Below are positions 1 to 64,000 of a stretch of DNA of 64,000 nt, piece after piece. The translations under genes and the position numbers were made by a program. The first letter of the stretch is position 1. Each line of letters begins with the position of its first letter. Source of the DNA: an uncultured bacterium (GTDB lineage: Bacteria; Ratteibacteria; UBA8468; B48-G9; DTJG01); assembly GCA_964532995.1 (NCBI GenBank), contig CAZHJN010000001.1, forward strand, positions 23,173 to 87,172, in the 5' to 3' direction. A model generated the notes under the pieces. That model had not been told where the DNA came from. It searched no databases and saw nothing but the letters and a program-made list of their open reading frames with translations.

Positions 1-375
1 CAAAAGTTCGCCACCAGTATTTGACTCAATTGCCTTACGACTGCTCATTACACCTTTTGAAGTGCTCAATACAGAAATTCCAGAATCCTGTTTTTTTCTT
101 GAAATTTCTTCTGCTGATACATAAACTCTCTGTCCTGGTTTACTTATTCTCCGTATCTTCAGAATCACAGGTCTTTTCTTCAGGTATAAAAGATGAACAC
201 GGAGAATTTTTCTGCCTTCACTTTCAATAATCTCCCAATCCTTGATGTAATGCTCTTCTTTGAGCACATTTAAGATACTTTCCTTCAAACCCGACCACGG
301 TACATCTGTGTAAGGTTTAAAAACAAGATTGGCATTTTTCAATCTTACAATCATATCAGCAACAGAATCGGTCAT
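1..375 (-). CDS. rpsH: 30S ribosomal protein S8 (uS8), 3' end truncated by window start
   Basis: Minus-strand translation from ATG at 375 gives MTDSVADMIVRLKNANLVFKPYTDVPWSGL..., which matches the uS8 N-terminus. GGAGG sits 7 nt upstream. The position after rpsN is the canonical spc order. This ORF is not in the supplied ORF track because it runs off the window. Confidence 0.8.
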   Translation of the reverse strand, partial: MTDSVADMIVRLKNANLVFKPYTDVPWSGLKESILNVLKEEHYIKDWEIIESEGRKILRVHLLYLKKRPVILKIRRISKPGQRVYVSAEEISRKKQDSGISVLSTSKGVMSSRKAIESNTGGELL

Positions 376-386
376 AATCAGTCCTC

Positions 387-572
387 CTACCAGCTTGCTT
401 TGGTAACACCAGGAATCTCACCCTGAGATGCGAGCTGCCTGAAACAAACACGGCAAATACCAAACTTTCTGATGTAACCTCGTGGTCTGCCGCATCGCCA
501 GCAGCGGTTTCTCATTCTCACTTTAAACTTTGGTTCTTTCTTCATCTTCTCAAAAAAACATTTGCGCGCCAA
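387..572 (-). CDS. rpsN: 30S ribosomal protein S14 type Z (zinc-binding, 61 aa)
   Basis: The 61-aa product carries [22 protein letters not shown], i.e. CxxC...CxxC. It lies between rplE and rpsH. Confidence 0.9.
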
Positions 573-574
573 TG

Positions 575-1123
575 TTAATCCTCCCTTATCGGCAATCCAA
601 TCAATTTCAAAAGTTCCCGTGCATGTTCAACCTTCTTAGCATTCGTACATATGGTAATGTTCATCCCGCGAACCTTATATATGGTGTTATAATCAATTTC
701 AGGAAAAATCACCTGTTCTTTAATTCCGATTGTATAGGATGACTGTCCATCAAATGAATCAGGACTCAAGCCATCAAAGTCTTTTACTCTTGGAAGAGCA
801 GCGGTTATCATTCTATCAAGAAACTCATACATCCTGTCGCCCCTCAATGTTACCATAACTCCACAGATATCTCCACGCCTGAGATTGAATGCAGAAATAG
901 ATTTTTTACCTCTGGTTATAACCGGTTTCTGTCCGGATATCAAAGCAATTTCCTTTTGAACAGACTCGATAGCTTTTGCATCCTTGTTATCCCTTCCAAC
1001 ACCAACATTTATGACAATTTTCTTGATTCTGGGAACCTGTAATATATTATTAAATCCAAACTTTTCCATCATTGTCGGAATAACCTTTTCTTTATAGAGT
1101 TTTTTCAATCTCGCTTCCATCAT
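575..1123 (-). CDS. rplE: 50S ribosomal protein L5
   Basis: Strong uL5 similarity ([26 protein letters not shown]...). The start was chosen at MMEARL, which gives an ATGA overlap with the rplX stop. The ORF track extends 8 codons further. Confidence 0.88.
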
Positions 1124-1443
1124 TTTGCCTCCACCAACTCGCCACATTTCTTGCAGAAACGCATTTTTGAACCATCATCCATCAGCTTTACACCCAGTCG
1201 GGTTTTCTTGCTGCATTTTAAACAGAAGTATTGAACATTACTGATAGAAATAGGTTTTTCCATGGTTACAATACCACCCTGCCTGTCAAGTTTTTTTGGC
1301 CTCGTTGCCTTCTTCACAAAATTAACTCCTTCAACAAGGAGCCTTCTGGCATCAGGAAAAACCCTGATAACACGTCCTTTTTTTCCGGCGTCCTTACCTT
1401 TGATTACAACAACAAAATCATCTTTTTTTATCAGGCAACCCAT
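1120..1443 (-). CDS. rplX: 50S ribosomal protein L24 (KOW) with C-terminal Cys4 zinc-ribbon-like variant
   Basis: GCLIKKDDFVVVIKGKDAGKKGRVIRV is the KOW motif. The C-terminus carries FCLKCSKK...RFCKKCGE. The start was chosen at MGCLIKK, which leaves a 1-nt gap after rplN. Confidence 0.85.
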   Translation of the reverse strand: MGCLIKKDDFVVVIKGKDAGKKGRVIRVFPDARRLLVEGVNFVKKATRPKKLDRQGGIVTMEKPISISNVQYFCLKCSKKTRLGVKLMDDGSKMRFCKKCGELVEAK

Positions 1444-1444
1444 A

Positions 1445-1813
1445 TCACAGTACCTCCGGAGCCAGTGAAACAATTTTCATAAATTTAGCATCACGTAATT
1501 CCCTTGGAACCGGACCAAAAACCCTTGTCCCCCTTGGGTTAAGATCATCATCTATTATTACCGCACAATTATGATCAAATCTTAGATATGAACCATCAGG
1601 TCTTCTGATTGAAGATTTTGTCCTCACCACAACGGCTTTAACAACCTGTTTTTTCTTTACTATCCCATCTGGCAGGGCATCCTTAACATTTGCTCGTATT
1701 ATATCGCCCACCCTTGCATATCTTCGCCTGGAATGCCCAAGGACTCCTATGATGCTTATCTTTCTTGCGCCTGTATTATCCGCCACTTCAAGAATTGTTC
1801 TCAACTGCACCAT
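1445..1813 (-). CDS. rplN: 50S ribosomal protein L14
   Basis: [24 protein letters not shown]... is a typical uL14 sequence. Confidence 0.93.
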
Positions 1814-2090
1814 TTGTTACTCCTTCACTTTTTGATACATCTTTCTTCAATATCTCAATTACTTTCCATCGTTTCAGCTTACTCAATGGTCGGCATTGTC
1901 TGATGATTACAATGTCTCCACTTTTACTTATGTTAGATTCATCATGCGCATAGAATTTTTTCCTTTTCCTGATAACTTTCATATATGCCGGATGCCTGGA
2001 GAGCGTCTCCACAAGAATCACACGTGTTTTTTCCATCCTGTCACCAACTACTAAGCCTTTCTTTTCAACCTTTTTTTTCTGATGAATCAT
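1788..2090 (-). CDS. rpsQ: 30S ribosomal protein S17 with K/E-rich C-terminal extension
   Basis: The uS17 core ([20 protein letters not shown]) is present. The C-terminal tail overlaps the rplN start by 26 nt. Confidence 0.85.
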
Positions 2091-2313
2091 TTGTAGTACC
2101 TCTTTGATTATTTTTACTGCTTCTTTTTTGTTGTATCAATGTATTTATCTGAGAAATATCCTTTCTAAGGTTTCGCAAAACACGAACATTTTTTATCTGT
2201 CCAAGCCGTATCTGAATTCTCTGGTCAAAAAGACGCCTGGCTATATCAGCTCTTTTCTGTTCAAGCTCCTGAACTGTTAAATCTTTCAATTCATCAAATT
2301 CGTTCTTTTTCAT
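2065..2313 (-). CDS. rpmC: 50S ribosomal protein L29 with C-terminal extension
   Basis: [31 protein letters not shown] is the uL29 motif. The extended tail overlaps rpsQ by 26 nt. Confidence 0.85.
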
Positions 2314-2726
2314 AGCATTTCCCGTTTTATGATTTTTGTTGCGACCGGAAGTTTATATGAAGCCAATCTTAATGCCTCCACAGCAACATCCGGTTCAACA
2401 CCAGCTATCTCAAAAACTATTTGACCTGGAAGTACAATTGCTTCCCAGCCAGCAACATCACCCTTGCCTTTCCCCATTCTGGTTTCTGCTGGCTTTTTGG
2501 TAAAAGGTCTATCAGGAAAAATCCTTATCCAGAGCTTACCTTTTGATTTTAAATGATGCGTAATTGCAATTCTTGCTGCTTCTATCTGGTTATTCTTCAG
2601 TCGACCGGGCTGAAGAATCTGCAGTCCAAAATCTCCAAAATAGATAGTTGATCCACGAACTGCTTTGCCCTTAGTTCGACCCTTCTGAACTTTTCTGTAC
2701 TTTACCCTTTTTGGCATTAATGGCAT
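2310..2726 (-). CDS. rplP: 50S ribosomal protein L16
   Basis: [32 protein letters not shown] is typical of uL16. The start could be M1 or M4. Confidence 0.92.
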
Positions 2727-3450
2727 TTCTGCGACTCCTTGTATTCAACGTTTCTTCAGCAGGATGAGATACTTCTATATTAGCCTGTTCAGCTGTCTGC
2801 TTTTTCAATACCTGTTTCTCTTTATCGAAAACTTCACCAAGAAAAATCCAGACCTTCACTCCGATGCAACCAAACTTGGTTATGGCTGTTGATGTTGCAT
2901 AGCTTATTTTTGCTCGAAGAGTATGAAGCGGAACCTTGCCCTTCATATAAAGTTCAGACCTTGAAATTTCTGCTCCACCGAGTCTTCCACCAACCCTGAC
3001 TTTGATCCCGAGTGCACCAGACTGCAAACTCAGCGCCATAGCCTTTTTTACAGCTATTCTGTGTGGCACCCTGCGTTCAAGTTGCATTGCGATGCTGTCG
3101 GCCATAAATTGAGCATCCTGGCCCGGATTTTTTATTCCATTAACATCTATGGTTACCTGTTTTTTTATTCTGTTGTAAACCTCGTCTCTTACTGCGTTTA
3201 TCTCTGCGCCCTTGCGTCCAAGAACCACACCAGGTCTTGGACTGTAAAGGTTGATTTTCACCTTTTCAGCAATTTTTTCAATGTCCACTCTTGTAATTGA
3301 ACCCCGTGGAAACCTGCCAAAAAGATATTTTCTTATTTCAACATCTTCTCTGAGAAAATCTTTAAAGTTTCTGTCATTTGCAAACCAGAAAGATCTCCAT
3401 TTTTCAGTTATACCAAGCCTAAGACCTATTGGATTTACCTTTTGTCCCAT
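2671..3450 (-). CDS. rpsC: 30S ribosomal protein S3 with Lys-rich C-terminal tail
   Basis: [25 protein letters not shown] is the KH-domain uS3 start. The tail overlaps the rplP start. Confidence 0.92.
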
Positions 3451-3808
3451 ATTTGTTCCCTTTAACTATTTTGGTTTCTTGAATGTCCTCCAGCACAACT
3501 GTAATATGAGATAGTTTCTTCATAATCATAACGGCTCTCCCCATAGGCGCAGAACGCAATCTTTTCATCTTCGGTCCTTCATCCACAAGGAGATTCTTGA
3601 CATACCAGTTTTTCTGATCAGGGTTTTTCTGTTCCGCGTTGCTAAGGGCGGATTTAATAAGTTTTTTCACAATTAATGAACCCCCATGAGGTGTGTAATC
3701 AAGTAATTTGATTGCGGATTGTGCCTCTTTACCCACCACAATCGGTCTCAGATACCTTACCTTTCTCGGTCCTATTCTGGCAAATCTGGTTTTTGCAATA
3801 ACTAACAT
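3419..3808 (-). CDS. rplV: 50S ribosomal protein L22
   Basis: uL22-like sequence. A TGATG stop/start overlap with rpsS sits at 3806-3810. Confidence 0.88.
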   Translation of the reverse strand: MLVIAKTRFARIGPRKVRYLRPIVVGKEAQSAIKLLDYTPHGGSLIVKKLIKSALSNAEQKNPDQKNWYVKNLLVDEGPKMKRLRSAPMGRAVMIMKKLSHITVVLEDIQETKIVKGNKYGTKGKSNRS

Positions 3809-4089
3809 CAGGTCTTCTCCGTTGTTCTTTCTGTATGGGCACCATGCCCACGGAAAATTCTTGTTGGTGCGAATTCTCCAAGTTTGTGCCCAACCATGTT
3901 TTCTGTAATATAAACATTAACAAATGTTTTTCCATTATGAACTGCAAATGTATAACCAACAAACTCCGGAATAATTGTTGAACGTCTCGACCACGTTTTA
4001 ATGGGTTCCTTCTTTCCTGCTGCTTTAATCTTTTCCATTTTCCTGGTCAATTTTAAATCAACAAACGGCCCTTTTTTTAGTGATCTCAT
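3808..4089 (-). CDS. rpsS: 30S ribosomal protein S19
   Basis: [14 protein letters not shown]...[16 protein letters not shown] matches uS19. The start was chosen at MRSLKKGPF. The ORF track's 51-codon N-terminal extension runs into rplB and is spurious. Confidence 0.88.
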
Positions 4090-4099
4090 AGAGATACTC

Positions 4100-4918
4100 C
4101 TATTTCTTTCTTCTCTGCGCAATGAACTTGTTTGAATACCTATCAGGATTACGGGTCTTATATCCCTTTGTCGGCTTACCCCACGGAGTCTGAGAAATAT
4201 TTCCCTTACCCCTGCCTTCACCACCACCATGAGGATGATCAACAGGATTCATAGCAATTCCTCTCACTGTCGGTCTTATTCCGAGCCAACGAGTCCTTCC
4301 TGCCTTACCAAGTGAAACATACTTATGTTCAGGATTACTGACTCTGCCAACTGTGGCTGTGCAATCAAGAGGAATAAGTCTCACTTCTCCTGAAGAAAGC
4401 TTCACAGAAGCAAACTTCTCTCCTTTAGTAACTAAAATGGCAGAGCAACCTGCTGCCCTAACAAGCTGTCCACCCTTGCCGGGTTGAATCTCAATATTAT
4501 AAATCTCAGAACCTTCTGGAATTTTTGCCAGAGGAAGAATATTACCCGGTGAAATAAAGGCTGATTCACCACAAAGAATCCGCGCACCCACCTTCAAATC
4601 AGCGGGTGCAATTATATAAGCCCTTCTTCCATCAACATACTGAATCAAAGCAATATGTGCTGTTCTGTTGGGATCATACTCAATACTCAGAACCCTTGCA
4701 TCAACGGGTCTGCCTTTAAAACTGATTATCCTGTAAAGTTTTTTATGTCCGCCACCCCTGTGACGCACGGTTATCCTTCCAGTATTATTTCTTCCACCTT
4801 TTTTTCTCTTTCCAAAAACAAGCCTCTTATCAGGCTCATGCTTCGTTATTTCCTTAAAATCAGGAAGTATCGCATACCTTTGACTGTTTGTGACTGGCTT
4901 AATCTTACGTAATGGCAA
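4100..4918 (-). CDS. rplB: 50S ribosomal protein L2
   Basis: 272-aa uL2 ([22 protein letters not shown]..., HPHGGGEG). Confidence 0.95.
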
Positions 4919-5186
4919 TTTTTTCTCCTTCTTTCAATGTTATAATCGCCTTTTTATAAGAGGATTTATATCCTTCCCTGGATAATCTGTATCTTCTTTT
5001 TTTTGCCGGCATTTTGATAACCGCCACACATACCACACTGACTCTGTAAAGTTGTTCAACAGCCATTTTAATCTGGGTTTTCTTCGCTTTTTTGTCCACA
5101 ACAAAAATATATTTGTTCTGGCTTCCCAGCGTGGTCGCCTTTTCTGTCACAAGTGGATATTTTATTATACTGTAAGGATTAAACAT
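4905..5186 (-). CDS. rplW: 50S ribosomal protein L23
   Basis: The 93-aa uL23-like product sits between rplD and rplB. Confidence 0.88.
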
Positions 5187-5829
5187 TCTCTTCTCCTGAA
5201 GAAAATTTCTTCAACAATGGCAAGGTTTCCATCTGAGCGACAATCTTATCATGAGTGAGTATCAGATAAGGGTTCATCTGTTCTGCATAACAATATGAAA
5301 GATTTTTAATATTTCTTATGCACCTGATAAATTTCTCCCTGTCATTGAAGTTTTTATCAAGAACCACAAGCAATTTATTTTTTTCTAATCCTGTCTTTTT
5401 CAAAAAATCTGAAAACAATTTTGTCCTGGAATTTACAATTCCATCTTTAACCTCAATGAGGATAAGTCCATCATCGGCTATAAGCGCTCGCAGTGTATCT
5501 CGTAAAGCAAGTCGTTTCATCTTTTCAGGAAGATGATAGCTGTAATCCCTGGGTTTTGGTTCAAAAACAACTCCTCCGTGGCGCCATATGGGCGACCGAA
5601 TTGAACCTATCCTTGCTCTACCTGTTCCTTTCTGCCTCCAGAGTTTTCTGCCTGAACCTGATACTTCAGCTCTTGTCTTTGCAGAAGATGTACCCTGTCT
5701 TTTATTTGCGAGAGTACTAACAACATATCTGTGTATGACATCAGTGTTCGGACTGACATCGTCCAGTTCAATAACTTCGCTTCTCAGTTTTTCACCATTC
5801 AAATTAAAAATCGGAATTTCCCTGTTCAT
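5179..5829 (-). CDS. rplD: 50S ribosomal protein L4
   Basis: SGSGRKLWRQKGTGRARIGSIRSPIWRHGGVVF is the uL4 motif. Confidence 0.93.
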   Translation of the reverse strand: MNREIPIFNLNGEKLRSEVIELDDVSPNTDVIHRYVVSTLANKRQGTSSAKTRAEVSGSGRKLWRQKGTGRARIGSIRSPIWRHGGVVFEPKPRDYSYHLPEKMKRLALRDTLRALIADDGLILIEVKDGIVNSRTKLFSDFLKKTGLEKNKLLVVLDKNFNDREKFIRCIRNIKNLSYCYAEQMNPYLILTHDKIVAQMETLPLLKKFSSGEENV

Positions 5830-6470
5830 TTTGCCCTCTGTTTCTTCACCGCGTGTCTCACAAAAACAAGGCTGTTGCCACTGCCGGGAACAGCACCCAC
5901 AACCAGCATAAGATTTTTTTCAGGCATAACCCTGTAGACAACTAAATTTTGCAATGTAACTCTTTCATTGCCCATATGCCCCGCCATTTTCCTTCCCTTA
6001 ATAACTCTCTGAGGATTGCCTCCTCCAATTGAACCTGGTTTTCTATGCTGCATGGAACCTCTGGTTGCAGGTCCTCCCTTAAAACCATGTCTCCTGACAA
6101 CACCCTGAAAACCCTTGCCTTTCGATGTTCCGATAACATCTATATAATCGCCCTCTTTAAAAATAGAAACATTCATTTCCTGTCCGATATTAAATTGCGC
6201 TGCGTCTGATTCTTCCATTCTAATTTCTCTCATATATTTCAAAGGTGGTAGTCCTGCTTTCTTACAGTGTCCTGCAATCGGTTTTGTGACTTTTTTTTCA
6301 TTAATGGATTGGTAACCAATCTGAATGCTTGAATAACCATCAGAATCCCTGGTTTTTTTCTGCGTTACAAAACAGGGACCAACCTCAAGTACTGTCACAG
6401 GAATAACTTTACCGTTTTCCTCAAAAACCTGTGTCATTCCCAGTTTTCTTCCAATCAATCCCATTCGCAT
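5826..6470 (-). CDS. rplC: 50S ribosomal protein L3
   Basis: MRMGLIGRKLGMTQVF...GKGFQGVVRRHGF is typical uL3. Confidence 0.94.
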   Translation of the reverse strand: MRMGLIGRKLGMTQVFEENGKVIPVTVLEVGPCFVTQKKTRDSDGYSSIQIGYQSINEKKVTKPIAGHCKKAGLPPLKYMREIRMEESDAAQFNIGQEMNVSIFKEGDYIDVIGTSKGKGFQGVVRRHGFKGGPATRGSMQHRKPGSIGGGNPQRVIKGRKMAGHMGNERVTLQNLVVYRVMPEKNLMLVVGAVPGSGNSLVFVRHAVKKQRAK

Positions 6471-6473
6471 AAA

Positions 6474-6770
6474 TTACTCCAGTTTCATTTCAACTTCAAC
6501 ACCAGAAGGTAGATTCAAACGACTTAAAGCATCCACAGTTCTTGTGGTGGGTTCAAGTATATCAATAATCCTTTTGTGGGTACAAAGCTGAAACTGCTCA
6601 CGACTTTTCTTGTTCACATGCGGAGATCTTAAAACTGTATAAACCTGCTTTTTAGTCGGTAAAGGAATCGGTCCAACTATTCTTACACCCGTGCTCTTGA
6701 CTATATCTGTGATTTGTTTTACAGATTCATCAAGAACCCTGTGATCAAAACTTCTCAGTTTAATTCTCAT
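6474..6770 (-). CDS. rpsJ: 30S ribosomal protein S10
   Basis: MRIKLRSFDHRVLDESVKQI... The start was chosen at MRIKL; the ORF track extends 5 codons upstream. Confidence 0.92.
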   Translation of the reverse strand: MRIKLRSFDHRVLDESVKQITDIVKSTGVRIVGPIPLPTKKQVYTVLRSPHVNKKSREQFQLCTHKRIIDILEPTTRTVDALSRLNLPSGVEVEMKLE

Positions 6771-6781
6771 TCTCTTCCTTT

Positions 6782-8020
6782 CCATAGTTTATATCCTCAA
6801 GATATAATCTCAGTAATTGCTCCAGAACCAACTGTTCTTCCACCTTCCCTTATCGCAAACCTCAACCCTTTCTCCATCGCCACTGGCATTATCAATTCTG
6901 CCTCCATCTCTATATTATCCCCGGGCATAACCATCTCTACACCTTCAGGCAACTTTATCGTACCGGTTACATCTGTCGTCCTGAAGAAAAATTGCGGCCT
7001 GTATCCAGTGAAAAATGGAGTGTGTCTTCCTCCCTCTTCTTTCTTCAATACATATACCTGCGCCTTGAATTTTTTATGAGGGGTGATACTGCCTGGCGCC
7101 GCTATTACCATACCTCTCTCTATCCCTTCCTTCTCAATCCCTCTCAATAACAACCCAACATTGTCTCCAGCTACAGCTTCATCAAGTATCTTCCTGAACA
7201 TCTCAACACTGGTAACAACTGTCTTGGGCATCTCTTCCCTTAATCCTATAATCTCTACCTCTTCCCCAGACTTTATCTTTCCTCTCTCCACCCTTCCTGT
7301 CGCCACTGTACCTCTTCCTGTTATCGAAAATACATCTTCAACCGCTAACAAAAATGGCTGGTCCACAAGCCTCACAGGCTCAGGTATGTAACTGTCAACT
7401 GCATCCATCAACTGCCATATCGGTCCGCATTTCTCACATTCCCTCTTACCACATCCACAACTCAATGCCTCCAATGCTGACCCCTTTATTATCGGTATCT
7501 CGTCTCCAGGAAATTCATACTTGCTCAATAACTCCCTCACCTCTAACTCCACCAGCTCTATCAATTCTTTATCCGCCAGCATATCCATCTTATTCAAAAA
7601 TACAACTATCGCAGGTACACCCACCTGCCTGGCTAACAGTATGTGTTCCCTCGTCTGCGGCATCGGACCATCAGGCGCACTCACCACCAGTATCGATCCA
7701 TCCATCTGCGCAGCACCGGTTATCATGTTCTTTATATAATCAGCATGCCCGGGACAGTCTATGTGCGCATAATGCCGCTTCTCAGTCTCATATTCTATAT
7801 GCGCTATCTGTATCGTTAATCCCCTCTCCTTCTCCTCCGGCGCTTTGTCTATGTCTTCATACTTCAAATGCTGCGCCTTCCCCGCCTTCGATAATACCAA
7901 CGTTATAGCACTGCTCAATGTCGTCTTCCCATGATCTACATGTCCTATCGTTCCTATGTTTACATGTGGCTTGCTCCTTACAAATTTCTCCTTTGCCATT
8001 GCCTTACCCCCTGGTTACAG
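6782..8020. repeat. 1239-bp direct repeat unit A (tuf plus 21 nt of 5'UTR and 15 nt of 3' flank); matches unit B at a +15374 offset
   Basis: All visually compared segments are identical. The encoded proteins are identical, and so are the antisense ORF translations at 7354..7908 and 22728..23282. Confidence 0.85.
6797..7999 (-). CDS. tuf: Elongation factor Tu, copy 1 (str-operon copy)
   Basis: The 400-aa product has the [17 protein letters not shown] and NKMD motifs. It sits downstream of fusA. A Cys4 insertion lies at aa 181-191. Confidence 0.97.
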
Positions 8021-10075
8021 GATTTCGCCTATTTTTTTCAACTGCTCATCTGAAATTTTTTGATAAAAACAGGGTTCTATTATATAACTTGCTCGCCCCT
8101 GTGTCAAGGACCTTATCACAGTCGGATAATCAAACATGGTGCGAAGGGGAACAAAACCTTTGATAATCTTATATATTCCATCATCACTCATTTCTTCAAT
8201 CTTACCACTTCGCATACCAAGATCCGCAATAATTTCTCCTATGTATTCCTGAGGTGTGGTCACCTCAATTTTCATAATGGGCTCAAGTAGAACAGGGCTT
8301 GCTTTTACGTAAGCATCTTTGAAAGCCATTGAGGCAGCTATCTTGAATGCTATATCATTTGAATCAACAGGATGAAAGGAGCCATCAATAAGCACAGCCT
8401 CCACATCAATTACCGGATATCCCTTCAAAGGACCAACCTCCATTGCCTCAATAATACCTTCTTCTATAGATGGTATAAATTGCGACGGAATTACTTCGCC
8501 TTTAAGGACACTGCTAAATCTGAAATTTGTACCTTGCGGTGCAGGTTTCAGTTCAAGAACAACATGTCCATAGTGTCCTTTTCCACCGCTTTGTTTTATA
8601 AACTTGCCTTCTCCTGTTGCCGATTGTGTGATGGTTTCCTTGTAAGCAACCTCCGGTTTTCCAAGTCGCACCTCAAGATTATTCTGTCTCTTCATTTTCT
8701 CGATGAGAACTTCAATATGCAACTGCCCCATTCCGGAAACAATTGTTTCTCCTGTTTCAGGATCCACCTTCAATCTAAAGGTCGGATCTTCCTCAGCCAT
8801 TTTTGCAAGAACCTGAAAAACCTTTTCCGCCTCTGCTTTGGTTTTTGGCTCAACCTTCATTTTCAGTACGGGTTCTGGAAATTTCATTTTTTCAAGAATT
8901 ATGGGAGCATCAGCTGAACCAAGTGTATCTCCTGTAAATGTTTCTTTAAGCCCAACAATTGCCACAATATCACCCGCAGCAGCCTTCTGAATTTCCTGGA
9001 ATCTGTTTGCATGGACTTCAAGTATTTTGAGTATTCTTTCCTTTCTTCTGCGTGTCCAGTTTGTAATTCTCATTCCAGGTGTAATTTCTCCAGAATAAAC
9101 TCTTGCATAAATGAGCCGACCAAAATATATGCCATTAACCACTTTAAAAGCAAGAACACATACTTTTTCATCAGCACCGGGTTTTCTGGCTATAATTTCG
9201 CCGGTTTCCGGATTTTCTCCAAAAATATCTCCTCTGTCAAAAGGGGAAGGTAAGTAATCAACTATTGCATCAAGAAGAAGTTTTGTGCCTTTGTTCCTTA
9301 AAGAAGCGCCGCAAAATACCGGATACAATCTTCTTGAAAGCACGCATTTTCTTATAGCAGAACGAATCAGTTCTGGTTCAATCTCAGTATCATGAAGATA
9401 CATATGCATAATCTCTTCATTGTTCTCCGCAACCCTTTCAAGTAGATGGTTTCTTGCATGAGAAACCTGTCGCCTCATATCATCAGGAACCTGCTCAAAG
9501 ATTGCATCATTTTCAGATTCAGATGGATAAAGAATCATTTGATTTTCTATCAGGTCAATTATTCCTTTAAAACCGGATTCTGTACCCACAGGAAGTTGAA
9601 GAACAAGACAGTGAACATTCAATTTGTTCTCAATCTGTGAAACAACACGGCTAAAATCCGCACCAATTCTATCAAGCTTGTTGATATAAATTATCTTGGG
9701 TATCCCGTACTTTTCACTCTGTCTCCATACCGTTTCTGACTGAGGCTGAACCCCTCCAACCGCGCAAAAAATACCAATGGCTCCATCAAGAACTCTCAGA
9801 GAGCGCTCAACCTCTGCGGTAAAATCAACATGCCCGGGGGTATCAATAATATTAATCCTGTGCCCTTTCCAGTAACAGGTGGTGGATGCTGATGTTATGG
9901 TTATACCCCGCTCTCTTTCCTGATCCATCCAGTCCATCGTTGTGGTTCCATCATCAACATCGCCAATGCGATTTATCCTGCCAGAATAATAGAGGAGTCT
10001 TTCTGTGGTTGTAGTCTTTCCAGCATCAATATGGGCAATGATCCCGATATTTCTCACATTATCAATATTCATCAT
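8015..10075 (-). CDS. fusA: Elongation factor G
   Basis: NIGIIAHIDAGKTTTTERLLYY... The start was chosen at the MMNIDN pair, with AAGGA 11 nt upstream. The ORF track start at 10120 adds 15 codons. Confidence 0.93.
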   Translation of the reverse strand: MMNIDNVRNIGIIAHIDAGKTTTTERLLYYSGRINRIGDVDDGTTTMDWMDQERERGITITSASTTCYWKGHRINIIDTPGHVDFTAEVERSLRVLDGAIGIFCAVGGVQPQSETVWRQSEKYGIPKIIYINKLDRIGADFSRVVSQIENKLNVHCLVLQLPVGTESGFKGIIDLIENQMILYPSESENDAIFEQVPDDMRRQVSHARNHLLERVAENNEEIMHMYLHDTEIEPELIRSAIRKCVLSRRLYPVFCGASLRNKGTKLLLDAIVDYLPSPFDRGDIFGENPETGEIIARKPGADEKVCVLAFKVVNGIYFGRLIYARVYSGEITPGMRITNWTRRRKERILKILEVHANRFQEIQKAAAGDIVAIVGLKETFTGDTLGSADAPIILEKMKFPEPVLKMKVEPKTKAEAEKVFQVLAKMAEEDPTFRLKVDPETGETIVSGMGQLHIEVLIEKMKRQNNLEVRLGKPEVAYKETITQSATGEGKFIKQSGGKGHYGHVVLELKPAPQGTNFRFSSVLKGEVIPSQFIPSIEEGIIEAMEVGPLKGYPVIDVEAVLIDGSFHPVDSNDIAFKIAASMAFKDAYVKASPVLLEPIMKIEVTTPQEYIGEIIADLGMRSGKIEEMSDDGIYKIIKGFVPLRTMFDYPTVIRSLTQGRASYIIEPCFYQKISDEQLKKIGEIL

Positions 10076-10214
10076 CTGAGAACAGTCCTTGCTTTTTCTT
10101 GATAAAACTTTTGTCGTCATATTTTTTATTTTCCCTGGATAAAATTTTCATCCTCCGTTAAACCACAATATATTCTTTAAAAAATATAAAAGATGCAAAC
10201 AGAAATTCAGGAAA

Positions 10215-10685
10215 TCACCAGCGGTAATGTGCGAATGCCCGGTTTGATTCTGCCATCTTATGCATTTCTTCCCTTTTTTTCACGCTTGCACCTTCATTCT
10301 TACTGGCCTCTATTATTTCCTCAACAAGACGCTCATACATCGGTTTTCCTTTACGAGCTCTTGCTGACTGAAGTATCCATCTGATCGCAAGCGACAGGCT
10401 TCTTTTCGGAACCACCTCAACCGGAACCTGGTAGGTTGCACCACCAACCCTTCTCGGACGCACCTCAAGGCGGGGCTTGACATTATTCAGAGCTTTTTTG
10501 AACACAGCAATTGGATCTTCTTTTGTCTTTTCGCTCAAAATGTCAAAACACCTGTACATTATCTTTTCGGCAAGAGACCTCTTGCCGTCCACCATCAAAG
10601 AATTAACGAATCTTGCAATTTCAAGATCATTGTATTTCGGGTCCGGTAAAAGTATTTTCTTCGCTCTGTATTTTCTTCTCGGCAT
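10215..10685 (-). CDS. rpsG: 30S ribosomal protein S7
   Basis: [28 protein letters not shown] is the uS7 start. Confidence 0.95.
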
Positions 10686-10687
10686 AA

Positions 10688-11095
10688 TTACTCCTGTTTT
10701 TGTGATTGCGCTGTTTGCTGTTTGCCTTTGGATTTTTTCGTGCCATAACGTGAACGGGATTTCTTTCTTCCATCAACCTGAGCTGTATCAAAAGCTCCTC
10801 TCACAATGTGATACTTGACGCCAGGTAGATCCTTAACGCGTCCACCACGCACCAGCACTATTGAGTGTTCCTGAAGATTATGACCTATGCCAGGAATATA
10901 AGCAACAACTTCTTTACCATTGCTCAATCTTACTTTGGCAATCTTTCTCAATGCAGAATTGGGCTTTTTAGGCGTCATCGTTTTCACATAAAGACATACA
11001 CCTCTTTTCAACGGATTACTGTCTAGGGCTGTTGATTTTGACTTTTTGATTTTGGGTCGTCTTCCAAATCTAATTAACTGATTAATTGTCGGCAT
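10688..11095 (-). CDS. rpsL: 30S ribosomal protein S12
   Basis: [24 protein letters not shown]...[10 protein letters not shown] is the uS12 sequence. Confidence 0.96.
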
Positions 11096-11131
11096 TCTTT
11101 CTCCTTTCTTTATAATCCCTTCTCCATTTTT

Positions 11132-14100
11132 TTATTCTCCACCAACAGCAACCTGGGTGGTTTGTTCCTGTTCTCTCACCTTATTGCTGAAAAATCCTGT
11201 ACCAGCGGGGATCAATTTCCCGAGTATAACATTTTCCTTAAGACCCTCAAGATAATCCTCCGCACCGGTAACCGCCGCATTTGTAATAACCTTCAGTGTT
11301 TCCTGGAATGATGCGGCAGAAATAAAACTCTCGCTGCTTAAAGCCACCCTTGTGATGCCAAGAATCAATGGCTCATAAGTTGCACGTTTTTTCCCTCTTG
11401 GTAATGACTCATTTATCTGCTGAATTCGCATCCTGTCCACCTCTTCACCTTCAAGAAGATAGGTGTCTCCAGGATCAGTAACTCTTACCCTGGAAAGCAT
11501 CTGTCTGATAATAATCTCCATGTGTTTGTCATTTATATTAACGCCCTCCACCTTATAAACTTTCTGTATCTCATTGAGAAGGTATTCCTGAACCTTCTTT
11601 TCACCCTGAGTCCTTAAAATATCAGTCAAAACTACCGGTCCATCAGTAAGTTTTGTGCCGCTTACAACATGATCGCCATTTGAAACCAGAAGATGTTTGC
11701 CATATGGAACCCTGTATTCTTTCACCTGGCCTGTCTCACTGGTTATTCTTATAATTCTGGTTCCCTTTTCTCCCGAATGCAGGGATACTGTTCCTTCAAT
11801 CTCACTCAAAATAGCAGGATTCCTTGGAGGTCTTGCTTCGAAAAGTTCAGATACCCTTGGAAGACCTCCGGTAATATCCTGCACCCGGCCAACAACCCTT
11901 GGAGTCTTTGCTATAATATCGCCCGGTAAAACGTTCTGACCGTCTTCAACCAGTATGCTTGTATTAACAGCAAGATAATGAAAACCAACTATCTTTTGAG
12001 CAATAATATCACCTTTTTTAACCCTGTCTCCTTCTTTAACAATGATCTCTGTATGGGTGTGAGTTGGAACTGTTATCTTTTGAACAATCTGACCACCCGT
12101 ATCTGTGATCAATATTGATATTTTTTCTTCCTTTTTCTCTTTTTCATCTTTTATATTTTCCTGTTTTTCCTCATATTCTTTTTCTATCTTAATTTTTCCA
12201 TTCTTATTGGCATAAATCTTTTCCAGTATCTCTATCTCTGGTTCCAGTTCATCCTGATGTTCTATGATGGTTCTCTTGGTAACTTTTGCTGAAGCATCAA
12301 ATTCTTCTTTCACGGTTTTATTGTTTATATCCTTATATCTTACAAATCCCTCTTTTTCAGCTAAGATTTGAACAGCATAAGGATCCCATGTCGCAAGAAC
12401 CTGGTCTTTTTTAACCTTTTTCCCCTGTTCAACATGAAGTATCGTACCAACAAATACCGCATTACTTTCAAGCAGACGACCTCTTTCATCCTCAATGTCA
12501 ATTGTTCCCTCTCTGCTGAGAACAACTATTTTATTCTCTCTGTTTTTAACAACTCTAAGGTTTTCTGAGTACCTGACAACACCATCAGAATGAGCAACAA
12601 TCCTGGCAGGACCAATTGCTCTTGTTACAGTGCCTCCAACGTGGAAAGTTCTCAATGTAAGCTGCGTGCCAGGTTCACCTATGGACTGGGCAGCGACAAC
12701 ACCGACGGCTTCTCCAAAATTAACAAGCTTTTGCCTTGAAAGATCAGCACCATAACATTTTGCGCATACACCTCTTTCAGCTTTACAGGTGAGCACTGAT
12801 CGAATCTTTATTCTTTCAACACCGAGTGCCGCAATTTTCTCGGCTTTTTCTTCATCAATCAATTCACCCGCTCTTACAAGAACTTCATCAGTGATAATAT
12901 CAACTATCGGATCAAATGCGACACGACCCACAACCCTATCTTTAAGTGGAATGATAACCTTTTCTCCATCAGTGAGCGCGCTGATGTAAATACCATCTGC
13001 TGTACCGCAATCCTCCATTGTTACTATAACACTGTGCGCAACATCAACAAGCCTGCGGCTTAAATAACCGGCATCGGATGTTTTCAGAGCAGTATCAACA
13101 ACACCTTTTCTACCTCCGTGAATTGAAATAAAATATTCAAGCAGGGGTAGGCCTTCTCTGAAGTTGGCTATAACCGGAGTGGTGATAATCTCGCCCATTT
13201 CACCTGTTGCCTTCTTGGTCGGCCTTATCATCAGCCCCCGCATTCCCGCAAGCTGATTGACCTGGGAACGATTTCCCCTCGCTCCGGATTCAACCATCAT
13301 TATAAGTGAATTTATCCTGAACGGTTCCAATGAAGTATCTTTTCTCAAAGTTTCAAATACATCGTTGGAAATTCTATTGGTAACAGATGTCCACAAATCT
13401 ATAATTCGGTTGTATCTTTCACCCTCTGAAATAAGACCTTTTCTGTAGTCTTTTTCAATTCTCATAACCTCTTTTTTGGTTTCCTCTATTACCTTCTCCT
13501 TTGATTCCGGAATTTTAAGATCATCCACTCCAATACTTAATCCTCCCCTGGTCGCATATGTAAAACCAAGCTCCTTCACCTCATCAAGAAACTGAACAGT
13601 TCTGAAATAACCGCATTCAATCAAAATCTTTTTCACAATATGTTCCAGAGCTTCGATATTGATAAGACGATTTTGATAGGGAATCTCTTCTGGAAGGATT
13701 TCGTTAAACAGAATACGGCCAACAGTTGTAATAATTATTTCTCCTTTGTTATTTCTTACTCTCACAGGTCTGTGCAATTCAAGAAGGCCATTTTCATAAA
13801 GAATTTTTGCCTCATCAAAACTGTAAATTGCCTCTTTTGCTTTTTCCCTGTTTTTGCTGTCTTTCGATGTATCGCCACCATAGACGCTCTGTTCACTCTG
13901 GAAGGTCAAATAATAACAACCCAGAACAATATCTCTTGTTGGTGTAACAATGGGTCTGCCATTTGCAGGAGATAAAATATGAAGGCTGGATTTCATTAAA
14001 AGGTCAGCTTCAAACTGAGCTTCAACTGTAATTGGCACATGCACACTCATTGTATCACCATCAAAGTCAGCATTAAAAGCCGTGCAGACAAGCGGGTGAA

Positions 14101-17100
14101 TCCTGAGAACATTTCCTTCCATCAAACGAGGATCAAATGCTTGAATACTCAAACGATGAAGTGTTGGCTGACGATTGAGAAGCACCGGATGATTACGCGT
14201 AACCTTCTCAAGGATTTCCCAGACTTCCGGTCTGTTCTCTTCAAGGGCTCTCTTGGCGCTTCCCAGCGTATGAAAATATTCTTTTTTCCTCAACTCTCTC
14301 AAAACAAATGGACTGAACAGTTCAAGCGCCATCTGTTTTGGTAAACCACACTGGTGAAGTTTAAGCTTCGGGTCAACAACAATAACCGCTCTTCCTGAAT
14401 AATCAACCCTTTTACCTAAAAGATTCTGTCTGAATCTTCCCTGCTTGCCCCTTAAGGCTTCACTCAATGATTTAAGCGGTCTTTTACCTCTGCCAAGAAC
14501 AGGTGTACCATACCTGCCATTATCCATAAGAGCATCAACTGCTTCCTGAAGCATTCTCTTCTCATTTCTTATTATAATGTCAGGCGCCTGCAGTTTGATC
14601 AGTTTCCTGAGACGATTATTTCTATTTATTACCCTTTGATAAAGGTCGTTAAGATCAGATGCAACAAACCTACCGCCATCAAGAGGAAGAAGCGGCCTTA
14701 AATCCGGAGGTATGACAGGAATTATGGAGGTTACAAGATATTCTGGTTTGACTTCTGTTTTCATCAACCCCTCAATCATCCTTAACTTTTTTACAAGATT
14801 TCTCCTGCTTGTGTGCTCTTTTTTCTTTTTGCTGCCTTTCAATCGATCCTTAACCTTTGCCATCTCCTTTTCAAGATCTATCTTTTTCAGCAGTTCATAA
14901 ATGGCTGAAGCGCCAATATCAGCATGAAATCTATTTCCGTATTTAGCAAGATTTTCCCTGTATTGTTCCTCTGTCAAAAGCTCTTTTTCATCAAGAGGCG
15001 TATCACCGGGATCTATCACAATATATCTATCGTAATAAAGAACTTTCTCAAGCATCACCTGTGTTAAGTCAAGAAGCACACCGAGCCAGTTGGCGCTGCT
15101 TTTAAACATCCAGACATATGAAACCGGTGTGGCAAGTTCAATGTGTCCCATCCTTTCGCGTCGTACATCAGATGTTGTTACCTCAACTCCGCATCGGTCG
15201 CATATAATACCGCGAAATCTCTGTTTCTTAAACTTTCCGCAGGAACATTCCCAGTCCTTCACAGGACCAAAAATCTTCTCGCAGAAAAGACCATCTCTCT
15301 CAGGTTTGTTTGTTCTGTAGTTCAATGTCTCTGCTTTTTTAACCTCTCCGTATGACCATGAACGGATTACCATCGGAGGCGCGATCCTTATTGTAACCAC
15401 ATCTCTATCTTCATTGTTCTTTTTCTTTTTCTCTATTCTCAGATCAAAACCCAGACCATTGAGTTCCTTTGTAAGAACATGAAAGGATTCAGGAAGATTT
15501 TCTTCCTGATAGTCCAATCCCTTGACAATGCTTTCATATGCCTTCTTACGACCCTTAATATCATCGCTTTTTATTGTGAGCATTTCTCTGAGGGTATAAC
15601 CAGCGCCATACCCCTCAAGAGCCCAGACCTCCATTTCACCAAAGCGCTGTCCACCAAACTGGGCTCTGCCACCAAGCGGCTGCTGAGTTATCAATGAATA
15701 AGAACCAACAGAACGAGCATGAAACTTCTCATCAGCCAGATGGATGAGTTTCATCATATATATTGAACCAACTGTTACCGGCTGCAAGAATGGTTCTCCT
15801 GTCTGTCCGTCATAAATCCTGGTTTTACCGTCCTCAGGAAGACCCGCTTCTCTTAAGTTCTGTTTGATCTCAAATTCCTTTATGCTTTCAAAAACAGGTG
15901 TTTCAGCTGAATAGCCAAGCGTTTTTAATGCCCATCCAAGATGTGTTTCAAGAATCTGTCCGATATTCATTCTTGATGGAACTCCAAGGGGATTTAAAAC
16001 TATATCAACCGGAGTACCATCTTCAAGAAATGGCATGTCTTCTTCAGGAAGAACAACAGATATAACACCTTTATTACCATGTCTGCCACTCATTTTATCG
16101 CCAATAGCAACCTTCTTCTTTGTCGCTATTTCAACCAATACCTTGCATATCACATTGGGTTCAAGTTCTGAACCTCTGCGTACCTTTATCTTTTCATTGC
16201 TGGCTTCCTTTTCAAGCTTTTCAAGCTCTGTAATACCAATTTCAACAATCTTTTTAATCTCTTCTTTCACAGAATTATTATCAATGGACCTTACAATTCG
16301 ATCCCAGCTTTCAATACTTGTGGTCAGCCTTGTGGAAGGAATCCTGCGAGCAGAAAGAGTATCCTTAATTCTGCCGGTGATAATCGTCCTGACAATTTTC
16401 TTCTTTTCTGCAAGATCTTTCTCTATTTTTTCAATCTGTACCTTTATGGATTCTTCAGGAATTTTATCAGCGGGATAATAGGTCTTTACATTGATAACAA
16501 CTCCGGAAACACCGGGTGGCACAATTAAAGATGTATTTGCCACGTCTCTCGCTTTTTCACCAAAGATAACCCTCAAAAGTTTTTCCTCAGGAGTTAATTC
16601 TGCTTCGCCCTTGGGTGTGATTTTTCCCACAAAGATATCTCCTGGCTTTACCTCTGCACCAACCCTGATAATGCCATTTTTATCAAGATTCCTGAGTTCT
16701 TCTTCCGATGCATTGGGAAGATCCGAGGTGATCTCTTCTGGTCCCCTTTCTGTTTCCTGCGCTGTAACCTCAAATTTTTCAATATGAATTGAAGTGAAGG
16801 TATCCTCTTTAACAAGTTTTTCACTCAGAATAATGGCGTCCTCAAAATTGTATCCCTGCCATGGCATAAAGGCTACAAGAAGGTTTCTACCAAGAGCAAG
16901 ATCTCCTTCAGGCGAAACCGCAGGACCATCTGAAATAATCTGTCCCTTTTTGACCTTTTGCCCCGGAGAAACAAGTGGTCTCTGATGAAAACAGGTATCC
17001 TGGTTTGTCCTGCGGAATGTTTGCAGGTGGTAAACATCTTTATGCTGCCAGGGAAAAATTCCTTTTTCATCCCTGTCTATGATTATGGTCTTTGCATCAA

Positions 17101-19057
17101 CATATTCCACTGTGCCGGAGTTTTTAGCTCTTAAAATCACCCCGGAATCCATCACAACTCTTTTTTCTATGCCTGTCCTCACAAGAGGTCTTTCGGTTCG
17201 CAGAAGTGGCACAGCCTGTCTCTGCATGTTTGATCCCATCAGAGCCCTGTTTGAATCATTGTGTTCAAGAAATGGAATCAACGATGCGCTCAGTCCAACT
17301 ATCTGTTTGGGTGAAATACCTATAAGTTCAATCTGATCTTTTGTGGCTTCGGTAAACTCTCCTCCTTTGGATCTGACACGAATTATTTCCTGTTTTATAA
17401 TACCGGTTTCAGGATCGTAAGGGACATCTGGAGGAGCCACAACATAATTATCTTCCTCATCTGCAGAAACATATACAGCCTCATCAAACAAAACTTTTCC
17501 ATTTTTAACTCTATAATAAGGAGTTCTGATAAAACCATTATTATCAACATCAGCATATACCGTAAGTGAATTGATCAATCCAACATTTGCCCCTTCCGGG
17601 GTTTCTATCGGACAGACCCTTCCAAAATGTGTATAATGAACATCCCTCACCTCAAAACCCGCTCTTTTCCTTTCTTTCACTCCCCCTTCTCCAACCGCAG
17701 TAAGCCTTCTCTTGTGAGTGAGTTCCGCAAGAGGATTAATCTGATCAAGAAACTGGGAAAGCTGATTTCGAGCAAAAAATTCCTCCACAGCTGTGGAAAA
17801 AATTCTGCTGTTTAAAATATCCTGCGGTACAATGGGGCCTGTTTTATCTATAATTGCCATCTTCTCTTTCACAAAATGAACAAGCCTTATCAGACCTTCA
17901 TAAATATGTTCTTTTACAAGTTCAGCCGAAGTTCTCACCCTCTTGTTGCCAAGATGATCAATATCATCAGTTTCACCCTTGCCTCTTTCTATAAGATCGA
18001 GCAGGTACTTCAGTGTTCTTACTATATCCTCTGTCGTGAGATGTAATTCTTTAAGAGTTAGCCCGAGTTTTTTATTAATCTGCAATCTGCCTGCCGGAGA
18101 AAGATCGTACTGGTCGGAAGTGAAGAAAAGCCTTTTAAAGAAACTTCTTGCCTCTCTTTCTTCCATAGGAAAACCGGGTCTGAGTTCCAGATAAATTTTC
18201 TTTATCGCTTCTTCCTGAGTCTTTATTTCGGCATCCTTTTCGAGGGTTGTCTTAATAATACTGTCCGCTGGCATCCTGTCAGGAGACTCATAAAAAAGTG
18301 AAATTATTTCTTCATCAGTATATCCAAGTGCTTTTAGAAGTGTGGTCGCATAGACTTTTCTTTTCCCAAAATAGGCATAAAGGCAGGTTGTGTTATGATG
18401 AAGTTCTGGATGAAATTCCATCCAGAGACCGCGGGCTGGAAAAATTCGCGCGGAATACGTAGCCTTCTGGCCGATTTCTTCTTCTTCTTTAAAATACACT
18501 CCGGGAGACCTCTGTATCTGATTGACAACCGCCCTTTCAATACCATTGATGATAAAAGTACCGCGTTCTGTCATAAGTGGAATGAGTCCGAGATAAACAT
18601 CCTGTCCTTCTCTCACACTTTCAACCCTGTTATTGATCTTATCTTTCTTGTAAAGCCTGAATTTAACCTTAAATCTTCCACCATAGGTAATACCTTTTTC
18701 TATGCATTCAACCTCAGACTCAACAGGATCTTCTATTGTGTAGTTTATGTATTCAAGAAACAAAGATCTATCATCGCTTGAAATCATATAATGCTTTTCT
18801 CCAGGGAAAAGTTCTGTCTCAGGAAAAACTTTCCTGAGAACCTCCTCCAGCCCCATGTTCTCTCTTTTTTCAGGGTCAACATCCTTCTGGAGAAACCTTC
18901 TGTAAGGTTCTATCTGAACCTTCAGTAAATCAGGAATCTGCACATGTCTTCTGTCAACATAACCTTCCATATTCTTCTGAACAGTCTGAAGGAAATCCCC
19001 GCGAGGTTCAACCTGAGCCTTTAATCCGTCTGAAACCCGCACATGTTTTTTTTCCAT
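11132..19057 (-). CDS. rpoBC: Fused DNA-directed RNA polymerase subunits beta-beta' (RpoB module about 15431..19057, RpoC module about 11132..15430) in one 2641-aa ORF
   Basis: The product has the beta N-terminus (VQIPDLLKVQIEPYRRFLQ), the beta C-terminus (LTKELNGLGFDLRIE), a KKKKNNEDRD linker and the beta' N-terminus (IRSWSYGEVKKAETLNYRTNKPERDGLFCEKIFGPVKDWECSCGKFKK). NADFDGDT lies further on. No stop codon interrupts the frame. Confidence 0.9.
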   Translation of the reverse strand: MEKKHVRVSDGLKAQVEPRGDFLQTVQKNMEGYVDRRHVQIPDLLKVQIEPYRRFLQKDVDPEKRENMGLEEVLRKVFPETELFPGEKHYMISSDDRSLFLEYINYTIEDPVESEVECIEKGITYGGRFKVKFRLYKKDKINNRVESVREGQDVYLGLIPLMTERGTFIINGIERAVVNQIQRSPGVYFKEEEEIGQKATYSARIFPARGLWMEFHPELHHNTTCLYAYFGKRKVYATTLLKALGYTDEEIISLFYESPDRMPADSIIKTTLEKDAEIKTQEEAIKKIYLELRPGFPMEEREARSFFKRLFFTSDQYDLSPAGRLQINKKLGLTLKELHLTTEDIVRTLKYLLDLIERGKGETDDIDHLGNKRVRTSAELVKEHIYEGLIRLVHFVKEKMAIIDKTGPIVPQDILNSRIFSTAVEEFFARNQLSQFLDQINPLAELTHKRRLTAVGEGGVKERKRAGFEVRDVHYTHFGRVCPIETPEGANVGLINSLTVYADVDNNGFIRTPYYRVKNGKVLFDEAVYVSADEEDNYVVAPPDVPYDPETGIIKQEIIRVRSKGGEFTEATKDQIELIGISPKQIVGLSASLIPFLEHNDSNRALMGSNMQRQAVPLLRTERPLVRTGIEKRVVMDSGVILRAKNSGTVEYVDAKTIIIDRDEKGIFPWQHKDVYHLQTFRRTNQDTCFHQRPLVSPGQKVKKGQIISDGPAVSPEGDLALGRNLLVAFMPWQGYNFEDAIILSEKLVKEDTFTSIHIEKFEVTAQETERGPEEITSDLPNASEEELRNLDKNGIIRVGAEVKPGDIFVGKITPKGEAELTPEEKLLRVIFGEKARDVANTSLIVPPGVSGVVINVKTYYPADKIPEESIKVQIEKIEKDLAEKKKIVRTIITGRIKDTLSARRIPSTRLTTSIESWDRIVRSIDNNSVKEEIKKIVEIGITELEKLEKEASNEKIKVRRGSELEPNVICKVLVEIATKKKVAIGDKMSGRHGNKGVISVVLPEEDMPFLEDGTPVDIVLNPLGVPSRMNIGQILETHLGWALKTLGYSAETPVFESIKEFEIKQNLREAGLPEDGKTRIYDGQTGEPFLQPVTVGSIYMMKLIHLADEKFHARSVGSYSLITQQPLGGRAQFGGQRFGEMEVWALEGYGAGYTLREMLTIKSDDIKGRKKAYESIVKGLDYQEENLPESFHVLTKELNGLGFDLRIEKKKKNNEDRDVVTIRIAPPMVIRSWSYGEVKKAETLNYRTNKPERDGLFCEKIFGPVKDWECSCGKFKKQRFRGIICDRCGVEVTTSDVRRERMGHIELATPVSYVWMFKSSANWLGVLLDLTQVMLEKVLYYDRYIVIDPGDTPLDEKELLTEEQYRENLAKYGNRFHADIGASAIYELLKKIDLEKEMAKVKDRLKGSKKKKEHTSRRNLVKKLRMIEGLMKTEVKPEYLVTSIIPVIPPDLRPLLPLDGGRFVASDLNDLYQRVINRNNRLRKLIKLQAPDIIIRNEKRMLQEAVDALMDNGRYGTPVLGRGKRPLKSLSEALRGKQGRFRQNLLGKRVDYSGRAVIVVDPKLKLHQCGLPKQMALELFSPFVLRELRKKEYFHTLGSAKRALEENRPEVWEILEKVTRNHPVLLNRQPTLHRLSIQAFDPRLMEGNVLRIHPLVCTAFNADFDGDTMSVHVPITVEAQFEADLLMKSSLHILSPANGRPIVTPTRDIVLGCYYLTFQSEQSVYGGDTSKDSKNREKAKEAIYSFDEAKILYENGLLELHRPVRVRNNKGEIIITTVGRILFNEILPEEIPYQNRLINIEALEHIVKKILIECGYFRTVQFLDEVKELGFTYATRGGLSIGVDDLKIPESKEKVIEETKKEVMRIEKDYRKGLISEGERYNRIIDLWTSVTNRISNDVFETLRKDTSLEPFRINSLIMMVESGARGNRSQVNQLAGMRGLMIRPTKKATGEMGEIITTPVIANFREGLPLLEYFISIHGGRKGVVDTALKTSDAGYLSRRLVDVAHSVIVTMEDCGTADGIYISALTDGEKVIIPLKDRVVGRVAFDPIVDIITDEVLVRAGELIDEEKAEKIAALGVERIKIRSVLTCKAERGVCAKCYGADLSRQKLVNFGEAVGVVAAQSIGEPGTQLTLRTFHVGGTVTRAIGPARIVAHSDGVVRYSENLRVVKNRENKIVVLSREGTIDIEDERGRLLESNAVFVGTILHVEQGKKVKKDQVLATWDPYAVQILAEKEGFVRYKDINNKTVKEEFDASAKVTKRTIIEHQDELEPEIEILEKIYANKNGKIKIEKEYEEKQENIKDEKEKKEEKISILITDTGGQIVQKITVPTHTHTEIIVKEGDRVKKGDIIAQKIVGFHYLAVNTSILVEDGQNVLPGDIIAKTPRVVGRVQDITGGLPRVSELFEARPPRNPAILSEIEGTVSLHSGEKGTRIIRITSETGQVKEYRVPYGKHLLVSNGDHVVSGTKLTDGPVVLTDILRTQGEKKVQEYLLNEIQKVYKVEGVNINDKHMEIIIRQMLSRVRVTDPGDTYLLEGEEVDRMRIQQINESLPRGKKRATYEPLILGITRVALSSESFISAASFQETLKVITNAAVTGAEDYLEGLKENVILGKLIPAGTGFFSNKVREQEQTTQVAVGGE

Positions 19058-19098
19058 ATTCTCCAGCCATTGTTAAGAATTCAGTAAAGTTACAAACT

Positions 19099-19497
19099 TT
19101 ACTTTATTTCAACCGTCGCACCAGCAGCTTCAAGTTTCTTCTTTATTTCCTCGGCTTCTTCCTTACTCACTTTTTCCTTCAATGGTTTCGGAAGCGACTC
19201 CACAAGATCTTTGGCTTCCTTCAATCCAAGATTTGTGATGGCTCTAACCTCTTTGATAACCTGTATTTTGTTTGATCCAAAACTGGTCAGAATAATATCA
19301 AAAGAGGTTTTCTCTTCAACAGGGGCTGCTGCCTGTTCAGCAGAAGCTGCAACAGGTGCTATCCCTGCTGCTGCCATCACAGGTTGAACGCCAAATTTAT
19401 CTTCAAGTTTTTTGGCAAGATCGGCCAATTCCATTGCTGTAAGACTGCCAATCGCATCAACGAGAACATCCACAGAAAGTTTTTTCTCTTCAACCAT
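19099..19497 (-). CDS. rplL: 50S ribosomal protein L7/L12
   Basis: The 132-aa product has an Ala-rich hinge and ends [42 protein letters not shown]. Confidence 0.94.
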
Positions 19498-20020
19498 TTC
19501 CTTTCTCCTTTTGTTCAGAAAATGTTTTCAATACCAGAATCAAACGTGTTAACGGATACTTAACGTTATAAACAAGGCTGCTCAATGGAGCCTTAATTCC
19601 ACCGATAACTTTTGCCTGCAATGTCTTTTTCGTAGGAAGATTACCAAGCTTCTCCAGAGTATCAACTGCCATGAGAGCATTGTTGAGAACGCCAAACTTA
19701 ATTTTAATTTTCCCTGAAGATTTTGAAAATTTCAGCACCTCCTTTATAATCTCACATTCATCACCTGTATTACTCCAGATAAGAACATTCGGACCCTCCA
19801 TAAACTTTGTTGCCTCGTCCAGAGAACAGGATTGCAATGCCATCCTTGCGAGAGTATTTTTAACAACCATGACATTTGATGAATGCTTTTTCATTTCCCT
19901 TCTGAGTTCCTCCATGCCCTTGACTGTAATCCCTGAAAATTCTGCAAAAATGGATACCTTGCTCGAACCCAGTTCATCAATTATGAACTTCAAAATTTTT
20001 GCCTTGTCCGTTTTATTCAT
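19490..20020 (-). CDS. rplJ: 50S ribosomal protein L10
   Basis: uL10-like sequence located between rplA and rplL. Confidence 0.88.
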
Positions 20021-20039
20021 AAAATCCTGTCCTGTTCGA

Positions 20040-20756
20040 TCAAGAAATTGTAGATTTTATTTCCTGTGAAATCTTATTGATGTTTAAGGGAAAAGATGGC
20101 CCCATCGTTGAAGAAATATGAGCACTCTTCAGATAAACTCCTTTTACTCCCTGCGGCCTGGCCGCCAGAATTGTCCTCAATGCAGCGTAAAAATTCTCAA
20201 GGAGTTGTTCCTGAGAAAATGAAACCCTTCCGATCGGAAGATGCAGATTGCCATCCCTATCCATTTTGAACTCAATTCTACCTTTTTTTAGCTCTTCAAC
20301 AATTTTTTCTATCTCAAATGTAACAGTGCCAGAGCGTGGATTTGGCATAAGGCCTCTCGGTCCAAGTATCTTCCCGAGGGCTGTGATATTTTTCATCATA
20401 TCAGGTGTTGCCACAACCGCCTGAAAATCAAGCCATCCTCCTTTGATTTTCTCTATCAGTTCTGTACCACCATAATAGTCGGCCCCTGCTTTTTTTGCCT
20501 TTTCAATATTCTCACCCTGTGCAAAAACGAGAACTTTTATCTGTTTACCACTACCGTGTGGAAGATTTACAGAACCCCTGACCGGTTGCTGGATCTTTTT
20601 CAAATCCAGACCAAGATGAACTGAAAGGTCAACCGTCTCATCAAAACGGGTGGTTGAATTGTTTTTGATAAAAGCGATTGCCTCCTCAGGAGTATAGGTT
20701 GTTTTTTCCTCAATCCTTTCCTGAACAGATTTATATCTTCTGGATCTTTTTTTCAT
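20040..20756 (-). CDS. rplA: 50S ribosomal protein L1
   Basis: The 238-aa uL1 family product carries FDETVDLSVHLGLD. Confidence 0.92.
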   Translation of the reverse strand: MKKRSRRYKSVQERIEEKTTYTPEEAIAFIKNNSTTRFDETVDLSVHLGLDLKKIQQPVRGSVNLPHGSGKQIKVLVFAQGENIEKAKKAGADYYGGTELIEKIKGGWLDFQAVVATPDMMKNITALGKILGPRGLMPNPRSGTVTFEIEKIVEELKKGRIEFKMDRDGNLHLPIGRVSFSQEQLLENFYAALRTILAARPQGVKGVYLKSAHISSTMGPSFPLNINKISQEIKSTIS

Positions 20757-20765
20757 CTTAACTCC

Positions 20766-21209
20766 TTAATCAACAACTTCTATTCCCATACTTCTTGCAC
20801 AACCTTCAACTATTTTCACTGCCTGCGCCAGATCATCCGTGTTAAGATCCGGCAGTTTTATCTTTGCTATTTCTTCAATTTGTCGTCTCGTAAGTTTGCC
20901 AACTTTTTCTTTATTGGGAACTCCAGAACCTTTAACGATATTAGCTGCCTTTTTCAACAATGAAGCTGTGGGTGGCGTTTTTAATTGATATTTGAAAGAT
21001 CTGTCCCCAAATATCGTCAATACAACCGGTATGATATCCCCTTCCTTCCCTTTTGTAGCCGCGTTAAAAGACTTGCAGAATTCCATAATGTTAACTCCAT
21101 GCTGTCCGAGTGCCGGACCAACCGGCGGCGCAGGCGTTGCCTGACCTGCCGGAATCTGTAACTTAACTATCGCCTTTACCTGTTTTGTGGTTTTTTCTGC
21201 CATGTTCAC
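20766..21209 (-). CDS. rplK: 50S ribosomal protein L11
   Basis: [33 protein letters not shown] is the uL11 signature. Confidence 0.95.
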
Positions 21210-21739
21210 ACCTTTTCAACCTGCCAGAAATTAAGTTCTAAAATTGTTGACCTTCCGAAAATTGATATACTGACCTTTAATCTTTCTCTTTCATTATTTA
21301 CATCTTCAACGACCCCTGTAAAATCAAGAAATGGTCCATCTGTTATAACAACTTTATCGCCCCTGCTAAATTCAATCTTTGGAACGGGTTTTGCCTTTCT
21401 TTCCTCTATCTCCTGCAGGAGATTGTCAATTTCACTTCCCTGCAGTGGAGATGGACTTGTACCTGCACCGAGAACATTAAAAACACCATTTGTTGTCTTA
21501 ACAATGTGCCATGTTAAATCATCAACATCATCATCAGCTTCAATCAAAAGATATCCTGGAAAAAACTTTCTCGGTTTTACAGTTTTCTCACCTTTTGTTG
21601 TTTCCACAACATCCTCAGTAGGAATAACTATCTGTTTGATTTTCATATTTCCGGCATTGACCAGTTTTGACTCAATAAGTCTCTTGATTTTTTCTTCATG
21701 CCCTGTTCTAACATGCACAATAAACCATTTACTCATCAC
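21206..21739 (-). CDS. nusG: Transcription termination/antitermination factor NusG
   Basis: NGN and KOW domains are present ([13 protein letters not shown]...[21 protein letters not shown]). Confidence 0.92.
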
Positions 21740-21921
21740 TACCTCGCAAAAACATGGAGCATCCTTGAAAAAATAACATCAATTATTCCGAAATAAATAG
21801 CCATCAACACCATAAGAATAATGACCGCGAATGTTGACCTTTTAAGCATCTGAAAATTCGGCCAGGTCACCTTTTTAAACTCAGCCTGACTTTCTTTTAA
21901 AAACATCTTTATCTTTTGCAT
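21739..21921 (-). CDS. secE: Preprotein translocase subunit SecE
   Basis: The 60-aa product has a single TM and the sequence ESQAEFKKVTWP. Its position upstream of nusG matches. Confidence 0.85.
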   Translation of the reverse strand: MQKIKMFLKESQAEFKKVTWPNFQMLKRSTFAVIILMVLMAIYFGIIDVIFSRMLHVFAR

Positions 21922-21938
21922 CTCACCTGTCCTTGTTG

Positions 21939-22011
21939 CAGGCCTGGGAGGATTTGAACCTCCAACCTACGGTTTTGGAGACCGCCGCTCTGCCGTTAGA
22001 GCTACAGGCCT
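21939..22011 (-). tRNA. tRNA-Trp (anticodon CCA)
   Basis: The cloverleaf was folded by hand: acceptor AGGCCTG/CAGGCCT, anticodon loop CTCCAAA, T-loop TTCAAAT. The position between tuf and secE is canonical. Confidence 0.85.
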
Positions 22012-22155
22012 ATCAGGTTTCTTTATGGACCGTATGCTTACGGCAGCATGGACAGAACTTTTTCAATTCAAGACGGCCCTTATTCTTTTTCTTGTTTTTC
22101 TCTGTTGCGTAATTCCGCATTTTACACTCTGAGCATGCAAGTAATATATTTTCAA

Positions 22156-23394
22156 CCATAGTTTATATCCTCAAGATATAATCTCAGTAATTGCTCCAGA
22201 ACCAACTGTTCTTCCACCTTCCCTTATCGCAAACCTCAACCCTTTCTCCATCGCCACTGGCATTATCAATTCTGCCTCCATCTCTATATTATCCCCGGGC
22301 ATAACCATCTCTACACCTTCAGGCAACTTTATCGTACCGGTTACATCTGTCGTCCTGAAGAAAAATTGCGGCCTGTATCCAGTGAAAAATGGAGTGTGTC
22401 TTCCTCCCTCTTCTTTCTTCAATACATATACCTGCGCCTTGAATTTTTTATGAGGGGTGATACTGCCTGGCGCCGCTATTACCATACCTCTCTCTATCCC
22501 TTCCTTCTCAATCCCTCTCAATAACAACCCAACATTGTCTCCAGCTACAGCTTCATCAAGTATCTTCCTGAACATCTCAACACTGGTAACAACTGTCTTG
22601 GGCATCTCTTCCCTTAATCCTATAATCTCTACCTCTTCCCCAGACTTTATCTTTCCTCTCTCCACCCTTCCTGTCGCCACTGTACCTCTTCCTGTTATCG
22701 AAAATACATCTTCAACCGCTAACAAAAATGGCTGGTCCACAAGCCTCACAGGCTCAGGTATGTAACTGTCAACTGCATCCATCAACTGCCATATCGGTCC
22801 GCATTTCTCACATTCCCTCTTACCACATCCACAACTCAATGCCTCCAATGCTGACCCCTTTATTATCGGTATCTCGTCTCCAGGAAATTCATACTTGCTC
22901 AATAACTCCCTCACCTCTAACTCCACCAGCTCTATCAATTCTTTATCCGCCAGCATATCCATCTTATTCAAAAATACAACTATCGCAGGTACACCCACCT
23001 GCCTGGCTAACAGTATGTGTTCCCTCGTCTGCGGCATCGGACCATCAGGCGCACTCACCACCAGTATCGATCCATCCATCTGCGCAGCACCGGTTATCAT
23101 GTTCTTTATATAATCAGCATGCCCGGGACAGTCTATGTGCGCATAATGCCGCTTCTCAGTCTCATATTCTATATGCGCTATCTGTATCGTTAATCCCCTC
23201 TCCTTCTCCTCCGGCGCTTTGTCTATGTCTTCATACTTCAAATGCTGCGCCTTCCCCGCCTTCGATAATACCAACGTTATAGCACTGCTCAATGTCGTCT
23301 TCCCATGATCTACATGTCCTATCGTTCCTATGTTTACATGTGGCTTGCTCCTTACAAATTTCTCCTTTGCCATTGCCTTACCCCCTGGTTACAG
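22156..23394. repeat. 1239-bp direct repeat unit B (second tuf copy)
   Basis: See unit A. Identity ends at the same flank positions on both sides. Confidence 0.85.
22171..23373 (-). CDS. tuf: Elongation factor Tu, copy 2 (tRNA-linked tufB-like copy)
   Basis: The protein is identical to copy 1. It is preceded by tRNA-Gly and tRNA-Thr and followed by tRNA-Trp-secE-nusG. Confidence 0.97.
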
Positions 23395-23429
23395 AAAAAA
23401 ATAGATAACGCACAATTTTCTGGCTGCCA

Positions 23430-23501
23430 AGCTGCTGATGGGAATCGAACCCATGACCCCGTCCTTACCAAGGACGTGCTCTACCCCTGAGCCACAGCAG
23501 C
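23430..23501 (-). tRNA. tRNA-Thr (anticodon GGT)
   Basis: Hand-folded: acceptor GCTGCTG/CAGCAGC, anticodon loop TTGGTAA, T-loop TTCGATT. Confidence 0.85.
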
Positions 23502-23594
23502 CTGAGCTCATCTGAATCTGAAATTGTCCCGACGCAGTGTCAAGAGTTATTATTTTACACAATATAAAACAAAACGTCAAATCTTATCTATTAG

Positions 23595-23666
23595 AGCGGG
23601 ATACGGGATTTGAACCCGTGACTTCGACCTTGGCAAGGTCGCACTCTACCGCTGAGTTAATCCCGC
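23595..23666 (-). tRNA. tRNA-Gly (anticodon GCC)
   Basis: Hand-folded: acceptor GCGGGAT/ATCCCGC, anticodon loop CTTGCCAA, T-loop TTCAAAT. Confidence 0.85.
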
Positions 23667-23751
23667 TTAATTATTCTTACCATAAATTTTGAGGAGAAAA
23701 CAATAAACCATATAATGTAGATAAATATTCTAGATTATCAACATTATCTTG

Positions 23752-25866
23752 TCAAATTTTATTTTCTTTCTGTTCCCTCCTGGATCTGACAGAAAAAACA
23801 AAAGTGTGGACTTTCAAAACAATCCAGAAAGCAATAAAACCGATGGCCGAACCGACAAGAATATCCCTGAAGAAGTGTACTCCTGAAGAAACCCTGGAAA
23901 AAGCAACTGCGATTGCAATAAGATAAAAAGGTACTTTTAACACAGGAAAAAGCCAGCCTAAGAAAGCAGCAGTTGAAAAAGCCGTTTGCGAGTGTCCTGA
24001 CGGAAAGGAACCCGATTTCAAAACAGGTCCTGTGATATTAATATTCATTTTCTCACCAAAATAAGCAACAGGTCTGGGCGAAGGGCAAATCTCTTTCAAA
24101 ATATGGACAAGTATCGCGCCAACAATAATAATAATTATGAACATACCCGTATATTTCAGAAAATCCTTTCTCCTTGAAAAAAAAAGAATCAGGGACACCA
24201 CCAAAACAGCTACTTCGGTTGAACCAAGATACCCTGTATTGAACAATAAAATTGCAAAAAATTTATGTTCTGCACTTATCCTGTTAACAGCAAGAAAAGC
24301 CCGGTTATCAACAGAAATCAAATCTCTCCAGAAATTTCTTTCATAGAATTCAGCAGAGTTAAAAACGGATCTGTCTGTTTCATAAGTCTTGAAATCCACA
24401 CATTTATAAAAATAAAAAGTTTTTACCTTCTTATTTCTGTAATATATTTCAAGTGTTATCGGTTTTTCTATCTTTCCAAATTTATAAATCTTATCAGGTG
24501 AATCCCTGAAGTGTTCATCAGTAAAAAAAATTCCTGTTTTTCCATAAAGGGTTTTTCTTAAATTTTTATTTCTTTGCCAGAAGTCATATTGATCCACTCT
24601 TTTACTCAGGCAATAAAGATGACTTTGTGCGGTATGAGCTGGAAGATAAAATGCCATCTGGCTGGCAAGATAAAATTTATGAGTAAACAAAAAAGTATCA
24701 GTTCTGTTTTCTTCACGAAAATATTCTGCAAGATAAGCGGCCTTATCCCATCCATAAAGGTCACCTGTCGGATCAATTTCAGAAGGCAATGGCAAACAGT
24801 GAAAAACGACCTGAACAGGAATCAAAGAAGTAAATAAAGCACCTGTATACAGAACAATATGCCTGAAAAATCTCCTGATTCTATTGGAGTTTTCGCCACA
24901 TTTTAAAAGAAAGTTTGCACCGGGTATGATAAGTGTGAGATATCCAGGAGCTGGCCAGTGTGGAAGAATTTCATTTGATAGAGAAGCATAACCAAATACA
25001 GCAAAAACAGGAAAGGCAAAGATAAAAAGGAGTTTTTCAAAGTTATCTGATAGAGAAAAAAATCTCCTTGCAGAATTAATAAAAACCAGAGCCAGCAATA
25101 TCCAGATAAAAGGTGATATTACAGCCATCTGCGCGACTGAATTTTGAATAAAAATACCCGGATTAAAAAAATTTTTTTCACCCAATCCGTGACTGAATTG
25201 AAAAGCAAAAGAAGCCCAGTGATTGTTATAATTCCAGATTAAGACAGGGCTGAAAACAAGCAGGCTGATAAAAAATCCACAGTATAAATATTTTTTCTTA
25301 AGATGGCTTCGCATATGTTTGTCAGCTATGACAAAAATAAAAATTGACAGATATAAAAAGAAACCGGTATATTTTGTAAGTAATGACAATCCAACCAGAA
25401 AACCAAGGAGATACCATAAACTGTTTGTACCGGTGAAACGAATTTTCCATAGCGTCATTATTGATAACAACCAGAAAACTGAAAGAATCGTATCCGGAAC
25501 AGTCATAATTCCACCGAGAACAGAAAAAAGAGGAGTCAGACAGAAAATAACTGCTGCCCAGAACCCGCAGGAAGCGGAATAAACATTTCTTCCCATTGTA
25601 AATAATAACCAGAAACAGATTGAAGAAGAAATAAGAGCAGGCATTCTGACAGCGAGTGGCGTATTACCCAGTATTTTCAAAAAAGGCCAGACAACATAAC
25701 CAACAAGCGGTGGATGGTCAAAATATGAAAATGAGGGATGAACAGCATACTGATAATAATGAGCCTCATCACCGGTTAACCCGTAAAAGGATGCTATGAA
25801 AAGTCTGATTAAAAAAGAAACGCCGAAAATCAAAAATAGATAGTTTGTATATTTTCTTTCATCCAT
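23752..25866 (-). CDS. Fusion of a GT-C-fold glycosyltransferase (ArnT/PMT_2-like, GT83/GT39) to a C-terminal PAP2 phosphatase domain
   Basis: The N-terminal multi-TM region matches ArnT/PMT_2 (YGLTGDEAHYYQYAVHPSFSYFDHPPLVGY). The C-terminus has the complete PAP2 triad: K-x6-RP (KEICPSPRP), PSGH, and SR-x5-H-x3-D (SRVSSGVHFFRD). Confidence 0.75.
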   Translation of the reverse strand: MDERKYTNYLFLIFGVSFLIRLFIASFYGLTGDEAHYYQYAVHPSFSYFDHPPLVGYVVWPFLKILGNTPLAVRMPALISSSICFWLLFTMGRNVYSASCGFWAAVIFCLTPLFSVLGGIMTVPDTILSVFWLLSIMTLWKIRFTGTNSLWYLLGFLVGLSLLTKYTGFFLYLSIFIFVIADKHMRSHLKKKYLYCGFFISLLVFSPVLIWNYNNHWASFAFQFSHGLGEKNFFNPGIFIQNSVAQMAVISPFIWILLALVFINSARRFFSLSDNFEKLLFIFAFPVFAVFGYASLSNEILPHWPAPGYLTLIIPGANFLLKCGENSNRIRRFFRHIVLYTGALFTSLIPVQVVFHCLPLPSEIDPTGDLYGWDKAAYLAEYFREENRTDTFLFTHKFYLASQMAFYLPAHTAQSHLYCLSKRVDQYDFWQRNKNLRKTLYGKTGIFFTDEHFRDSPDKIYKFGKIEKPITLEIYYRNKKVKTFYFYKCVDFKTYETDRSVFNSAEFYERNFWRDLISVDNRAFLAVNRISAEHKFFAILLFNTGYLGSTEVAVLVVSLILFFSRRKDFLKYTGMFIIIIIVGAILVHILKEICPSPRPVAYFGEKMNINITGPVLKSGSFPSGHSQTAFSTAAFLGWLFPVLKVPFYLIAIAVAFSRVSSGVHFFRDILVGSAIGFIAFWIVLKVHTFVFSVRSRREQKENKI

Positions 25867-26572
25867 TAAAAAAACCTGTTCTCAGTAATATTACCCTGTA
25901 AAGATAGGTTAGAAGTGTGAAAAATTTTAACTTTGAGCTTCCATATTTTCTTTTATGAAAAACAATGGGAAACTCCTTTACCCTGAAATTTTTTCTGAAA
26001 ATATGGTAAAAAACTTCTGCAACGATAAAAGCATCTTTCGCCTTTAATGCAGGATATATTTCTGAAAGTGTGGATAACCTGAAAAATCTGAAACCAGAGG
26101 TTGGATCAGTAAGTCTGATACCCAGAACACACCGCAGGTAAATCCTTGCGCAACGCGTGATGATTTCTCGTATTATATCCTGTCTTAAACTTTTCCCACC
26201 TGAAAGAAATCTTGATCCTGAAGCCACATCAGCATTTTCAAGACAACTCAAAAGATCCGGAATAAATTCCGGGGAATGAGAAAAATCCCCATCCATTTCG
26301 CCTATGATGTCATATTTTTTTTCAATTGCAATTTTATATCCGAATCTTCCAGCATATCCCCTTCCTTTCCTATCTTTTCGAATAAAAACATCCACACGGG
26401 GATCATCCTGAAAGTGTTTCATTGCAATATAACCCGTTCCGTCAGGAGAATTGTCGTCAACAACTATCACATGTATATCAAGTGGTAAGTTTATTATATG
26501 TTTTACAAGTGGAACAATATTATCTTTTTCGTTATATGTTGGTATTATCACCGCTACTTTCTTATTTCCCAC
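25859..26572 (-). CDS. GT2 polyprenol-phosphate glycosyltransferase (ArnC / Dpm1-like)
   Basis: VAVIIPTYNEKDNIVPLV...VVDDNSPDGT is a GT2 signature. It overlaps the GT-C gene by 8 nt. Confidence 0.8.
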   Translation of the reverse strand: MGNKKVAVIIPTYNEKDNIVPLVKHIINLPLDIHVIVVDDNSPDGTGYIAMKHFQDDPRVDVFIRKDRKGRGYAGRFGYKIAIEKKYDIIGEMDGDFSHSPEFIPDLLSCLENADVASGSRFLSGGKSLRQDIIREIITRCARIYLRCVLGIRLTDPTSGFRFFRLSTLSEIYPALKAKDAFIVAEVFYHIFRKNFRVKEFPIVFHKRKYGSSKLKFFTLLTYLYRVILLRTGFFNG

Positions 26573-27671
26573 CGGCTAATCTCCTGATGGATTTTGCAAC
26601 TGTTTCTGGAGTGATGAGTTCCATACAATTTGGAGTGATTGAACAAACTCTATTATAACAGCACGCACAGGAAACATCACTGATAATTTTTTCTCCAGCA
26701 CCATAAATTTCAATTTCATCAGCAGAAGTTGGACCGAATAAAGCAACGGTTTTTTTACCGAGCCCGGCCGAAGCATGGAGTGCAAAGGTATCACAACAAA
26801 CGATGACATCGCAGAGATCAAGCAATCCAAAAAAATAGTCTATTGAATTTGAATGCCCGGCGTTTATCAGTTTTCTTTCACTTTTCTCAACAATCAATCT
26901 TAACAGATCCTTCTCTTCGCTACCCCCAAAAACTACAATTTCAAAATCATCAAGCAATGAAAAAAGTTTTATGAAATGTTTCTCAGGCCATCTTTTTGTA
27001 ATCCATCTATTTCCTGTGCCAACAACCGCACCAAGCACCTTTTTCCCCATAAGATTATTCCTTTCGAAGAAAGATTTTGCATTTTTTCTTGAAGCATCAG
27101 AAATTGGCACTATTATTTTCCCATAATAAGGCACTTCAGCTATTTCCGCGATAAATGCCTGGTATGTTTTTTTATTTTCCTTCTTCAATTTATCATCATG
27201 ACTCAACAATAAATACTGTTGTGCTGAATGAGAAGAACAGCAAACAAGACCATCTGAATCAAACCAGAATCCCTTTTTCTTCTTTGCTTTCGCAAGTCCT
27301 GCAAGGATTAAAGCATCGTCATCTAAATCAAGGTTTATAGCTAAATCGAACCCAATATGCGAAATAAAAGCCAGAGCACGGGATTTATGGATAACTCTGT
27401 CAACAAAACTATTACCCTGAAGTACCCCCACAACATTATCGTCTGCAATCCAGAAGATTTTACTCTCCGGATATAATGATTTCAGCGGTTCACACAGTGC
27501 GGTGGTCCTCAACACATCCCCTAAAGCTCCAAGCTTGATTATTAGAATTTTGAAATCCGCACGCTCATATCTGTCGCAATTTTCGCACATTAATCCTTCG
27601 TTCTTATGAAAAACGCATGGTCTATCAGGTAAGAAAAAACGACAGGACTGCTTGAGTTTGTATTCTTTCAT
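26562..27671 (-). CDS. GT9 family glycosyltransferase (LPS heptosyltransferase-like) with N-terminal Cys-rich segment
   Basis: ILIIKLGALGDVLRTTALCEPLK is the GT9 N-domain and GGSEEKDLL...CCDTFALHASAGLGKKTVALFGPT is the GT9 C-domain. The N-terminus reads C-x8-C-x10-C-x2-C. Confidence 0.75.
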   Translation of the reverse strand: MKEYKLKQSCRFFLPDRPCVFHKNEGLMCENCDRYERADFKILIIKLGALGDVLRTTALCEPLKSLYPESKIFWIADDNVVGVLQGNSFVDRVIHKSRALAFISHIGFDLAINLDLDDDALILAGLAKAKKKKGFWFDSDGLVCCSSHSAQQYLLLSHDDKLKKENKKTYQAFIAEIAEVPYYGKIIVPISDASRKNAKSFFERNNLMGKKVLGAVVGTGNRWITKRWPEKHFIKLFSLLDDFEIVVFGGSEEKDLLRLIVEKSERKLINAGHSNSIDYFFGLLDLCDVIVCCDTFALHASAGLGKKTVALFGPTSADEIEIYGAGEKIISDVSCACCYNRVCSITPNCMELITPETVAKSIRRLAGGK

Positions 27672-27742
27672 TGTGAAAAACTGGTTGCGATGTTAAAAAT
27701 CTCCATTTTATCCATTATAAACAAGTGCGATTCCAGGGTCAA

Positions 27743-28648
27743 TTAAATTGCATCCTCCATTCCAAGTTTCTTCAATAAATCAATAAAATCTTCAGGCATC
27801 CCTGCAGTAAAATGAAGCAATCTTTTTGTTTCAGGGTGTAAAAACGAAATGGAAAAAGCATGAAGCGCCTGTCTGCCAATAAGAATACTCTGTCTACCGT
27901 ATTTTTTGTCTCCAAGTACTGGATGACCTAAAAATGAAAGACTCACCCTGATTTGATGTGTCCTGCCTGTAACAGGCATAACTTCAAGATATGTGGTATT
28001 TCCTGCTTTTTTAAGTATTCTGAACTTCGTAATTGATTTTTTACCAGAAAATCTTACAGAAACTTTTGTCAGATCATTTCTTGTGCTGTAAAGAGGCAGT
28101 GAAATTTCATCCATCCCATCAGGGAAAAAACCCTCAACAACTGTTCTGTAAACCTTCTTCACAAGTCTGTCCCTGAACTGATTCACGATATCAAGATGAG
28201 CAGAATCTGTCTTTGCAAAAATGATACATCCGGAGGTATCCCTATCAAGACGATGTACAACGCCGGGTCTCAGCGGCAGTCCTGTTGAAGAAACCTTTGT
28301 ATGCCCGAGTACGAGGTTCAAAAGGGTTCCCCTGGTTTGTCCTGAAACAGGGTGCGTCATTATACCTGCTGGCTTGTTAACAACTATTATATGCCTGTCC
28401 TCATAGAGAATTTCCAGATTTCCCTTTTCGGGCGCAAGCTTAATGGATGGTTTTTCAAAAGTTCCCTGTATTTCAATCACATCGCCCTTTTGAAGTCTGC
28501 AGGAAGGAACTGTAACGAAATTTTGATTTACTGAGACATAATGATTTTCTATCAATTTTTTGCAAAACTCTCTTGAAACACCGGTAAGGTTTTCTGCCAG
28601 AAACTTATCAAGTCTCTCAGTGGCGTCTTTGTCAAATACAAATTTCAC
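27743..28648 (-). CDS. rluD: RluA-family 23S rRNA pseudouridine synthase (RluD/RluC-like), S4 domain
   Basis: The S4-like N-terminus is followed by HRLDRDTSGCIIFAKT, the catalytic Asp motif. Confidence 0.85.
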   Translation of the reverse strand: MKFVFDKDATERLDKFLAENLTGVSREFCKKLIENHYVSVNQNFVTVPSCRLQKGDVIEIQGTFEKPSIKLAPEKGNLEILYEDRHIIVVNKPAGIMTHPVSGQTRGTLLNLVLGHTKVSSTGLPLRPGVVHRLDRDTSGCIIFAKTDSAHLDIVNQFRDRLVKKVYRTVVEGFFPDGMDEISLPLYSTRNDLTKVSVRFSGKKSITKFRILKKAGNTTYLEVMPVTGRTHQIRVSLSFLGHPVLGDKKYGRQSILIGRQALHAFSISFLHPETKRLLHFTAGMPEDFIDLLKKLGMEDAI

Positions 28649-28649
28649 T

Positions 28650-29810
28650 TCATATTTTCCTGCGAGAAAGTTCCCTGATCAATTCAAGAGCAATAACATT
28701 CCTCTGTATCTGATTTGTACCTTCATAGATCTGAGTTATTTTTGCATCTCTCATCATTTTCTCTACAGGATAGTCCCGCATGTATCCATAACCGCCGAAA
28801 ATCTGAACAGCATCCACTGTAACCTTCATGGCAACATCAGAAGCAAGCAATTTCGCCATCGCTGATTCTTTAGAACCTGAAGATTTTCCGCAATCTATCA
28901 TTCTTGCTGTTGCGTATGTAAGAGCACGCGCTGCTTCAATTTGAGTTGCCATATCTGCAAGCATATGCTGAACTGCCTGGAAGGATGATATTGGCTGACC
29001 AAATTGATATCTTTTATGAGCATATTCAAGCGCCGCTTCAAAAGCACCCTGCGCTATTCCGAGAGCCTGCGCCGCAACGCCAGGTCTTGTTGCATCAAAG
29101 GTTTTCATCGCCACAATAAAACCCATACCCTCTTTGCCGAGAAGATTTTCAACAGGTACCCTGCAATCAGTAAATATGAGTTCTCTTGTCGCTGATGCCC
29201 TTATTCCAAGTTTCTTTTCCTTTTTCCCAAAAGTGAAACCATCCATACCTTTTTCAACTATAAAAGCAGATGCGCCTCTGGCCCCTTTCTTTGGATCTGT
29301 TATCGCAATAACCGTATAAATTTCAGCCTCTCCTCCATTCGTAATCCATTGTTTCGTTCCATTTAAAATATAATAGTCGCCCTGTTTTCTTGCCTGAGTT
29401 CTTATAGAACCGGCGTCACTTCCTGCTTCTGGTTCGGTTAAGCCAAAAGCAGCAATTTTTTCGCCTTTCGCAAGTGGAGGGAGATACTTCTGTTTCTGGT
29501 TTTCATTTCCAAATAACACTATGGGGAAAGTACCTAACGCAGAAGCCGCAAGTGAAAGAGAAATACCACCGCAAACTCTGCTCAGTTCCTCTATGGCAAG
29601 ACATAACTCAAAAATTCCAAAACCCATTCCGCCGTATTTTTCCTCAATGTAAATCCCGAAAAGATCAGACTGAGCAAGTATTTTCACAATTTCCCAGGGA
29701 AATTCTTCTGTTTCATCGTAATATGCCCTTTTGGGTTTTATCTTTTCTTCAGCAATCTCACGGGCCAGAGATTGAATCATTTTTTGTTCTTCTGTTAAAA
29801 GATAATCCAT
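28650..29810 (-). CDS. Acyl-CoA dehydrogenase family protein (butyryl-CoA dehydrogenase-like)
   Basis: The 386-aa product has ACAD N, middle and C domains ([27 protein letters not shown]..., QIFGGYGY). It starts 4 nt inside the fabF end. Confidence 0.85.
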
Positions 29811-29813
29811 TTA

Positions 29814-31061
29814 TCAATCCTTTTTATATTTTTGAACACAGAGACAGATATTGTGTCCTCCGAAACCAAATGAATTTGACAGTGAATATTCAATATCACA
29901 TTTCCTTGCAACATTCGGAACATAGTCAAGGTCACATTCAGGATCTGGCACTTCATAATTTATGGTTGGAGGAACAATACCATAATACATTGTAAGTATT
30001 GTGTTGATAAATTCAACAGCACCAGTAGCGCCAAGAAGATGACCTAACATTGACTTGTTTGAACTGATCGGAACCCTGTACGCATGTTCTCCCAGAACCT
30101 TTTTTATGGCAAGGGTTTCACTTCTATCATTCAGTTGGGTGGATGTTCCATGCGCATTAATATATTTCACCTGTTCTGGCAGTATACCGGCATCTTCAAG
30201 TGCGAATTTCATGCAGAGAAAAGGACCTGTACCTGACGGATCAGGTGCGGTTATATGGTAAGCATCACAGCTCATACCGTATCCTGCCATTTTTGCATAA
30301 ATACGGGCTCCCCTTGCCATTGCATGTTCCAGACTTTCCATAACAACAATACCGCTACCCTCCCCCATTACAAATCCATCCCTGTTCGCGTCAAAGGGAC
30401 GACTTGCTTTCTCTGGTTCGTCATTTCTTTCTGACAATGCTTTCATTGAACAGAATCCGGCAAGTCCAAGAGGCGTTATGCATGATTCTGTTCCACCCGT
30501 AATTACAACATCCATCTTGCCTGTGCGAACAAGTTCACATGCAACAGATATCGCATGTGCGCCGGAAGCGCAGGCACTGACTGTGGCAAAATTAGGTCCT
30601 TTCAATCCAAAAGTTATCGCCACCTGTCCTGCCGCCATATCCGGAATAAGCATTGGTATCAATAAAGGCGAAACTTTTGAAGGACCTGCGTTAAGCAGAG
30701 AAGAATGCTGTTGTTCTATAATCCTGAGTCCACCAATACCAGCACCTATTATCACTCCTATTCTGTCCTTATCCTCGTTTTCAAAAGAAATCCCACTGTC
30801 TGAAATAGCTTCATGAGCGGCTTTTATCGCAAACTGAACAAACCTGTCCATTCTTCTTGCAATTTTTTTATCTATCACATCAAGTGTGAAATCCTTTACT
30901 TCAGCGGCAATTTTTGTTGAAAAACCCGAAGCGTCAAAATCTGTAATCAGACCCACCCCACTTTTGCCTTCGCAAAGATTCTTCCAGGTTGATGGAAGAT
31001 TATTGCCAACAGGTGTAACCAGTCCCATTCCTGTTATAACAACATCTCTTGTCTCTTTCAT
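29814..31061 (-). CDS. fabF: 3-oxoacyl-ACP synthase II
   Basis: VVITGMGLVTPVGNN..., the active-site Cys context ATVSACASGAH, and NSFGFGGHN. Confidence 0.92.
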   Translation of the reverse strand: MKETRDVVITGMGLVTPVGNNLPSTWKNLCEGKSGVGLITDFDASGFSTKIAAEVKDFTLDVIDKKIARRMDRFVQFAIKAAHEAISDSGISFENEDKDRIGVIIGAGIGGLRIIEQQHSSLLNAGPSKVSPLLIPMLIPDMAAGQVAITFGLKGPNFATVSACASGAHAISVACELVRTGKMDVVITGGTESCITPLGLAGFCSMKALSERNDEPEKASRPFDANRDGFVMGEGSGIVVMESLEHAMARGARIYAKMAGYGMSCDAYHITAPDPSGTGPFLCMKFALEDAGILPEQVKYINAHGTSTQLNDRSETLAIKKVLGEHAYRVPISSNKSMLGHLLGATGAVEFINTILTMYYGIVPPTINYEVPDPECDLDYVPNVARKCDIEYSLSNSFGFGGHNICLCVQKYKKD

Positions 31062-31312
31062 TACTGTTTATCTTTTGTTTTTTCTTCAAGATACTTTATC
31101 GTGTCTCCGACTGTTCTGATTTTTTCTGCATCCTCATCAGGAATTTCCACACCAAACTTCTCCTCAAAATCCATAACCAGCTCAACTGTATCGAGGGAAT
31201 CTGCTCCAAGATCATCAACAAAAGAAGCATTTTCAACAACAGCACTTTCCTCAACCTGAAGTTTTTCCATAACAATACTCTTTACCTTTTTTTCAATCTC
31301 ACTTCTTTCCAT
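31061..31312 (-). CDS. acpP: Acyl carrier protein
   Basis: The 83-aa product carries [13 protein letters not shown], the 4'-phosphopantetheine site. Confidence 0.92.
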
Positions 31313-31341
31313 TTAACCTCCCCGTGTTTGCAATAAATTCT

Positions 31342-32079
31342 TCACATTACCAATCCACCATCAACGCGAAAAACCTGTCCTGTAATATACGATGCTCTAT
31401 CTGAGGCAAGGAACATAACAAGTTCTGCAACATCGTCAGGTGTACCAAACTTACCCAGAGGAATCTTTTCAAGTACCTGATTTTTTATTTTTTCAGGGAT
31501 TTTTTCGGTCATTGGAGTTTGAATATAACCCGGCGCCACAGCGTTAACAGTAACACCGAATCTCGCAAATTCCCTCGCACATGTTTTTGTCATCGCAATC
31601 ATCCCCGCCTTTGAAGCAGAGTAGTTTACCTGTCCTATATTACCTATCTGTCCTATAACTGAAGCTATATTAACAATTCTTCCAGACTTTTGAGGCCACA
31701 TGGCCTGGGCAGTAATTTTACTACACAAAAAGGATCCCTTCAAATTTACCTCAATAACCCTATCCCAATCCTCTTCCTTCATACGCAGGATCAAAGCATC
31801 TCTTGTGATACCCGCATTATTAACCAGAACATCAACTCTTTTGAATTCCGATAGTACCTTTTTCAATGCTTCTTCTATACTGGCACTTTTTGTTATATCA
31901 ACCTCGTCACTGATAATCTGTCCGTTGATTTTGAGTGATTCCTTAACTGAATCAGGTTTCACAACATCCCACAATACAAGATTTGCACCTTCCCTGCCAA
32001 ATTTTTCAGCCATTGCTCTTCCTATGCCACCGGCAGCACCAGTTATAATCACAACTCTGTCATTGAATTCGCCCATCAT
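31342..32079 (-). CDS. fabG: 3-oxoacyl-ACP reductase
   Basis: An SDR protein with TGAAGGIGRA and NAGITRD, the Y-x3-K region, in the fab cluster. Confidence 0.9.
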   Translation of the reverse strand: MMGEFNDRVVIITGAAGGIGRAMAEKFGREGANLVLWDVVKPDSVKESLKINGQIISDEVDITKSASIEEALKKVLSEFKRVDVLVNNAGITRDALILRMKEEDWDRVIEVNLKGSFLCSKITAQAMWPQKSGRIVNIASVIGQIGNIGQVNYSASKAGMIAMTKTCAREFARFGVTVNAVAPGYIQTPMTEKIPEKIKNQVLEKIPLGKFGTPDDVAELVMFLASDRASYITGQVFRVDGGLVM

Positions 32080-33026
32080 TCCTCCTGATTTGAAGTTATT
32101 AACTTCATAATTTCTTTTGCTTGCTCAAGTGAAGCCATATCTTCAATACTGGCAACATTTGTTTCCGGTGAAATTTTTTTAATCAGTCCAGAGAGGACTT
32201 TTTTGGGACCAAGCTCAAAAATAAAATTCACGCCGGCTTTCACTGACTCAATCGTTTTGGTCCACTGCACAGAAGATACAATCTGTTCTTTCAGAACCCG
32301 TTTCACATCAGACGCTTTTAAAACAGGTTCTCCGTTGCAGTTTGCATAAACAGGAAACACACAATCTGAAACATTCATTCTGTCAATTTCTTCTGCAAGA
32401 AATTCTGCGGCAGATTGCATCAGCGGGGTGTGAAATGCTCCTGATACATTCAAGGGAATATTCTTAACCCTGTTTGATTCACACCACTGAATAAAAGATT
32501 TAACAGTATCCTTAGATCCACCCACCACAATCTGTCCTGGGCCGTTTATATTTGAAATGTAAATACCATCATACAAATTTGTTATAGTCTTGACCTCATC
32601 AAACGTTTTTCCGAGTACAGCAACCATTGTTCCAGGATTCTTTATCGTTGCATCTTTCATGAACTTTGCTCTTTTCGTAACAAGAACAAATGCATCTTCA
32701 AGGGAAAAAGCCTCAGCGCATGTAAATGCACTGTATTCACCCAAACTGTGCCCTGCCGCAAATGAAGGTACCTTTGAAAACTCCTGCTGAAAAACCTTCC
32801 AGCAAGCAAAATTTACCGCAAATACACAAACCTGGCATATCTCGGTTTCTGTGAGTTTTTCAATTGGTCCATTGAAACAAAAATTCGCAATATCAAACCC
32901 ACAAATTTTGCTCCCGGTTTCAAATATTTTTCTCACCATTTCATAATTTTCATAAAACTGTTTTCCCATTCCCACGTACTGTGAGCCCTGTCCCGGAAAA
33001 ACCACACCAATTCTTTTCTCAACCAT
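32076..33026 (-). CDS. fabD: Malonyl-CoA:ACP transacylase
   Basis: GVVFPGQGSQYVGMG and AGHSLGEYSA motifs. Confidence 0.92.
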   Translation of the reverse strand: MVEKRIGVVFPGQGSQYVGMGKQFYENYEMVRKIFETGSKICGFDIANFCFNGPIEKLTETEICQVCVFAVNFACWKVFQQEFSKVPSFAAGHSLGEYSAFTCAEAFSLEDAFVLVTKRAKFMKDATIKNPGTMVAVLGKTFDEVKTITNLYDGIYISNINGPGQIVVGGSKDTVKSFIQWCESNRVKNIPLNVSGAFHTPLMQSAAEFLAEEIDRMNVSDCVFPVYANCNGEPVLKASDVKRVLKEQIVSSVQWTKTIESVKAGVNFIFELGPKKVLSGLIKKISPETNVASIEDMASLEQAKEIMKLITSNQEE

Positions 33027-34008
33027 TTTTACCCCATCTTATAAGATTTGCTGCCCATGTAAGACCGGCTCCAAATGAAACCATACATATAAGATCGCCT
33101 TTTTTAATTTTTTTCGTTTTTACCGCTTCATCAAGAGCCACACCAACAGAAGCCGCTGACATATTTCCATATTTCTCAATATTAAGAAACACCCTGTCCA
33201 TGGAAACATCTATCATCTTTGCAACACCCTGAATAATACGAATATTTGCCTGGTGCGGAATAACAAGTGAAATATCCTGCACCTTAATTCCATTTCTATC
33301 AAGTATGTTCTTCACCGATTCTCCCATTGCATTTACTGCGATTCTAAAAAGGGCTGAACCCTCCATTCTCATAAAATGCATCCTTTTTTCAACGGTTTCA
33401 TGCGTGGCAGGCATTCTCGAACCACCCGCTGGAACATAAAGAAGATTTCCATATTTACCTGAAGCTCCAAGATAGGTATCAAGAATCCCCGTACTATCTT
33501 CTGTTTTTGAAATTATCGCTGCAGCGGCTCCATCTCCAAGCAAAACACATGTTGACCGGTCAGTATAATCAGTAACCCTGCTCATGCATTCAGCAGCAAC
33601 AACAAGTATTTTATTGTATCTGCCCCCATTAACCAGATTTCTTGCAACTTCAAGCCCATAAATGAAACCGGAACAGGCAGCTGAAAGATCAAAACATGGA
33701 ACATTTTCTATCCCAAGATTATTCTGGATGATACAGGCCGTGGATGGAAATATCATATCTGCGGTTATTGTTGCGCAGATAATCATATCAATCTGACTTG
33801 AATCAATGCCTGCATCCTCGATTGCCCTTCTGGCAGCCTCAGTACCAAGGTCAGAAGTGGCTTTTTCCGGAGGACATATTCTTCTCTCTTTTATGCCGGT
33901 CCTTGTTATGATCCACTCATCTGATGTATCAACCATTTTTTCAAGATCAGCATTTGTTAAAATCTTTTCTGGAACATAAGATCCAACACCTATAATGTTT
34001 GAACCCAT
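33019..34008 (-). CDS. fabH: 3-oxoacyl-ACP synthase III
   Basis: KAS III family (AACSGFIYGL...; HQANIRII). Confidence 0.92.
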   Translation of the reverse strand: MGSNIIGVGSYVPEKILTNADLEKMVDTSDEWIITRTGIKERRICPPEKATSDLGTEAARRAIEDAGIDSSQIDMIICATITADMIFPSTACIIQNNLGIENVPCFDLSAACSGFIYGLEVARNLVNGGRYNKILVVAAECMSRVTDYTDRSTCVLLGDGAAAAIISKTEDSTGILDTYLGASGKYGNLLYVPAGGSRMPATHETVEKRMHFMRMEGSALFRIAVNAMGESVKNILDRNGIKVQDISLVIPHQANIRIIQGVAKMIDVSMDRVFLNIEKYGNMSAASVGVALDEAVKTKKIKKGDLICMVSFGAGLTWAANLIRWGKNG

Positions 34009-35000
34009 TTTTCCCTCTGTCCCTTCAGTTTTTCAATAAATGAACTGTTTGTAATTTTCTCTCCGAGCTGAAGAGCATTACATATAGCTCGCGGAGATGA
34101 TCTACCATGACCTATAATCACTATTCCATCAACACCGAGCAAAACACCACCCCCATAGTCAGCATAATCGGTTTTTCTTGTGTACCTTCTGATGGAACCT
34201 TTTGCGATCAAAAAGCCAATCTTACCTGCAACTGACCTGTTTATTTCCCGAAACATTATGTTTTTGAAAGCCCTGCCAATTCCCTCACAAACCTTAAGAA
34301 CAATATTCCCTGAGAAACCATCAGTAATAATGACATCCGCCTTACCTGTAAACAGCTCATGCCCTTCTATATTACCAATAAAATTTATTTCATTTTTCTC
34401 GGAAAGCTTCTTATAAACAATCTGTCTGATTTCGTCGCCCTTACCGGGTTCTTCACCAATATTCAAAAGACCTGTGGATGGATTTTCTATTCCAAGAACA
34501 TATTTCGCATAAAGATTTCCCATGATCGCATACTGATAAAGGTTAATCGGTTTAGATGAAACATTAGCTCCAACATCAAGGAAAAGAGTAATTCGATCTT
34601 TCAAATTTGGCAGGTGCACGCATATTGCAGGTCTGTCTATGCCTTCAATGAGGCCGAGTTCAGCAATTGCGATTGACACAAAAAGAGCGGTATTGCCCGC
34701 ACTGAATGCAACATCAACCTGCCTGTTTTTGAGCATCTGGATAACCTTGTGCATTGTGGTATCTTTGTTTCTAAAAATAGCAAGGGATAATTTCGTATCC
34801 ATCGGTATGTAACCATCACAATAAACCAGTTTAAAACCGGGAATATCATCATACCTTTCAGTTTGCTTCAGCTTCTCTTCCGGACAGACGCAGGTAATTT
34901 CTGCCCCGTCCTTATTGTTTTCCACAAATATACGAATTCCCCTGATAACCGCCGCAGGAGCATGATCCCCGCCCATACCATCAATAGCGATTCTGACCAT
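33990..35000 (-). CDS. plsX: Phosphate acyltransferase PlsX
   Basis: [15 protein letters not shown] is the typical PlsX start. Confidence 0.92.
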   Translation of the reverse strand: MVRIAIDGMGGDHAPAAVIRGIRIFVENNKDGAEITCVCPEEKLKQTERYDDIPGFKLVYCDGYIPMDTKLSLAIFRNKDTTMHKVIQMLKNRQVDVAFSAGNTALFVSIAIAELGLIEGIDRPAICVHLPNLKDRITLFLDVGANVSSKPINLYQYAIMGNLYAKYVLGIENPSTGLLNIGEEPGKGDEIRQIVYKKLSEKNEINFIGNIEGHELFTGKADVIITDGFSGNIVLKVCEGIGRAFKNIMFREINRSVAGKIGFLIAKGSIRRYTRKTDYADYGGGVLLGVDGIVIIGHGRSSPRAICNALQLGEKITNSSFIEKLKGQREKWVQTL

Positions 35001-35200
35001 TATTTTTTGGGTTGTTTCTCTTTGATCTTTTTTGCTATGACAAGTTTACCATTGTAATAACCACATTCCATACAAACCCTGTGTGGTAGTTTCATTGCAC
35101 CGCAGTTTGAACATGGTACAAGACCCGGAAGTAAAACCCTCTTATTATTTTTTCTTCTGGCATCCCTTCTGCTATTACTATGACGTCTTGAAGTGGTCAT
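35000..35200 (-). CDS. rpmF: 50S ribosomal protein L32 (zinc-ribbon form)
   Basis: The 66-aa product has [12 protein letters not shown]...CSNCG...CMECGYY. It lies upstream of plsX, as is usual. Confidence 0.85.
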
Positions 35201-35215
35201 TCATTCTCCTTGTTA

Positions 35216-35734
35216 TTATCTGGACTGATTCTTTTCTCTCAATTTTTTCGCAACAAGTTCCGGTACAAATTTTTCAACCGGACCATTCAATTTTGCAATC
35301 TCCTTAACTGCAGAAGAACTCAAATAAAGATATTCCTCCCTTGGTGTAAGAAAAATTGTCTCGATCCTGGGAAGAAGTTTTCTGTTGGTCAGAACCATCT
35401 GAAACTCATAGTCAAAATCTGAAACGGCTCTCAATCCTCGAATTACAAGATATATCCCCTTTTTTTCAAGATAGTCAACAAGCAATCCATCAAAATAATC
35501 AATAATAATGTCCTGTCTGTTTCCAAAAATACCCCTGAGCATATCCATCCGTTCTCTGAAAGAAAACAGAGGTTTCTTTGCCGGATGATGTGTCACACTC
35601 ACTATCAGGATATCAATGAATTTCAAACTTCTCTCAATGATATCAATGTGGCCATTGGTCACGGGATCAAAACTACCCGGATATACTGCCAGCCGTTCCT
35701 TCCTTTTTATAAATCTGTATTCTCGCTGAACCAT
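35216..35734 (-). CDS. coaD: Phosphopantetheine adenylyltransferase
   Basis: AVYPGSFDPVTNGHIDIIERS is the CoaD motif. The 5' end is uncertain: the ATG at 35734 overlaps rsmD by 62 nt, and an alternative CTG sits near 35690. Confidence 0.85.
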   Translation of the reverse strand: MVQREYRFIKRKERLAVYPGSFDPVTNGHIDIIERSLKFIDILIVSVTHHPAKKPLFSFRERMDMLRGIFGNRQDIIIDYFDGLLVDYLEKKGIYLVIRGLRAVSDFDYEFQMVLTNRKLLPRIETIFLTPREEYLYLSSSAVKEIAKLNGPVEKFVPELVAKKLREKNQSR

Positions 35735-36254
35735 AGATCTTTTCCTTTATCAATCTGAAACCAGAAATCATTGAGGTTTCAGAAACATTAATGGTCTTTC
35801 CTGTTTCAATGATAAAAAGACCACTATCTGCAAGAATTTCATATGATCCTGAAAAAACTTTTTTCAATCCTGACAGATTGAACTCATAAGGAGGATCTGA
35901 AAATATGATATCAAACCTGCAACCTGCAGTATGAAGTTTTTTAAGAGCTGATTTAACATCCATTCTCATCACTTTGATACTATCTTCCAGATTCAGTATC
36001 CTCGCATTTTTTTTAATAAGATTTACAGCAAGTAAGGAATTATCAACAAATATTACTGATCTTGCTCCACGGCTCAGTGCCTCAAAACCTAAAGCTCCTG
36101 TCCCTGCAAAAATCTCAAGTACACGACTATCCTTGATGTAATTGCAAATCATATCAAAAACTGCTTCACGCACAATATTTCGAGTTGGTCTTAAACCTGA
36201 TGTTTTCCTGTAAAATAAAACCCTGCCCCTGAGAAAACCGCCTGTCAACCTCAT
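35673..36254 (-). CDS. rsmD: 16S rRNA (guanine966-N2)-methyltransferase RsmD
   Basis: RPTRNIVREAVFDMI...FAGTGALGFEALSRGA...SDPPY. The start was chosen at MRLTGGF, adjacent to the secF stop. Confidence 0.85.
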   Translation of the reverse strand: MRLTGGFLRGRVLFYRKTSGLRPTRNIVREAVFDMICNYIKDSRVLEIFAGTGALGFEALSRGARSVIFVDNSLLAVNLIKKNARILNLEDSIKVMRMDVKSALKKLHTAGCRFDIIFSDPPYEFNLSGLKKVFSGSYEILADSGLFIIETGKTINVSETSMISGFRLIKEKIYGSARIQIYKKEGTAGSISG

Positions 36255-37141
36255 AACCTGAATCTTAAAGCAAACTTTTTCTGCCAATCAATAAGAATAG
36301 CAGAAGCAATGAATATCGAGGAATAAGTTCCAAAGAAAAATCCAAATAGAAGCGTATACGCAAAATTTTTGAGCGGTTCTCCACCAAAAATTAACAGAAG
36401 CAAATCAACAAATATCACGGTTAAAACAGTTAGAATTGTTCTGCTTAAGGTTTCATTAATTGATTGATTGAACAATTCAGGATAATTTTTAGAATGGGTC
36501 TTTCTCAGATTTTCCCTGATTCGGTCAAAAATAACAATGGTATCATTAACAGAATAACCTGCAATTGTAAGAAGCGCAGCTATGATTGTGCTATCTATAA
36601 TCCTTTTTGATATTGCAAGAATAGCAATAACTACCAGCAGATCATGAAAAATTGCGATTGTGGCGCACACAGCAAAATGGAATTCAAACCTTATTGTAAG
36701 ATAGAGCAAAATTCCTATCAGTCCTGTAAAAAACGCTATCAGCGCTCTTTTCCTCAATGTCACACTCATTGAAGGCGATATCACGGATTTTGCTTCTACC
36801 TGAATATTCTCTTTTCCAAAACCTGACTCAATAGCTGAAAGTATCCTGTCTGAAGTATTGGGAGGCGACTTAATTATAAATTCATTTCGTTGAGTTCCAA
36901 TTTCCTGAACAGTTATCTCGGATATTCCAAGATTTTTCAATTGATTTCTCACCATCGCAACAGAACTCTGTGAAGTAAGTTTAATCTGAATCATATCCCC
37001 GCCAATAAAATCGATCCCAAAGTTCGCTTTTCCTCTAATACCAAAAATTATCATACCAACCAGAATCAAAACAAAAGAAAACAGATAAGCCCATCTTCTT
37101 TTCCCTATAAAATCAAAGTGTGGATTTTTTATAAGCTCCAT
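36251..37141 (-). CDS. secF: Protein translocase subunit SecF
   Basis: FDFIGKRRWAYLFSFVLILVGMIIFGIRGKANFGIDFIGG is the SecF start. Confidence 0.9.
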   Translation of the reverse strand: MELIKNPHFDFIGKRRWAYLFSFVLILVGMIIFGIRGKANFGIDFIGGDMIQIKLTSQSSVAMVRNQLKNLGISEITVQEIGTQRNEFIIKSPPNTSDRILSAIESGFGKENIQVEAKSVISPSMSVTLRKRALIAFFTGLIGILLYLTIRFEFHFAVCATIAIFHDLLVVIAILAISKRIIDSTIIAALLTIAGYSVNDTIVIFDRIRENLRKTHSKNYPELFNQSINETLSRTILTVLTVIFVDLLLLIFGGEPLKNFAYTLLFGFFFGTYSSIFIASAILIDWQKKFALRFRL

Positions 37142-37142
37142 T

Positions 37143-38468
37143 TTATATCCTTATCTTTTCAAGACTTCGATTGGCAACAATAAAATCTACAATCGCTTTC
37201 GTCGCAAACACCGCTGTAAAAAGGTTTGCAATAATACCGACAGAAAGTGTCAAACCAAAACCTTTCACAGAACCCTCTCCGAGAAAGAAAAGTATTGATC
37301 CTGTTATGATTGTGGTAATGTTTGAGTCAAGTATTGCGGACCACGCACGATGATAACCGGATTCTATGGCTGCCTTTGCTGACTTCCCCTGGCGGAGTTC
37401 CTCTCTTATCCTTTCAAAAATCAGTATGTTTGCGTCAACAGCCATACCGCAGGTTAAAGCAATCCCGGCAATACCCGGAAGAGTTAACACGCCTTTGAAC
37501 ATTGCCATAAAGGAAAGCAGGATTAAAAGGTTTATTGCCATTGCAAGATCTGCAAGTAAACCGAAAATATAGTAATAAACAATCATGAAAATCACAACCA
37601 CAATGATTCCATACAGAGCCGCTTTTAACGATTTTTCAATATATTCTCTTCCAAGGGTTGGACCCACAATCTGTTGATATATGATATTGACTTTCGCGGG
37701 AAGAGCACCGGCACGCAACACAATTACGAGTTCCTTAGCTTCTGTCATTGTAAAATCGCCTGATATCTGACCTCTACCATCAGGAATTCTATCTCTTATT
37801 ACAGGTGCGGATTTCACCACGCCATCAAGAACAATGGCAAGTCTTCTACCGATATTTTCACCTGTAACAGTTGCAAACTTACCGGCACCTTCTTTATTGA
37901 GAACAAAATTGACCTCAGGAAAACCGGAATTCCCGTATCCGACAAAGGCATCACTTAATCCAGCACCTGTAAGTTCTGGTTGTCTCTTAACAAGGATTGG
38001 ACTTGTTTCTCTTGTAATCCCTCGTTCATCTTTTTGGTGCATGTAAAGAACCTCATAATCCCTCAGTATTTCGCTTTCTCCTTTTAAAGCATCTGTAAGT
38101 TTCCTGGAATCCTCTTCAACCAGGCGAAATTCAAGAAGTGCGGTTTTTCCTATAATGTCAATTGCCCGTTGTGTATCTTTTATACCGGGCAGATCCACGA
38201 TAATCCGATTAACACCCTCTTTCTGGATAACAGGTTCACTCACACCGAGCCCATCAACTCTGTTTCTTATAATTTCCAGTGCTCTCTGAGTAACATCAGA
38301 CATTGATTTTTCGCCTTCGGGTGGCTGCTCAACCTCCAGTACAATATGAACCCCTCCCTGAAGATCAAGTCCTCTTTTAATTTTTTTATCAAGCGGATAA
38401 ATTTGCCATATGCAGTAGGCTATGACTGCAACTATGAAACCCACCTTTATATAATGTTTACGCATCAT
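37143..38468 (-). CDS. secD: Protein translocase subunit SecD (short form)
   Basis: LDLQGGVHIVLEV... with a 6-TM C-terminus. Adjacent to secF. Confidence 0.9.
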   Translation of the reverse strand: MMRKHYIKVGFIVAVIAYCIWQIYPLDKKIKRGLDLQGGVHIVLEVEQPPEGEKSMSDVTQRALEIIRNRVDGLGVSEPVIQKEGVNRIIVDLPGIKDTQRAIDIIGKTALLEFRLVEEDSRKLTDALKGESEILRDYEVLYMHQKDERGITRETSPILVKRQPELTGAGLSDAFVGYGNSGFPEVNFVLNKEGAGKFATVTGENIGRRLAIVLDGVVKSAPVIRDRIPDGRGQISGDFTMTEAKELVIVLRAGALPAKVNIIYQQIVGPTLGREYIEKSLKAALYGIIVVVIFMIVYYYIFGLLADLAMAINLLILLSFMAMFKGVLTLPGIAGIALTCGMAVDANILIFERIREELRQGKSAKAAIESGYHRAWSAILDSNITTIITGSILFFLGEGSVKGFGLTLSVGIIANLFTAVFATKAIVDFIVANRSLEKIRI

Positions 38469-38839
38469 TTGTACACCTTTTCAGGGTTAAATATTCTTTC
38501 ATCAACAACCTTCAATTCATTTCCATCGATCCTTCTCCAGAAGCAGGAAAAATAACCTTCGTGACAGCATCCACACACCTGTTCAACTATCAACAGAAGC
38601 GCATCCTGATCACAGTCAACCCTTATTTCACGGATTTTCTGGATATGACCTGATGTCTCTCCTTTTTTCCACAGTTTTTTCCTACTTCTGCTCCAGAAGT
38701 GTACAGTACCTGTCTCTATGGACCTTTTTATACTTTCAACGTTCATATAACCAAGCATAAGTACCCTGCCCCCTGTATCCTGTACAATGGCAGGTATAAG
38801 GCCATCTCTGTTGAATTTAAGTTCTTTCAAAATATCCAT
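38465..38839 (-). CDS. hisI: Phosphoribosyl-AMP cyclohydrolase (HisI-like)
   Basis: DGLIPAIVQDTGGRVLMLGYMNVESI...WSRSRKKLWKKGETSGH...DCDQDALLL...CHEGYFSCF. The start was chosen at MDILKEL. The ORF-track N-terminal extension overlaps the plus-strand gene and is spurious. Confidence 0.8.
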   Translation of the reverse strand: MDILKELKFNRDGLIPAIVQDTGGRVLMLGYMNVESIKRSIETGTVHFWSRSRKKLWKKGETSGHIQKIREIRVDCDQDALLLIVEQVCGCCHEGYFSCFWRRIDGNELKVVDERIFNPEKVYK

Positions 38840-38919
38840 TTTAATATATTCTGATTCTCTATTGAAAAAGCTAACAGAAAATACTATCATAAATAACATA
38901 ATATGGCAAATAGCTGAAA

Positions 38920-39186
38920 ATGTCCCGCATAAACAAAACAGAAAAACTCGTATTAAAACAGGTATGTCTTGTTCCTTTTGGCAGCACTTCCACATACAAA
39001 AAAATTGCTGTTAAGTCTGGTGGTATCAACCCGAGAACAGTTGGAAAAATTCTGAATGAAAACAAAAATCTCATAGCGATTCCCTGTCATAGAATTATAT
39101 ATTCAAACATGAAAACAGGAGGATATCGAATAGGAAAGGATTTTAAAAAATTTATACTTGAATGGGAAAAAAGAATTATTTCATAA
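38920..39186 (+). CDS. Minimal O6-alkylguanine-DNA alkyltransferase-like protein (MGMT DNA-binding/active-site domain only, 88 aa)
   Basis: PFGSTSTYKKIAVKSGGINPRTVGKILNENKNLIAIPCHRIIYSNMKTGGY. The PCHR active-site motif is retained. This is the only plus-strand gene within the 53-kb minus block. Confidence 0.7.
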   Translation: MSRINKTEKLVLKQVCLVPFGSTSTYKKIAVKSGGINPRTVGKILNENKNLIAIPCHRIIYSNMKTGGYRIGKDFKKFILEWEKRIIS

Positions 39187-39205
39187 AAGTTTTTTATGAT
39201 TCAAC

Positions 39206-40579
39206 TCAGGCATATTTTTTTAATTCAGAATACCTTTCGTACATTTCAGTATAGCATTGAAGTAAATTTTCATCGGCCTGAAAAAGATTGCCTGAAAGAC
39301 TTTCCCTCAATGAGAATGAACGCCAGAAAAGTTTCATAGCACCTGCACCGGCAGCTTCATTTATTTCAGGAACAAAAACAGACTTTCCGGTAATATTTGC
39401 AAGCAACTGAGAGAGAAAAGAATTTTTTGCAGCACCACCTATCATTACAATGTGATTTATTTTTTCTCCTTCCGGCAAAATTTTTTCTGTTTTTTCAAGC
39501 CTTTCACGAACCTGAAAACAGAGGGATTCCACAATTGCCTGCATTATTTCAGAAGCTTTTGTCGATAAACTCAACCCGCAGATGCTTCCTCTTCCGATAT
39601 TAAATTCAGGTATTACAATAATCCCAGATGGTTTATCGGAAGGAAGAAATTTCTGCCTGAAGGTTTTCTGACCCCATTCATAAACAACACCACCATTACT
39701 GATAGCAGCCATGAGACCATATATATTCTGTTTTAGATGAGGACCAGGCGAAAGCTGTCTATTATCATCAAAAACAATGGATTCAGTGGTAACAAGCAAG
39801 ACCCATGCGGTTCCACAGGAAACAAGAATTTTACCCTTCTCCGCAGCGCCGGCACCAAGGCTTGCGCAATACTGATCATGCCCACCGGCAAGAACAGGAA
39901 TTCCAGATTTCAAACCTGTTGAACCGGCAACATTTTCTTTCAGATTTCCTGTGACCGTATCTGCTTCCACAATTTCTGGCAGCATCTGGTTACTTATTCC
40001 CGCTATCTCCAGCAGTTCAGAATCCCACTGTCTCTTTTTTAAATTGTAAAGATTGGTAATTGCTGCGCTGGTATGGTCCAGGACAAAATTGCCGGTCAGA
40101 AAATGATTCACATAATCCGCAACAAAAGAAATCCGAGCAGTTTTTCTGAAAATTTCGGGTTCATTCTTTTTCAGCCATCTCAATATCGCCACACAGGACC
40201 ATCCACCGGGCACATATCCTGTCTTCTTATAAAAAAAATCCTCTCCAAAATTGCGCACAAGATCGTGTGCAACATGTATTGCCCTGTTATCAAGCCATGT
40301 TATTGCAGGTCTGAGTGGAAGAAGATTTTTATCCAGCAACACAAATGTTCCACCCTGAAAACTGCCGGACACACCAATTACTGATGACTTCTGTTTCAGT
40401 TTTGATATTCCTTTTGTTATTGCAGCAACCCAATCATTGCAGTCCTGTTCAACAAAAAGAGAACCTGAAAAAGAGATGCCTGTTTTTATTGATGCACTCT
40501 GGAGAATTTTTCCATCCATTGAATAGAGAAAAACCTTGGTATTTGTGGTACCGCTATCAAAACACAAAATTTTTTCCAT
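39206..40579 (-). CDS. FGGY-family carbohydrate kinase (ribulokinase/xylulokinase-like)
   Basis: MEKILCFDSGTTNTKVFLY is the FGGY N-terminal start. C-terminal FGGY domain with GGAAKNSFLSQLLANITG. Confidence 0.8.
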   Translation of the reverse strand: MEKILCFDSGTTNTKVFLYSMDGKILQSASIKTGISFSGSLFVEQDCNDWVAAITKGISKLKQKSSVIGVSGSFQGGTFVLLDKNLLPLRPAITWLDNRAIHVAHDLVRNFGEDFFYKKTGYVPGGWSCVAILRWLKKNEPEIFRKTARISFVADYVNHFLTGNFVLDHTSAAITNLYNLKKRQWDSELLEIAGISNQMLPEIVEADTVTGNLKENVAGSTGLKSGIPVLAGGHDQYCASLGAGAAEKGKILVSCGTAWVLLVTTESIVFDDNRQLSPGPHLKQNIYGLMAAISNGGVVYEWGQKTFRQKFLPSDKPSGIIVIPEFNIGRGSICGLSLSTKASEIMQAIVESLCFQVRERLEKTEKILPEGEKINHIVMIGGAAKNSFLSQLLANITGKSVFVPEINEAAGAGAMKLFWRSFSLRESLSGNLFQADENLLQCYTEMYERYSELKKYA

Positions 40580-40584
40580 ATTCT

Positions 40585-41976
40585 TTAGATTTTTACAAAT
40601 TGTGATTGGGATATGCGGGCAAACATCCTGAGGATTTCGATATGATCTCCGTAAGCCATCGCTAGATGATGTGTACCACCGGCATAACTATAAGAATTTA
40701 AAAATTCTCTCACATCTTTTTTAATCTGAAAAAGGAAATGCGGTGCATTAATTTCTGGAAGTAATTGTTCATCCTCAATGCTGCCCGTTGTGACGATAAT
40801 ACTGAATTTTTCATCTTTACAGGGTGCCAGATTAAATAAAGTTACATCTCCAGGGTTCATCTGAAACAAAAACATACCTGTTTTGGTACCCGTCTGCGTA
40901 ATACTCATATCTTTTTCAACCAGTCTTATTCCTGAGGGATTTTTTGCCATCAAGGGATTGTTCTCTCCCATATGCGACATAAAAATTCTGTTGTTTTTAT
41001 AATCGGTCGTAAACATCTCAGTGAAAGTTGCCTGACCTGCAAGTTTCTGAAAGATCCAGACACTTATTGCACATACAACATCTCCTTCGCCACCGTACCC
41101 CATACCCTCACTGATAAATTTAGAAATAACAGAAAATGGAATTGCGCGACAGAATGATTTGCCTCTAAATGCCATAAAATTTATCGCCAGTGCTCCAAGT
41201 TCATATTTTTTTATCAGATTTCTCAAAGCCCGCTCAAGACGGGCTGAATTCTCACGTGTTTCAGCATCAATTTCAATTACAAATCTATCCTCTTCGTCTT
41301 CCATTATTTTTTCAATTTCACATACTGGTATATTTTTCGCTTCTTCATCCAGATCTGACATTTCTATATCTATGATCTCCGTACCAAAAAATTCTTTTAC
41401 TGTACTATCAGGAATTGAAAAATCACCCATATCTTTGAATTTTCCCCCAATCCTTCCAACTTTCAATTTTTTTAAATCACTGTAAACAACCGCACATTTA
41501 CACCAATTTTCAAGGTTCAATAGAGTATCTTTCTGTAAGTGATGACCCGTTATGATCGAAAAAGGCACTTTTTCTCTCAACAGAACACAGGCGAGATCCT
41601 GAATCCCATGCATACCGTGGTTATTCATCATATCTTTTGAAGAGAAACTTCTGGTTATTTCAAAAAGATGCTGTGTATTCCACAATAAAATCGGAAGCTT
41701 ACTCTTTTTTAGAACGGGTGCAATAATCATGCTTGGACTGTACGATGGAAACATTATAACAATTCCATCCACGCCTGCCTGAATCATTCTTTCATAGCAA
41801 TGCTCAACCATCTGTCTTTCATAAGCGATTGAAAAATTGATGATATCAGCAAAAACAAAACTTTTCTGAATAATTTCCCTATACTTTTTTTCAATCTCTT
41901 CAATGAAAGCCGGTAACTTCTCTCTGTAAAGATGTGCTGTCACATCAATAATTCCAATAATCGGTTTTCTGGTCAC
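40585..41976 (-). CDS. L-arabinose isomerase family protein (AraA-like)
   Basis: Collinear with AraA landmarks (SHMGE; AGGTHHLAMAYGDHIEILRMFA vs AraA AGGAHHTVF...). It is adjacent to the FGGY kinase. Confidence 0.6.
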   Translation of the reverse strand: MTRKPIIGIIDVTAHLYREKLPAFIEEIEKKYREIIQKSFVFADIINFSIAYERQMVEHCYERMIQAGVDGIVIMFPSYSPSMIIAPVLKKSKLPILLWNTQHLFEITRSFSSKDMMNNHGMHGIQDLACVLLREKVPFSIITGHHLQKDTLLNLENWCKCAVVYSDLKKLKVGRIGGKFKDMGDFSIPDSTVKEFFGTEIIDIEMSDLDEEAKNIPVCEIEKIMEDEEDRFVIEIDAETRENSARLERALRNLIKKYELGALAINFMAFRGKSFCRAIPFSVISKFISEGMGYGGEGDVVCAISVWIFQKLAGQATFTEMFTTDYKNNRIFMSHMGENNPLMAKNPSGIRLVEKDMSITQTGTKTGMFLFQMNPGDVTLFNLAPCKDEKFSIIVTTGSIEDEQLLPEINAPHFLFQIKKDVREFLNSYSYAGGTHHLAMAYGDHIEILRMFARISQSQFVKI

Positions 41977-41998
41977 ATCCTGCCTTCTCCTGATATTT

Positions 41999-44344
41999 TC
42001 AAATACTTTCTGTCAATTTCTTAAGATTTCTTGCTTCAGCAAAAAACTCCTCAGGTTCCATATCCCTCAGAAAAACAAGACCTCTTGTTGCCCTGAGCCT
42101 TGGAATTTTACTTGAATAGAAAAAATCCCGTCCAAGACATATCTTCAAATATGTATATTGCTCCACCATAATTTTCTGCGCGAGATCACAGAAAGGTCCG
42201 TCATACTCATAGCTGGGGAAAGAAGCACTTCTCTGTGAACCAAAACAGATGTTGAATGCATTTTTCATTATCGCGAATGAATTCATGGAAACAGGAACAA
42301 TAATATCCGCCTCGGCAGGATGAAATCTATACCAGACATTTCTGTATCCCCATATACGGATATCACTATCTGGATTTTTTTTCAGATATAAACCAAGTGC
42401 TTCTGCCATAGCCTGAAGGACCTTGTAATGAGTATCGGGTCCGCTCGCCTCAGAATCCATTGCCACGGTTATTATATTCGGCTTGATTCTTTCAATAAGT
42501 TTGAAAATCGGCATGATGTCTTTTTCAAAATCTGGCTGCGCTGTAAAAATATCTCCTGTATAAAAAGGAAGTCGCATATGTATGATATGCTCGCAATCAA
42601 ATCCAAGATGTCCCCATAAAAGCTCTTCTTCCCATTCCCTTATCATTCCTTTCAGGAGCTGAACATCAACAAAATCTTTCTTCCCGGGATATGCATTTTC
42701 AAAATAGTTGAAAAACCAGGAAATTTTTCTTCTGATCACCGATATATCATACGAATCGATCATAGAAATAATGTTTCTCATCATTCTTCTTGCCGCGGCT
42801 TCATTCTGAATATCCACGCTGTTTGCAGCAACACCATCAAGATAAAGATACACATCCCTTATCCTCATAATATTATCATCAGGATTGAAATATTCCTGCT
42901 GCAGCAATTGTTTGAATTTTGCTGCTGGGAGAAAATTTTCAAGGTTCTTAAGTTGATTTACCACATACTGATTTGTAACAGATGTGAAACCGCTTGTAAG
43001 TGTTGCAAAATAATGCCTGTTCAAAGGAGTCCTGACAAGATGAATAATATAAGGCATATAGCCCAGCATTATATCATCGTGATGTGGACCTGTATGCAAA
43101 AATGTCATGTTTTCAAGTGCCTTTGTACCCCGTTCTATTCTGTCCTTAAAAAATTCAGAAACGGATTTTGCTTCCTCAATAACATCAATTCCTCTATTGA
43201 TGATAAAACTGCCCTTTTGATCCTGCAGAAAATCAGAAATAGATAAATCTGACAGGGTTTTATTTTTTTTAACCGCTATGTCAACAACAATTCTTTTTAT
43301 ATCAACATCAACAAGAACCTCTTGTTTTTCAAGTTTTCTTATGGTTCTTTCAACAAGAAGTTTTGTTGCGCCTGCGGTAAGATAAAAGCAGGCACCTTTT
43401 AGTTTGCCAAGAGCTGTTGCCGGATAAAGAAGAGACTGATCATTCACGATAGCATCTCTAACAACATTTGCTTTGCTTTCTCCGGCCGCCATAATGATTG
43501 CAGTTGTTGTAGGATTAAAAGTTATTGTATCAAGGCCAATAGTCATTACAATTTTACCTCTTGAAACCTCAATACCTCCCAGATCTATTGCAGCTGCTGC
43601 CGCTGTTTCATAGTTGATCGGTGCGAGCCTTGTTGTGCTGAAATGGTCTGACCCTCTTATATTAAAACCAATATGCCCATCAGGTCCTATGCCACCAAGA
43701 AAAAAACCGATACCGCCATATTCCCTGATCTTCTGCTCATACTCCATCGCATACCTATCAGCATCAAGGATCGCCTTCTGCTGAAGTTCTTCGCGTTCAT
43801 TAACAGGCTGTCTGTATCTTAATGATAGGTCAATTTTTCCGTCAGGAAAAAGCATTCCAAGATTTATTCCCGGTTCACAACCTGTTTTCCAGGCATCGAT
43901 TAAAAGTGCTTTTTTTTCATCAAATCCCAATCTGTTCAAATAGAATGTTTTAATATACCAGAAAAAACTGTTCTGATGTTGAGGATTCATCGGGAAAAAT
44001 TCATCAATCTGAACGAAAATATATGCCGACATATCAGGCTTGTGCGCAGGATTGATTCCATACGATTCAAACATCTTCATTATTTCTTTTTTCGTCCAGT
44101 TTTCAAGAATGAAAGCCGTCCAGTGGATAAAATGCTCTGGAGTTTTACCTGTTGGCAGAGAAATTAAACCTTCAGGATTTTTCTGGCACCATTCAATAAA
44201 TCTGAGAGAAACTATTTTACCAAGACTGGGGAAATCACCAACCTCAACAATTCTGATTTTTTCTTCAGGCATATATTGAGGTTCAAACCCTGAATTTATC
44301 TGAGCAATTTTTTCAACTGATGAAGAATAATCGTAGTTTTTCAT
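41999..44344 (-). CDS. Large glucosamine-6-phosphate deaminase/isomerase-like protein (NagB-like N-domain plus about 480-aa uncharacterised C-terminal region)
   Basis: The N-terminal 300 aa carry NagB/6-phosphogluconolactonase-family motifs (LPTGKTP, QIDEF, GIGPDGHIGFN). The rest has no family I recognise. Confidence 0.65.
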   Translation of the reverse strand: MKNYDYSSSVEKIAQINSGFEPQYMPEEKIRIVEVGDFPSLGKIVSLRFIEWCQKNPEGLISLPTGKTPEHFIHWTAFILENWTKKEIMKMFESYGINPAHKPDMSAYIFVQIDEFFPMNPQHQNSFFWYIKTFYLNRLGFDEKKALLIDAWKTGCEPGINLGMLFPDGKIDLSLRYRQPVNEREELQQKAILDADRYAMEYEQKIREYGGIGFFLGGIGPDGHIGFNIRGSDHFSTTRLAPINYETAAAAAIDLGGIEVSRGKIVMTIGLDTITFNPTTTAIIMAAGESKANVVRDAIVNDQSLLYPATALGKLKGACFYLTAGATKLLVERTIRKLEKQEVLVDVDIKRIVVDIAVKKNKTLSDLSISDFLQDQKGSFIINRGIDVIEEAKSVSEFFKDRIERGTKALENMTFLHTGPHHDDIMLGYMPYIIHLVRTPLNRHYFATLTSGFTSVTNQYVVNQLKNLENFLPAAKFKQLLQQEYFNPDDNIMRIRDVYLYLDGVAANSVDIQNEAAARRMMRNIISMIDSYDISVIRRKISWFFNYFENAYPGKKDFVDVQLLKGMIREWEEELLWGHLGFDCEHIIHMRLPFYTGDIFTAQPDFEKDIMPIFKLIERIKPNIITVAMDSEASGPDTHYKVLQAMAEALGLYLKKNPDSDIRIWGYRNVWYRFHPAEADIIVPVSMNSFAIMKNAFNICFGSQRSASFPSYEYDGPFCDLAQKIMVEQYTYLKICLGRDFFYSSKIPRLRATRGLVFLRDMEPEEFFAEARNLKKLTESI

Positions 44345-44356
44345 AATATTTAAATC

Positions 44357-45112
44357 CTAATTAAATTTCAAAATGCACCACTCTTCATACCTGTGAAAAT
44401 CAAATTTTTTTATGGGAGAAACCGTAAGAACTTCAGAACCATCATGAAGATAAACTGAATAGTCATACCTTGCAAGATTGAATAACCACCTATCATTTTT
44501 TGAGGGAAACTTTTTCAAAGATGGAAGGCTATTAAAAGGAATTGCAACTTCAACAGTCCATAATTCATCCATATCAATCCACTTATTCAATGTACCTTTA
44601 ATTTTGACTGCAGACTTAAAGCCCGAGCAATTCCATTCTGTGAATCTGAAGAACATATTTCCTGTGGTCGCTCTTGTTGCCAGATACGCATCAAGCACTG
44701 TATTTGCCGGAGAAACCTGGAATTCATAGTAGGGATTATCTGAAGAATCAGTTTTAATAAAAATTTCAACCACATCTTCAAGCCACAGTTGAGAATCACG
44801 CAATCTATATTTCGCCCAGATGTCCTTATCAAAACAGATGAAAGCAAAATAAAGATATTTTTCATCATAAAGACAATAAGCAATAGTGGTTGATACCGGC
44901 TCAGTCAGGGATACAATTTTTACCATTTTCATCTCTGTGGCAGTCCCCCAGGCGGATTCATCAATCTTTCCGTCAATAATGATTCTTTCTGTTGTTCTAT
45001 TACAAAGTATTTCAGGATTATTAACAACATCCCCGCAGAATCCAGCATTAACACAAAGAAAAATGGAAAATAAAGCCAAACCTCTATTATAAAAAATCAC
45101 CCTGAATAACAT
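44357..45112 (-). CDS. Secreted protein with carbohydrate-binding family 9-like (DOMON-like) domain
   Basis: Signal peptide, then DGKIDESAWGTA...YYEFQVSPANTVLDAYL, which resembles the CBM9-like fold signature. Confidence 0.45.
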   Translation of the reverse strand: MLFRVIFYNRGLALFSIFLCVNAGFCGDVVNNPEILCNRTTERIIIDGKIDESAWGTATEMKMVKIVSLTEPVSTTIAYCLYDEKYLYFAFICFDKDIWAKYRLRDSQLWLEDVVEIFIKTDSSDNPYYEFQVSPANTVLDAYLATRATTGNMFFRFTEWNCSGFKSAVKIKGTLNKWIDMDELWTVEVAIPFNSLPSLKKFPSKNDRWLFNLARYDYSVYLHDGSEVLTVSPIKKFDFHRYEEWCILKFN

Positions 45113-45729
45113 AGTTTTTCAACCTCCTTAAGAATAAGGGAAGCAAGCTTCTTTTTGCTGTAATCTGATACATCTTTTATCTCTCCACTGGAATAAAGAA
45201 TAAATATTTGCCCTCTTCTTACCCTGTTTCCAAAATTTGCAGTCGTATTAGCAACAATCATATCAAGCTTTTTATCTTTCATTTTTTTTCTTGCATTTTC
45301 AATAATGTTTTCACTTTCAAGAGCAAATCCAACAACAATCTGTTTTTCATTTTTCTTATTTGAAATAAATTTCAGAATATCCGGATTTGGTACAAGTTTC
45401 AGTTTCCATGGTTTCTTAATTTTCAATTTTCGAGAAAATCTTTTTTCCGGACGCCAGTCTGAAACCGCTGCAGTCATAACAAGAACATCAGAAGATGAAA
45501 ATTCCTTTTCCACCGCATTTTTCATTTCACAGGCTGACTCGACATATAGTGTTTTAATATCCTTTATTAAAGGCAGATTGCAGGGTCCGGATACAAGAAC
45601 AACCGAATGACCTTTTTTCTTTGCTTCTTTTGCCATCAAATAACCGAGCGTGCCTGTTGCAGGATTGCTTATAAATCTCACAGGATCAATAAATTCTCTT
45701 GTTGGTCCTGCAGTGATTAATATTTTCAT
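45097..45729 (-). CDS. coaB: Phosphopantothenate-cysteine ligase domain protein (CoaB, standalone)
   Basis: [28 protein letters not shown] is the CoaB motif. The 210-aa product has no CoaC flavoprotein domain. Confidence 0.8.
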
Positions 45730-46835
45730 TTAGCATCTACCTGTGTCGCAAAATATTCAATCTCAGCCTGAATGAAAACGTCTAACTCACCATCCATGAC
45801 TGACTCAACATTCCCGGTTTCAACAAGTGTTCTGTGGTCTTTTACCATTGTGTAGGGACAAAAAACATAAGACCTTATTTGACTTCCCCACGCAATTTCC
45901 TTTTGAGCGTCCCATTTTTCAGCTTCTTTTTTCTTCTCTTTTTCAAGCTGTATCTGGTAAAGACGACTTCTCAAAATTTTCATTGCCATTTCTCTGTTTT
46001 TAAACTGGCTTCTTTCATTCTGACACTGAACAACAATGCCTGTTGGTATATGTTTGATTCTCACCGCTGTTTCCACTTTATTTACGTTCTGACCGCCTTT
46101 TCCTCCTGAACGAAAAGTTTCAAATTCTATATCTTCTTCTTTTATTTCAATTTTTATATCCTTTTCTATTTCAGGAATTACGTTGACAGCAGCAAAACTT
46201 GTATGTCTTCGTTTATTAGCATCAAACGGAGAGATTCTAACAAGTCTGTGAACACCTGTTTCTCCTTTAAGATATCCATAGGCGTATCTACCAGAAAAAA
46301 CAGCGGTAATCTTTTTCAAACCAGCCTCTTCACCTGGCAGAAAATCAACAACTTCAACCCCTATACTATTTTTCACTGCCCATTTTGAATACATTCGAAA
46401 TAGCATGCTCACCCAGTCGCAGGCCTCTGTACCTCCCGCGCCCGCATGAAGTGTAACTATTGCATTGTTTTTGTCTGCTGGATCTGTAAAATAAATTTCC
46501 AGTTTAAAATTTTCGATCTCTTCTGAAAGACGATCGAGAATTATGGAGGCTTCTTTTTCAAGCTCAGTATCAGGATGTCCTTCCAGAAGTTCCTCTATCG
46601 CAAAAAAATTACCTAACATTGTTTCGATTCTGTTAATTTTCTCTCGTTTCTCAAGGAGGTCATTCCATTCATTCATCTTCTCACCATCTATTTTTGGGTC
46701 CCAGTAGCCCTTCTGATTTTTTTCATATTCAAGAGCAGCAAATCTTTCTTCCTGCTGTTGCCAGTTCATCCTTCTTTTTATTTCATCAAAAGACTGCTTT
46801 AATTTACCACCCTGCTCCTTCAGTAATTGTTCCAT
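45726..46835 (-). CDS. prfB: Peptide chain release factor 2
   Basis: SPF tripeptide ([15 protein letters not shown]) and GGQ ([11 protein letters not shown]). The ORF is 369 aa and uninterrupted. Confidence 0.9.
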
Positions 46836-46846
46836 AAAACCATTCC

Positions 46847-47845
46847 TTAACTATGAGTATCTCTCAAAACTTTCCAGATTTCTTCAAGCAATTGTTTGAT
46901 ACCTTCGTTTGTGATGCAGGATATCAGAAAAAATTTTTCAGTGATGTCTCTGAGTTCCTGGATATTTCTTTTACTTTCAGGTAAATCCAATTTTGTTCCG
47001 ACAACAATCTCATTTTTTTCAAGAAGAAGCCGGTCATAACAACCGAGTTCATTTCTTATATTATAGTATCTTTTCGCAACATCAGGCAAGGAAAGGTCAA
47101 TAAGATGTACAAGTACTTTCGTTCTTTCTATATGTTTCAAAAATTTAATTCCAAGACCTGCGCCTTCAGAGGCTCCCTCAATAAGGCCAGGTATATCGGC
47201 AACAACAAACTGTCTTCCATTCCCAAGGTCAACCATACCAAGAATCGGATTCAGTGTGGTGAAAGGATAATCCGATATTTTTGGTTTAGCGTTTGAAATT
47301 TTTGACAAAAGTGTTGATTTACCGGCATTCGGACATCCAATGATACCAACTTCTGCAATAAGTTTGAGTTCAAGTTTTATGAATTTCTCCTCACCCGGTT
47401 TACCCGGAGTTGCAATTCTGGGAGCCTGATTTACTGAACTTTTAAAACTTGCATTACCTCTTCCGCCGGCACCACCCTTTGCAACAAGTACCATTGCACC
47501 TTCTTTATCCAGATCAGCTATGATAACCCCTCTATCTCCTTCTCTAACTTCAATTATAACAGTTCCTGGAGGCACTGTTAGAACAAGGTCATCACCATCT
47601 GCACCGGTACGATTATTACCTTCTCCTGGCTTTCCGTTTTCAGCTTTGAAATGTCTGTGATAATAGAACTCACGCAATGTTTTTACATTGCCTGACGCCT
47701 TAAAATAAACAGAACCACCTGCACCTCCATCACCACCCGAAGGACCGCCCTTTGGAACAAATTTCTCTCTTCTAAAAGCAATGCAACCTGAACCACCATC
47801 ACCAGCCTTCACCCATATTTTTACTTCATCAATGAAATCATTCAT
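46847..47845 (-). CDS. obg: GTPase Obg
   Basis: [45 protein letters not shown] is the Obg fold. G-domain GCPNAGKST. Confidence 0.93.
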
Positions 47846-49478
47846 TATATCTTCCTGTTATCATCCTGAATAAAATTGTAAAAAGAATAATCAAGCCGAC
47901 AGCCAGAAAAATAAAAACACCAGCAGACAGATTTTGGATCCCGAGTATTATAAAAATGGTTAAGATCGGCATAACGATAATTGCAAAACTGATTTTTGCA
48001 CCTGCGTGGTCAAGACTTCTTGTATAATTATCAAGACGGTTTGCAATTTTCTGTTCTATTTCCACCCTTTCTCTGTTAATCCTTATAAGGTCTTCCCATG
48101 TTTCAGGTAATTCCAGAATAACATCCCTGTATGAAGTGATAACATTTTTAATCTCCTCCAGCCACATATGCTGAAAAATTCCTCTGTCCATTGTTGATTG
48201 CCAGTAAGTTTTACTCAAATCAAACATGCTTCCATAGGGGTTAAGCCTGGTGCAGATAGCTTCAAGATTCATAATGTTTTTTGCAAGAAGTCCCACATCA
48301 GGATCAAGCCTGATATTCATTTTTCTTGCCATCCGCATCAAATCATAAAATATGTCAGCCAGATGAACATTTTTAAGAGGCAGTGAACCATACTTATCAA
48401 CAATAAAACCAACATCCCTCTCAAAATTCTCGGGAACCCTGTAAGATAACCCGAAAAGTTTTCTTATGTGCGGCAGAACATCAGCTATGTTTCCTTTTAA
48501 AATTCCTGATACAATTCCGGCAAGCAGTTTTCTTTTTTCAAACGAAAAATAGCCGACAAGACCAAAGTCAACAAATGCCAGATCTCCTTTATCTGTGACC
48601 AGGATATTACCGGGATGCAGATCTGCATGGAAATAACCTGTTTTGAAAAGCGTTTCGAATATTCCCTTAACAATATGTTGAGAAAGATCAGGCCTTTTAG
48701 CAGGAACATCCGATATTTTTATTCCTATTATTTGCTCCATTGTGAGAATCCGCTTTGATGTGTAATCCCAGAATACATCTGGCACCTTAATACCGGCCTT
48801 TTCATAAAAACCTTTAAGTTTCTCCATCATTCCAGCTTCATAGATAAAGTCTATCTGTCTTTTGAGATGTTCCCCAACCTCTTCAAGTAAACCAGAAATA
48901 TTCCACTGTTTTAATTCAGGAATATGTTTTGACGCAAGTTTTGAAATTTCTGTAAGAACCTTGACATCATCAGAAATTGTCTGTTCAACCCCAGGCCTGC
49001 GAACTTTAACAACGCACTGCTGTCCTGAAATAAGAATCGCAGAATGAACCTGTCCTATAGAAGCTGAAAATATTGGTTTTTCCGAAAACTGTAAAAAAAT
49101 TTCATTTATATCTTTTCCAAGATCTTCAACAATTATTTTTCTCACTTCTTCAAAAGGAAAAGGAGAAACATTGTCCTGGAGTTTGGAAAGTTCATTAAGA
49201 AAGTTTTCCGGAAGAATATCAGCTCTGGTGCTGAAAAATTGTCCGATTTTTACATACGTTGGACCGAGTTCTTCAAGAACAAAGCGGAGTCTTTGAGCAG
49301 GTGTAAAATATTTTCCGTCTCTGGAAATAGACGACCTGTTAAAACGGAGTATCCTTAAACTTGGTTCTCTGAAAATTCTGTCTATGAAATAACCAAGGCC
49401 GTGTTTGATAAGTACCCTTAAAACGACACGTACACGATTTATAAGACGATATTTCCTGCTTACACCAAGAATGTTCAT
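47838..49478 (-). CDS. ubiB: ABC1/UbiB-family atypical protein kinase
   Basis: LGPTYVKIGQFFSTRADILPENF...ASIGQVHSA...HADLHPGNILV, with C-terminal TM helices. Confidence 0.85.
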   Translation of the reverse strand: MNILGVSRKYRLINRVRVVLRVLIKHGLGYFIDRIFREPSLRILRFNRSSISRDGKYFTPAQRLRFVLEELGPTYVKIGQFFSTRADILPENFLNELSKLQDNVSPFPFEEVRKIIVEDLGKDINEIFLQFSEKPIFSASIGQVHSAILISGQQCVVKVRRPGVEQTISDDVKVLTEISKLASKHIPELKQWNISGLLEEVGEHLKRQIDFIYEAGMMEKLKGFYEKAGIKVPDVFWDYTSKRILTMEQIIGIKISDVPAKRPDLSQHIVKGIFETLFKTGYFHADLHPGNILVTDKGDLAFVDFGLVGYFSFEKRKLLAGIVSGILKGNIADVLPHIRKLFGLSYRVPENFERDVGFIVDKYGSLPLKNVHLADIFYDLMRMARKMNIRLDPDVGLLAKNIMNLEAICTRLNPYGSMFDLSKTYWQSTMDRGIFQHMWLEEIKNVITSYRDVILELPETWEDLIRINRERVEIEQKIANRLDNYTRSLDHAGAKISFAIIVMPILTIFIILGIQNLSAGVFIFLAVGLIILFTILFRMITGRYNE

Positions 49479-49762
49479 TGTCTGTCATTTTTCAAATTCT
49501 CTATTTCTTTTCTTATGTTTTCTATTTCTTCCTTTGTTGCAACACCAAATATATCAGCAATTTTCCCTTTCTGAACCCCCTTCATCTTTTCCACTTTTTC
49601 AATAAGTCCAGAAAAACGTTTCTCGATTTTTTCTTCGAGATTTCTTTCTTTTGCCTCCTGTTCAAGACTTTCAAGTATTTCCTTACCCTTTTTCCCGGCA
49701 AGTGAAAGTGAGGCTATTCCAAGAGCAAGCACCCTGTACATAACATTTTTTTTCTCGCTCAT
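49475..49762 (-). CDS. Small coiled-coil protein (UbiK/phasin-like), translationally coupled to ubiB
   Basis: 95 aa with K/E-rich heptads (ATKEEIENIRKEIENLK). The stop overlaps the ubiB start by 4 nt. Confidence 0.4.
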   Translation of the reverse strand: MSEKKNVMYRVLALGIASLSLAGKKGKEILESLEQEAKERNLEEKIEKRFSGLIEKVEKMKGVQKGKIADIFGVATKEEIENIRKEIENLKNDRQ

Positions 49763-49805
49763 TTCATCTCCCTGTTTTTAAAAATTCGGTTCTTCAGCTT
49801 GCCAT

Positions 49806-50846
49806 TTATGCTGGCTTCTTAATTAAAACAACCCTGCCTTTACCCCTGCATATAACACCAATTTGAAAAACCCTGAATCCGAATTTCCGGGCAATTGATT
49901 TGATATTCTCCTTATTATGTGATGAAACACTGAGGATTAAACCAATTCCCATATTAAAAACATTAAACATTTCCCTGGTTTTAATACTTCCGGATTCCCG
50001 GATCATATGAAACACACAGGGCACATTCCAGGAATCAGTGTAAACCTCGGCATCCATGTTTTCAGGAAGAATTCTTGAAAGATTTCCAGGAATACCACCA
50101 CCGGTAATATGAGCGGCTGCGTGAATAAGATTTCGTTTAACCAGATCAACTATCAGGGGTGAATAAATGAAGGTTGGACGCAAAAATTCTTCTCCGAGGG
50201 ATCTTCCAAGATCTGCTTTATAATCAAAGAGCATCCTCTTGATTCCCCTTTTGGGAAAAAATACTTTTCTCACCAGAGAAAAACCATTGGAATGCAGTCC
50301 ATTTGAACCGATTCCAAGTAATATGTCTCCCTCTTTCACTTTTGCCGGACCAATCATTTTATCCCTGTCCACGATCCCGACACAGAAACCTGCAAGGTCA
50401 AAATCATCCTCAGAATAAACATCCGGCATTTGAGCGGTTTCTCCACCAATAAGCGCACATCCGGCAATCTCACATCCTTTAATTATGCCTTCAAGGATTT
50501 TTTTCTCTCTTTCAATCTTAAGTTTACCGACAGCCAGATAGTCAAGAAACAACAGTGGTGTCGCTCCACATACCGCAACGTCATTACAGTTCATTGCCAC
50601 AAGATCTATGCCAATAGTGTCATATTTTTCAAGCGCCTTCGCAATAAGAATCTTGGTACCCACACCATCACAGCCTCCAACAAGGAAACTCCTGCCCGCA
50701 CCGGTTGGAACAGGCACAAAACCTGCAAAAAACCCAATATCTCCTGCCATTTTCCTTTGAAAAGATTTTGCTGCACGCTCCTTTATAAATCTGACAAGTG
50801 CTTCTGCCTTCTGGTCATCAACTCCTGCTTTTTTATATGTCACCAT
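49806..50846 (-). CDS. purM: Phosphoribosylformylglycinamidine cyclo-ligase (AIR synthase)
   Basis: YKKAGVDDQKAEALV...GIGSNGLHSNGFSL. The start was chosen at MVTYKK; the ORF track begins at 50870. Confidence 0.9.
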   Translation of the reverse strand: MVTYKKAGVDDQKAEALVRFIKERAAKSFQRKMAGDIGFFAGFVPVPTGAGRSFLVGGCDGVGTKILIAKALEKYDTIGIDLVAMNCNDVAVCGATPLLFLDYLAVGKLKIEREKKILEGIIKGCEIAGCALIGGETAQMPDVYSEDDFDLAGFCVGIVDRDKMIGPAKVKEGDILLGIGSNGLHSNGFSLVRKVFFPKRGIKRMLFDYKADLGRSLGEEFLRPTFIYSPLIVDLVKRNLIHAAAHITGGGIPGNLSRILPENMDAEVYTDSWNVPCVFHMIRESGSIKTREMFNVFNMGIGLILSVSSHNKENIKSIARKFGFRVFQIGVICRGKGRVVLIKKPA

Positions 50847-50900
50847 ATGAATCCCTTTTTTATAAATCACTGTAATTATTATATCACTATCGATTGAAGC

Positions 50901-50932
50901 AATAAAAAAGGGCGGTCACAAAAACCGCCCTT
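50901..50932 (-). terminator. Rho-independent terminator downstream of dnaK
   Basis: Minus-strand transcript: AAGGGCGGT-TTTTGTG-ACCGCCCTT followed by TTTTTTATT. Confidence 0.75.
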
Positions 50933-50954
50933 ACAACCCACTTCCTTATTTATT

Positions 50955-52832
50955 TCACTTATTTCCATCAACCTCTCTATAATCGGCATCAACAACCTTT
51001 TTTTCTCCCTGCTCTTGTTGAGGTTCTGATGTCTGAGATGATGATTGCTGATTCCCTGATTCAGCTGACTGCGCTGTCTGTTTATAGAGAATCTCAGCTA
51101 TCCTGTGAGATATTTTTTCAATCTCCTGCATCAGAGATTGTATTTCAGATTCATTTTTTGAATCAATGGCTTTTCGTAAAGATGAGATTTTTTCATTGAG
51201 CATATTTTTTTCTTCAGCAGGAATCTTATCTCCATGTTCCTTTAATGTTTTTTCAGCGCTGTAAGCAAGCCCATCGGCACGATTACACAAATCCACAAGC
51301 TCTTTTTGCTTTCTGTCCTGTTCAGCAAACTGTTCGGATTCTTTGACCATTCTGTCTATTTCTTCCTTTGTCAGTTTCTTTGAAGCCGTAATCCTTATTG
51401 ACTGTTGCTTTGATGTTGCAAGGTCTTTTGCAGTTACAGAAAGGATACCATTTGAATCGATATCAAAAGTAACCTCAATCTGAGGAACACCTCTTGGTGC
51501 AGGTGGAATACCATCCAGATGAAATCTGCCGAGACTTGTATTATTCGCAGCCATCGGTCTTTCTCCCTGCAATACATGAACTTCTACAGATGTCTGGTTG
51601 TCCGCAGCAGTGGTAAAAATCTGACTTTTCTTTGTGGGAATTGTGGTATTCCTCTCGATTATTTTAGTAAACACTCCACCGAGGGTTTCAACCCCGAGAG
51701 AAAGAGGCGTTACATCCAGCAAAAGAATATCCTTATCCTTAACTTCACCTGCAAGTACTGCACCCTGAATAGCAGCACCAGTGGCAACGCATTCCATCGG
51801 ATCCACACCTCTTTCCGGTTTTTTACCCATGAAATCCTCGATAAATTTCTGTACCACCGGCATTCTTGTAGGTCCTCCAACAAGAATAATCTTGTCGATC
51901 TGCGCCGGTGTAAGTTTTGCATCCTGAAGTGCCTGTTCCATCGGACCGCGACACCTCTCTATCCTGCCTCTCACCAGTTCTTCAAGTTGAGATCTTCTGA
52001 TCTTCATTGAAAGATGCTGTGGCCCTTTTTCATTAGCGGTTATAAAAGGCAGATTGATTTCAGTTTCAAGGGTTGAAGAAAGTTCTATTTTCGCTTTCTC
52101 CGCTGCTTCCTTGATTCTCTGCATTGCCATTCTGTCATTTGTTAGATCTATCCCGGTTTGTATCTTGAAATCTTTTACAATAAAATCAACAAGATCCTGA
52201 TCCATATCAGTACCACCGAGCTGAGTATCTCCACTTGTGGAAAGGACCTTAAAAACACCACCACCCATCATTTCCATAATTGTTACATCAAGGGTTCCAG
52301 CACCAAAGTCAAAAAGCATAATCTTGAGTTCCTGATTGAGTTTATCAAGACCATACGCAAATGCTGCGGCGGTTGGTTCGTTAATCAACCTGACAACTTC
52401 CAGTCCAGCTATTGTGCCTGCATCTTTTGTTGCCTGTCTCTGGTTGTCATTAAAATATGCCGGCACGGTTATCACAGCCTTTGTAATCGGACACCCGAGA
52501 AAACTTTCAGCATCTTTCTTTATTTTTTGCAGAATAAATGCTGATATCTGCTGCGGTGTGTAAGTTTTTCCGTCTATTGTATATTTGAAATCAGTACCCA
52601 TCTTTCTTTTCGCCGCAAAGATTGTACGTTCTGGATTCACTGCTGCCTGCCGTCTGGCCGGTTCTCCAACAAGAATCTGCCCATCCTTTGTAAAGGCAAC
52701 ATATGATGGAAAAGCTTTTCCGCCAACAATTGTTGTACCTTCTGCGCTTGGAATAACAACAATTTTACCCGCCTCCATTATTGCGGCTGCTGAATTACTT
52801 GTTCCAAGGTCTATTCCTATGATTTTTTCCAT
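50955..52832 (-). CDS. dnaK: Molecular chaperone DnaK (Hsp70)
   Basis: [17 protein letters not shown]...DLGGGTFD-type motifs. The product is 625 aa. AGGAGAGAA precedes the ATG. Confidence 0.96.
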
Positions 52833-52947
52833 TTTTCTCTCCTGTTCCTTGTTTTTTAATTTAGATGTGAGGTCAAAAATAAAAGTTTCATTTATCAGGA
52901 TGCTGTAAAATCCTCCTGTTTGATTATCGCAAAGAATGAAAAATAAT

Positions 52948-53021
52948 TAGGCGGTGAGGGAATCGAACCCACGACCTCTTCCTTGTAAGGGAAGCGCTCT
53001 TGCCGACTGAGCTAACCGCCT
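52948..53021 (-). tRNA. tRNA-Val (anticodon TAC)
   Basis: Hand-folded: acceptor AGGCGGT/ACCGCCT (A1-U72), D-stem GCTC/GAGC, anticodon loop CTTACAA, T-loop TTCGATT with one T-stem mismatch. Confidence 0.75.
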
Positions 53022-53058
53022 GCTGGATGCCAATTATTTTACACCCATATAGTAAAAC

Positions 53059-53087
53059 TTGACAAATATATTAATTTACTGTATAAA
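53059..53087 (+). promoter_or_regulatory. Near-consensus sigma70 promoter for the corrinoid-protein gene
   Basis: TTGACA, a 17-nt spacer, then TATAAA. AAGGAGG sits 4 nt before the ATG at 53135. Confidence 0.6.
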
Positions 53088-53134
53088 TTTTTGTACAAAA
53101 AAAATTTCCATTTTTCTCAAATTAAGGAGGCAGC

Positions 53135-53764
53135 ATGTTGAATGAGATAGCGCAGGCTATTATCAGGGGAGACGCAAAGAAGGCGACTGAACTGGTTACA
53201 AAAGCCCTTGCTGAAAACATCGGAGTTGAAAAAATTTTGAATGAAGGACTTATTGCTGGAATGAATGTGGTGGGAACAAAGTTCAAAAATAATGAGTTCT
53301 ATGTTCCTGAGGTTCTGATAGCAGCAAGAGCAATGAATCAGGCTATGACAATTCTCCAGCCAGAAATAGCAAAGGCAGGAATTAAAGCCCAGGCAAAAGT
53401 CGCAATAGGAACAGTAAAAGGCGACCTTCATGATATAGGTAAAAACCTTGTATCAATGATGTGGAAAGGTGCCGGATTTGAGGTTATGGATCTTGGTATT
53501 GATGTACCCGAAGAAAAATTTGTTGAAGCAGCAAAAAATGGTGCTCAGTTAATAGGACTTTCTGCTCTTTTAACAACCACAATGCCCGCCATGAAGGATG
53601 TTATTGAAAAATTGAAAACTGAAGGTGTCAAGGATAAGGTAAAGGTAATTATTGGTGGAGCTCCGGTTACTCAGGCATATGCAGATGAAATAGGAGCAGA
53701 TGGCTATGCGCCTGATGCCGGTTCTGCCGTTGACAAAGCTAAGGAACTTCTCGGTATTAAATAA
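53135..53764 (+). CDS. Cobalamin-binding corrinoid protein (methyltransferase-cognate MtbC/MtmC-like, B12-binding_2 cap plus Rossmann B12 domain)
   Basis: The DxHxxG motif (GDLHDIGKN) and GGAPVTQAYADEIGADGYAPDAGSAV. The size, 209 aa, is typical of corrinoid proteins. Confidence 0.8.
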   Translation: MLNEIAQAIIRGDAKKATELVTKALAENIGVEKILNEGLIAGMNVVGTKFKNNEFYVPEVLIAARAMNQAMTILQPEIAKAGIKAQAKVAIGTVKGDLHDIGKNLVSMMWKGAGFEVMDLGIDVPEEKFVEAAKNGAQLIGLSALLTTTMPAMKDVIEKLKTEGVKDKVKVIIGGAPVTQAYADEIGADGYAPDAGSAVDKAKELLGIK

Positions 53765-53784
53765 CGTTTGCGGGCATATGAGCC

Positions 53785-54396
53785 GTGTCCTTGTTCTCGA
53801 TTCTATGCTGGATCGTGTTCGGGTATTTATCCGGTAGTCTTGTATGGGGCTACTGGATAGGTAAGCATTTCTACGGTGTCGACCTGAGAACAAAAGGAAG
53901 CGGCAATATTGGAGCAACCAATGTATTCCGGGTACTGGGCCCAGTACCCGGAATTTTTACTTTCGTTCTGGATGTTTCAAAAGGTGCCTTACCTATTTTC
54001 ATGATGAAATACTTCCAGCAACAAAATTCAAATCAGGTAATCCTGCTTTCAGTGGGTCTTGCCGCGATACTTGGAAGCAAATTTTCAATTTTTCTCAAAG
54101 GCAAAGGAGGAAAAGCTGTAAATTGCAGTTTCGGTGTGATCCTTGCGATAATACCAGCAGAAGCAATTATTTCTTTCCTTGCATGGATTTTAATTTTTGT
54201 TGCCACCGGATACGTTTCACTCGCATCAATGACAGCTGCGATTGTATTACCTGTAATGCTGTGGTTTTTACATAAAAACATAACGCTTATAATTGCAGGA
54301 ACCATAATAAGTCTTTTGATAATCGCTACCCACAGAGAAAATATTAAAAGACTTCTGGCGGGAAACGAGAATAGATTTCTTTTATGGAAAAAATAG
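53785..54396 (+). CDS. plsY: Glycerol-3-phosphate acyltransferase PlsY
   Basis: GYLSGSLVWGYWIGK...RTKGSGNIGATNVFRVLG. Confidence 0.92.
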   Translation: MSLFSILCWIVFGYLSGSLVWGYWIGKHFYGVDLRTKGSGNIGATNVFRVLGPVPGIFTFVLDVSKGALPIFMMKYFQQQNSNQVILLSVGLAAILGSKFSIFLKGKGGKAVNCSFGVILAIIPAEAIISFLAWILIFVATGYVSLASMTAAIVLPVMLWFLHKNITLIIAGTIISLLIIATHRENIKRLLAGNENRFLLWKK

Positions 54397-55364
54397 GAAT
54401 AATCGGTGCAGGCGGATGGGGTACAGCCCTTTCAATACTGCTTTCTGAAAAATATCAGATTATCCTCTGGGAAAAATTCCCGGAATATGCTGAAATTCTC
54501 CACAGAACAAGAGAAAACCGCGATTTCCTTCCAGACTTCACAATTCCTGAAAAAATATTTATCACCAGTGATATCCAAACTGTTAGTTCAGGTTCAGAAA
54601 TACTGATAATTGTAGTTCCATCAAAATATTTCAGAAATACGGTAAAATATCTTAAACCGCATTATCGCAAACAGAATGTACTTATCGCAACAAAAGGACT
54701 TGAACCTGAAACAGGAATGAGGATGTCAGAAATATTGGATAGTGAAATCCCGGAGTGTTGTTCAGCAGTTATTTCAGGACCCACAATTGCATCTGAAGTT
54801 GCCGCCGGCAAACCAACTGCCGCAGTCATCGCTTCTCATGATATAGAACTAGCCAGAAAATTTCAAAGCATGTTTTCTTCAAAAACAATGAGGCTTTATA
54901 CGACTGACGACGTTTGTGGAGTTGAAATATGCGGTGGGTACAAAAATGTCATTGCAATAGGTTCAGGAATTATTGACGAGCTCAACCTGGGAGACAACGC
55001 AAAGGCTTCTTATCTTACCAGAAGCATTGAGGAAATGAAAAACTTCGGGAAACTTTTCGGTGCAAGAGAAAAAACATTCTGGGGTCTTGCAGGCATTGGA
55101 GATTTAATAACAACATCATTCAGTCCGAGCAGCAGAAATCATCGCTTCGGACAGGCGGTTGCCAGAAAAAAGAAACAGGAATTTCTTTCCAGTACAAAAA
55201 TGATTGTTGAAGGTATATCTGCCTCCAAAGCTATCATGAAAATTTCTCAAGCAAATAATGTTGAAACCCCGATTGCTTCTGCGATTTACAGAATAGTTAA
55301 TGAAGACGCTGAACCAGCTGCTGAACTCGAGAAACTCATGACAAGGCGATTAAAAGATGAATGA
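54384..55364 (+). CDS. gpsA: NAD(P)H-dependent glycerol-3-phosphate dehydrogenase
   Basis: MEKIGIIGAGGWGTALSILLSEK is the typical GpsA start. Confidence 0.92.
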   Translation: MEKIGIIGAGGWGTALSILLSEKYQIILWEKFPEYAEILHRTRENRDFLPDFTIPEKIFITSDIQTVSSGSEILIIVVPSKYFRNTVKYLKPHYRKQNVLIATKGLEPETGMRMSEILDSEIPECCSAVISGPTIASEVAAGKPTAAVIASHDIELARKFQSMFSSKTMRLYTTDDVCGVEICGGYKNVIAIGSGIIDELNLGDNAKASYLTRSIEEMKNFGKLFGAREKTFWGLAGIGDLITTSFSPSSRNHRFGQAVARKKKQEFLSSTKMIVEGISASKAIMKISQANNVETPIASAIYRIVNEDAEPAAELEKLMTRRLKDE

Positions 55365-55683
55365 TGGTTTTCGCTATTATAGCATAAAAGAAGTCTCTGA
55401 AATCACAGGGGTTGCTCCTCATGTGCTGAGATACTGGGAAACTCAATTTTCTTTCCTGAAAATTCAACGCGACCCTTCAGGAAGAAGGATATATTCTGAT
55501 AGAGATATTGAGAAAATAAAACATGTAAAAAAACTCCTCTATTATGAAGGGTACAGAAAAGAAGGAGTCAAAAAGAAATTTCGTGAAATTTACAGCAATG
55601 ATAAAAAAAATAAAAAGGTTTCTGCTGAATTGCTGAAAAAAATCCTCAAATTTGCAAAGGAGATCGAAAAATGCTTACAATAG
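55357..55683 (+). CDS. MerR-family HTH transcriptional regulator (small, Lys-rich C-terminus)
   Basis: YSIKEVSEITGVAPHVLRYWETQFSFL is the MerR HTH. It overlaps the gpsA stop and the purN start. Confidence 0.75.
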   Translation: MNDGFRYYSIKEVSEITGVAPHVLRYWETQFSFLKIQRDPSGRRIYSDRDIEKIKHVKKLLYYEGYRKEGVKKKFREIYSNDKKNKKVSAELLKKILKFAKEIEKCLQ

Positions 55684-56285
55684 GAGTTCTTGCATCCGGA
55701 AAAGGAAGTAATCTTCATGCAATTATTGAACATATAAAATCAGGTTATCTGAAGGTTAACATCGGCGTTGTTATCAGTGATAATCCGCACGCATTTGCTC
55801 TTGAGATTGCCCGGTCCAATGGAATTTGTGCAGAATATATTGAACCCGGAAGATACAGAACATTTCTGGAATCAGAAAAAGAAGAAAAATATGTAAGAAC
55901 TCTCAGAGAACACGGTGTGGAACTTGTCTGTCTTGCCGGATTTATGAGAGTAATAAAAAAGGCCTTTTTTGATAATTACAGGGGGAAAATTATCAACATA
56001 CACCCCTCACTGTTGCCCTCATTCCGCGGACTGGAAGCGTGGAAACAGGCAATTGATTACGGGGTTAAATTTACCGGTTGTACGGTGCATTTTGTTGAAG
56101 AGGATATAGATACAGGACCTGTAATTCTTCAAGCTGTTGTACCTGTACTTGATGATGACACTCCGGAAACCCTTCACCAAAGAATACAGGAAAAAGAGCA
56201 CACAATATATCCTCTTGCCATAAAACTGATTTCAGAACAAAAAATTAGAATTTCAGGAAGGAGGGTTATCATAGATGAAAATTGA
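55671..56285 (+). CDS. purN: Phosphoribosylglycinamide formyltransferase
   Basis: IGVLASGKGSNLHAIIE...NIHPSLLPSFRGLEA. Confidence 0.92.
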   Translation: MLTIGVLASGKGSNLHAIIEHIKSGYLKVNIGVVISDNPHAFALEIARSNGICAEYIEPGRYRTFLESEKEEKYVRTLREHGVELVCLAGFMRVIKKAFFDNYRGKIINIHPSLLPSFRGLEAWKQAIDYGVKFTGCTVHFVEEDIDTGPVILQAVVPVLDDDTPETLHQRIQEKEHTIYPLAIKLISEQKIRISGRRVIIDEN

Positions 56286-56736
56286 TATAAGACCTGCGGT
56301 AATGAACGATGTTTACGAAATAAAAAATCTCATAAACAAGCAGGCACAAAAAGGCAGGATGTTACCCGTTTCAATAAACCAGGTTTTCGAAAATCTGAGA
56401 AATTTCTGGGTGATCTGCGATTCGAATGGAAAAATCATCGGCTGTGGTGCATTGAAAATCGTATGGAAAAATCTGGGTGAAATTCGATCTGTTGCAATAA
56501 AAAATAAAAAACAGAGAAAAGGGCTTGGTACAGAACTTGTTGAAAAACTGATCCTGGAGGCAAAAAAATTAGGGATCAAAAAGATGTTCGTGCTCACATA
56601 TGTTCCTGAATTTTTCGAGAAGTTCGGGTTTATCAAAGTTGAGAAAACGAAATTACCTCATAAGATATGGTTTGACTGTATAAATTGCCCGAAATTTCCC
56701 AGATGTGATGAAACACCTATGATCAAAAACCTATGA
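56275..56736 (+). CDS. GNAT-family N-acetyltransferase (possibly a short N-acetylglutamate synthase)
   Basis: The acetyl-CoA-binding segment is RSVAIKNKKQRKGLGTELV. It sits next to argG. Confidence 0.5.
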   Translation: MKIDIRPAVMNDVYEIKNLINKQAQKGRMLPVSINQVFENLRNFWVICDSNGKIIGCGALKIVWKNLGEIRSVAIKNKKQRKGLGTELVEKLILEAKKLGIKKMFVLTYVPEFFEKFGFIKVEKTKLPHKIWFDCINCPKFPRCDETPMIKNL

Positions 56737-57824
56737 AGAAAATTTTCGTTCTTTTTCTTTTTTTACTTACGGTTCGGCTTCACGCTGAAATAGACGTGCC
56801 AGCCGACTTCGGCCTTGAGGATTTCCTGACAGGTAAAGAACTCAAGATGAAACATAATTTCAAAAATAATATCCTTGCTGTCGGAAATAAATTAAAATTC
56901 ACAGGAACTTCATTTGAAGACGTGGTGTTATTCGGGATGAATATTGATTTCAATGGCTATTCCAGAAAAGATGTCTATATTGCGGGTGATACAGTGGCAG
57001 TGTCAGGGAATATAAAAGGCAATTTGAGAATCATAGCAAGAAACCTGCAAATGGACAATCTGGTGGTGGAAGGTAATTTGAATATTCTATCTCCTGAAAT
57101 ATTAATCTCTGATAGTGTCAGAACAAATAAAACAACAAAAATCTGGTCAAGAAACATCCAGATGGGAGGCACACACAATATTTTGTATATTAAAACAAGA
57201 CACATAGTATTTACCAAAAATATTGACATAAATAGTAAACTTGTTGTCCAGAGTAAAGAAAAACCAGCTATCCCTTTAAATGTTCTTGACCGTTGTGATT
57301 TCAGTTATATATCTCCTGCTCCTTTTGGACATGGTCTTCTTTCATCAAAATTCATCAAACTATATTCATTCCTGAGCCTCTGTTTCCCTTTTATTCTGAT
57401 GATTGTGTTTACACCGAGAATTCTTCAGGAAACAATTGAAATTATAGAAAAAAAGCCTGTATGGATTTTTTTTACAGGACTGCTGTTGCTCATAGTCGTA
57501 CCCATAATTCTTATTTTCCTGATGATCACCGTGATCGGAGCTCCTCTCGGCTTGATCTTTCTGACTTTTTATCTTTCTCTTTTATATCTTTGCCGCGGAT
57601 TTACATGCATTGTTCTCGGTAAATTAATACTCTGGAAACTTAAAGAAGGAAGGATTAAAATAATTCTGGGTATCTTTGTCGGTACAGGAATATTCGTACT
57701 CCTGACAGCAATACCAAAAGTTGGATATTTTGTTCAGGCTTTTTTCATAATAACAGGTTTTGGTGGACTTGCCGTTGGAAGAATCAGAATGTTTTTAAAA
57801 ATGAGAAAAGAAAATCTTATATAA
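56733..57824 (+). CDS. Signal-peptide protein with bactofilin/DUF342-like beta-helix repeats and 4 C-terminal TM helices
   Basis: A signal peptide is followed by repetitive GN-rich beta-strand motifs (VAVSGNIKGNLRIIARNLQMDNLVVEGNLNIL) and then hydrophobic helices. Confidence 0.45.
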   Translation: MKKIFVLFLFLLTVRLHAEIDVPADFGLEDFLTGKELKMKHNFKNNILAVGNKLKFTGTSFEDVVLFGMNIDFNGYSRKDVYIAGDTVAVSGNIKGNLRIIARNLQMDNLVVEGNLNILSPEILISDSVRTNKTTKIWSRNIQMGGTHNILYIKTRHIVFTKNIDINSKLVVQSKEKPAIPLNVLDRCDFSYISPAPFGHGLLSSKFIKLYSFLSLCFPFILMIVFTPRILQETIEIIEKKPVWIFFTGLLLLIVVPIILIFLMITVIGAPLGLIFLTFYLSLLYLCRGFTCIVLGKLILWKLKEGRIKIILGIFVGTGIFVLLTAIPKVGYFVQAFFIITGFGGLAVGRIRMFLKMRKENLI

Positions 57825-57833
57825 GGAGGAAAA

Positions 57834-59039
57834 ATGTCACGAATCTCAAAAATTGTTGTTGCATACTCAGGTGGACTTGACACATCTGTAATTATAAAGT
57901 GGCTTCAGACAAAATATGATGCAGAAATAATTGCTTTCACGGCTGATGTGGGACAGAGGGAAAATCCTTCTGTCCTTGAAAAAAAAGCCATTGCTACCGG
58001 TGCAAAAAAATTTTATTTCAGAGATTTGAAAAAAGAATTCATCAATGAATACATCTTCCCTTCTCTTAAGGGTTGCGCCCTCTACGAAGGCAAATACCCT
58101 CTTGCCACTGCGCTCTCAAGGCCACTTATTGCAAAAAACATGGTTGATGTTGCAAAAAAAGAAAAAGCCGATGCGGTTGCTCATGGTTGCACCGGAAAAG
58201 GTAATGACCAGGTAAGATTTGAGCTTGCTTTCAAAAGCCTCGCACCAGAACTTAAAATTATCGCTCCGGTGAGGGAATGGGAATTTAAGTCAAGGGAAGA
58301 AGAAATAGTCTATGCAAAGAAACACAAAATTCCTGTTGATGTTACAAAAAAAAGGCCATATAGCATTGATTGGAATTTATGGGGAATTTCAATAGAATGT
58401 GGATCACTGGAGGATCCGTGGCAGGAACCCCCTGAAGATGCTTATCAGATAACCCGTTCACCATTAAAAACACCTTCAGTGCCTGAATATCTGGACATAG
58501 AATTCCATGGAGGCACTCCTGTGAGATTGAATGGAAAACAAATGAATGGTATTGAACTTATTAACAGGTTGAATGAAACAGGAGGAAAACACGGTGTTGG
58601 AAGAATTGACATGGTGGAAAATCGTCTTGTGGGAATCAAGTCAAGGGAAATATATGAAGCACCAGCAGCAGTTATTTTACACACAGCGCATGCTGAGCTT
58701 GAAAAACTCATTCTTGAAAGAGAACTTTATCATTTCAAAAGCATAGTAAATCAGAAGTATGCAGAGCTTGTATATTATGGATACTGGTTCAGTGATTTCA
58801 GGCAGTGTCTTGAAAAATTCATAGATGAAACACAGAAAAATATAACGGGTACAGTGAGAGTCAAACTTTACAAAGGTCAGTGTGTTGTAACAGGAAGAAA
58901 ATCCCCTTATTCTCTTTACGAAGAAACTCTTTCAACATATACCTCAAAGGATACATTTGACCACAGAGCGTCAAAAGGTTTCATCGATATTTTCGGATTG
59001 CCTCTTGTTCTGGAAGGAAAAAGAAACAGAAAAAAATAA
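57834..59039 (+). CDS. argG: Argininosuccinate synthase
   Basis: [25 protein letters not shown] precedes the ATG. Confidence 0.95.
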
Positions 59040-59040
59040 A

Positions 59041-59937
59041 ATGGAAGAGAAACAGGTCATTGACTGGCTTAAAGTTCACTGTTTACCAAAGGATGTGCGG
59101 GTAAAAACTGGAATTGGAGATGACAGCGCTGTCGTTGATTATGACAGTAAATCTTATCTTCTGTTCACAAATGATGCAGTCGTTGAAAATGTTCATTTCA
59201 AACTTAAAACTGCCACATTTGAACAGATAGGACGCAAGGCCCTTGCAGTGAATATCAGTGATATAGCGGCAATGGGAGGAATACCAGTATGGGCACTTGT
59301 CTCTCTTGGTTTGCAGGAAAAAAGAGCCAGCGTTTTTAAGGAAATCTACAGAGGGATTCTTGAAATGGCAAACCTGTTTAAAGTTGATATCATCGGCGGT
59401 AATTTATCCAGATCCCACACTTTTTTCGTGGACATATTTCTCGCAGGAATTGTGGAAAAGAAGAATCTGGTCTTGCGAAGCACAGCAAAGCCAGAAGATA
59501 TTCTTTTTGTTACAGGAACACTTGGAGGCGCGCAGAAAGAAAAACAATTCAGATTTCTTCCAAGGGTTAAGGAAGCAAGGGCAATCATTGAGCACACCAA
59601 ACCATCAGCCATGATTGACCTGTCTGATGGACTTGCTTCAGATGCCAGAAAACTTGCTGAAGCATCTGGTTGTGGCTTTGAAATAGAAGTTTCACAGATC
59701 CCCATCTCAATCGATGCCAGCAGGAAAAATAGAATTTCTTCAGCCCTTTATGATGGTGAAGATTATGAGTTGCTTTTCGCTGTTGCTAAAGATTCAGAAA
59801 CTAAAATTCCAGAAAGGATTGGAGATCTTAAGATTACCAAAATAGGAAGATTGACTGAAAGGAAAACATTCCTGTTAAAATATCCAGATGGTAAAAAAAT
59901 CCGTATATCGAAAGAAAAATTCAGACACTTTTCATAG
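59041..59937 (+). CDS. thiL: Thiamine-monophosphate kinase
   Basis: GDDSAVVDY...AVENVHF...ISDIAAMGG. The start was chosen at MEEKQ, right after the argG stop; the ORF track begins 84 nt upstream. Confidence 0.85.
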   Translation: MEEKQVIDWLKVHCLPKDVRVKTGIGDDSAVVDYDSKSYLLFTNDAVVENVHFKLKTATFEQIGRKALAVNISDIAAMGGIPVWALVSLGLQEKRASVFKEIYRGILEMANLFKVDIIGGNLSRSHTFFVDIFLAGIVEKKNLVLRSTAKPEDILFVTGTLGGAQKEKQFRFLPRVKEARAIIEHTKPSAMIDLSDGLASDARKLAEASGCGFEIEVSQIPISIDASRKNRISSALYDGEDYELLFAVAKDSETKIPERIGDLKITKIGRLTERKTFLLKYPDGKKIRISKEKFRHFS

Positions 59938-59947
59938 GACAAATCCA

Positions 59948-60376
59948 TTGTGTCTTGAGACTGATTCCGCAGAATCAACGGAGAAACTGGGAAGAAGACT
60001 TGCGGAATGGTTAAGAAAACATAATATTGGATGTGTGGTGTTTACCGGTCCATTTGGTTCAGGAAAAACTACAATGATTCGTGGCATTATCAAAAATCTA
60101 ACAGGCAGAAATGATGTCAGCAGTCCATCTTTCACAATTGTTAACGAATACAGTGATGGAAAAGTGCCTGTTTACCATTTTGACTTTTATAGAATAAAAA
60201 ATTCTGATGAACTTGAGAGTTTCGGATTCAGAGAATACGCAGATAAAGGATTGCTTCTGATTGAATGGCCGGAAGCTGTATTGAAAAATATGCCAGCAAA
60301 ATCATTGAGAATAAATATTGAATTTTTGGGATTGAACCGTAGAAAAATTACAATCACATTTCCGGAAGAAATATGA
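59948..60376 (+). CDS. tsaE: tRNA threonylcarbamoyladenosine biosynthesis protein TsaE
   Basis: VVFTGPFGSGKTTMIRGI...SPSFTIVNEY...YHFDFYRI. A TTG start at 59948 is inferred; an in-frame ATG lies upstream inside thiL. Confidence 0.8.
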   Translation: MCLETDSAESTEKLGRRLAEWLRKHNIGCVVFTGPFGSGKTTMIRGIIKNLTGRNDVSSPSFTIVNEYSDGKVPVYHFDFYRIKNSDELESFGFREYADKGLLLIEWPEAVLKNMPAKSLRINIEFLGLNRRKITITFPEEI

Positions 60377-61338
60377 AAAGACTTATATGTAAACGGCTGC
60401 TGCAAATTATTCCGATGCTGATCGGGATGAGTTTTGTCTCATTTGTCATTATACAATCCTCTCCAGGAGACTACTTTGCCCAGATGAAGATGAATCCGGA
60501 GATATCACCGGAAACCATTGAAGCGATGAAAGTCAGTTTTGGACTCGACAGACCCTTTATTGTCCAGTATTTTTTCTGGCTTAAAAACATCTGTAAGTTT
60601 GATTTTGGGGTTTCATTTGCATACCACATGCCGGTGAGGACGTTGATAAAGTTTCGTTTGAAAAATACAATATGCCTTGCAATCTTTTCTCTTTTTCTAA
60701 GTTGGGTAATAGCCGTTCCTCTGGCAGTTCTCGCCGGATATAAAGAAGGAACATTCATTGATAAATTTTTCTCTACACTCGCTTATATTTCAATATCTCT
60801 TCCATCATTTTTTGTCGCCCTGCTTTTTGTATACTTTATAAGCAAAACAGGGGTATTGCCTCTTGGTGGCACCAGAAGCATTTTTGAAATGAATGCCTCT
60901 TCCTTTGTAATTTTCAAAGATTACATGAGGCATCTTCTTGTTCCGGGACTTGTGCTCTGTTTTGTAAATATCGGCGGATTATTCAGACTGATGAGAAACA
61001 ATTTTATTGAAACATTCCATACACCATATGTTCTTGCGGCATGGGCAAGAGGATTACCCACCTTTTCAGTGGTTTTTAAACATGCACTGAAAAATGCTCT
61101 TAATCCAATGTTCACAATTCTTGGAATGGAAATAGGGACTCTTCTCAATGGAGCAGCTCTGACAGAAATAATAAGCGGCTGGCCCGGAATGGGCAGTCTT
61201 ATCCTCGAAGCCGTTCTTTCACATGACCTTTACCTTGTTATGGGATCTCTTGTGATAAGCGGCTTTCTGTTGATTATTGGAAACCTTATAGGCGATATTC
61301 TGATAGCCTTTTTTGATCCAAGAATAAGACTGACATGA
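60373..61338 (+). CDS. ABC transporter permease (Opp/Dpp B-type)
   Basis: OppB-type topology (SFVSFVIIQSSPGDYFAQM). Confidence 0.88.
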   Translation: MKRLICKRLLQIIPMLIGMSFVSFVIIQSSPGDYFAQMKMNPEISPETIEAMKVSFGLDRPFIVQYFFWLKNICKFDFGVSFAYHMPVRTLIKFRLKNTICLAIFSLFLSWVIAVPLAVLAGYKEGTFIDKFFSTLAYISISLPSFFVALLFVYFISKTGVLPLGGTRSIFEMNASSFVIFKDYMRHLLVPGLVLCFVNIGGLFRLMRNNFIETFHTPYVLAAWARGLPTFSVVFKHALKNALNPMFTILGMEIGTLLNGAALTEIISGWPGMGSLILEAVLSHDLYLVMGSLVISGFLLIIGNLIGDILIAFFDPRIRLT

Positions 61339-62393
61339 AAAAATTTTTTCAGAGATTGAAGAATCACAGCAGGATTGCATATTTCAGTTTCTGGTTCCTG
61401 CTGCTCTTTTATTTTGTATCTTTTTTTGCGGATCTTCTCGCGCCTTATCATTTTGACCACCAGTTCAGAAATAAACCATATCATCCTCCAACAAAAATAC
61501 ATTTTGTGGACTCTGATGGAAATTTCCACATAAGACCATTTGTTTATAATTTCGTGATAGATGATCCGGTTTTCAGAACATATAAGGAGGATTATTCTTT
61601 AAGACACCCGTTGAAATTGTTTGTTAAAGGCGATGAAAGAAGAATTTTCTTTTTTTTCAAAACAAACAGGTATCTTTTCGGGGTTGACCAGCCTGCCGGG
61701 ATTTTTTTATTTGGAACAGACACATATGGAAGAGACATTTTTTCGAGAATTTTATACGGTGGCAGAATTTCTCTTTCAATCAGTTTGATAGGTGTATTAA
61801 TTTCATTCACTCTCGGTATGATTACAGGAGGAATAGCCGGATATTTCGGAGGAATCACAGATCAGATACTCATGAGATTTGTTGAAATTCTGATGGTCTT
61901 TCCCTCTTTTTATCTCATGCTTTCCCTGAGGGCAATGTTCCCATTGAACCTTTCAAGCATTCAGGTTTATCTGCTCATTGTTATGATTCTCAGTTTGATT
62001 GGCTGGGCTGGACTGGCAAGAATAATCAGGGGAATGGTTCTTTCTCTGAAGGAAGAGGACTATGTTCTTGCTGCAAAATCACTCGGACTTTCCAACTGGA
62101 GAATCCTGCTCTTTCATATATTCCCAAATACTTTTTCTTACACAATAACCGCTCTTACAATCAGTGTGCCGGGATACATTATCGGAGAAGCCGCGCTCAG
62201 CCTGCTTGGCCTTGGAATACAGGAACCTTATCCCAGCTGGGGCAATATTCTTTCGTCAACAATAGGAAACCTCAGGGTTATGGGAGATGCTCCATGGTTA
62301 TTGCTTGCAGGAATCTTCATATTTGTTGTTCTGATAAATTTCAATCTTCTGGGTGACGCTCTGAGAAATGTACTTGATCCAAAGAACTGGTAA
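61335..62393 (+). CDS. ABC transporter permease (Opp/Dpp C-type)
   Basis: OppC-type product with a long N-terminal periplasmic segment. Confidence 0.85.
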   Translation: MKKFFQRLKNHSRIAYFSFWFLLLFYFVSFFADLLAPYHFDHQFRNKPYHPPTKIHFVDSDGNFHIRPFVYNFVIDDPVFRTYKEDYSLRHPLKLFVKGDERRIFFFFKTNRYLFGVDQPAGIFLFGTDTYGRDIFSRILYGGRISLSISLIGVLISFTLGMITGGIAGYFGGITDQILMRFVEILMVFPSFYLMLSLRAMFPLNLSSIQVYLLIVMILSLIGWAGLARIIRGMVLSLKEEDYVLAAKSLGLSNWRILLFHIFPNTFSYTITALTISVPGYIIGEAALSLLGLGIQEPYPSWGNILSSTIGNLRVMGDAPWLLLAGIFIFVVLINFNLLGDALRNVLDPKNW

Positions 62394-63324
62394 TATGGAA
62401 AAAACCCTTGAAATCAAGAATCTGTCGGTTGTGAGGACCGAAAAAAAACAATCAACACTTATACTTACTGATGTTGGTTTCTCTATCTATAAAGGAGAAC
62501 TCTTCTGCCTGGTCGGCGAATCCGGATCAGGGAAAACAACCCTCGCACTTTCTATCATGAGACTGTTACCGAAGAGTTTCAGGATAATATCTGGAGAAAT
62601 TCGTGTAAACGGAACACATGTACTTGAAATAAGCGAGCACTTGATGAGAAGTGTACGCGGGGAAAAAATAAGCATTGTTTTTCAGGATCCAGGAGCATAT
62701 CTTGACCCATTGTTTACAGTTGGTGTACATCTCAGGGAAGCCGCCCGCGGAAAAACTGATAATCAGCAGGAATTAATATCACTCGCTCTGAAAGAAGTTG
62801 GACTGGAACCTGAAATACAATCAGCATATCCTCATCAGTTAAGCGGCGGGCAGCAACAGAGAGTTATGATTGCTATGGCTTTAATAAACAAACCTCAACT
62901 CATTATCGCAGACGAACCGACCACAGCACTTGACATTCTTACAACACGGCAGATTATCAACCTGTTGAACGAAATAAGATTGAAACATCATCCCGGCATG
63001 CTTTTTATCACCCATGATCTGAAACTTGCGGCAAGTATCGGGATGCGCATAGGAATTATGTATCGCGGTCATATTGTTGAAATATTCAGACCGGGTAAAG
63101 AAAAACCCAATCACCCCTATGCGAATATTCTCATGGGAACCATTGAGGGAAAAGACATAAAATGGGATCTGGATACTGATATTTTTGAGTTCAACAGGCA
63201 GGAAATTGTTGGAATATGTCCTTTTTTTGAAAGATGTCCTGAAAAGGGGCAAGTGTGTAAAAGGAACATTCCTTTTTTGTGGCGAGACGGTCAAACAGGA
63301 ATCAGGTGCATAAAATATGAATGA
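62368..63324 (+). CDS. ABC transporter ATP-binding protein (Opp/Dpp D-type)
   Basis: Walker [10 protein letters not shown] and signature LSGGQQQR. Confidence 0.9.
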   Translation: MYLIQRTGNMEKTLEIKNLSVVRTEKKQSTLILTDVGFSIYKGELFCLVGESGSGKTTLALSIMRLLPKSFRIISGEIRVNGTHVLEISEHLMRSVRGEKISIVFQDPGAYLDPLFTVGVHLREAARGKTDNQQELISLALKEVGLEPEIQSAYPHQLSGGQQQRVMIAMALINKPQLIIADEPTTALDILTTRQIINLLNEIRLKHHPGMLFITHDLKLAASIGMRIGIMYRGHIVEIFRPGKEKPNHPYANILMGTIEGKDIKWDLDTDIFEFNRQEIVGICPFFERCPEKGQVCKRNIPFLWRDGQTGIRCIKYE

Positions 63325-64000
63325 AATACTCAGGTGCGAAAAAATCAGTAAAGTCTTCACTGTTAAGGACTTCCTCGGAATCAACAGGAGAAAGGTTACA
63401 GCAATAAATAATGTGACAATAACAGTGTGCAGAGGTGATAGTTTTGGTATTGTGGGAGAGTCTGGATCTGGAAAAACAACACTTGCAAAAATACTAACAC
63501 TTCTGGTCAAACCAGATACAGGTTCTATTTATTACAATGGTATCAATATAACGCACCTATCTGATTCCAGATTGAGTTTTTTCAGAAAAAATGTCAGAAT
63601 CATATTCCAGAATCCGTATAAATCACTTAATCCTCGCTCATCGGTTGAAAGAACAATAAAAGAAGCAATACCCTCAAACGAACGCAGTGAAGAAAAGGTG
63701 GAAGAAATCCTTGTAAAGGTTGGCCTACCTCCTGATTATAAAAATAAATATCCACATCAGATGAGTGGTGGTGAAAGACAGAGAATTGCAATAGCACGGG
63801 CTCTTGCCGGAAATCCAGAGTGTATAGTGGCGGATGAACCCACGGGTAATCTTGATGCAACAACAGAAATCCACATTTTGAAACTTCTCGACAATCTCAA
63901 GAAAAAATTAGGCCTCACCTTTGTGTTCATTTCTCATAATCTTGTAATCGTTGGGAGCTTCTGTAATAGAATTGCGGTGATGTATCGAGGAAACATAGTA
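63317..64000 (+). CDS. ABC transporter ATP-binding protein (Opp/Dpp F-type), 3' end beyond window
   Basis: [14 protein letters not shown]...[12 protein letters not shown]...MSGGERQR. It is not in the ORF track because it lacks a stop in the window. Confidence 0.85.

Follow-up and report, generated by a model that had tools for sequence, protein, structure and literature searches.

A natural rpoB-rpoC fusion, apparently independent of those of Helicobacter and Wolbachia, in a clade of uncultured Omnitrophota/Ratteibacteria-type bacteria

A long open reading frame in the stretch of DNA analyzed here (64,000 nucleotides, hereafter the window) raises the question of whether the β and β′ subunits of RNA polymerase are encoded in this organism as a single polypeptide and, if so, whether the fusion is natural and has an origin of its own. 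The reading frame occupies positions 11132 to 19057 of the minus strand and consists of 2641 codons, from an ATG start to a TAA stop at 11132 to 11134. Its translation contained no internal stops, and the chance of a stop-free run of this length, calculated from base composition, was about 1e-84. The initial annotation had described β and β′ as a single in-frame unit, and the reading frame list, the translation, and the Pfam and NCBIfam matches agreed with it, every β domain preceding every β′ domain. The strings that it had quoted were also found, namely, the end of β (...LTKELNGLGFDLRIE, at residue 1209 and nucleotide 15431), the linker KKKKNNEDRD (residues 1210 to 1219; 15401 to 15430, minus strand) and, in frame after this connector, the N terminus of β′ (VVTIRIAPPMVIRSWSYGEVKK...FGPVKDWECSCGKFKK). 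Its account of the reading frame and of these strings stood, but the strand needs correcting, the gene being on the minus strand.

Both modules were full-length members of the rpoB and rpoC families and scored above the family cut-offs. The β module, from a probable start at Met30 to ...LNGLGFDLRIE (residues 30 to 1209; 15431 to 18970, minus strand), contained all six Pfam domains in order (Rpb2_1, 2, 3, 45, 6, and 7) and scored 1496 bits with TIGR02013 (cut-off, 801; residues 265 to 1208) and 1437 bits with NF001616 (cut-off, 896; residues 37 to 1209, profile positions 11 to 1095 of 1096). The rifampicin-region motif QLSQFLDQINPL was located at residues 432 to 443, and the β motifs GDKMSGRHGNKG and GEMEVWA were located at residues 986 to 997 and 1140 to 1146, respectively, while residues 1052 to 1209 aligned with residues 1183 to 1340 of the 1342 residues of Escherichia coli β. 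The β′ module (residues 1220 to 2641; 11135 to 15400, minus strand) scored 1608 bits with TIGR02386 (cut-off, 963.5; residues 1221 to 2625, profile positions 2 to 1145 of 1147) and contained the Pfam domains Rpb1_1 to Rpb1_5, with barrel-sandwich hybrid matches at residues 2326 to 2476. It showed the zinc-binding cysteines C1271, C1273, C1286, and C1289 (C-x-C-x12-C-x2-C, residues 1271 to 1289), a second zinc site at residues 2017 to 2101, and the catalytic Mg-binding motif NADFDGD at residues 1662 to 1668; the cysteines were invariant in the alignment (A1). The trigger loop (TFHVGG at residue 2137 and DITGGLPRV at residue 2394) carries an SI3-like insertion of 251 residues. With all motifs intact, a pseudogene was rejected.

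The length of 2641 residues given in the initial annotation is that of the reading frame list, but the true start is probably Met30 (nucleotide 18970), which would yield a product of 2612 residues. This start is suggested because homologues begin 5 to 10 residues before the conserved IPDLL motif, with N termini of the form ME(T/Q)KH(V/L)QIP(D/N)LLKVQIEPY..., and because the first 29 codons (MEKKHVRVSDGLKAQVEPRGDFLQTVQKN; 18971 to 19057, minus strand) repeat the segment that follows them, in frame and in degenerate form, as a tandem duplicate, the self-alignment score of this DNA being matched by none of 2000 shuffles. These codons probably lie upstream of the true start. Translated as a single chain, the product would have ∼2,612 to 2,641 residues and a mass of ∼300 kDa. 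An exact look-up of the 2641-residue protein in the databases gave no match, and the database copies of the same gene (P0001, P0121, and P0122) have other start codons or a one-residue difference.

The order of the cluster was canonical according to Pfam (nusG-rplKAJL-rpoBC-rpsL-rpsG-fusA-tuf), with nusG, rplK, rplA, rplJ, and rplL upstream (19099 to 21739) and rpsL, rpsG, fusA, and tuf downstream (6797 to 11095), all on the minus strand, as is the fusion. No second rpoB or rpoC was present in the reading frame list of the window. The only Rfam matches in the window were tRNAs.

The fusion shares its operon position and its catalytic and zinc-binding motifs with the canonical split genes (TIGR02013 plus TIGR02386), but these keep a stop codon, a spacer, a Shine-Dalgarno (SD) sequence, and a start codon between the halves, all of which are missing between the halves of the fusion. 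Neither a stop remnant nor a spacer nor a β′ start was found at the junction, which reads ...GFDLRIEKKKKNNEDRDVVTIR... in the predicted protein. The only in-frame start candidates there were the GTG of V1220 and the ATG of M1229, and no SD-like motif was present upstream of either at a usable distance, while such a motif preceded 32 of the 45 window genes (71%). The stop-free translation and the lack of SD-like motifs bear out the earlier description of the modules as separated by neither a stop nor a ribosome-binding site.

Alignment with the E. coli subunits revealed no extra linker. The connector pairs with residues ∼8 to 17 of the β′ N-terminal tail, the last ∼2 residues of β and the first ∼7 of β′ are missing, and the connector is shorter than the E. 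coli β and β′ termini combined. In the clade to which the window belongs (see below), both its length and its pattern, E-K-R-K-x-[G/N]-[G/E/D]-x-x-[K/R]-[E/D], are conserved, including the turn-forming G/N/D at its center, and the spacing from GEMEVWA to IRSWS is 87 to 92 residues, compared with 87 to 138 residues in fused proteins elsewhere. An AF2 model of a 521-residue fragment, made with an alignment of 59 sequences (pTM, 0.70), predicted strands at residues 1204 to 1213 and 1216 to 1225 and a turn at N1214-N1215, with pLDDT values of 74 to 87; its β part was partly of low confidence (pLDDT below 50 for model residues 58 to 103). The connector is thereby predicted to be the tip of a hairpin that joins the last strand of β to the first strand of β′. 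A sequence search of the PDB matched only separate β and β′ chains, so there was no solved fused chain for comparison.

Could an indel or a base error at the junction have erased the stop between separate rpoB and rpoC genes? The junction DNA is A-rich (GAAAAAGAAAAAGAAC), and toggling by a single mutation or by error does occur somewhere, as fused and split versions coexist in an unrelated Verrucomicrobiia cluster at identities of at least 90%; the reverse case is also on record, an H. pylori strain in which the gene is split by a one-base frameshift (PMC6403173). However, the A runs at the junction are only 5 nt long, and a contig from an independent JGI assembly (L082, metagenome 3300022556) matched without gaps over 11,538 nt at 99.92% identity and kept the frame. 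Dozens of relatives with 54 to 83% identity are likewise fused, with the same spacing but different junction codons, and the clean, short junction described above also argues against an erased boundary. Fusion extended to all of the best 120 database homologues (2,450 to 3,160 residues) and to all relatives in the identity range of 44 to 100%, and every close relative that appeared to be β only or β′ only was a contig-truncated fragment ending mid-domain. An artefact of this kind is scarcely credible, and the worry voiced in the initial annotation about a frameshift or stop error near 15430 is dispelled by the gapless contig and the uniformly fused relatives. The gene is a natural β-β′ fusion, uninterrupted, complete, and reproducible in independent sequences.

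In a neighbor-joining tree of the β parts, built from a sample biased towards fused proteins, the window was placed within a clade of 42 fused sequences in 60 of 60 bootstraps, and β identity within this clade falls to ∼52%. No split member of the 42-sequence clade was found. The nearest named relatives are MAGs of Candidatus Omnitrophota and Ratteibacteria, whose taxonomic labels conflict between these two names. A protein search with β only gave weak evidence, the nearest complete split β subunits being at most 55% identical in a search that seems to have lost most fused candidates at the word filter and in which the absence of split relatives is not exhaustive. At least 80 loci in genome contigs, from unrelated phyla, matched FGEMEVWA, with no close relative among the matches listed; of the 58 scorable loci among these, the fused state was confined to two, one from Helicobacter muridarum and one from a Paceibacterota MAG, and the other 56 were split, in a set that favors in-frame rpoB/rpoC pairs. 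Judged from these sequences, the fusion appears to be anciently fixed and to characterize an entire deep clade of uncultured bacteria of the Omnitrophota/Ratteibacteria type.

Fused RpoBC proteins have been described for Helicobacter and Wolinella (work by Zakharova et al. from 1998 and 1999, cited by PMC9696931). Like the window protein, these are encoded by a single reading frame with β N-terminal to β′, constitute the sole housekeeping core enzyme, and lie in an rplL-rpoBC-rpsL neighborhood; unlike it, they belong to the Campylobacterota, have ∼2,890 residues, and carry a connector of ∼27 residues, unrelated in sequence to the 10 residues found here. Wolbachia RpoBC, also a natural β-β′ fusion in a single reading frame, comes from an alphaproteobacterial endosymbiont lineage and was compared through the score of the window protein with NF011417. 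The identical architecture, with β N-terminal and β′ C-terminal, is what horizontal acquisition from a gene of either type, or ancestry shared with one, would produce, and the top NCBIfam matches by raw score were indeed the two fused-type models. However, these scores amounted to about half of the curated cut-offs or less, namely, 2461 bits against 5372, in four stretches, for NF007172 (Helicobacter type, PRK09603) and 2344 bits against 4632 for NF011417 (Wolbachia type, PRK14844), whereas a genuine Helicobacter-type protein (control P0119) reached 5901 bits with NF007172. In addition, β was only 48% identical to that of H. muridarum, compared with 55% identity to many unfused β subunits, the H. 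muridarum connector was unrelated in length and sequence, and the 42-sequence clade was separate from the Helicobacter block in all 60 bootstraps. On the tree, fused and unfused states are also intermingled (21 Fitch changes), which again argues against a single shared origin. On model scores, identity, connectors, and tree, transfer from Helicobacter or Wolbachia was rejected, and common origin with either type is very improbable. An origin independent of both is supported by these comparisons, as the initial annotation had proposed on the grounds that the protein and its linker resembled neither type; its reservation that the organism might be a Helicobacter or Wolbachia relative does not apply, given the Omnitrophota and Ratteibacteria affinities.

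It is highly probable that the catalytic core of the housekeeping RNA polymerase is encoded in this organism as one β-β′ polypeptide, fused in an ancestor of the clade. The stop codon of rpoB, the spacer between the genes, and a few codons at the start of rpoC would have disappeared in that ancestor, leaving β residue ∼1340 (E. coli numbering) joined directly to the β′ N-terminal tail at residue ∼8. As the β C terminus and the β′ N terminus adjoin in RNA polymerase, a 10-residue connector needs only to turn back sharply. Linked by the G/N/D turn, a basic strand (KRKK) and an E/D-rich acidic strand would convert an intersubunit strand pair into an intramolecular β-hairpin, and the tethered protein would form a normal core enzyme together with α2 and ω. 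Obligate 1:1 stoichiometry and an assembly that skips the β-β′ docking step would be expected, and there may be a selective benefit.

A single chain has precedents: an rpoB-rpoC fusion made synthetically in E. coli works (10.1101/2021.11.05.467461), the genes of Helicobacter and Wolbachia specify one polypeptide (PMC6403173, PMC9696931, and PMC7483510), and a tethered E. coli β::β′ polymerase is attributed to Severinov et al., 1997 (reference 21 in 10.1101/2021.11.05.467461). The engineered protein also joins the C terminus of β to the N terminus of β′, shows such a tether to be consistent with assembly and activity, and serves as the mechanistic precedent for the window protein, but it is artificial, whereas the window connector is natural, shorter than the E. 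coli termini combined, and conserved in a deep clade. Separate subunits might still arise from the fused gene, either by internal initiation, as the GTG and ATG at V1220 and M1229 are in frame at the junction, or by proteolysis in the basic KKKK connector, where an exposed lysine-rich turn could be protease sensitive. Against this, neither candidate start has the usably spaced SD-like motif that most window genes have, a start at M1229 would remove the conserved first β′ strand, VVTIRIA, and the connector is conserved and predicted to be structured rather than floppy. Moreover, the H. pylori fusion is said to have been observed as one polypeptide by Zakharova et al. in 1998. Production of separate subunits is thus improbable, and translation as a single chain would be the expected outcome.

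The fusion is real, but it adds one more example to an arrangement already known to be tolerated. Because engineered E. coli fusions work and H. pylori tolerates splitting of its fused gene, it should interest specialists without surprising them, and the understanding of transcription is unchanged. Natural β-β′ tethering is commonly presented as peculiar to the Helicobacteraceae and Wolbachia, to which the window appears to add a third, independent, and much more deeply fixed case with its own short conserved connector. As a synapomorphy, the fusion is useful in the placement of Omnitrophota/Ratteibacteria-type MAGs; it also calls for caution in marker gene pipelines built around separate rpoB and rpoC genes and offers a natural template for building RNA polymerase cores as single chains.

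No description of an rpoBC fusion outside Helicobacter/Wolinella and Wolbachia was found in the literature searched, a partial collection whose silence is not proof, and to that extent the statement in the initial annotation that such fusions are known only from Helicobacter and Wolbachia holds. The rarity that it implied was overstated, however, as fused genes are already present in the public databases, in hundreds of MAG and metagenome entries spread over many lineages, some of them named "beta-beta'" (IMG). We lean slightly towards regarding the window as a member of possibly the oldest and largest natural β-β′ fusion, fixed in a clade with the divergence of a phylum and with a connector hairpin shaped by selection, and rpoB-rpoC fusion in general as recurrent and convergent (∼20 state changes on a rough tree). 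The other fused lineages, for which the literature searched contained no mention, include NPL-UPA2, Caldisericota, Elusimicrobiota, Nitrospirota (Ca. Magnetobacterium), Acidobacteriota, Verrucomicrobiia, Paceibacterota, and a probable Burkholderia-related fungal endosymbiont.

A single ORF on the minus strand of the window (11132..19057) encodes both large subunits of RNA polymerase. The ORF list gives it an ATG start and 2641 aa, and no internal stop was found in its translation; a run of 2641 stop-free codons would arise by chance with a probability of ∼1e-84, given the base composition of the window. Pfam placed the beta domains Rpb2_1, 2, 3, 45, 6 and 7 within aa 44-1210, followed at aa 1221-2567 by the beta' domains Rpb1_1 to 5. 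The NCBIfam equivalogs were far over their cut-offs for beta (TIGR02013, 1496 bits; NF001616, spanning aa 37-1209) and for beta' (TIGR02386, 1608 bits, aa 1221-2625). The product retains in intact form the NADFDGD catalytic motif, the two Zn-cysteine clusters, the bridge-helix region and the active-site motifs of beta. At the junction, LNGLGFDLRIE (ending at aa 1209) is followed by the connector KKKKNNEDRD (aa 1210-1219, nt 15401-15430, minus strand) and then by VVTIRIAPPMVIRSWSYGEVKK. The ORF list, the translation and the junction read thus reproduced the coordinates and strings of the initial annotation, which had left the strand unstated. The beta' trigger loop holds a 251-aa insertion (aa 2143-2393, window 11852-12649) with SI3-like barrel-sandwich-hybrid Pfam matches and a K/E-rich low-complexity stretch, KNGKIKIEKEYEEKQENIKDEKEKKEEK.

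Close homologues start with ME(T/Q)KH(V/L)QIP(D/N)LLKVQIEPY..., 5 to 10 residues ahead of the conserved IPDLL motif, and the window ORF carries 29 additional codons (MEKKHVRVSDGLKAQVEPRGDFLQTVQKN) preceding MEGYVDRRHVQIPDLLKVQIEPYRRFLQ. This 29-codon segment and the next one form a degenerate in-frame tandem duplicate of ∼87 nt (window 18884-19069, minus strand), both copies of which start with GAATATGGAA and encode a K(A/V)Q(V/I)EP...FLQ motif; their DNA alignment score was equalled by none of 2000 shuffles. The extra 5' copy is absent from relatives at 79-83% identity, so translation probably does not start from the ATG at 19057. Judging from these homologues, it most likely begins at Met30 (nt 18970), which would make the product 2612 aa long; this choice leaves the fusion unaffected.

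An independent JGI metagenome contig (L082; 3300022556, Ga0212121_10006989) matched window 8307-19844 with 99.92% identity, 9 mismatches and 0 gaps, and contained the same uninterrupted fused gene. When the whole product was searched against 5.8 billion proteins, the best 120 matches, with identities from 100% down to 44%, were all ∼2,450-3,160 aa long with both domain sets, and the junction, extracted from each, was continuous in every one. Close relatives annotated as beta only or beta' only were contig-truncated fragments ending in mid-domain. The A-runs at the junction are just 5 nt long. The independent contig, the continuous junctions and the short A-runs thus bear out the initial view of a genuine single ORF. 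Two chains might arise from internal initiation, for which just two codons near the junction, GTG V1220 and ATG M1229, offer an in-frame start. Both lack a Shine-Dalgarno (SD)-like motif at a usable distance, a motif present in 32 of the 45 window genes, and initiation at M1229 would delete the conserved VVTIRIA strand; the best reading is therefore that the fused gene would be translated as a single ∼300-kDa chain. Post-translational cleavage within the lysine-rich turn is a less likely alternative. The single-chain reading agrees with reports on Helicobacter in PMC9696931 and PMC6403173, and with a functional engineered Escherichia coli beta-beta' fusion cited in 10.1101/2021.11.05.467461.

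The connector is conserved in length. In the clade to which the window protein belongs, the distance from GEMEVWA (beta) to IRSWS (beta') ranged from 87 to 92 residues and was exactly 91 in 23 of the 31 scored members; in other fused lineages it ranged from 87 to 138. The members with the 91-residue spacing shared the consensus E-K-R-K-[I/E]-[G/N]-[G/E/D]-[E/K]-[E/S]-[K/R]-[E/D]-[V/I]-V-T-I-R-I-A, basic on the beta side, with turn formers (G/N/D/S) in the centre, and acidic on the beta' side. Against the solved E. coli chains, window aa 1052-1209 aligned with beta 1183-1340 (of 1342) and aa 1209-1450 with beta' 8-246. Compared with the split E. coli subunits, the window fusion is shorter than both termini combined, and the alignments indicate that no linker was added, the connector being the remainder of the beta' N-terminal tail. 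With AlphaFold2, aa 1040-1560 were modelled from a 59-sequence alignment (mean pLDDT 72, pTM 0.70); the model predicted two strands, aa 1204-1213 and aa 1216-1225, joined by a two-residue turn at N1214-N1215, a block with pLDDT of 74-87. According to this prediction, fusion would have joined the last strand of beta to the adjacent first strand of beta' as a single beta-hairpin. Such a hairpin would account for the fixed length and for the K/R versus D/E pattern, the latter through possible salt bridges between the two strands.

To place the fusion, 117 beta sequences cut from fused proteins, 115 complete unfused betas and the beta ORFs of named genome loci were used, and a neighbour-joining tree was built from an alignment of 302 sequences and 1118 well-occupied columns. 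The window protein fell within a block of 42 sequences, all of them fused, recovered in 60 of 60 bootstrap replicates, as was its 32-member core. The lowest beta identity within the block was 52%, about the level between phyla in the same alignment (e.g., 52% for Gammaproteobacteria versus Bacteroidota); the closest complete unfused betas showed 55-56% identity to the window protein on the same columns. The parsimonious reading of the tree would be one ancient fusion, inherited clade-wide. Given an unfused 1259-aa beta that is also labelled Omnitrophica (P0270, ADurb.Bin277), either the fusion is characteristic of a sub-lineage or the labelling is imprecise. The nearest named relatives were MAG proteins, in an 83% cluster labelled Candidatus Ratteibacteria and an 82% cluster labelled Candidatus Omnitrophota (MCM8805898.1), and relatives at 66% and at 50-67% identity were labelled Ratteibacteria or Candidatus Omnitrophica. 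Ratteibacteria is a candidate phylum in NCBI, and its Crystal Geyser bin names carry ∼40-41% GC; the window has ∼40%. Since these labels conflict, we refer to the organism as an Omnitrophota/Ratteibacteria-type uncultured bacterium.

That the organism is neither Helicobacter nor Wolbachia was confirmed with the NCBIfam models of their fused proteins, on which the window protein scored under the cut-offs (2461 versus 5372 on the Helicobacter-type NF007172; 2344 versus 4632 on the Wolbachia-type NF011417) and a control from the Helicobacter block of the tree passed (5901 on NF007172). The proposal of an independent fusion with an unrelated linker likewise held: beta identity to Helicobacter is 48%, the connector of Helicobacter muridarum (L052) is ∼27 aa long and unlike the 10-residue connector of the window, and the Helicobacter block lies elsewhere in the tree. 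Fused and unfused states interleave there, with 21 Fitch changes, a rough figure from a neighbour-joining tree and a sample enriched for fused proteins; even so, the distribution argues for many independent fusion events. Together, the results support an rpoB-rpoC fusion that arose independently and became fixed long ago in an Omnitrophota/Ratteibacteria-type lineage, with a conserved connector of its own, 10 residues long and predicted to form a hairpin.

The labels or placements of fused proteins outside the clade included NPL-UPA2, Caldiserica, Elusimicrobia, Candidatus Magnetobacterium casensis, Bryobacterales and Verrucomicrobiia, and a Candidatus Paceibacterota MAG (L035, DATJQA010000074.1) was also fused. 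One cluster (P0114) held fused proteins whose records (KAG0084170.1 and KAG0018680.1) name the fungi Podila epicladia and P. clonocystis as their source; the proteins probably derive from a Burkholderia-related bacterial endosymbiont in the fungal assemblies, because they cluster next to Burkholderia loci. A Verrucomicrobiia database cluster (P0083) joined, at at least 90% identity, fused 2660-aa proteins (up to 20 contigs, the longest of 981 kb) and split forms (1262-aa beta and ∼1392-aa beta', on contigs of up to 249 kb). It looks as if this lineage toggles between the two states or sequencing errors mimic toggling, so some of the counted fusions may be recent mutations or errors. On a 3.5-Mb contig (L081, ENA ERZ26167216) of a lineage placed near Acidobacteriota loci, a 3132-aa fused protein (P0108) is encoded without flanking rplL or rpsL, beside a radical-SAM gene and a gene for a GFO/IDH/MocA oxidoreductase, the fused gene of this lineage having moved out of the conserved ribosomal cluster.

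In the library of 1.84 billion 50%-identity representatives, 2,990 matched at E ≤ 1e-30, and ∼20-25 full-length representatives among the best 150 aligned in a single stretch across the junction. Fused proteins are in the minority, yet not rare, and IMG already names several of them "subunit beta-beta'". The initial statement that such fusions are known only from Helicobacter and Wolbachia stands for the literature searched, in which PMC6403173, PMC7483510 and PMC9696931 name only Helicobacter/Wolinella and Wolbachia as natural cases, and fails for the databases. That literature, partial in coverage, made no mention of a fusion in Omnitrophota, Ratteibacteria or the other lineages listed here. 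The fusion architecture, the tolerance of the enzyme for it and its presence in databases are already established; its depth, its connector and how widely such fusions have arisen by convergence seem not to have been described in print. The fusion is mechanistically unsurprising and is of use as a phylogenetic marker, an annotation warning and a natural single-chain design.

The fused gene lies in a canonical conserved cluster (tRNA-Gly, tRNA-Thr, tuf, tRNA-Trp, nusG, rplK, rplA, rplJ, rplL, rpoBC, rpsL, rpsG, fusA, tuf, S10-operon genes), with every gene on the minus strand, and the window ORF list contained no second rpoB- or rpoC-sized ORF. Just upstream of rpoBC, a perfect 9-bp inverted repeat with a 3-nt loop (AGTAAAGTT-TGT-AACTTTACT; window 19083-19103, minus strand) overlaps the rplL stop codon; it is AT-rich, with no T-run after it, and could correspond to the rplL-rpoB attenuator or have arisen by chance. 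The two tuf (EF-Tu) copies (window 6782-8020 and 22156-23394) show 100% identity along 1239 nt, a stretch that comprises the full 400-codon ORF, 15 nt on its 3' side and 21 nt on its 5' side and beyond which the identity ends abruptly; this could reflect tufA/tufB gene conversion or a collapsed or duplicated assembly. The remaining window carries ordinary chromosomal housekeeping genes (fab genes, plsX, secDF, a prfA-type release factor, obg and dnaK). A 781-aa ORF (window 41999-44344, minus strand) with no Pfam match at E ≤ 1e-5 adjoins genes for a CBM9-like protein, an arabinose-isomerase-like protein and an FGGY kinase. A 704-aa protein (window 23752-25866, minus strand) has a PMT_2 glycosyltransferase domain at aa 50-211 and, in its C-terminal part, a PAP2 phosphatase domain at aa 576-687; its gene adjoins those of GT2 and GT9 glycosyltransferases.
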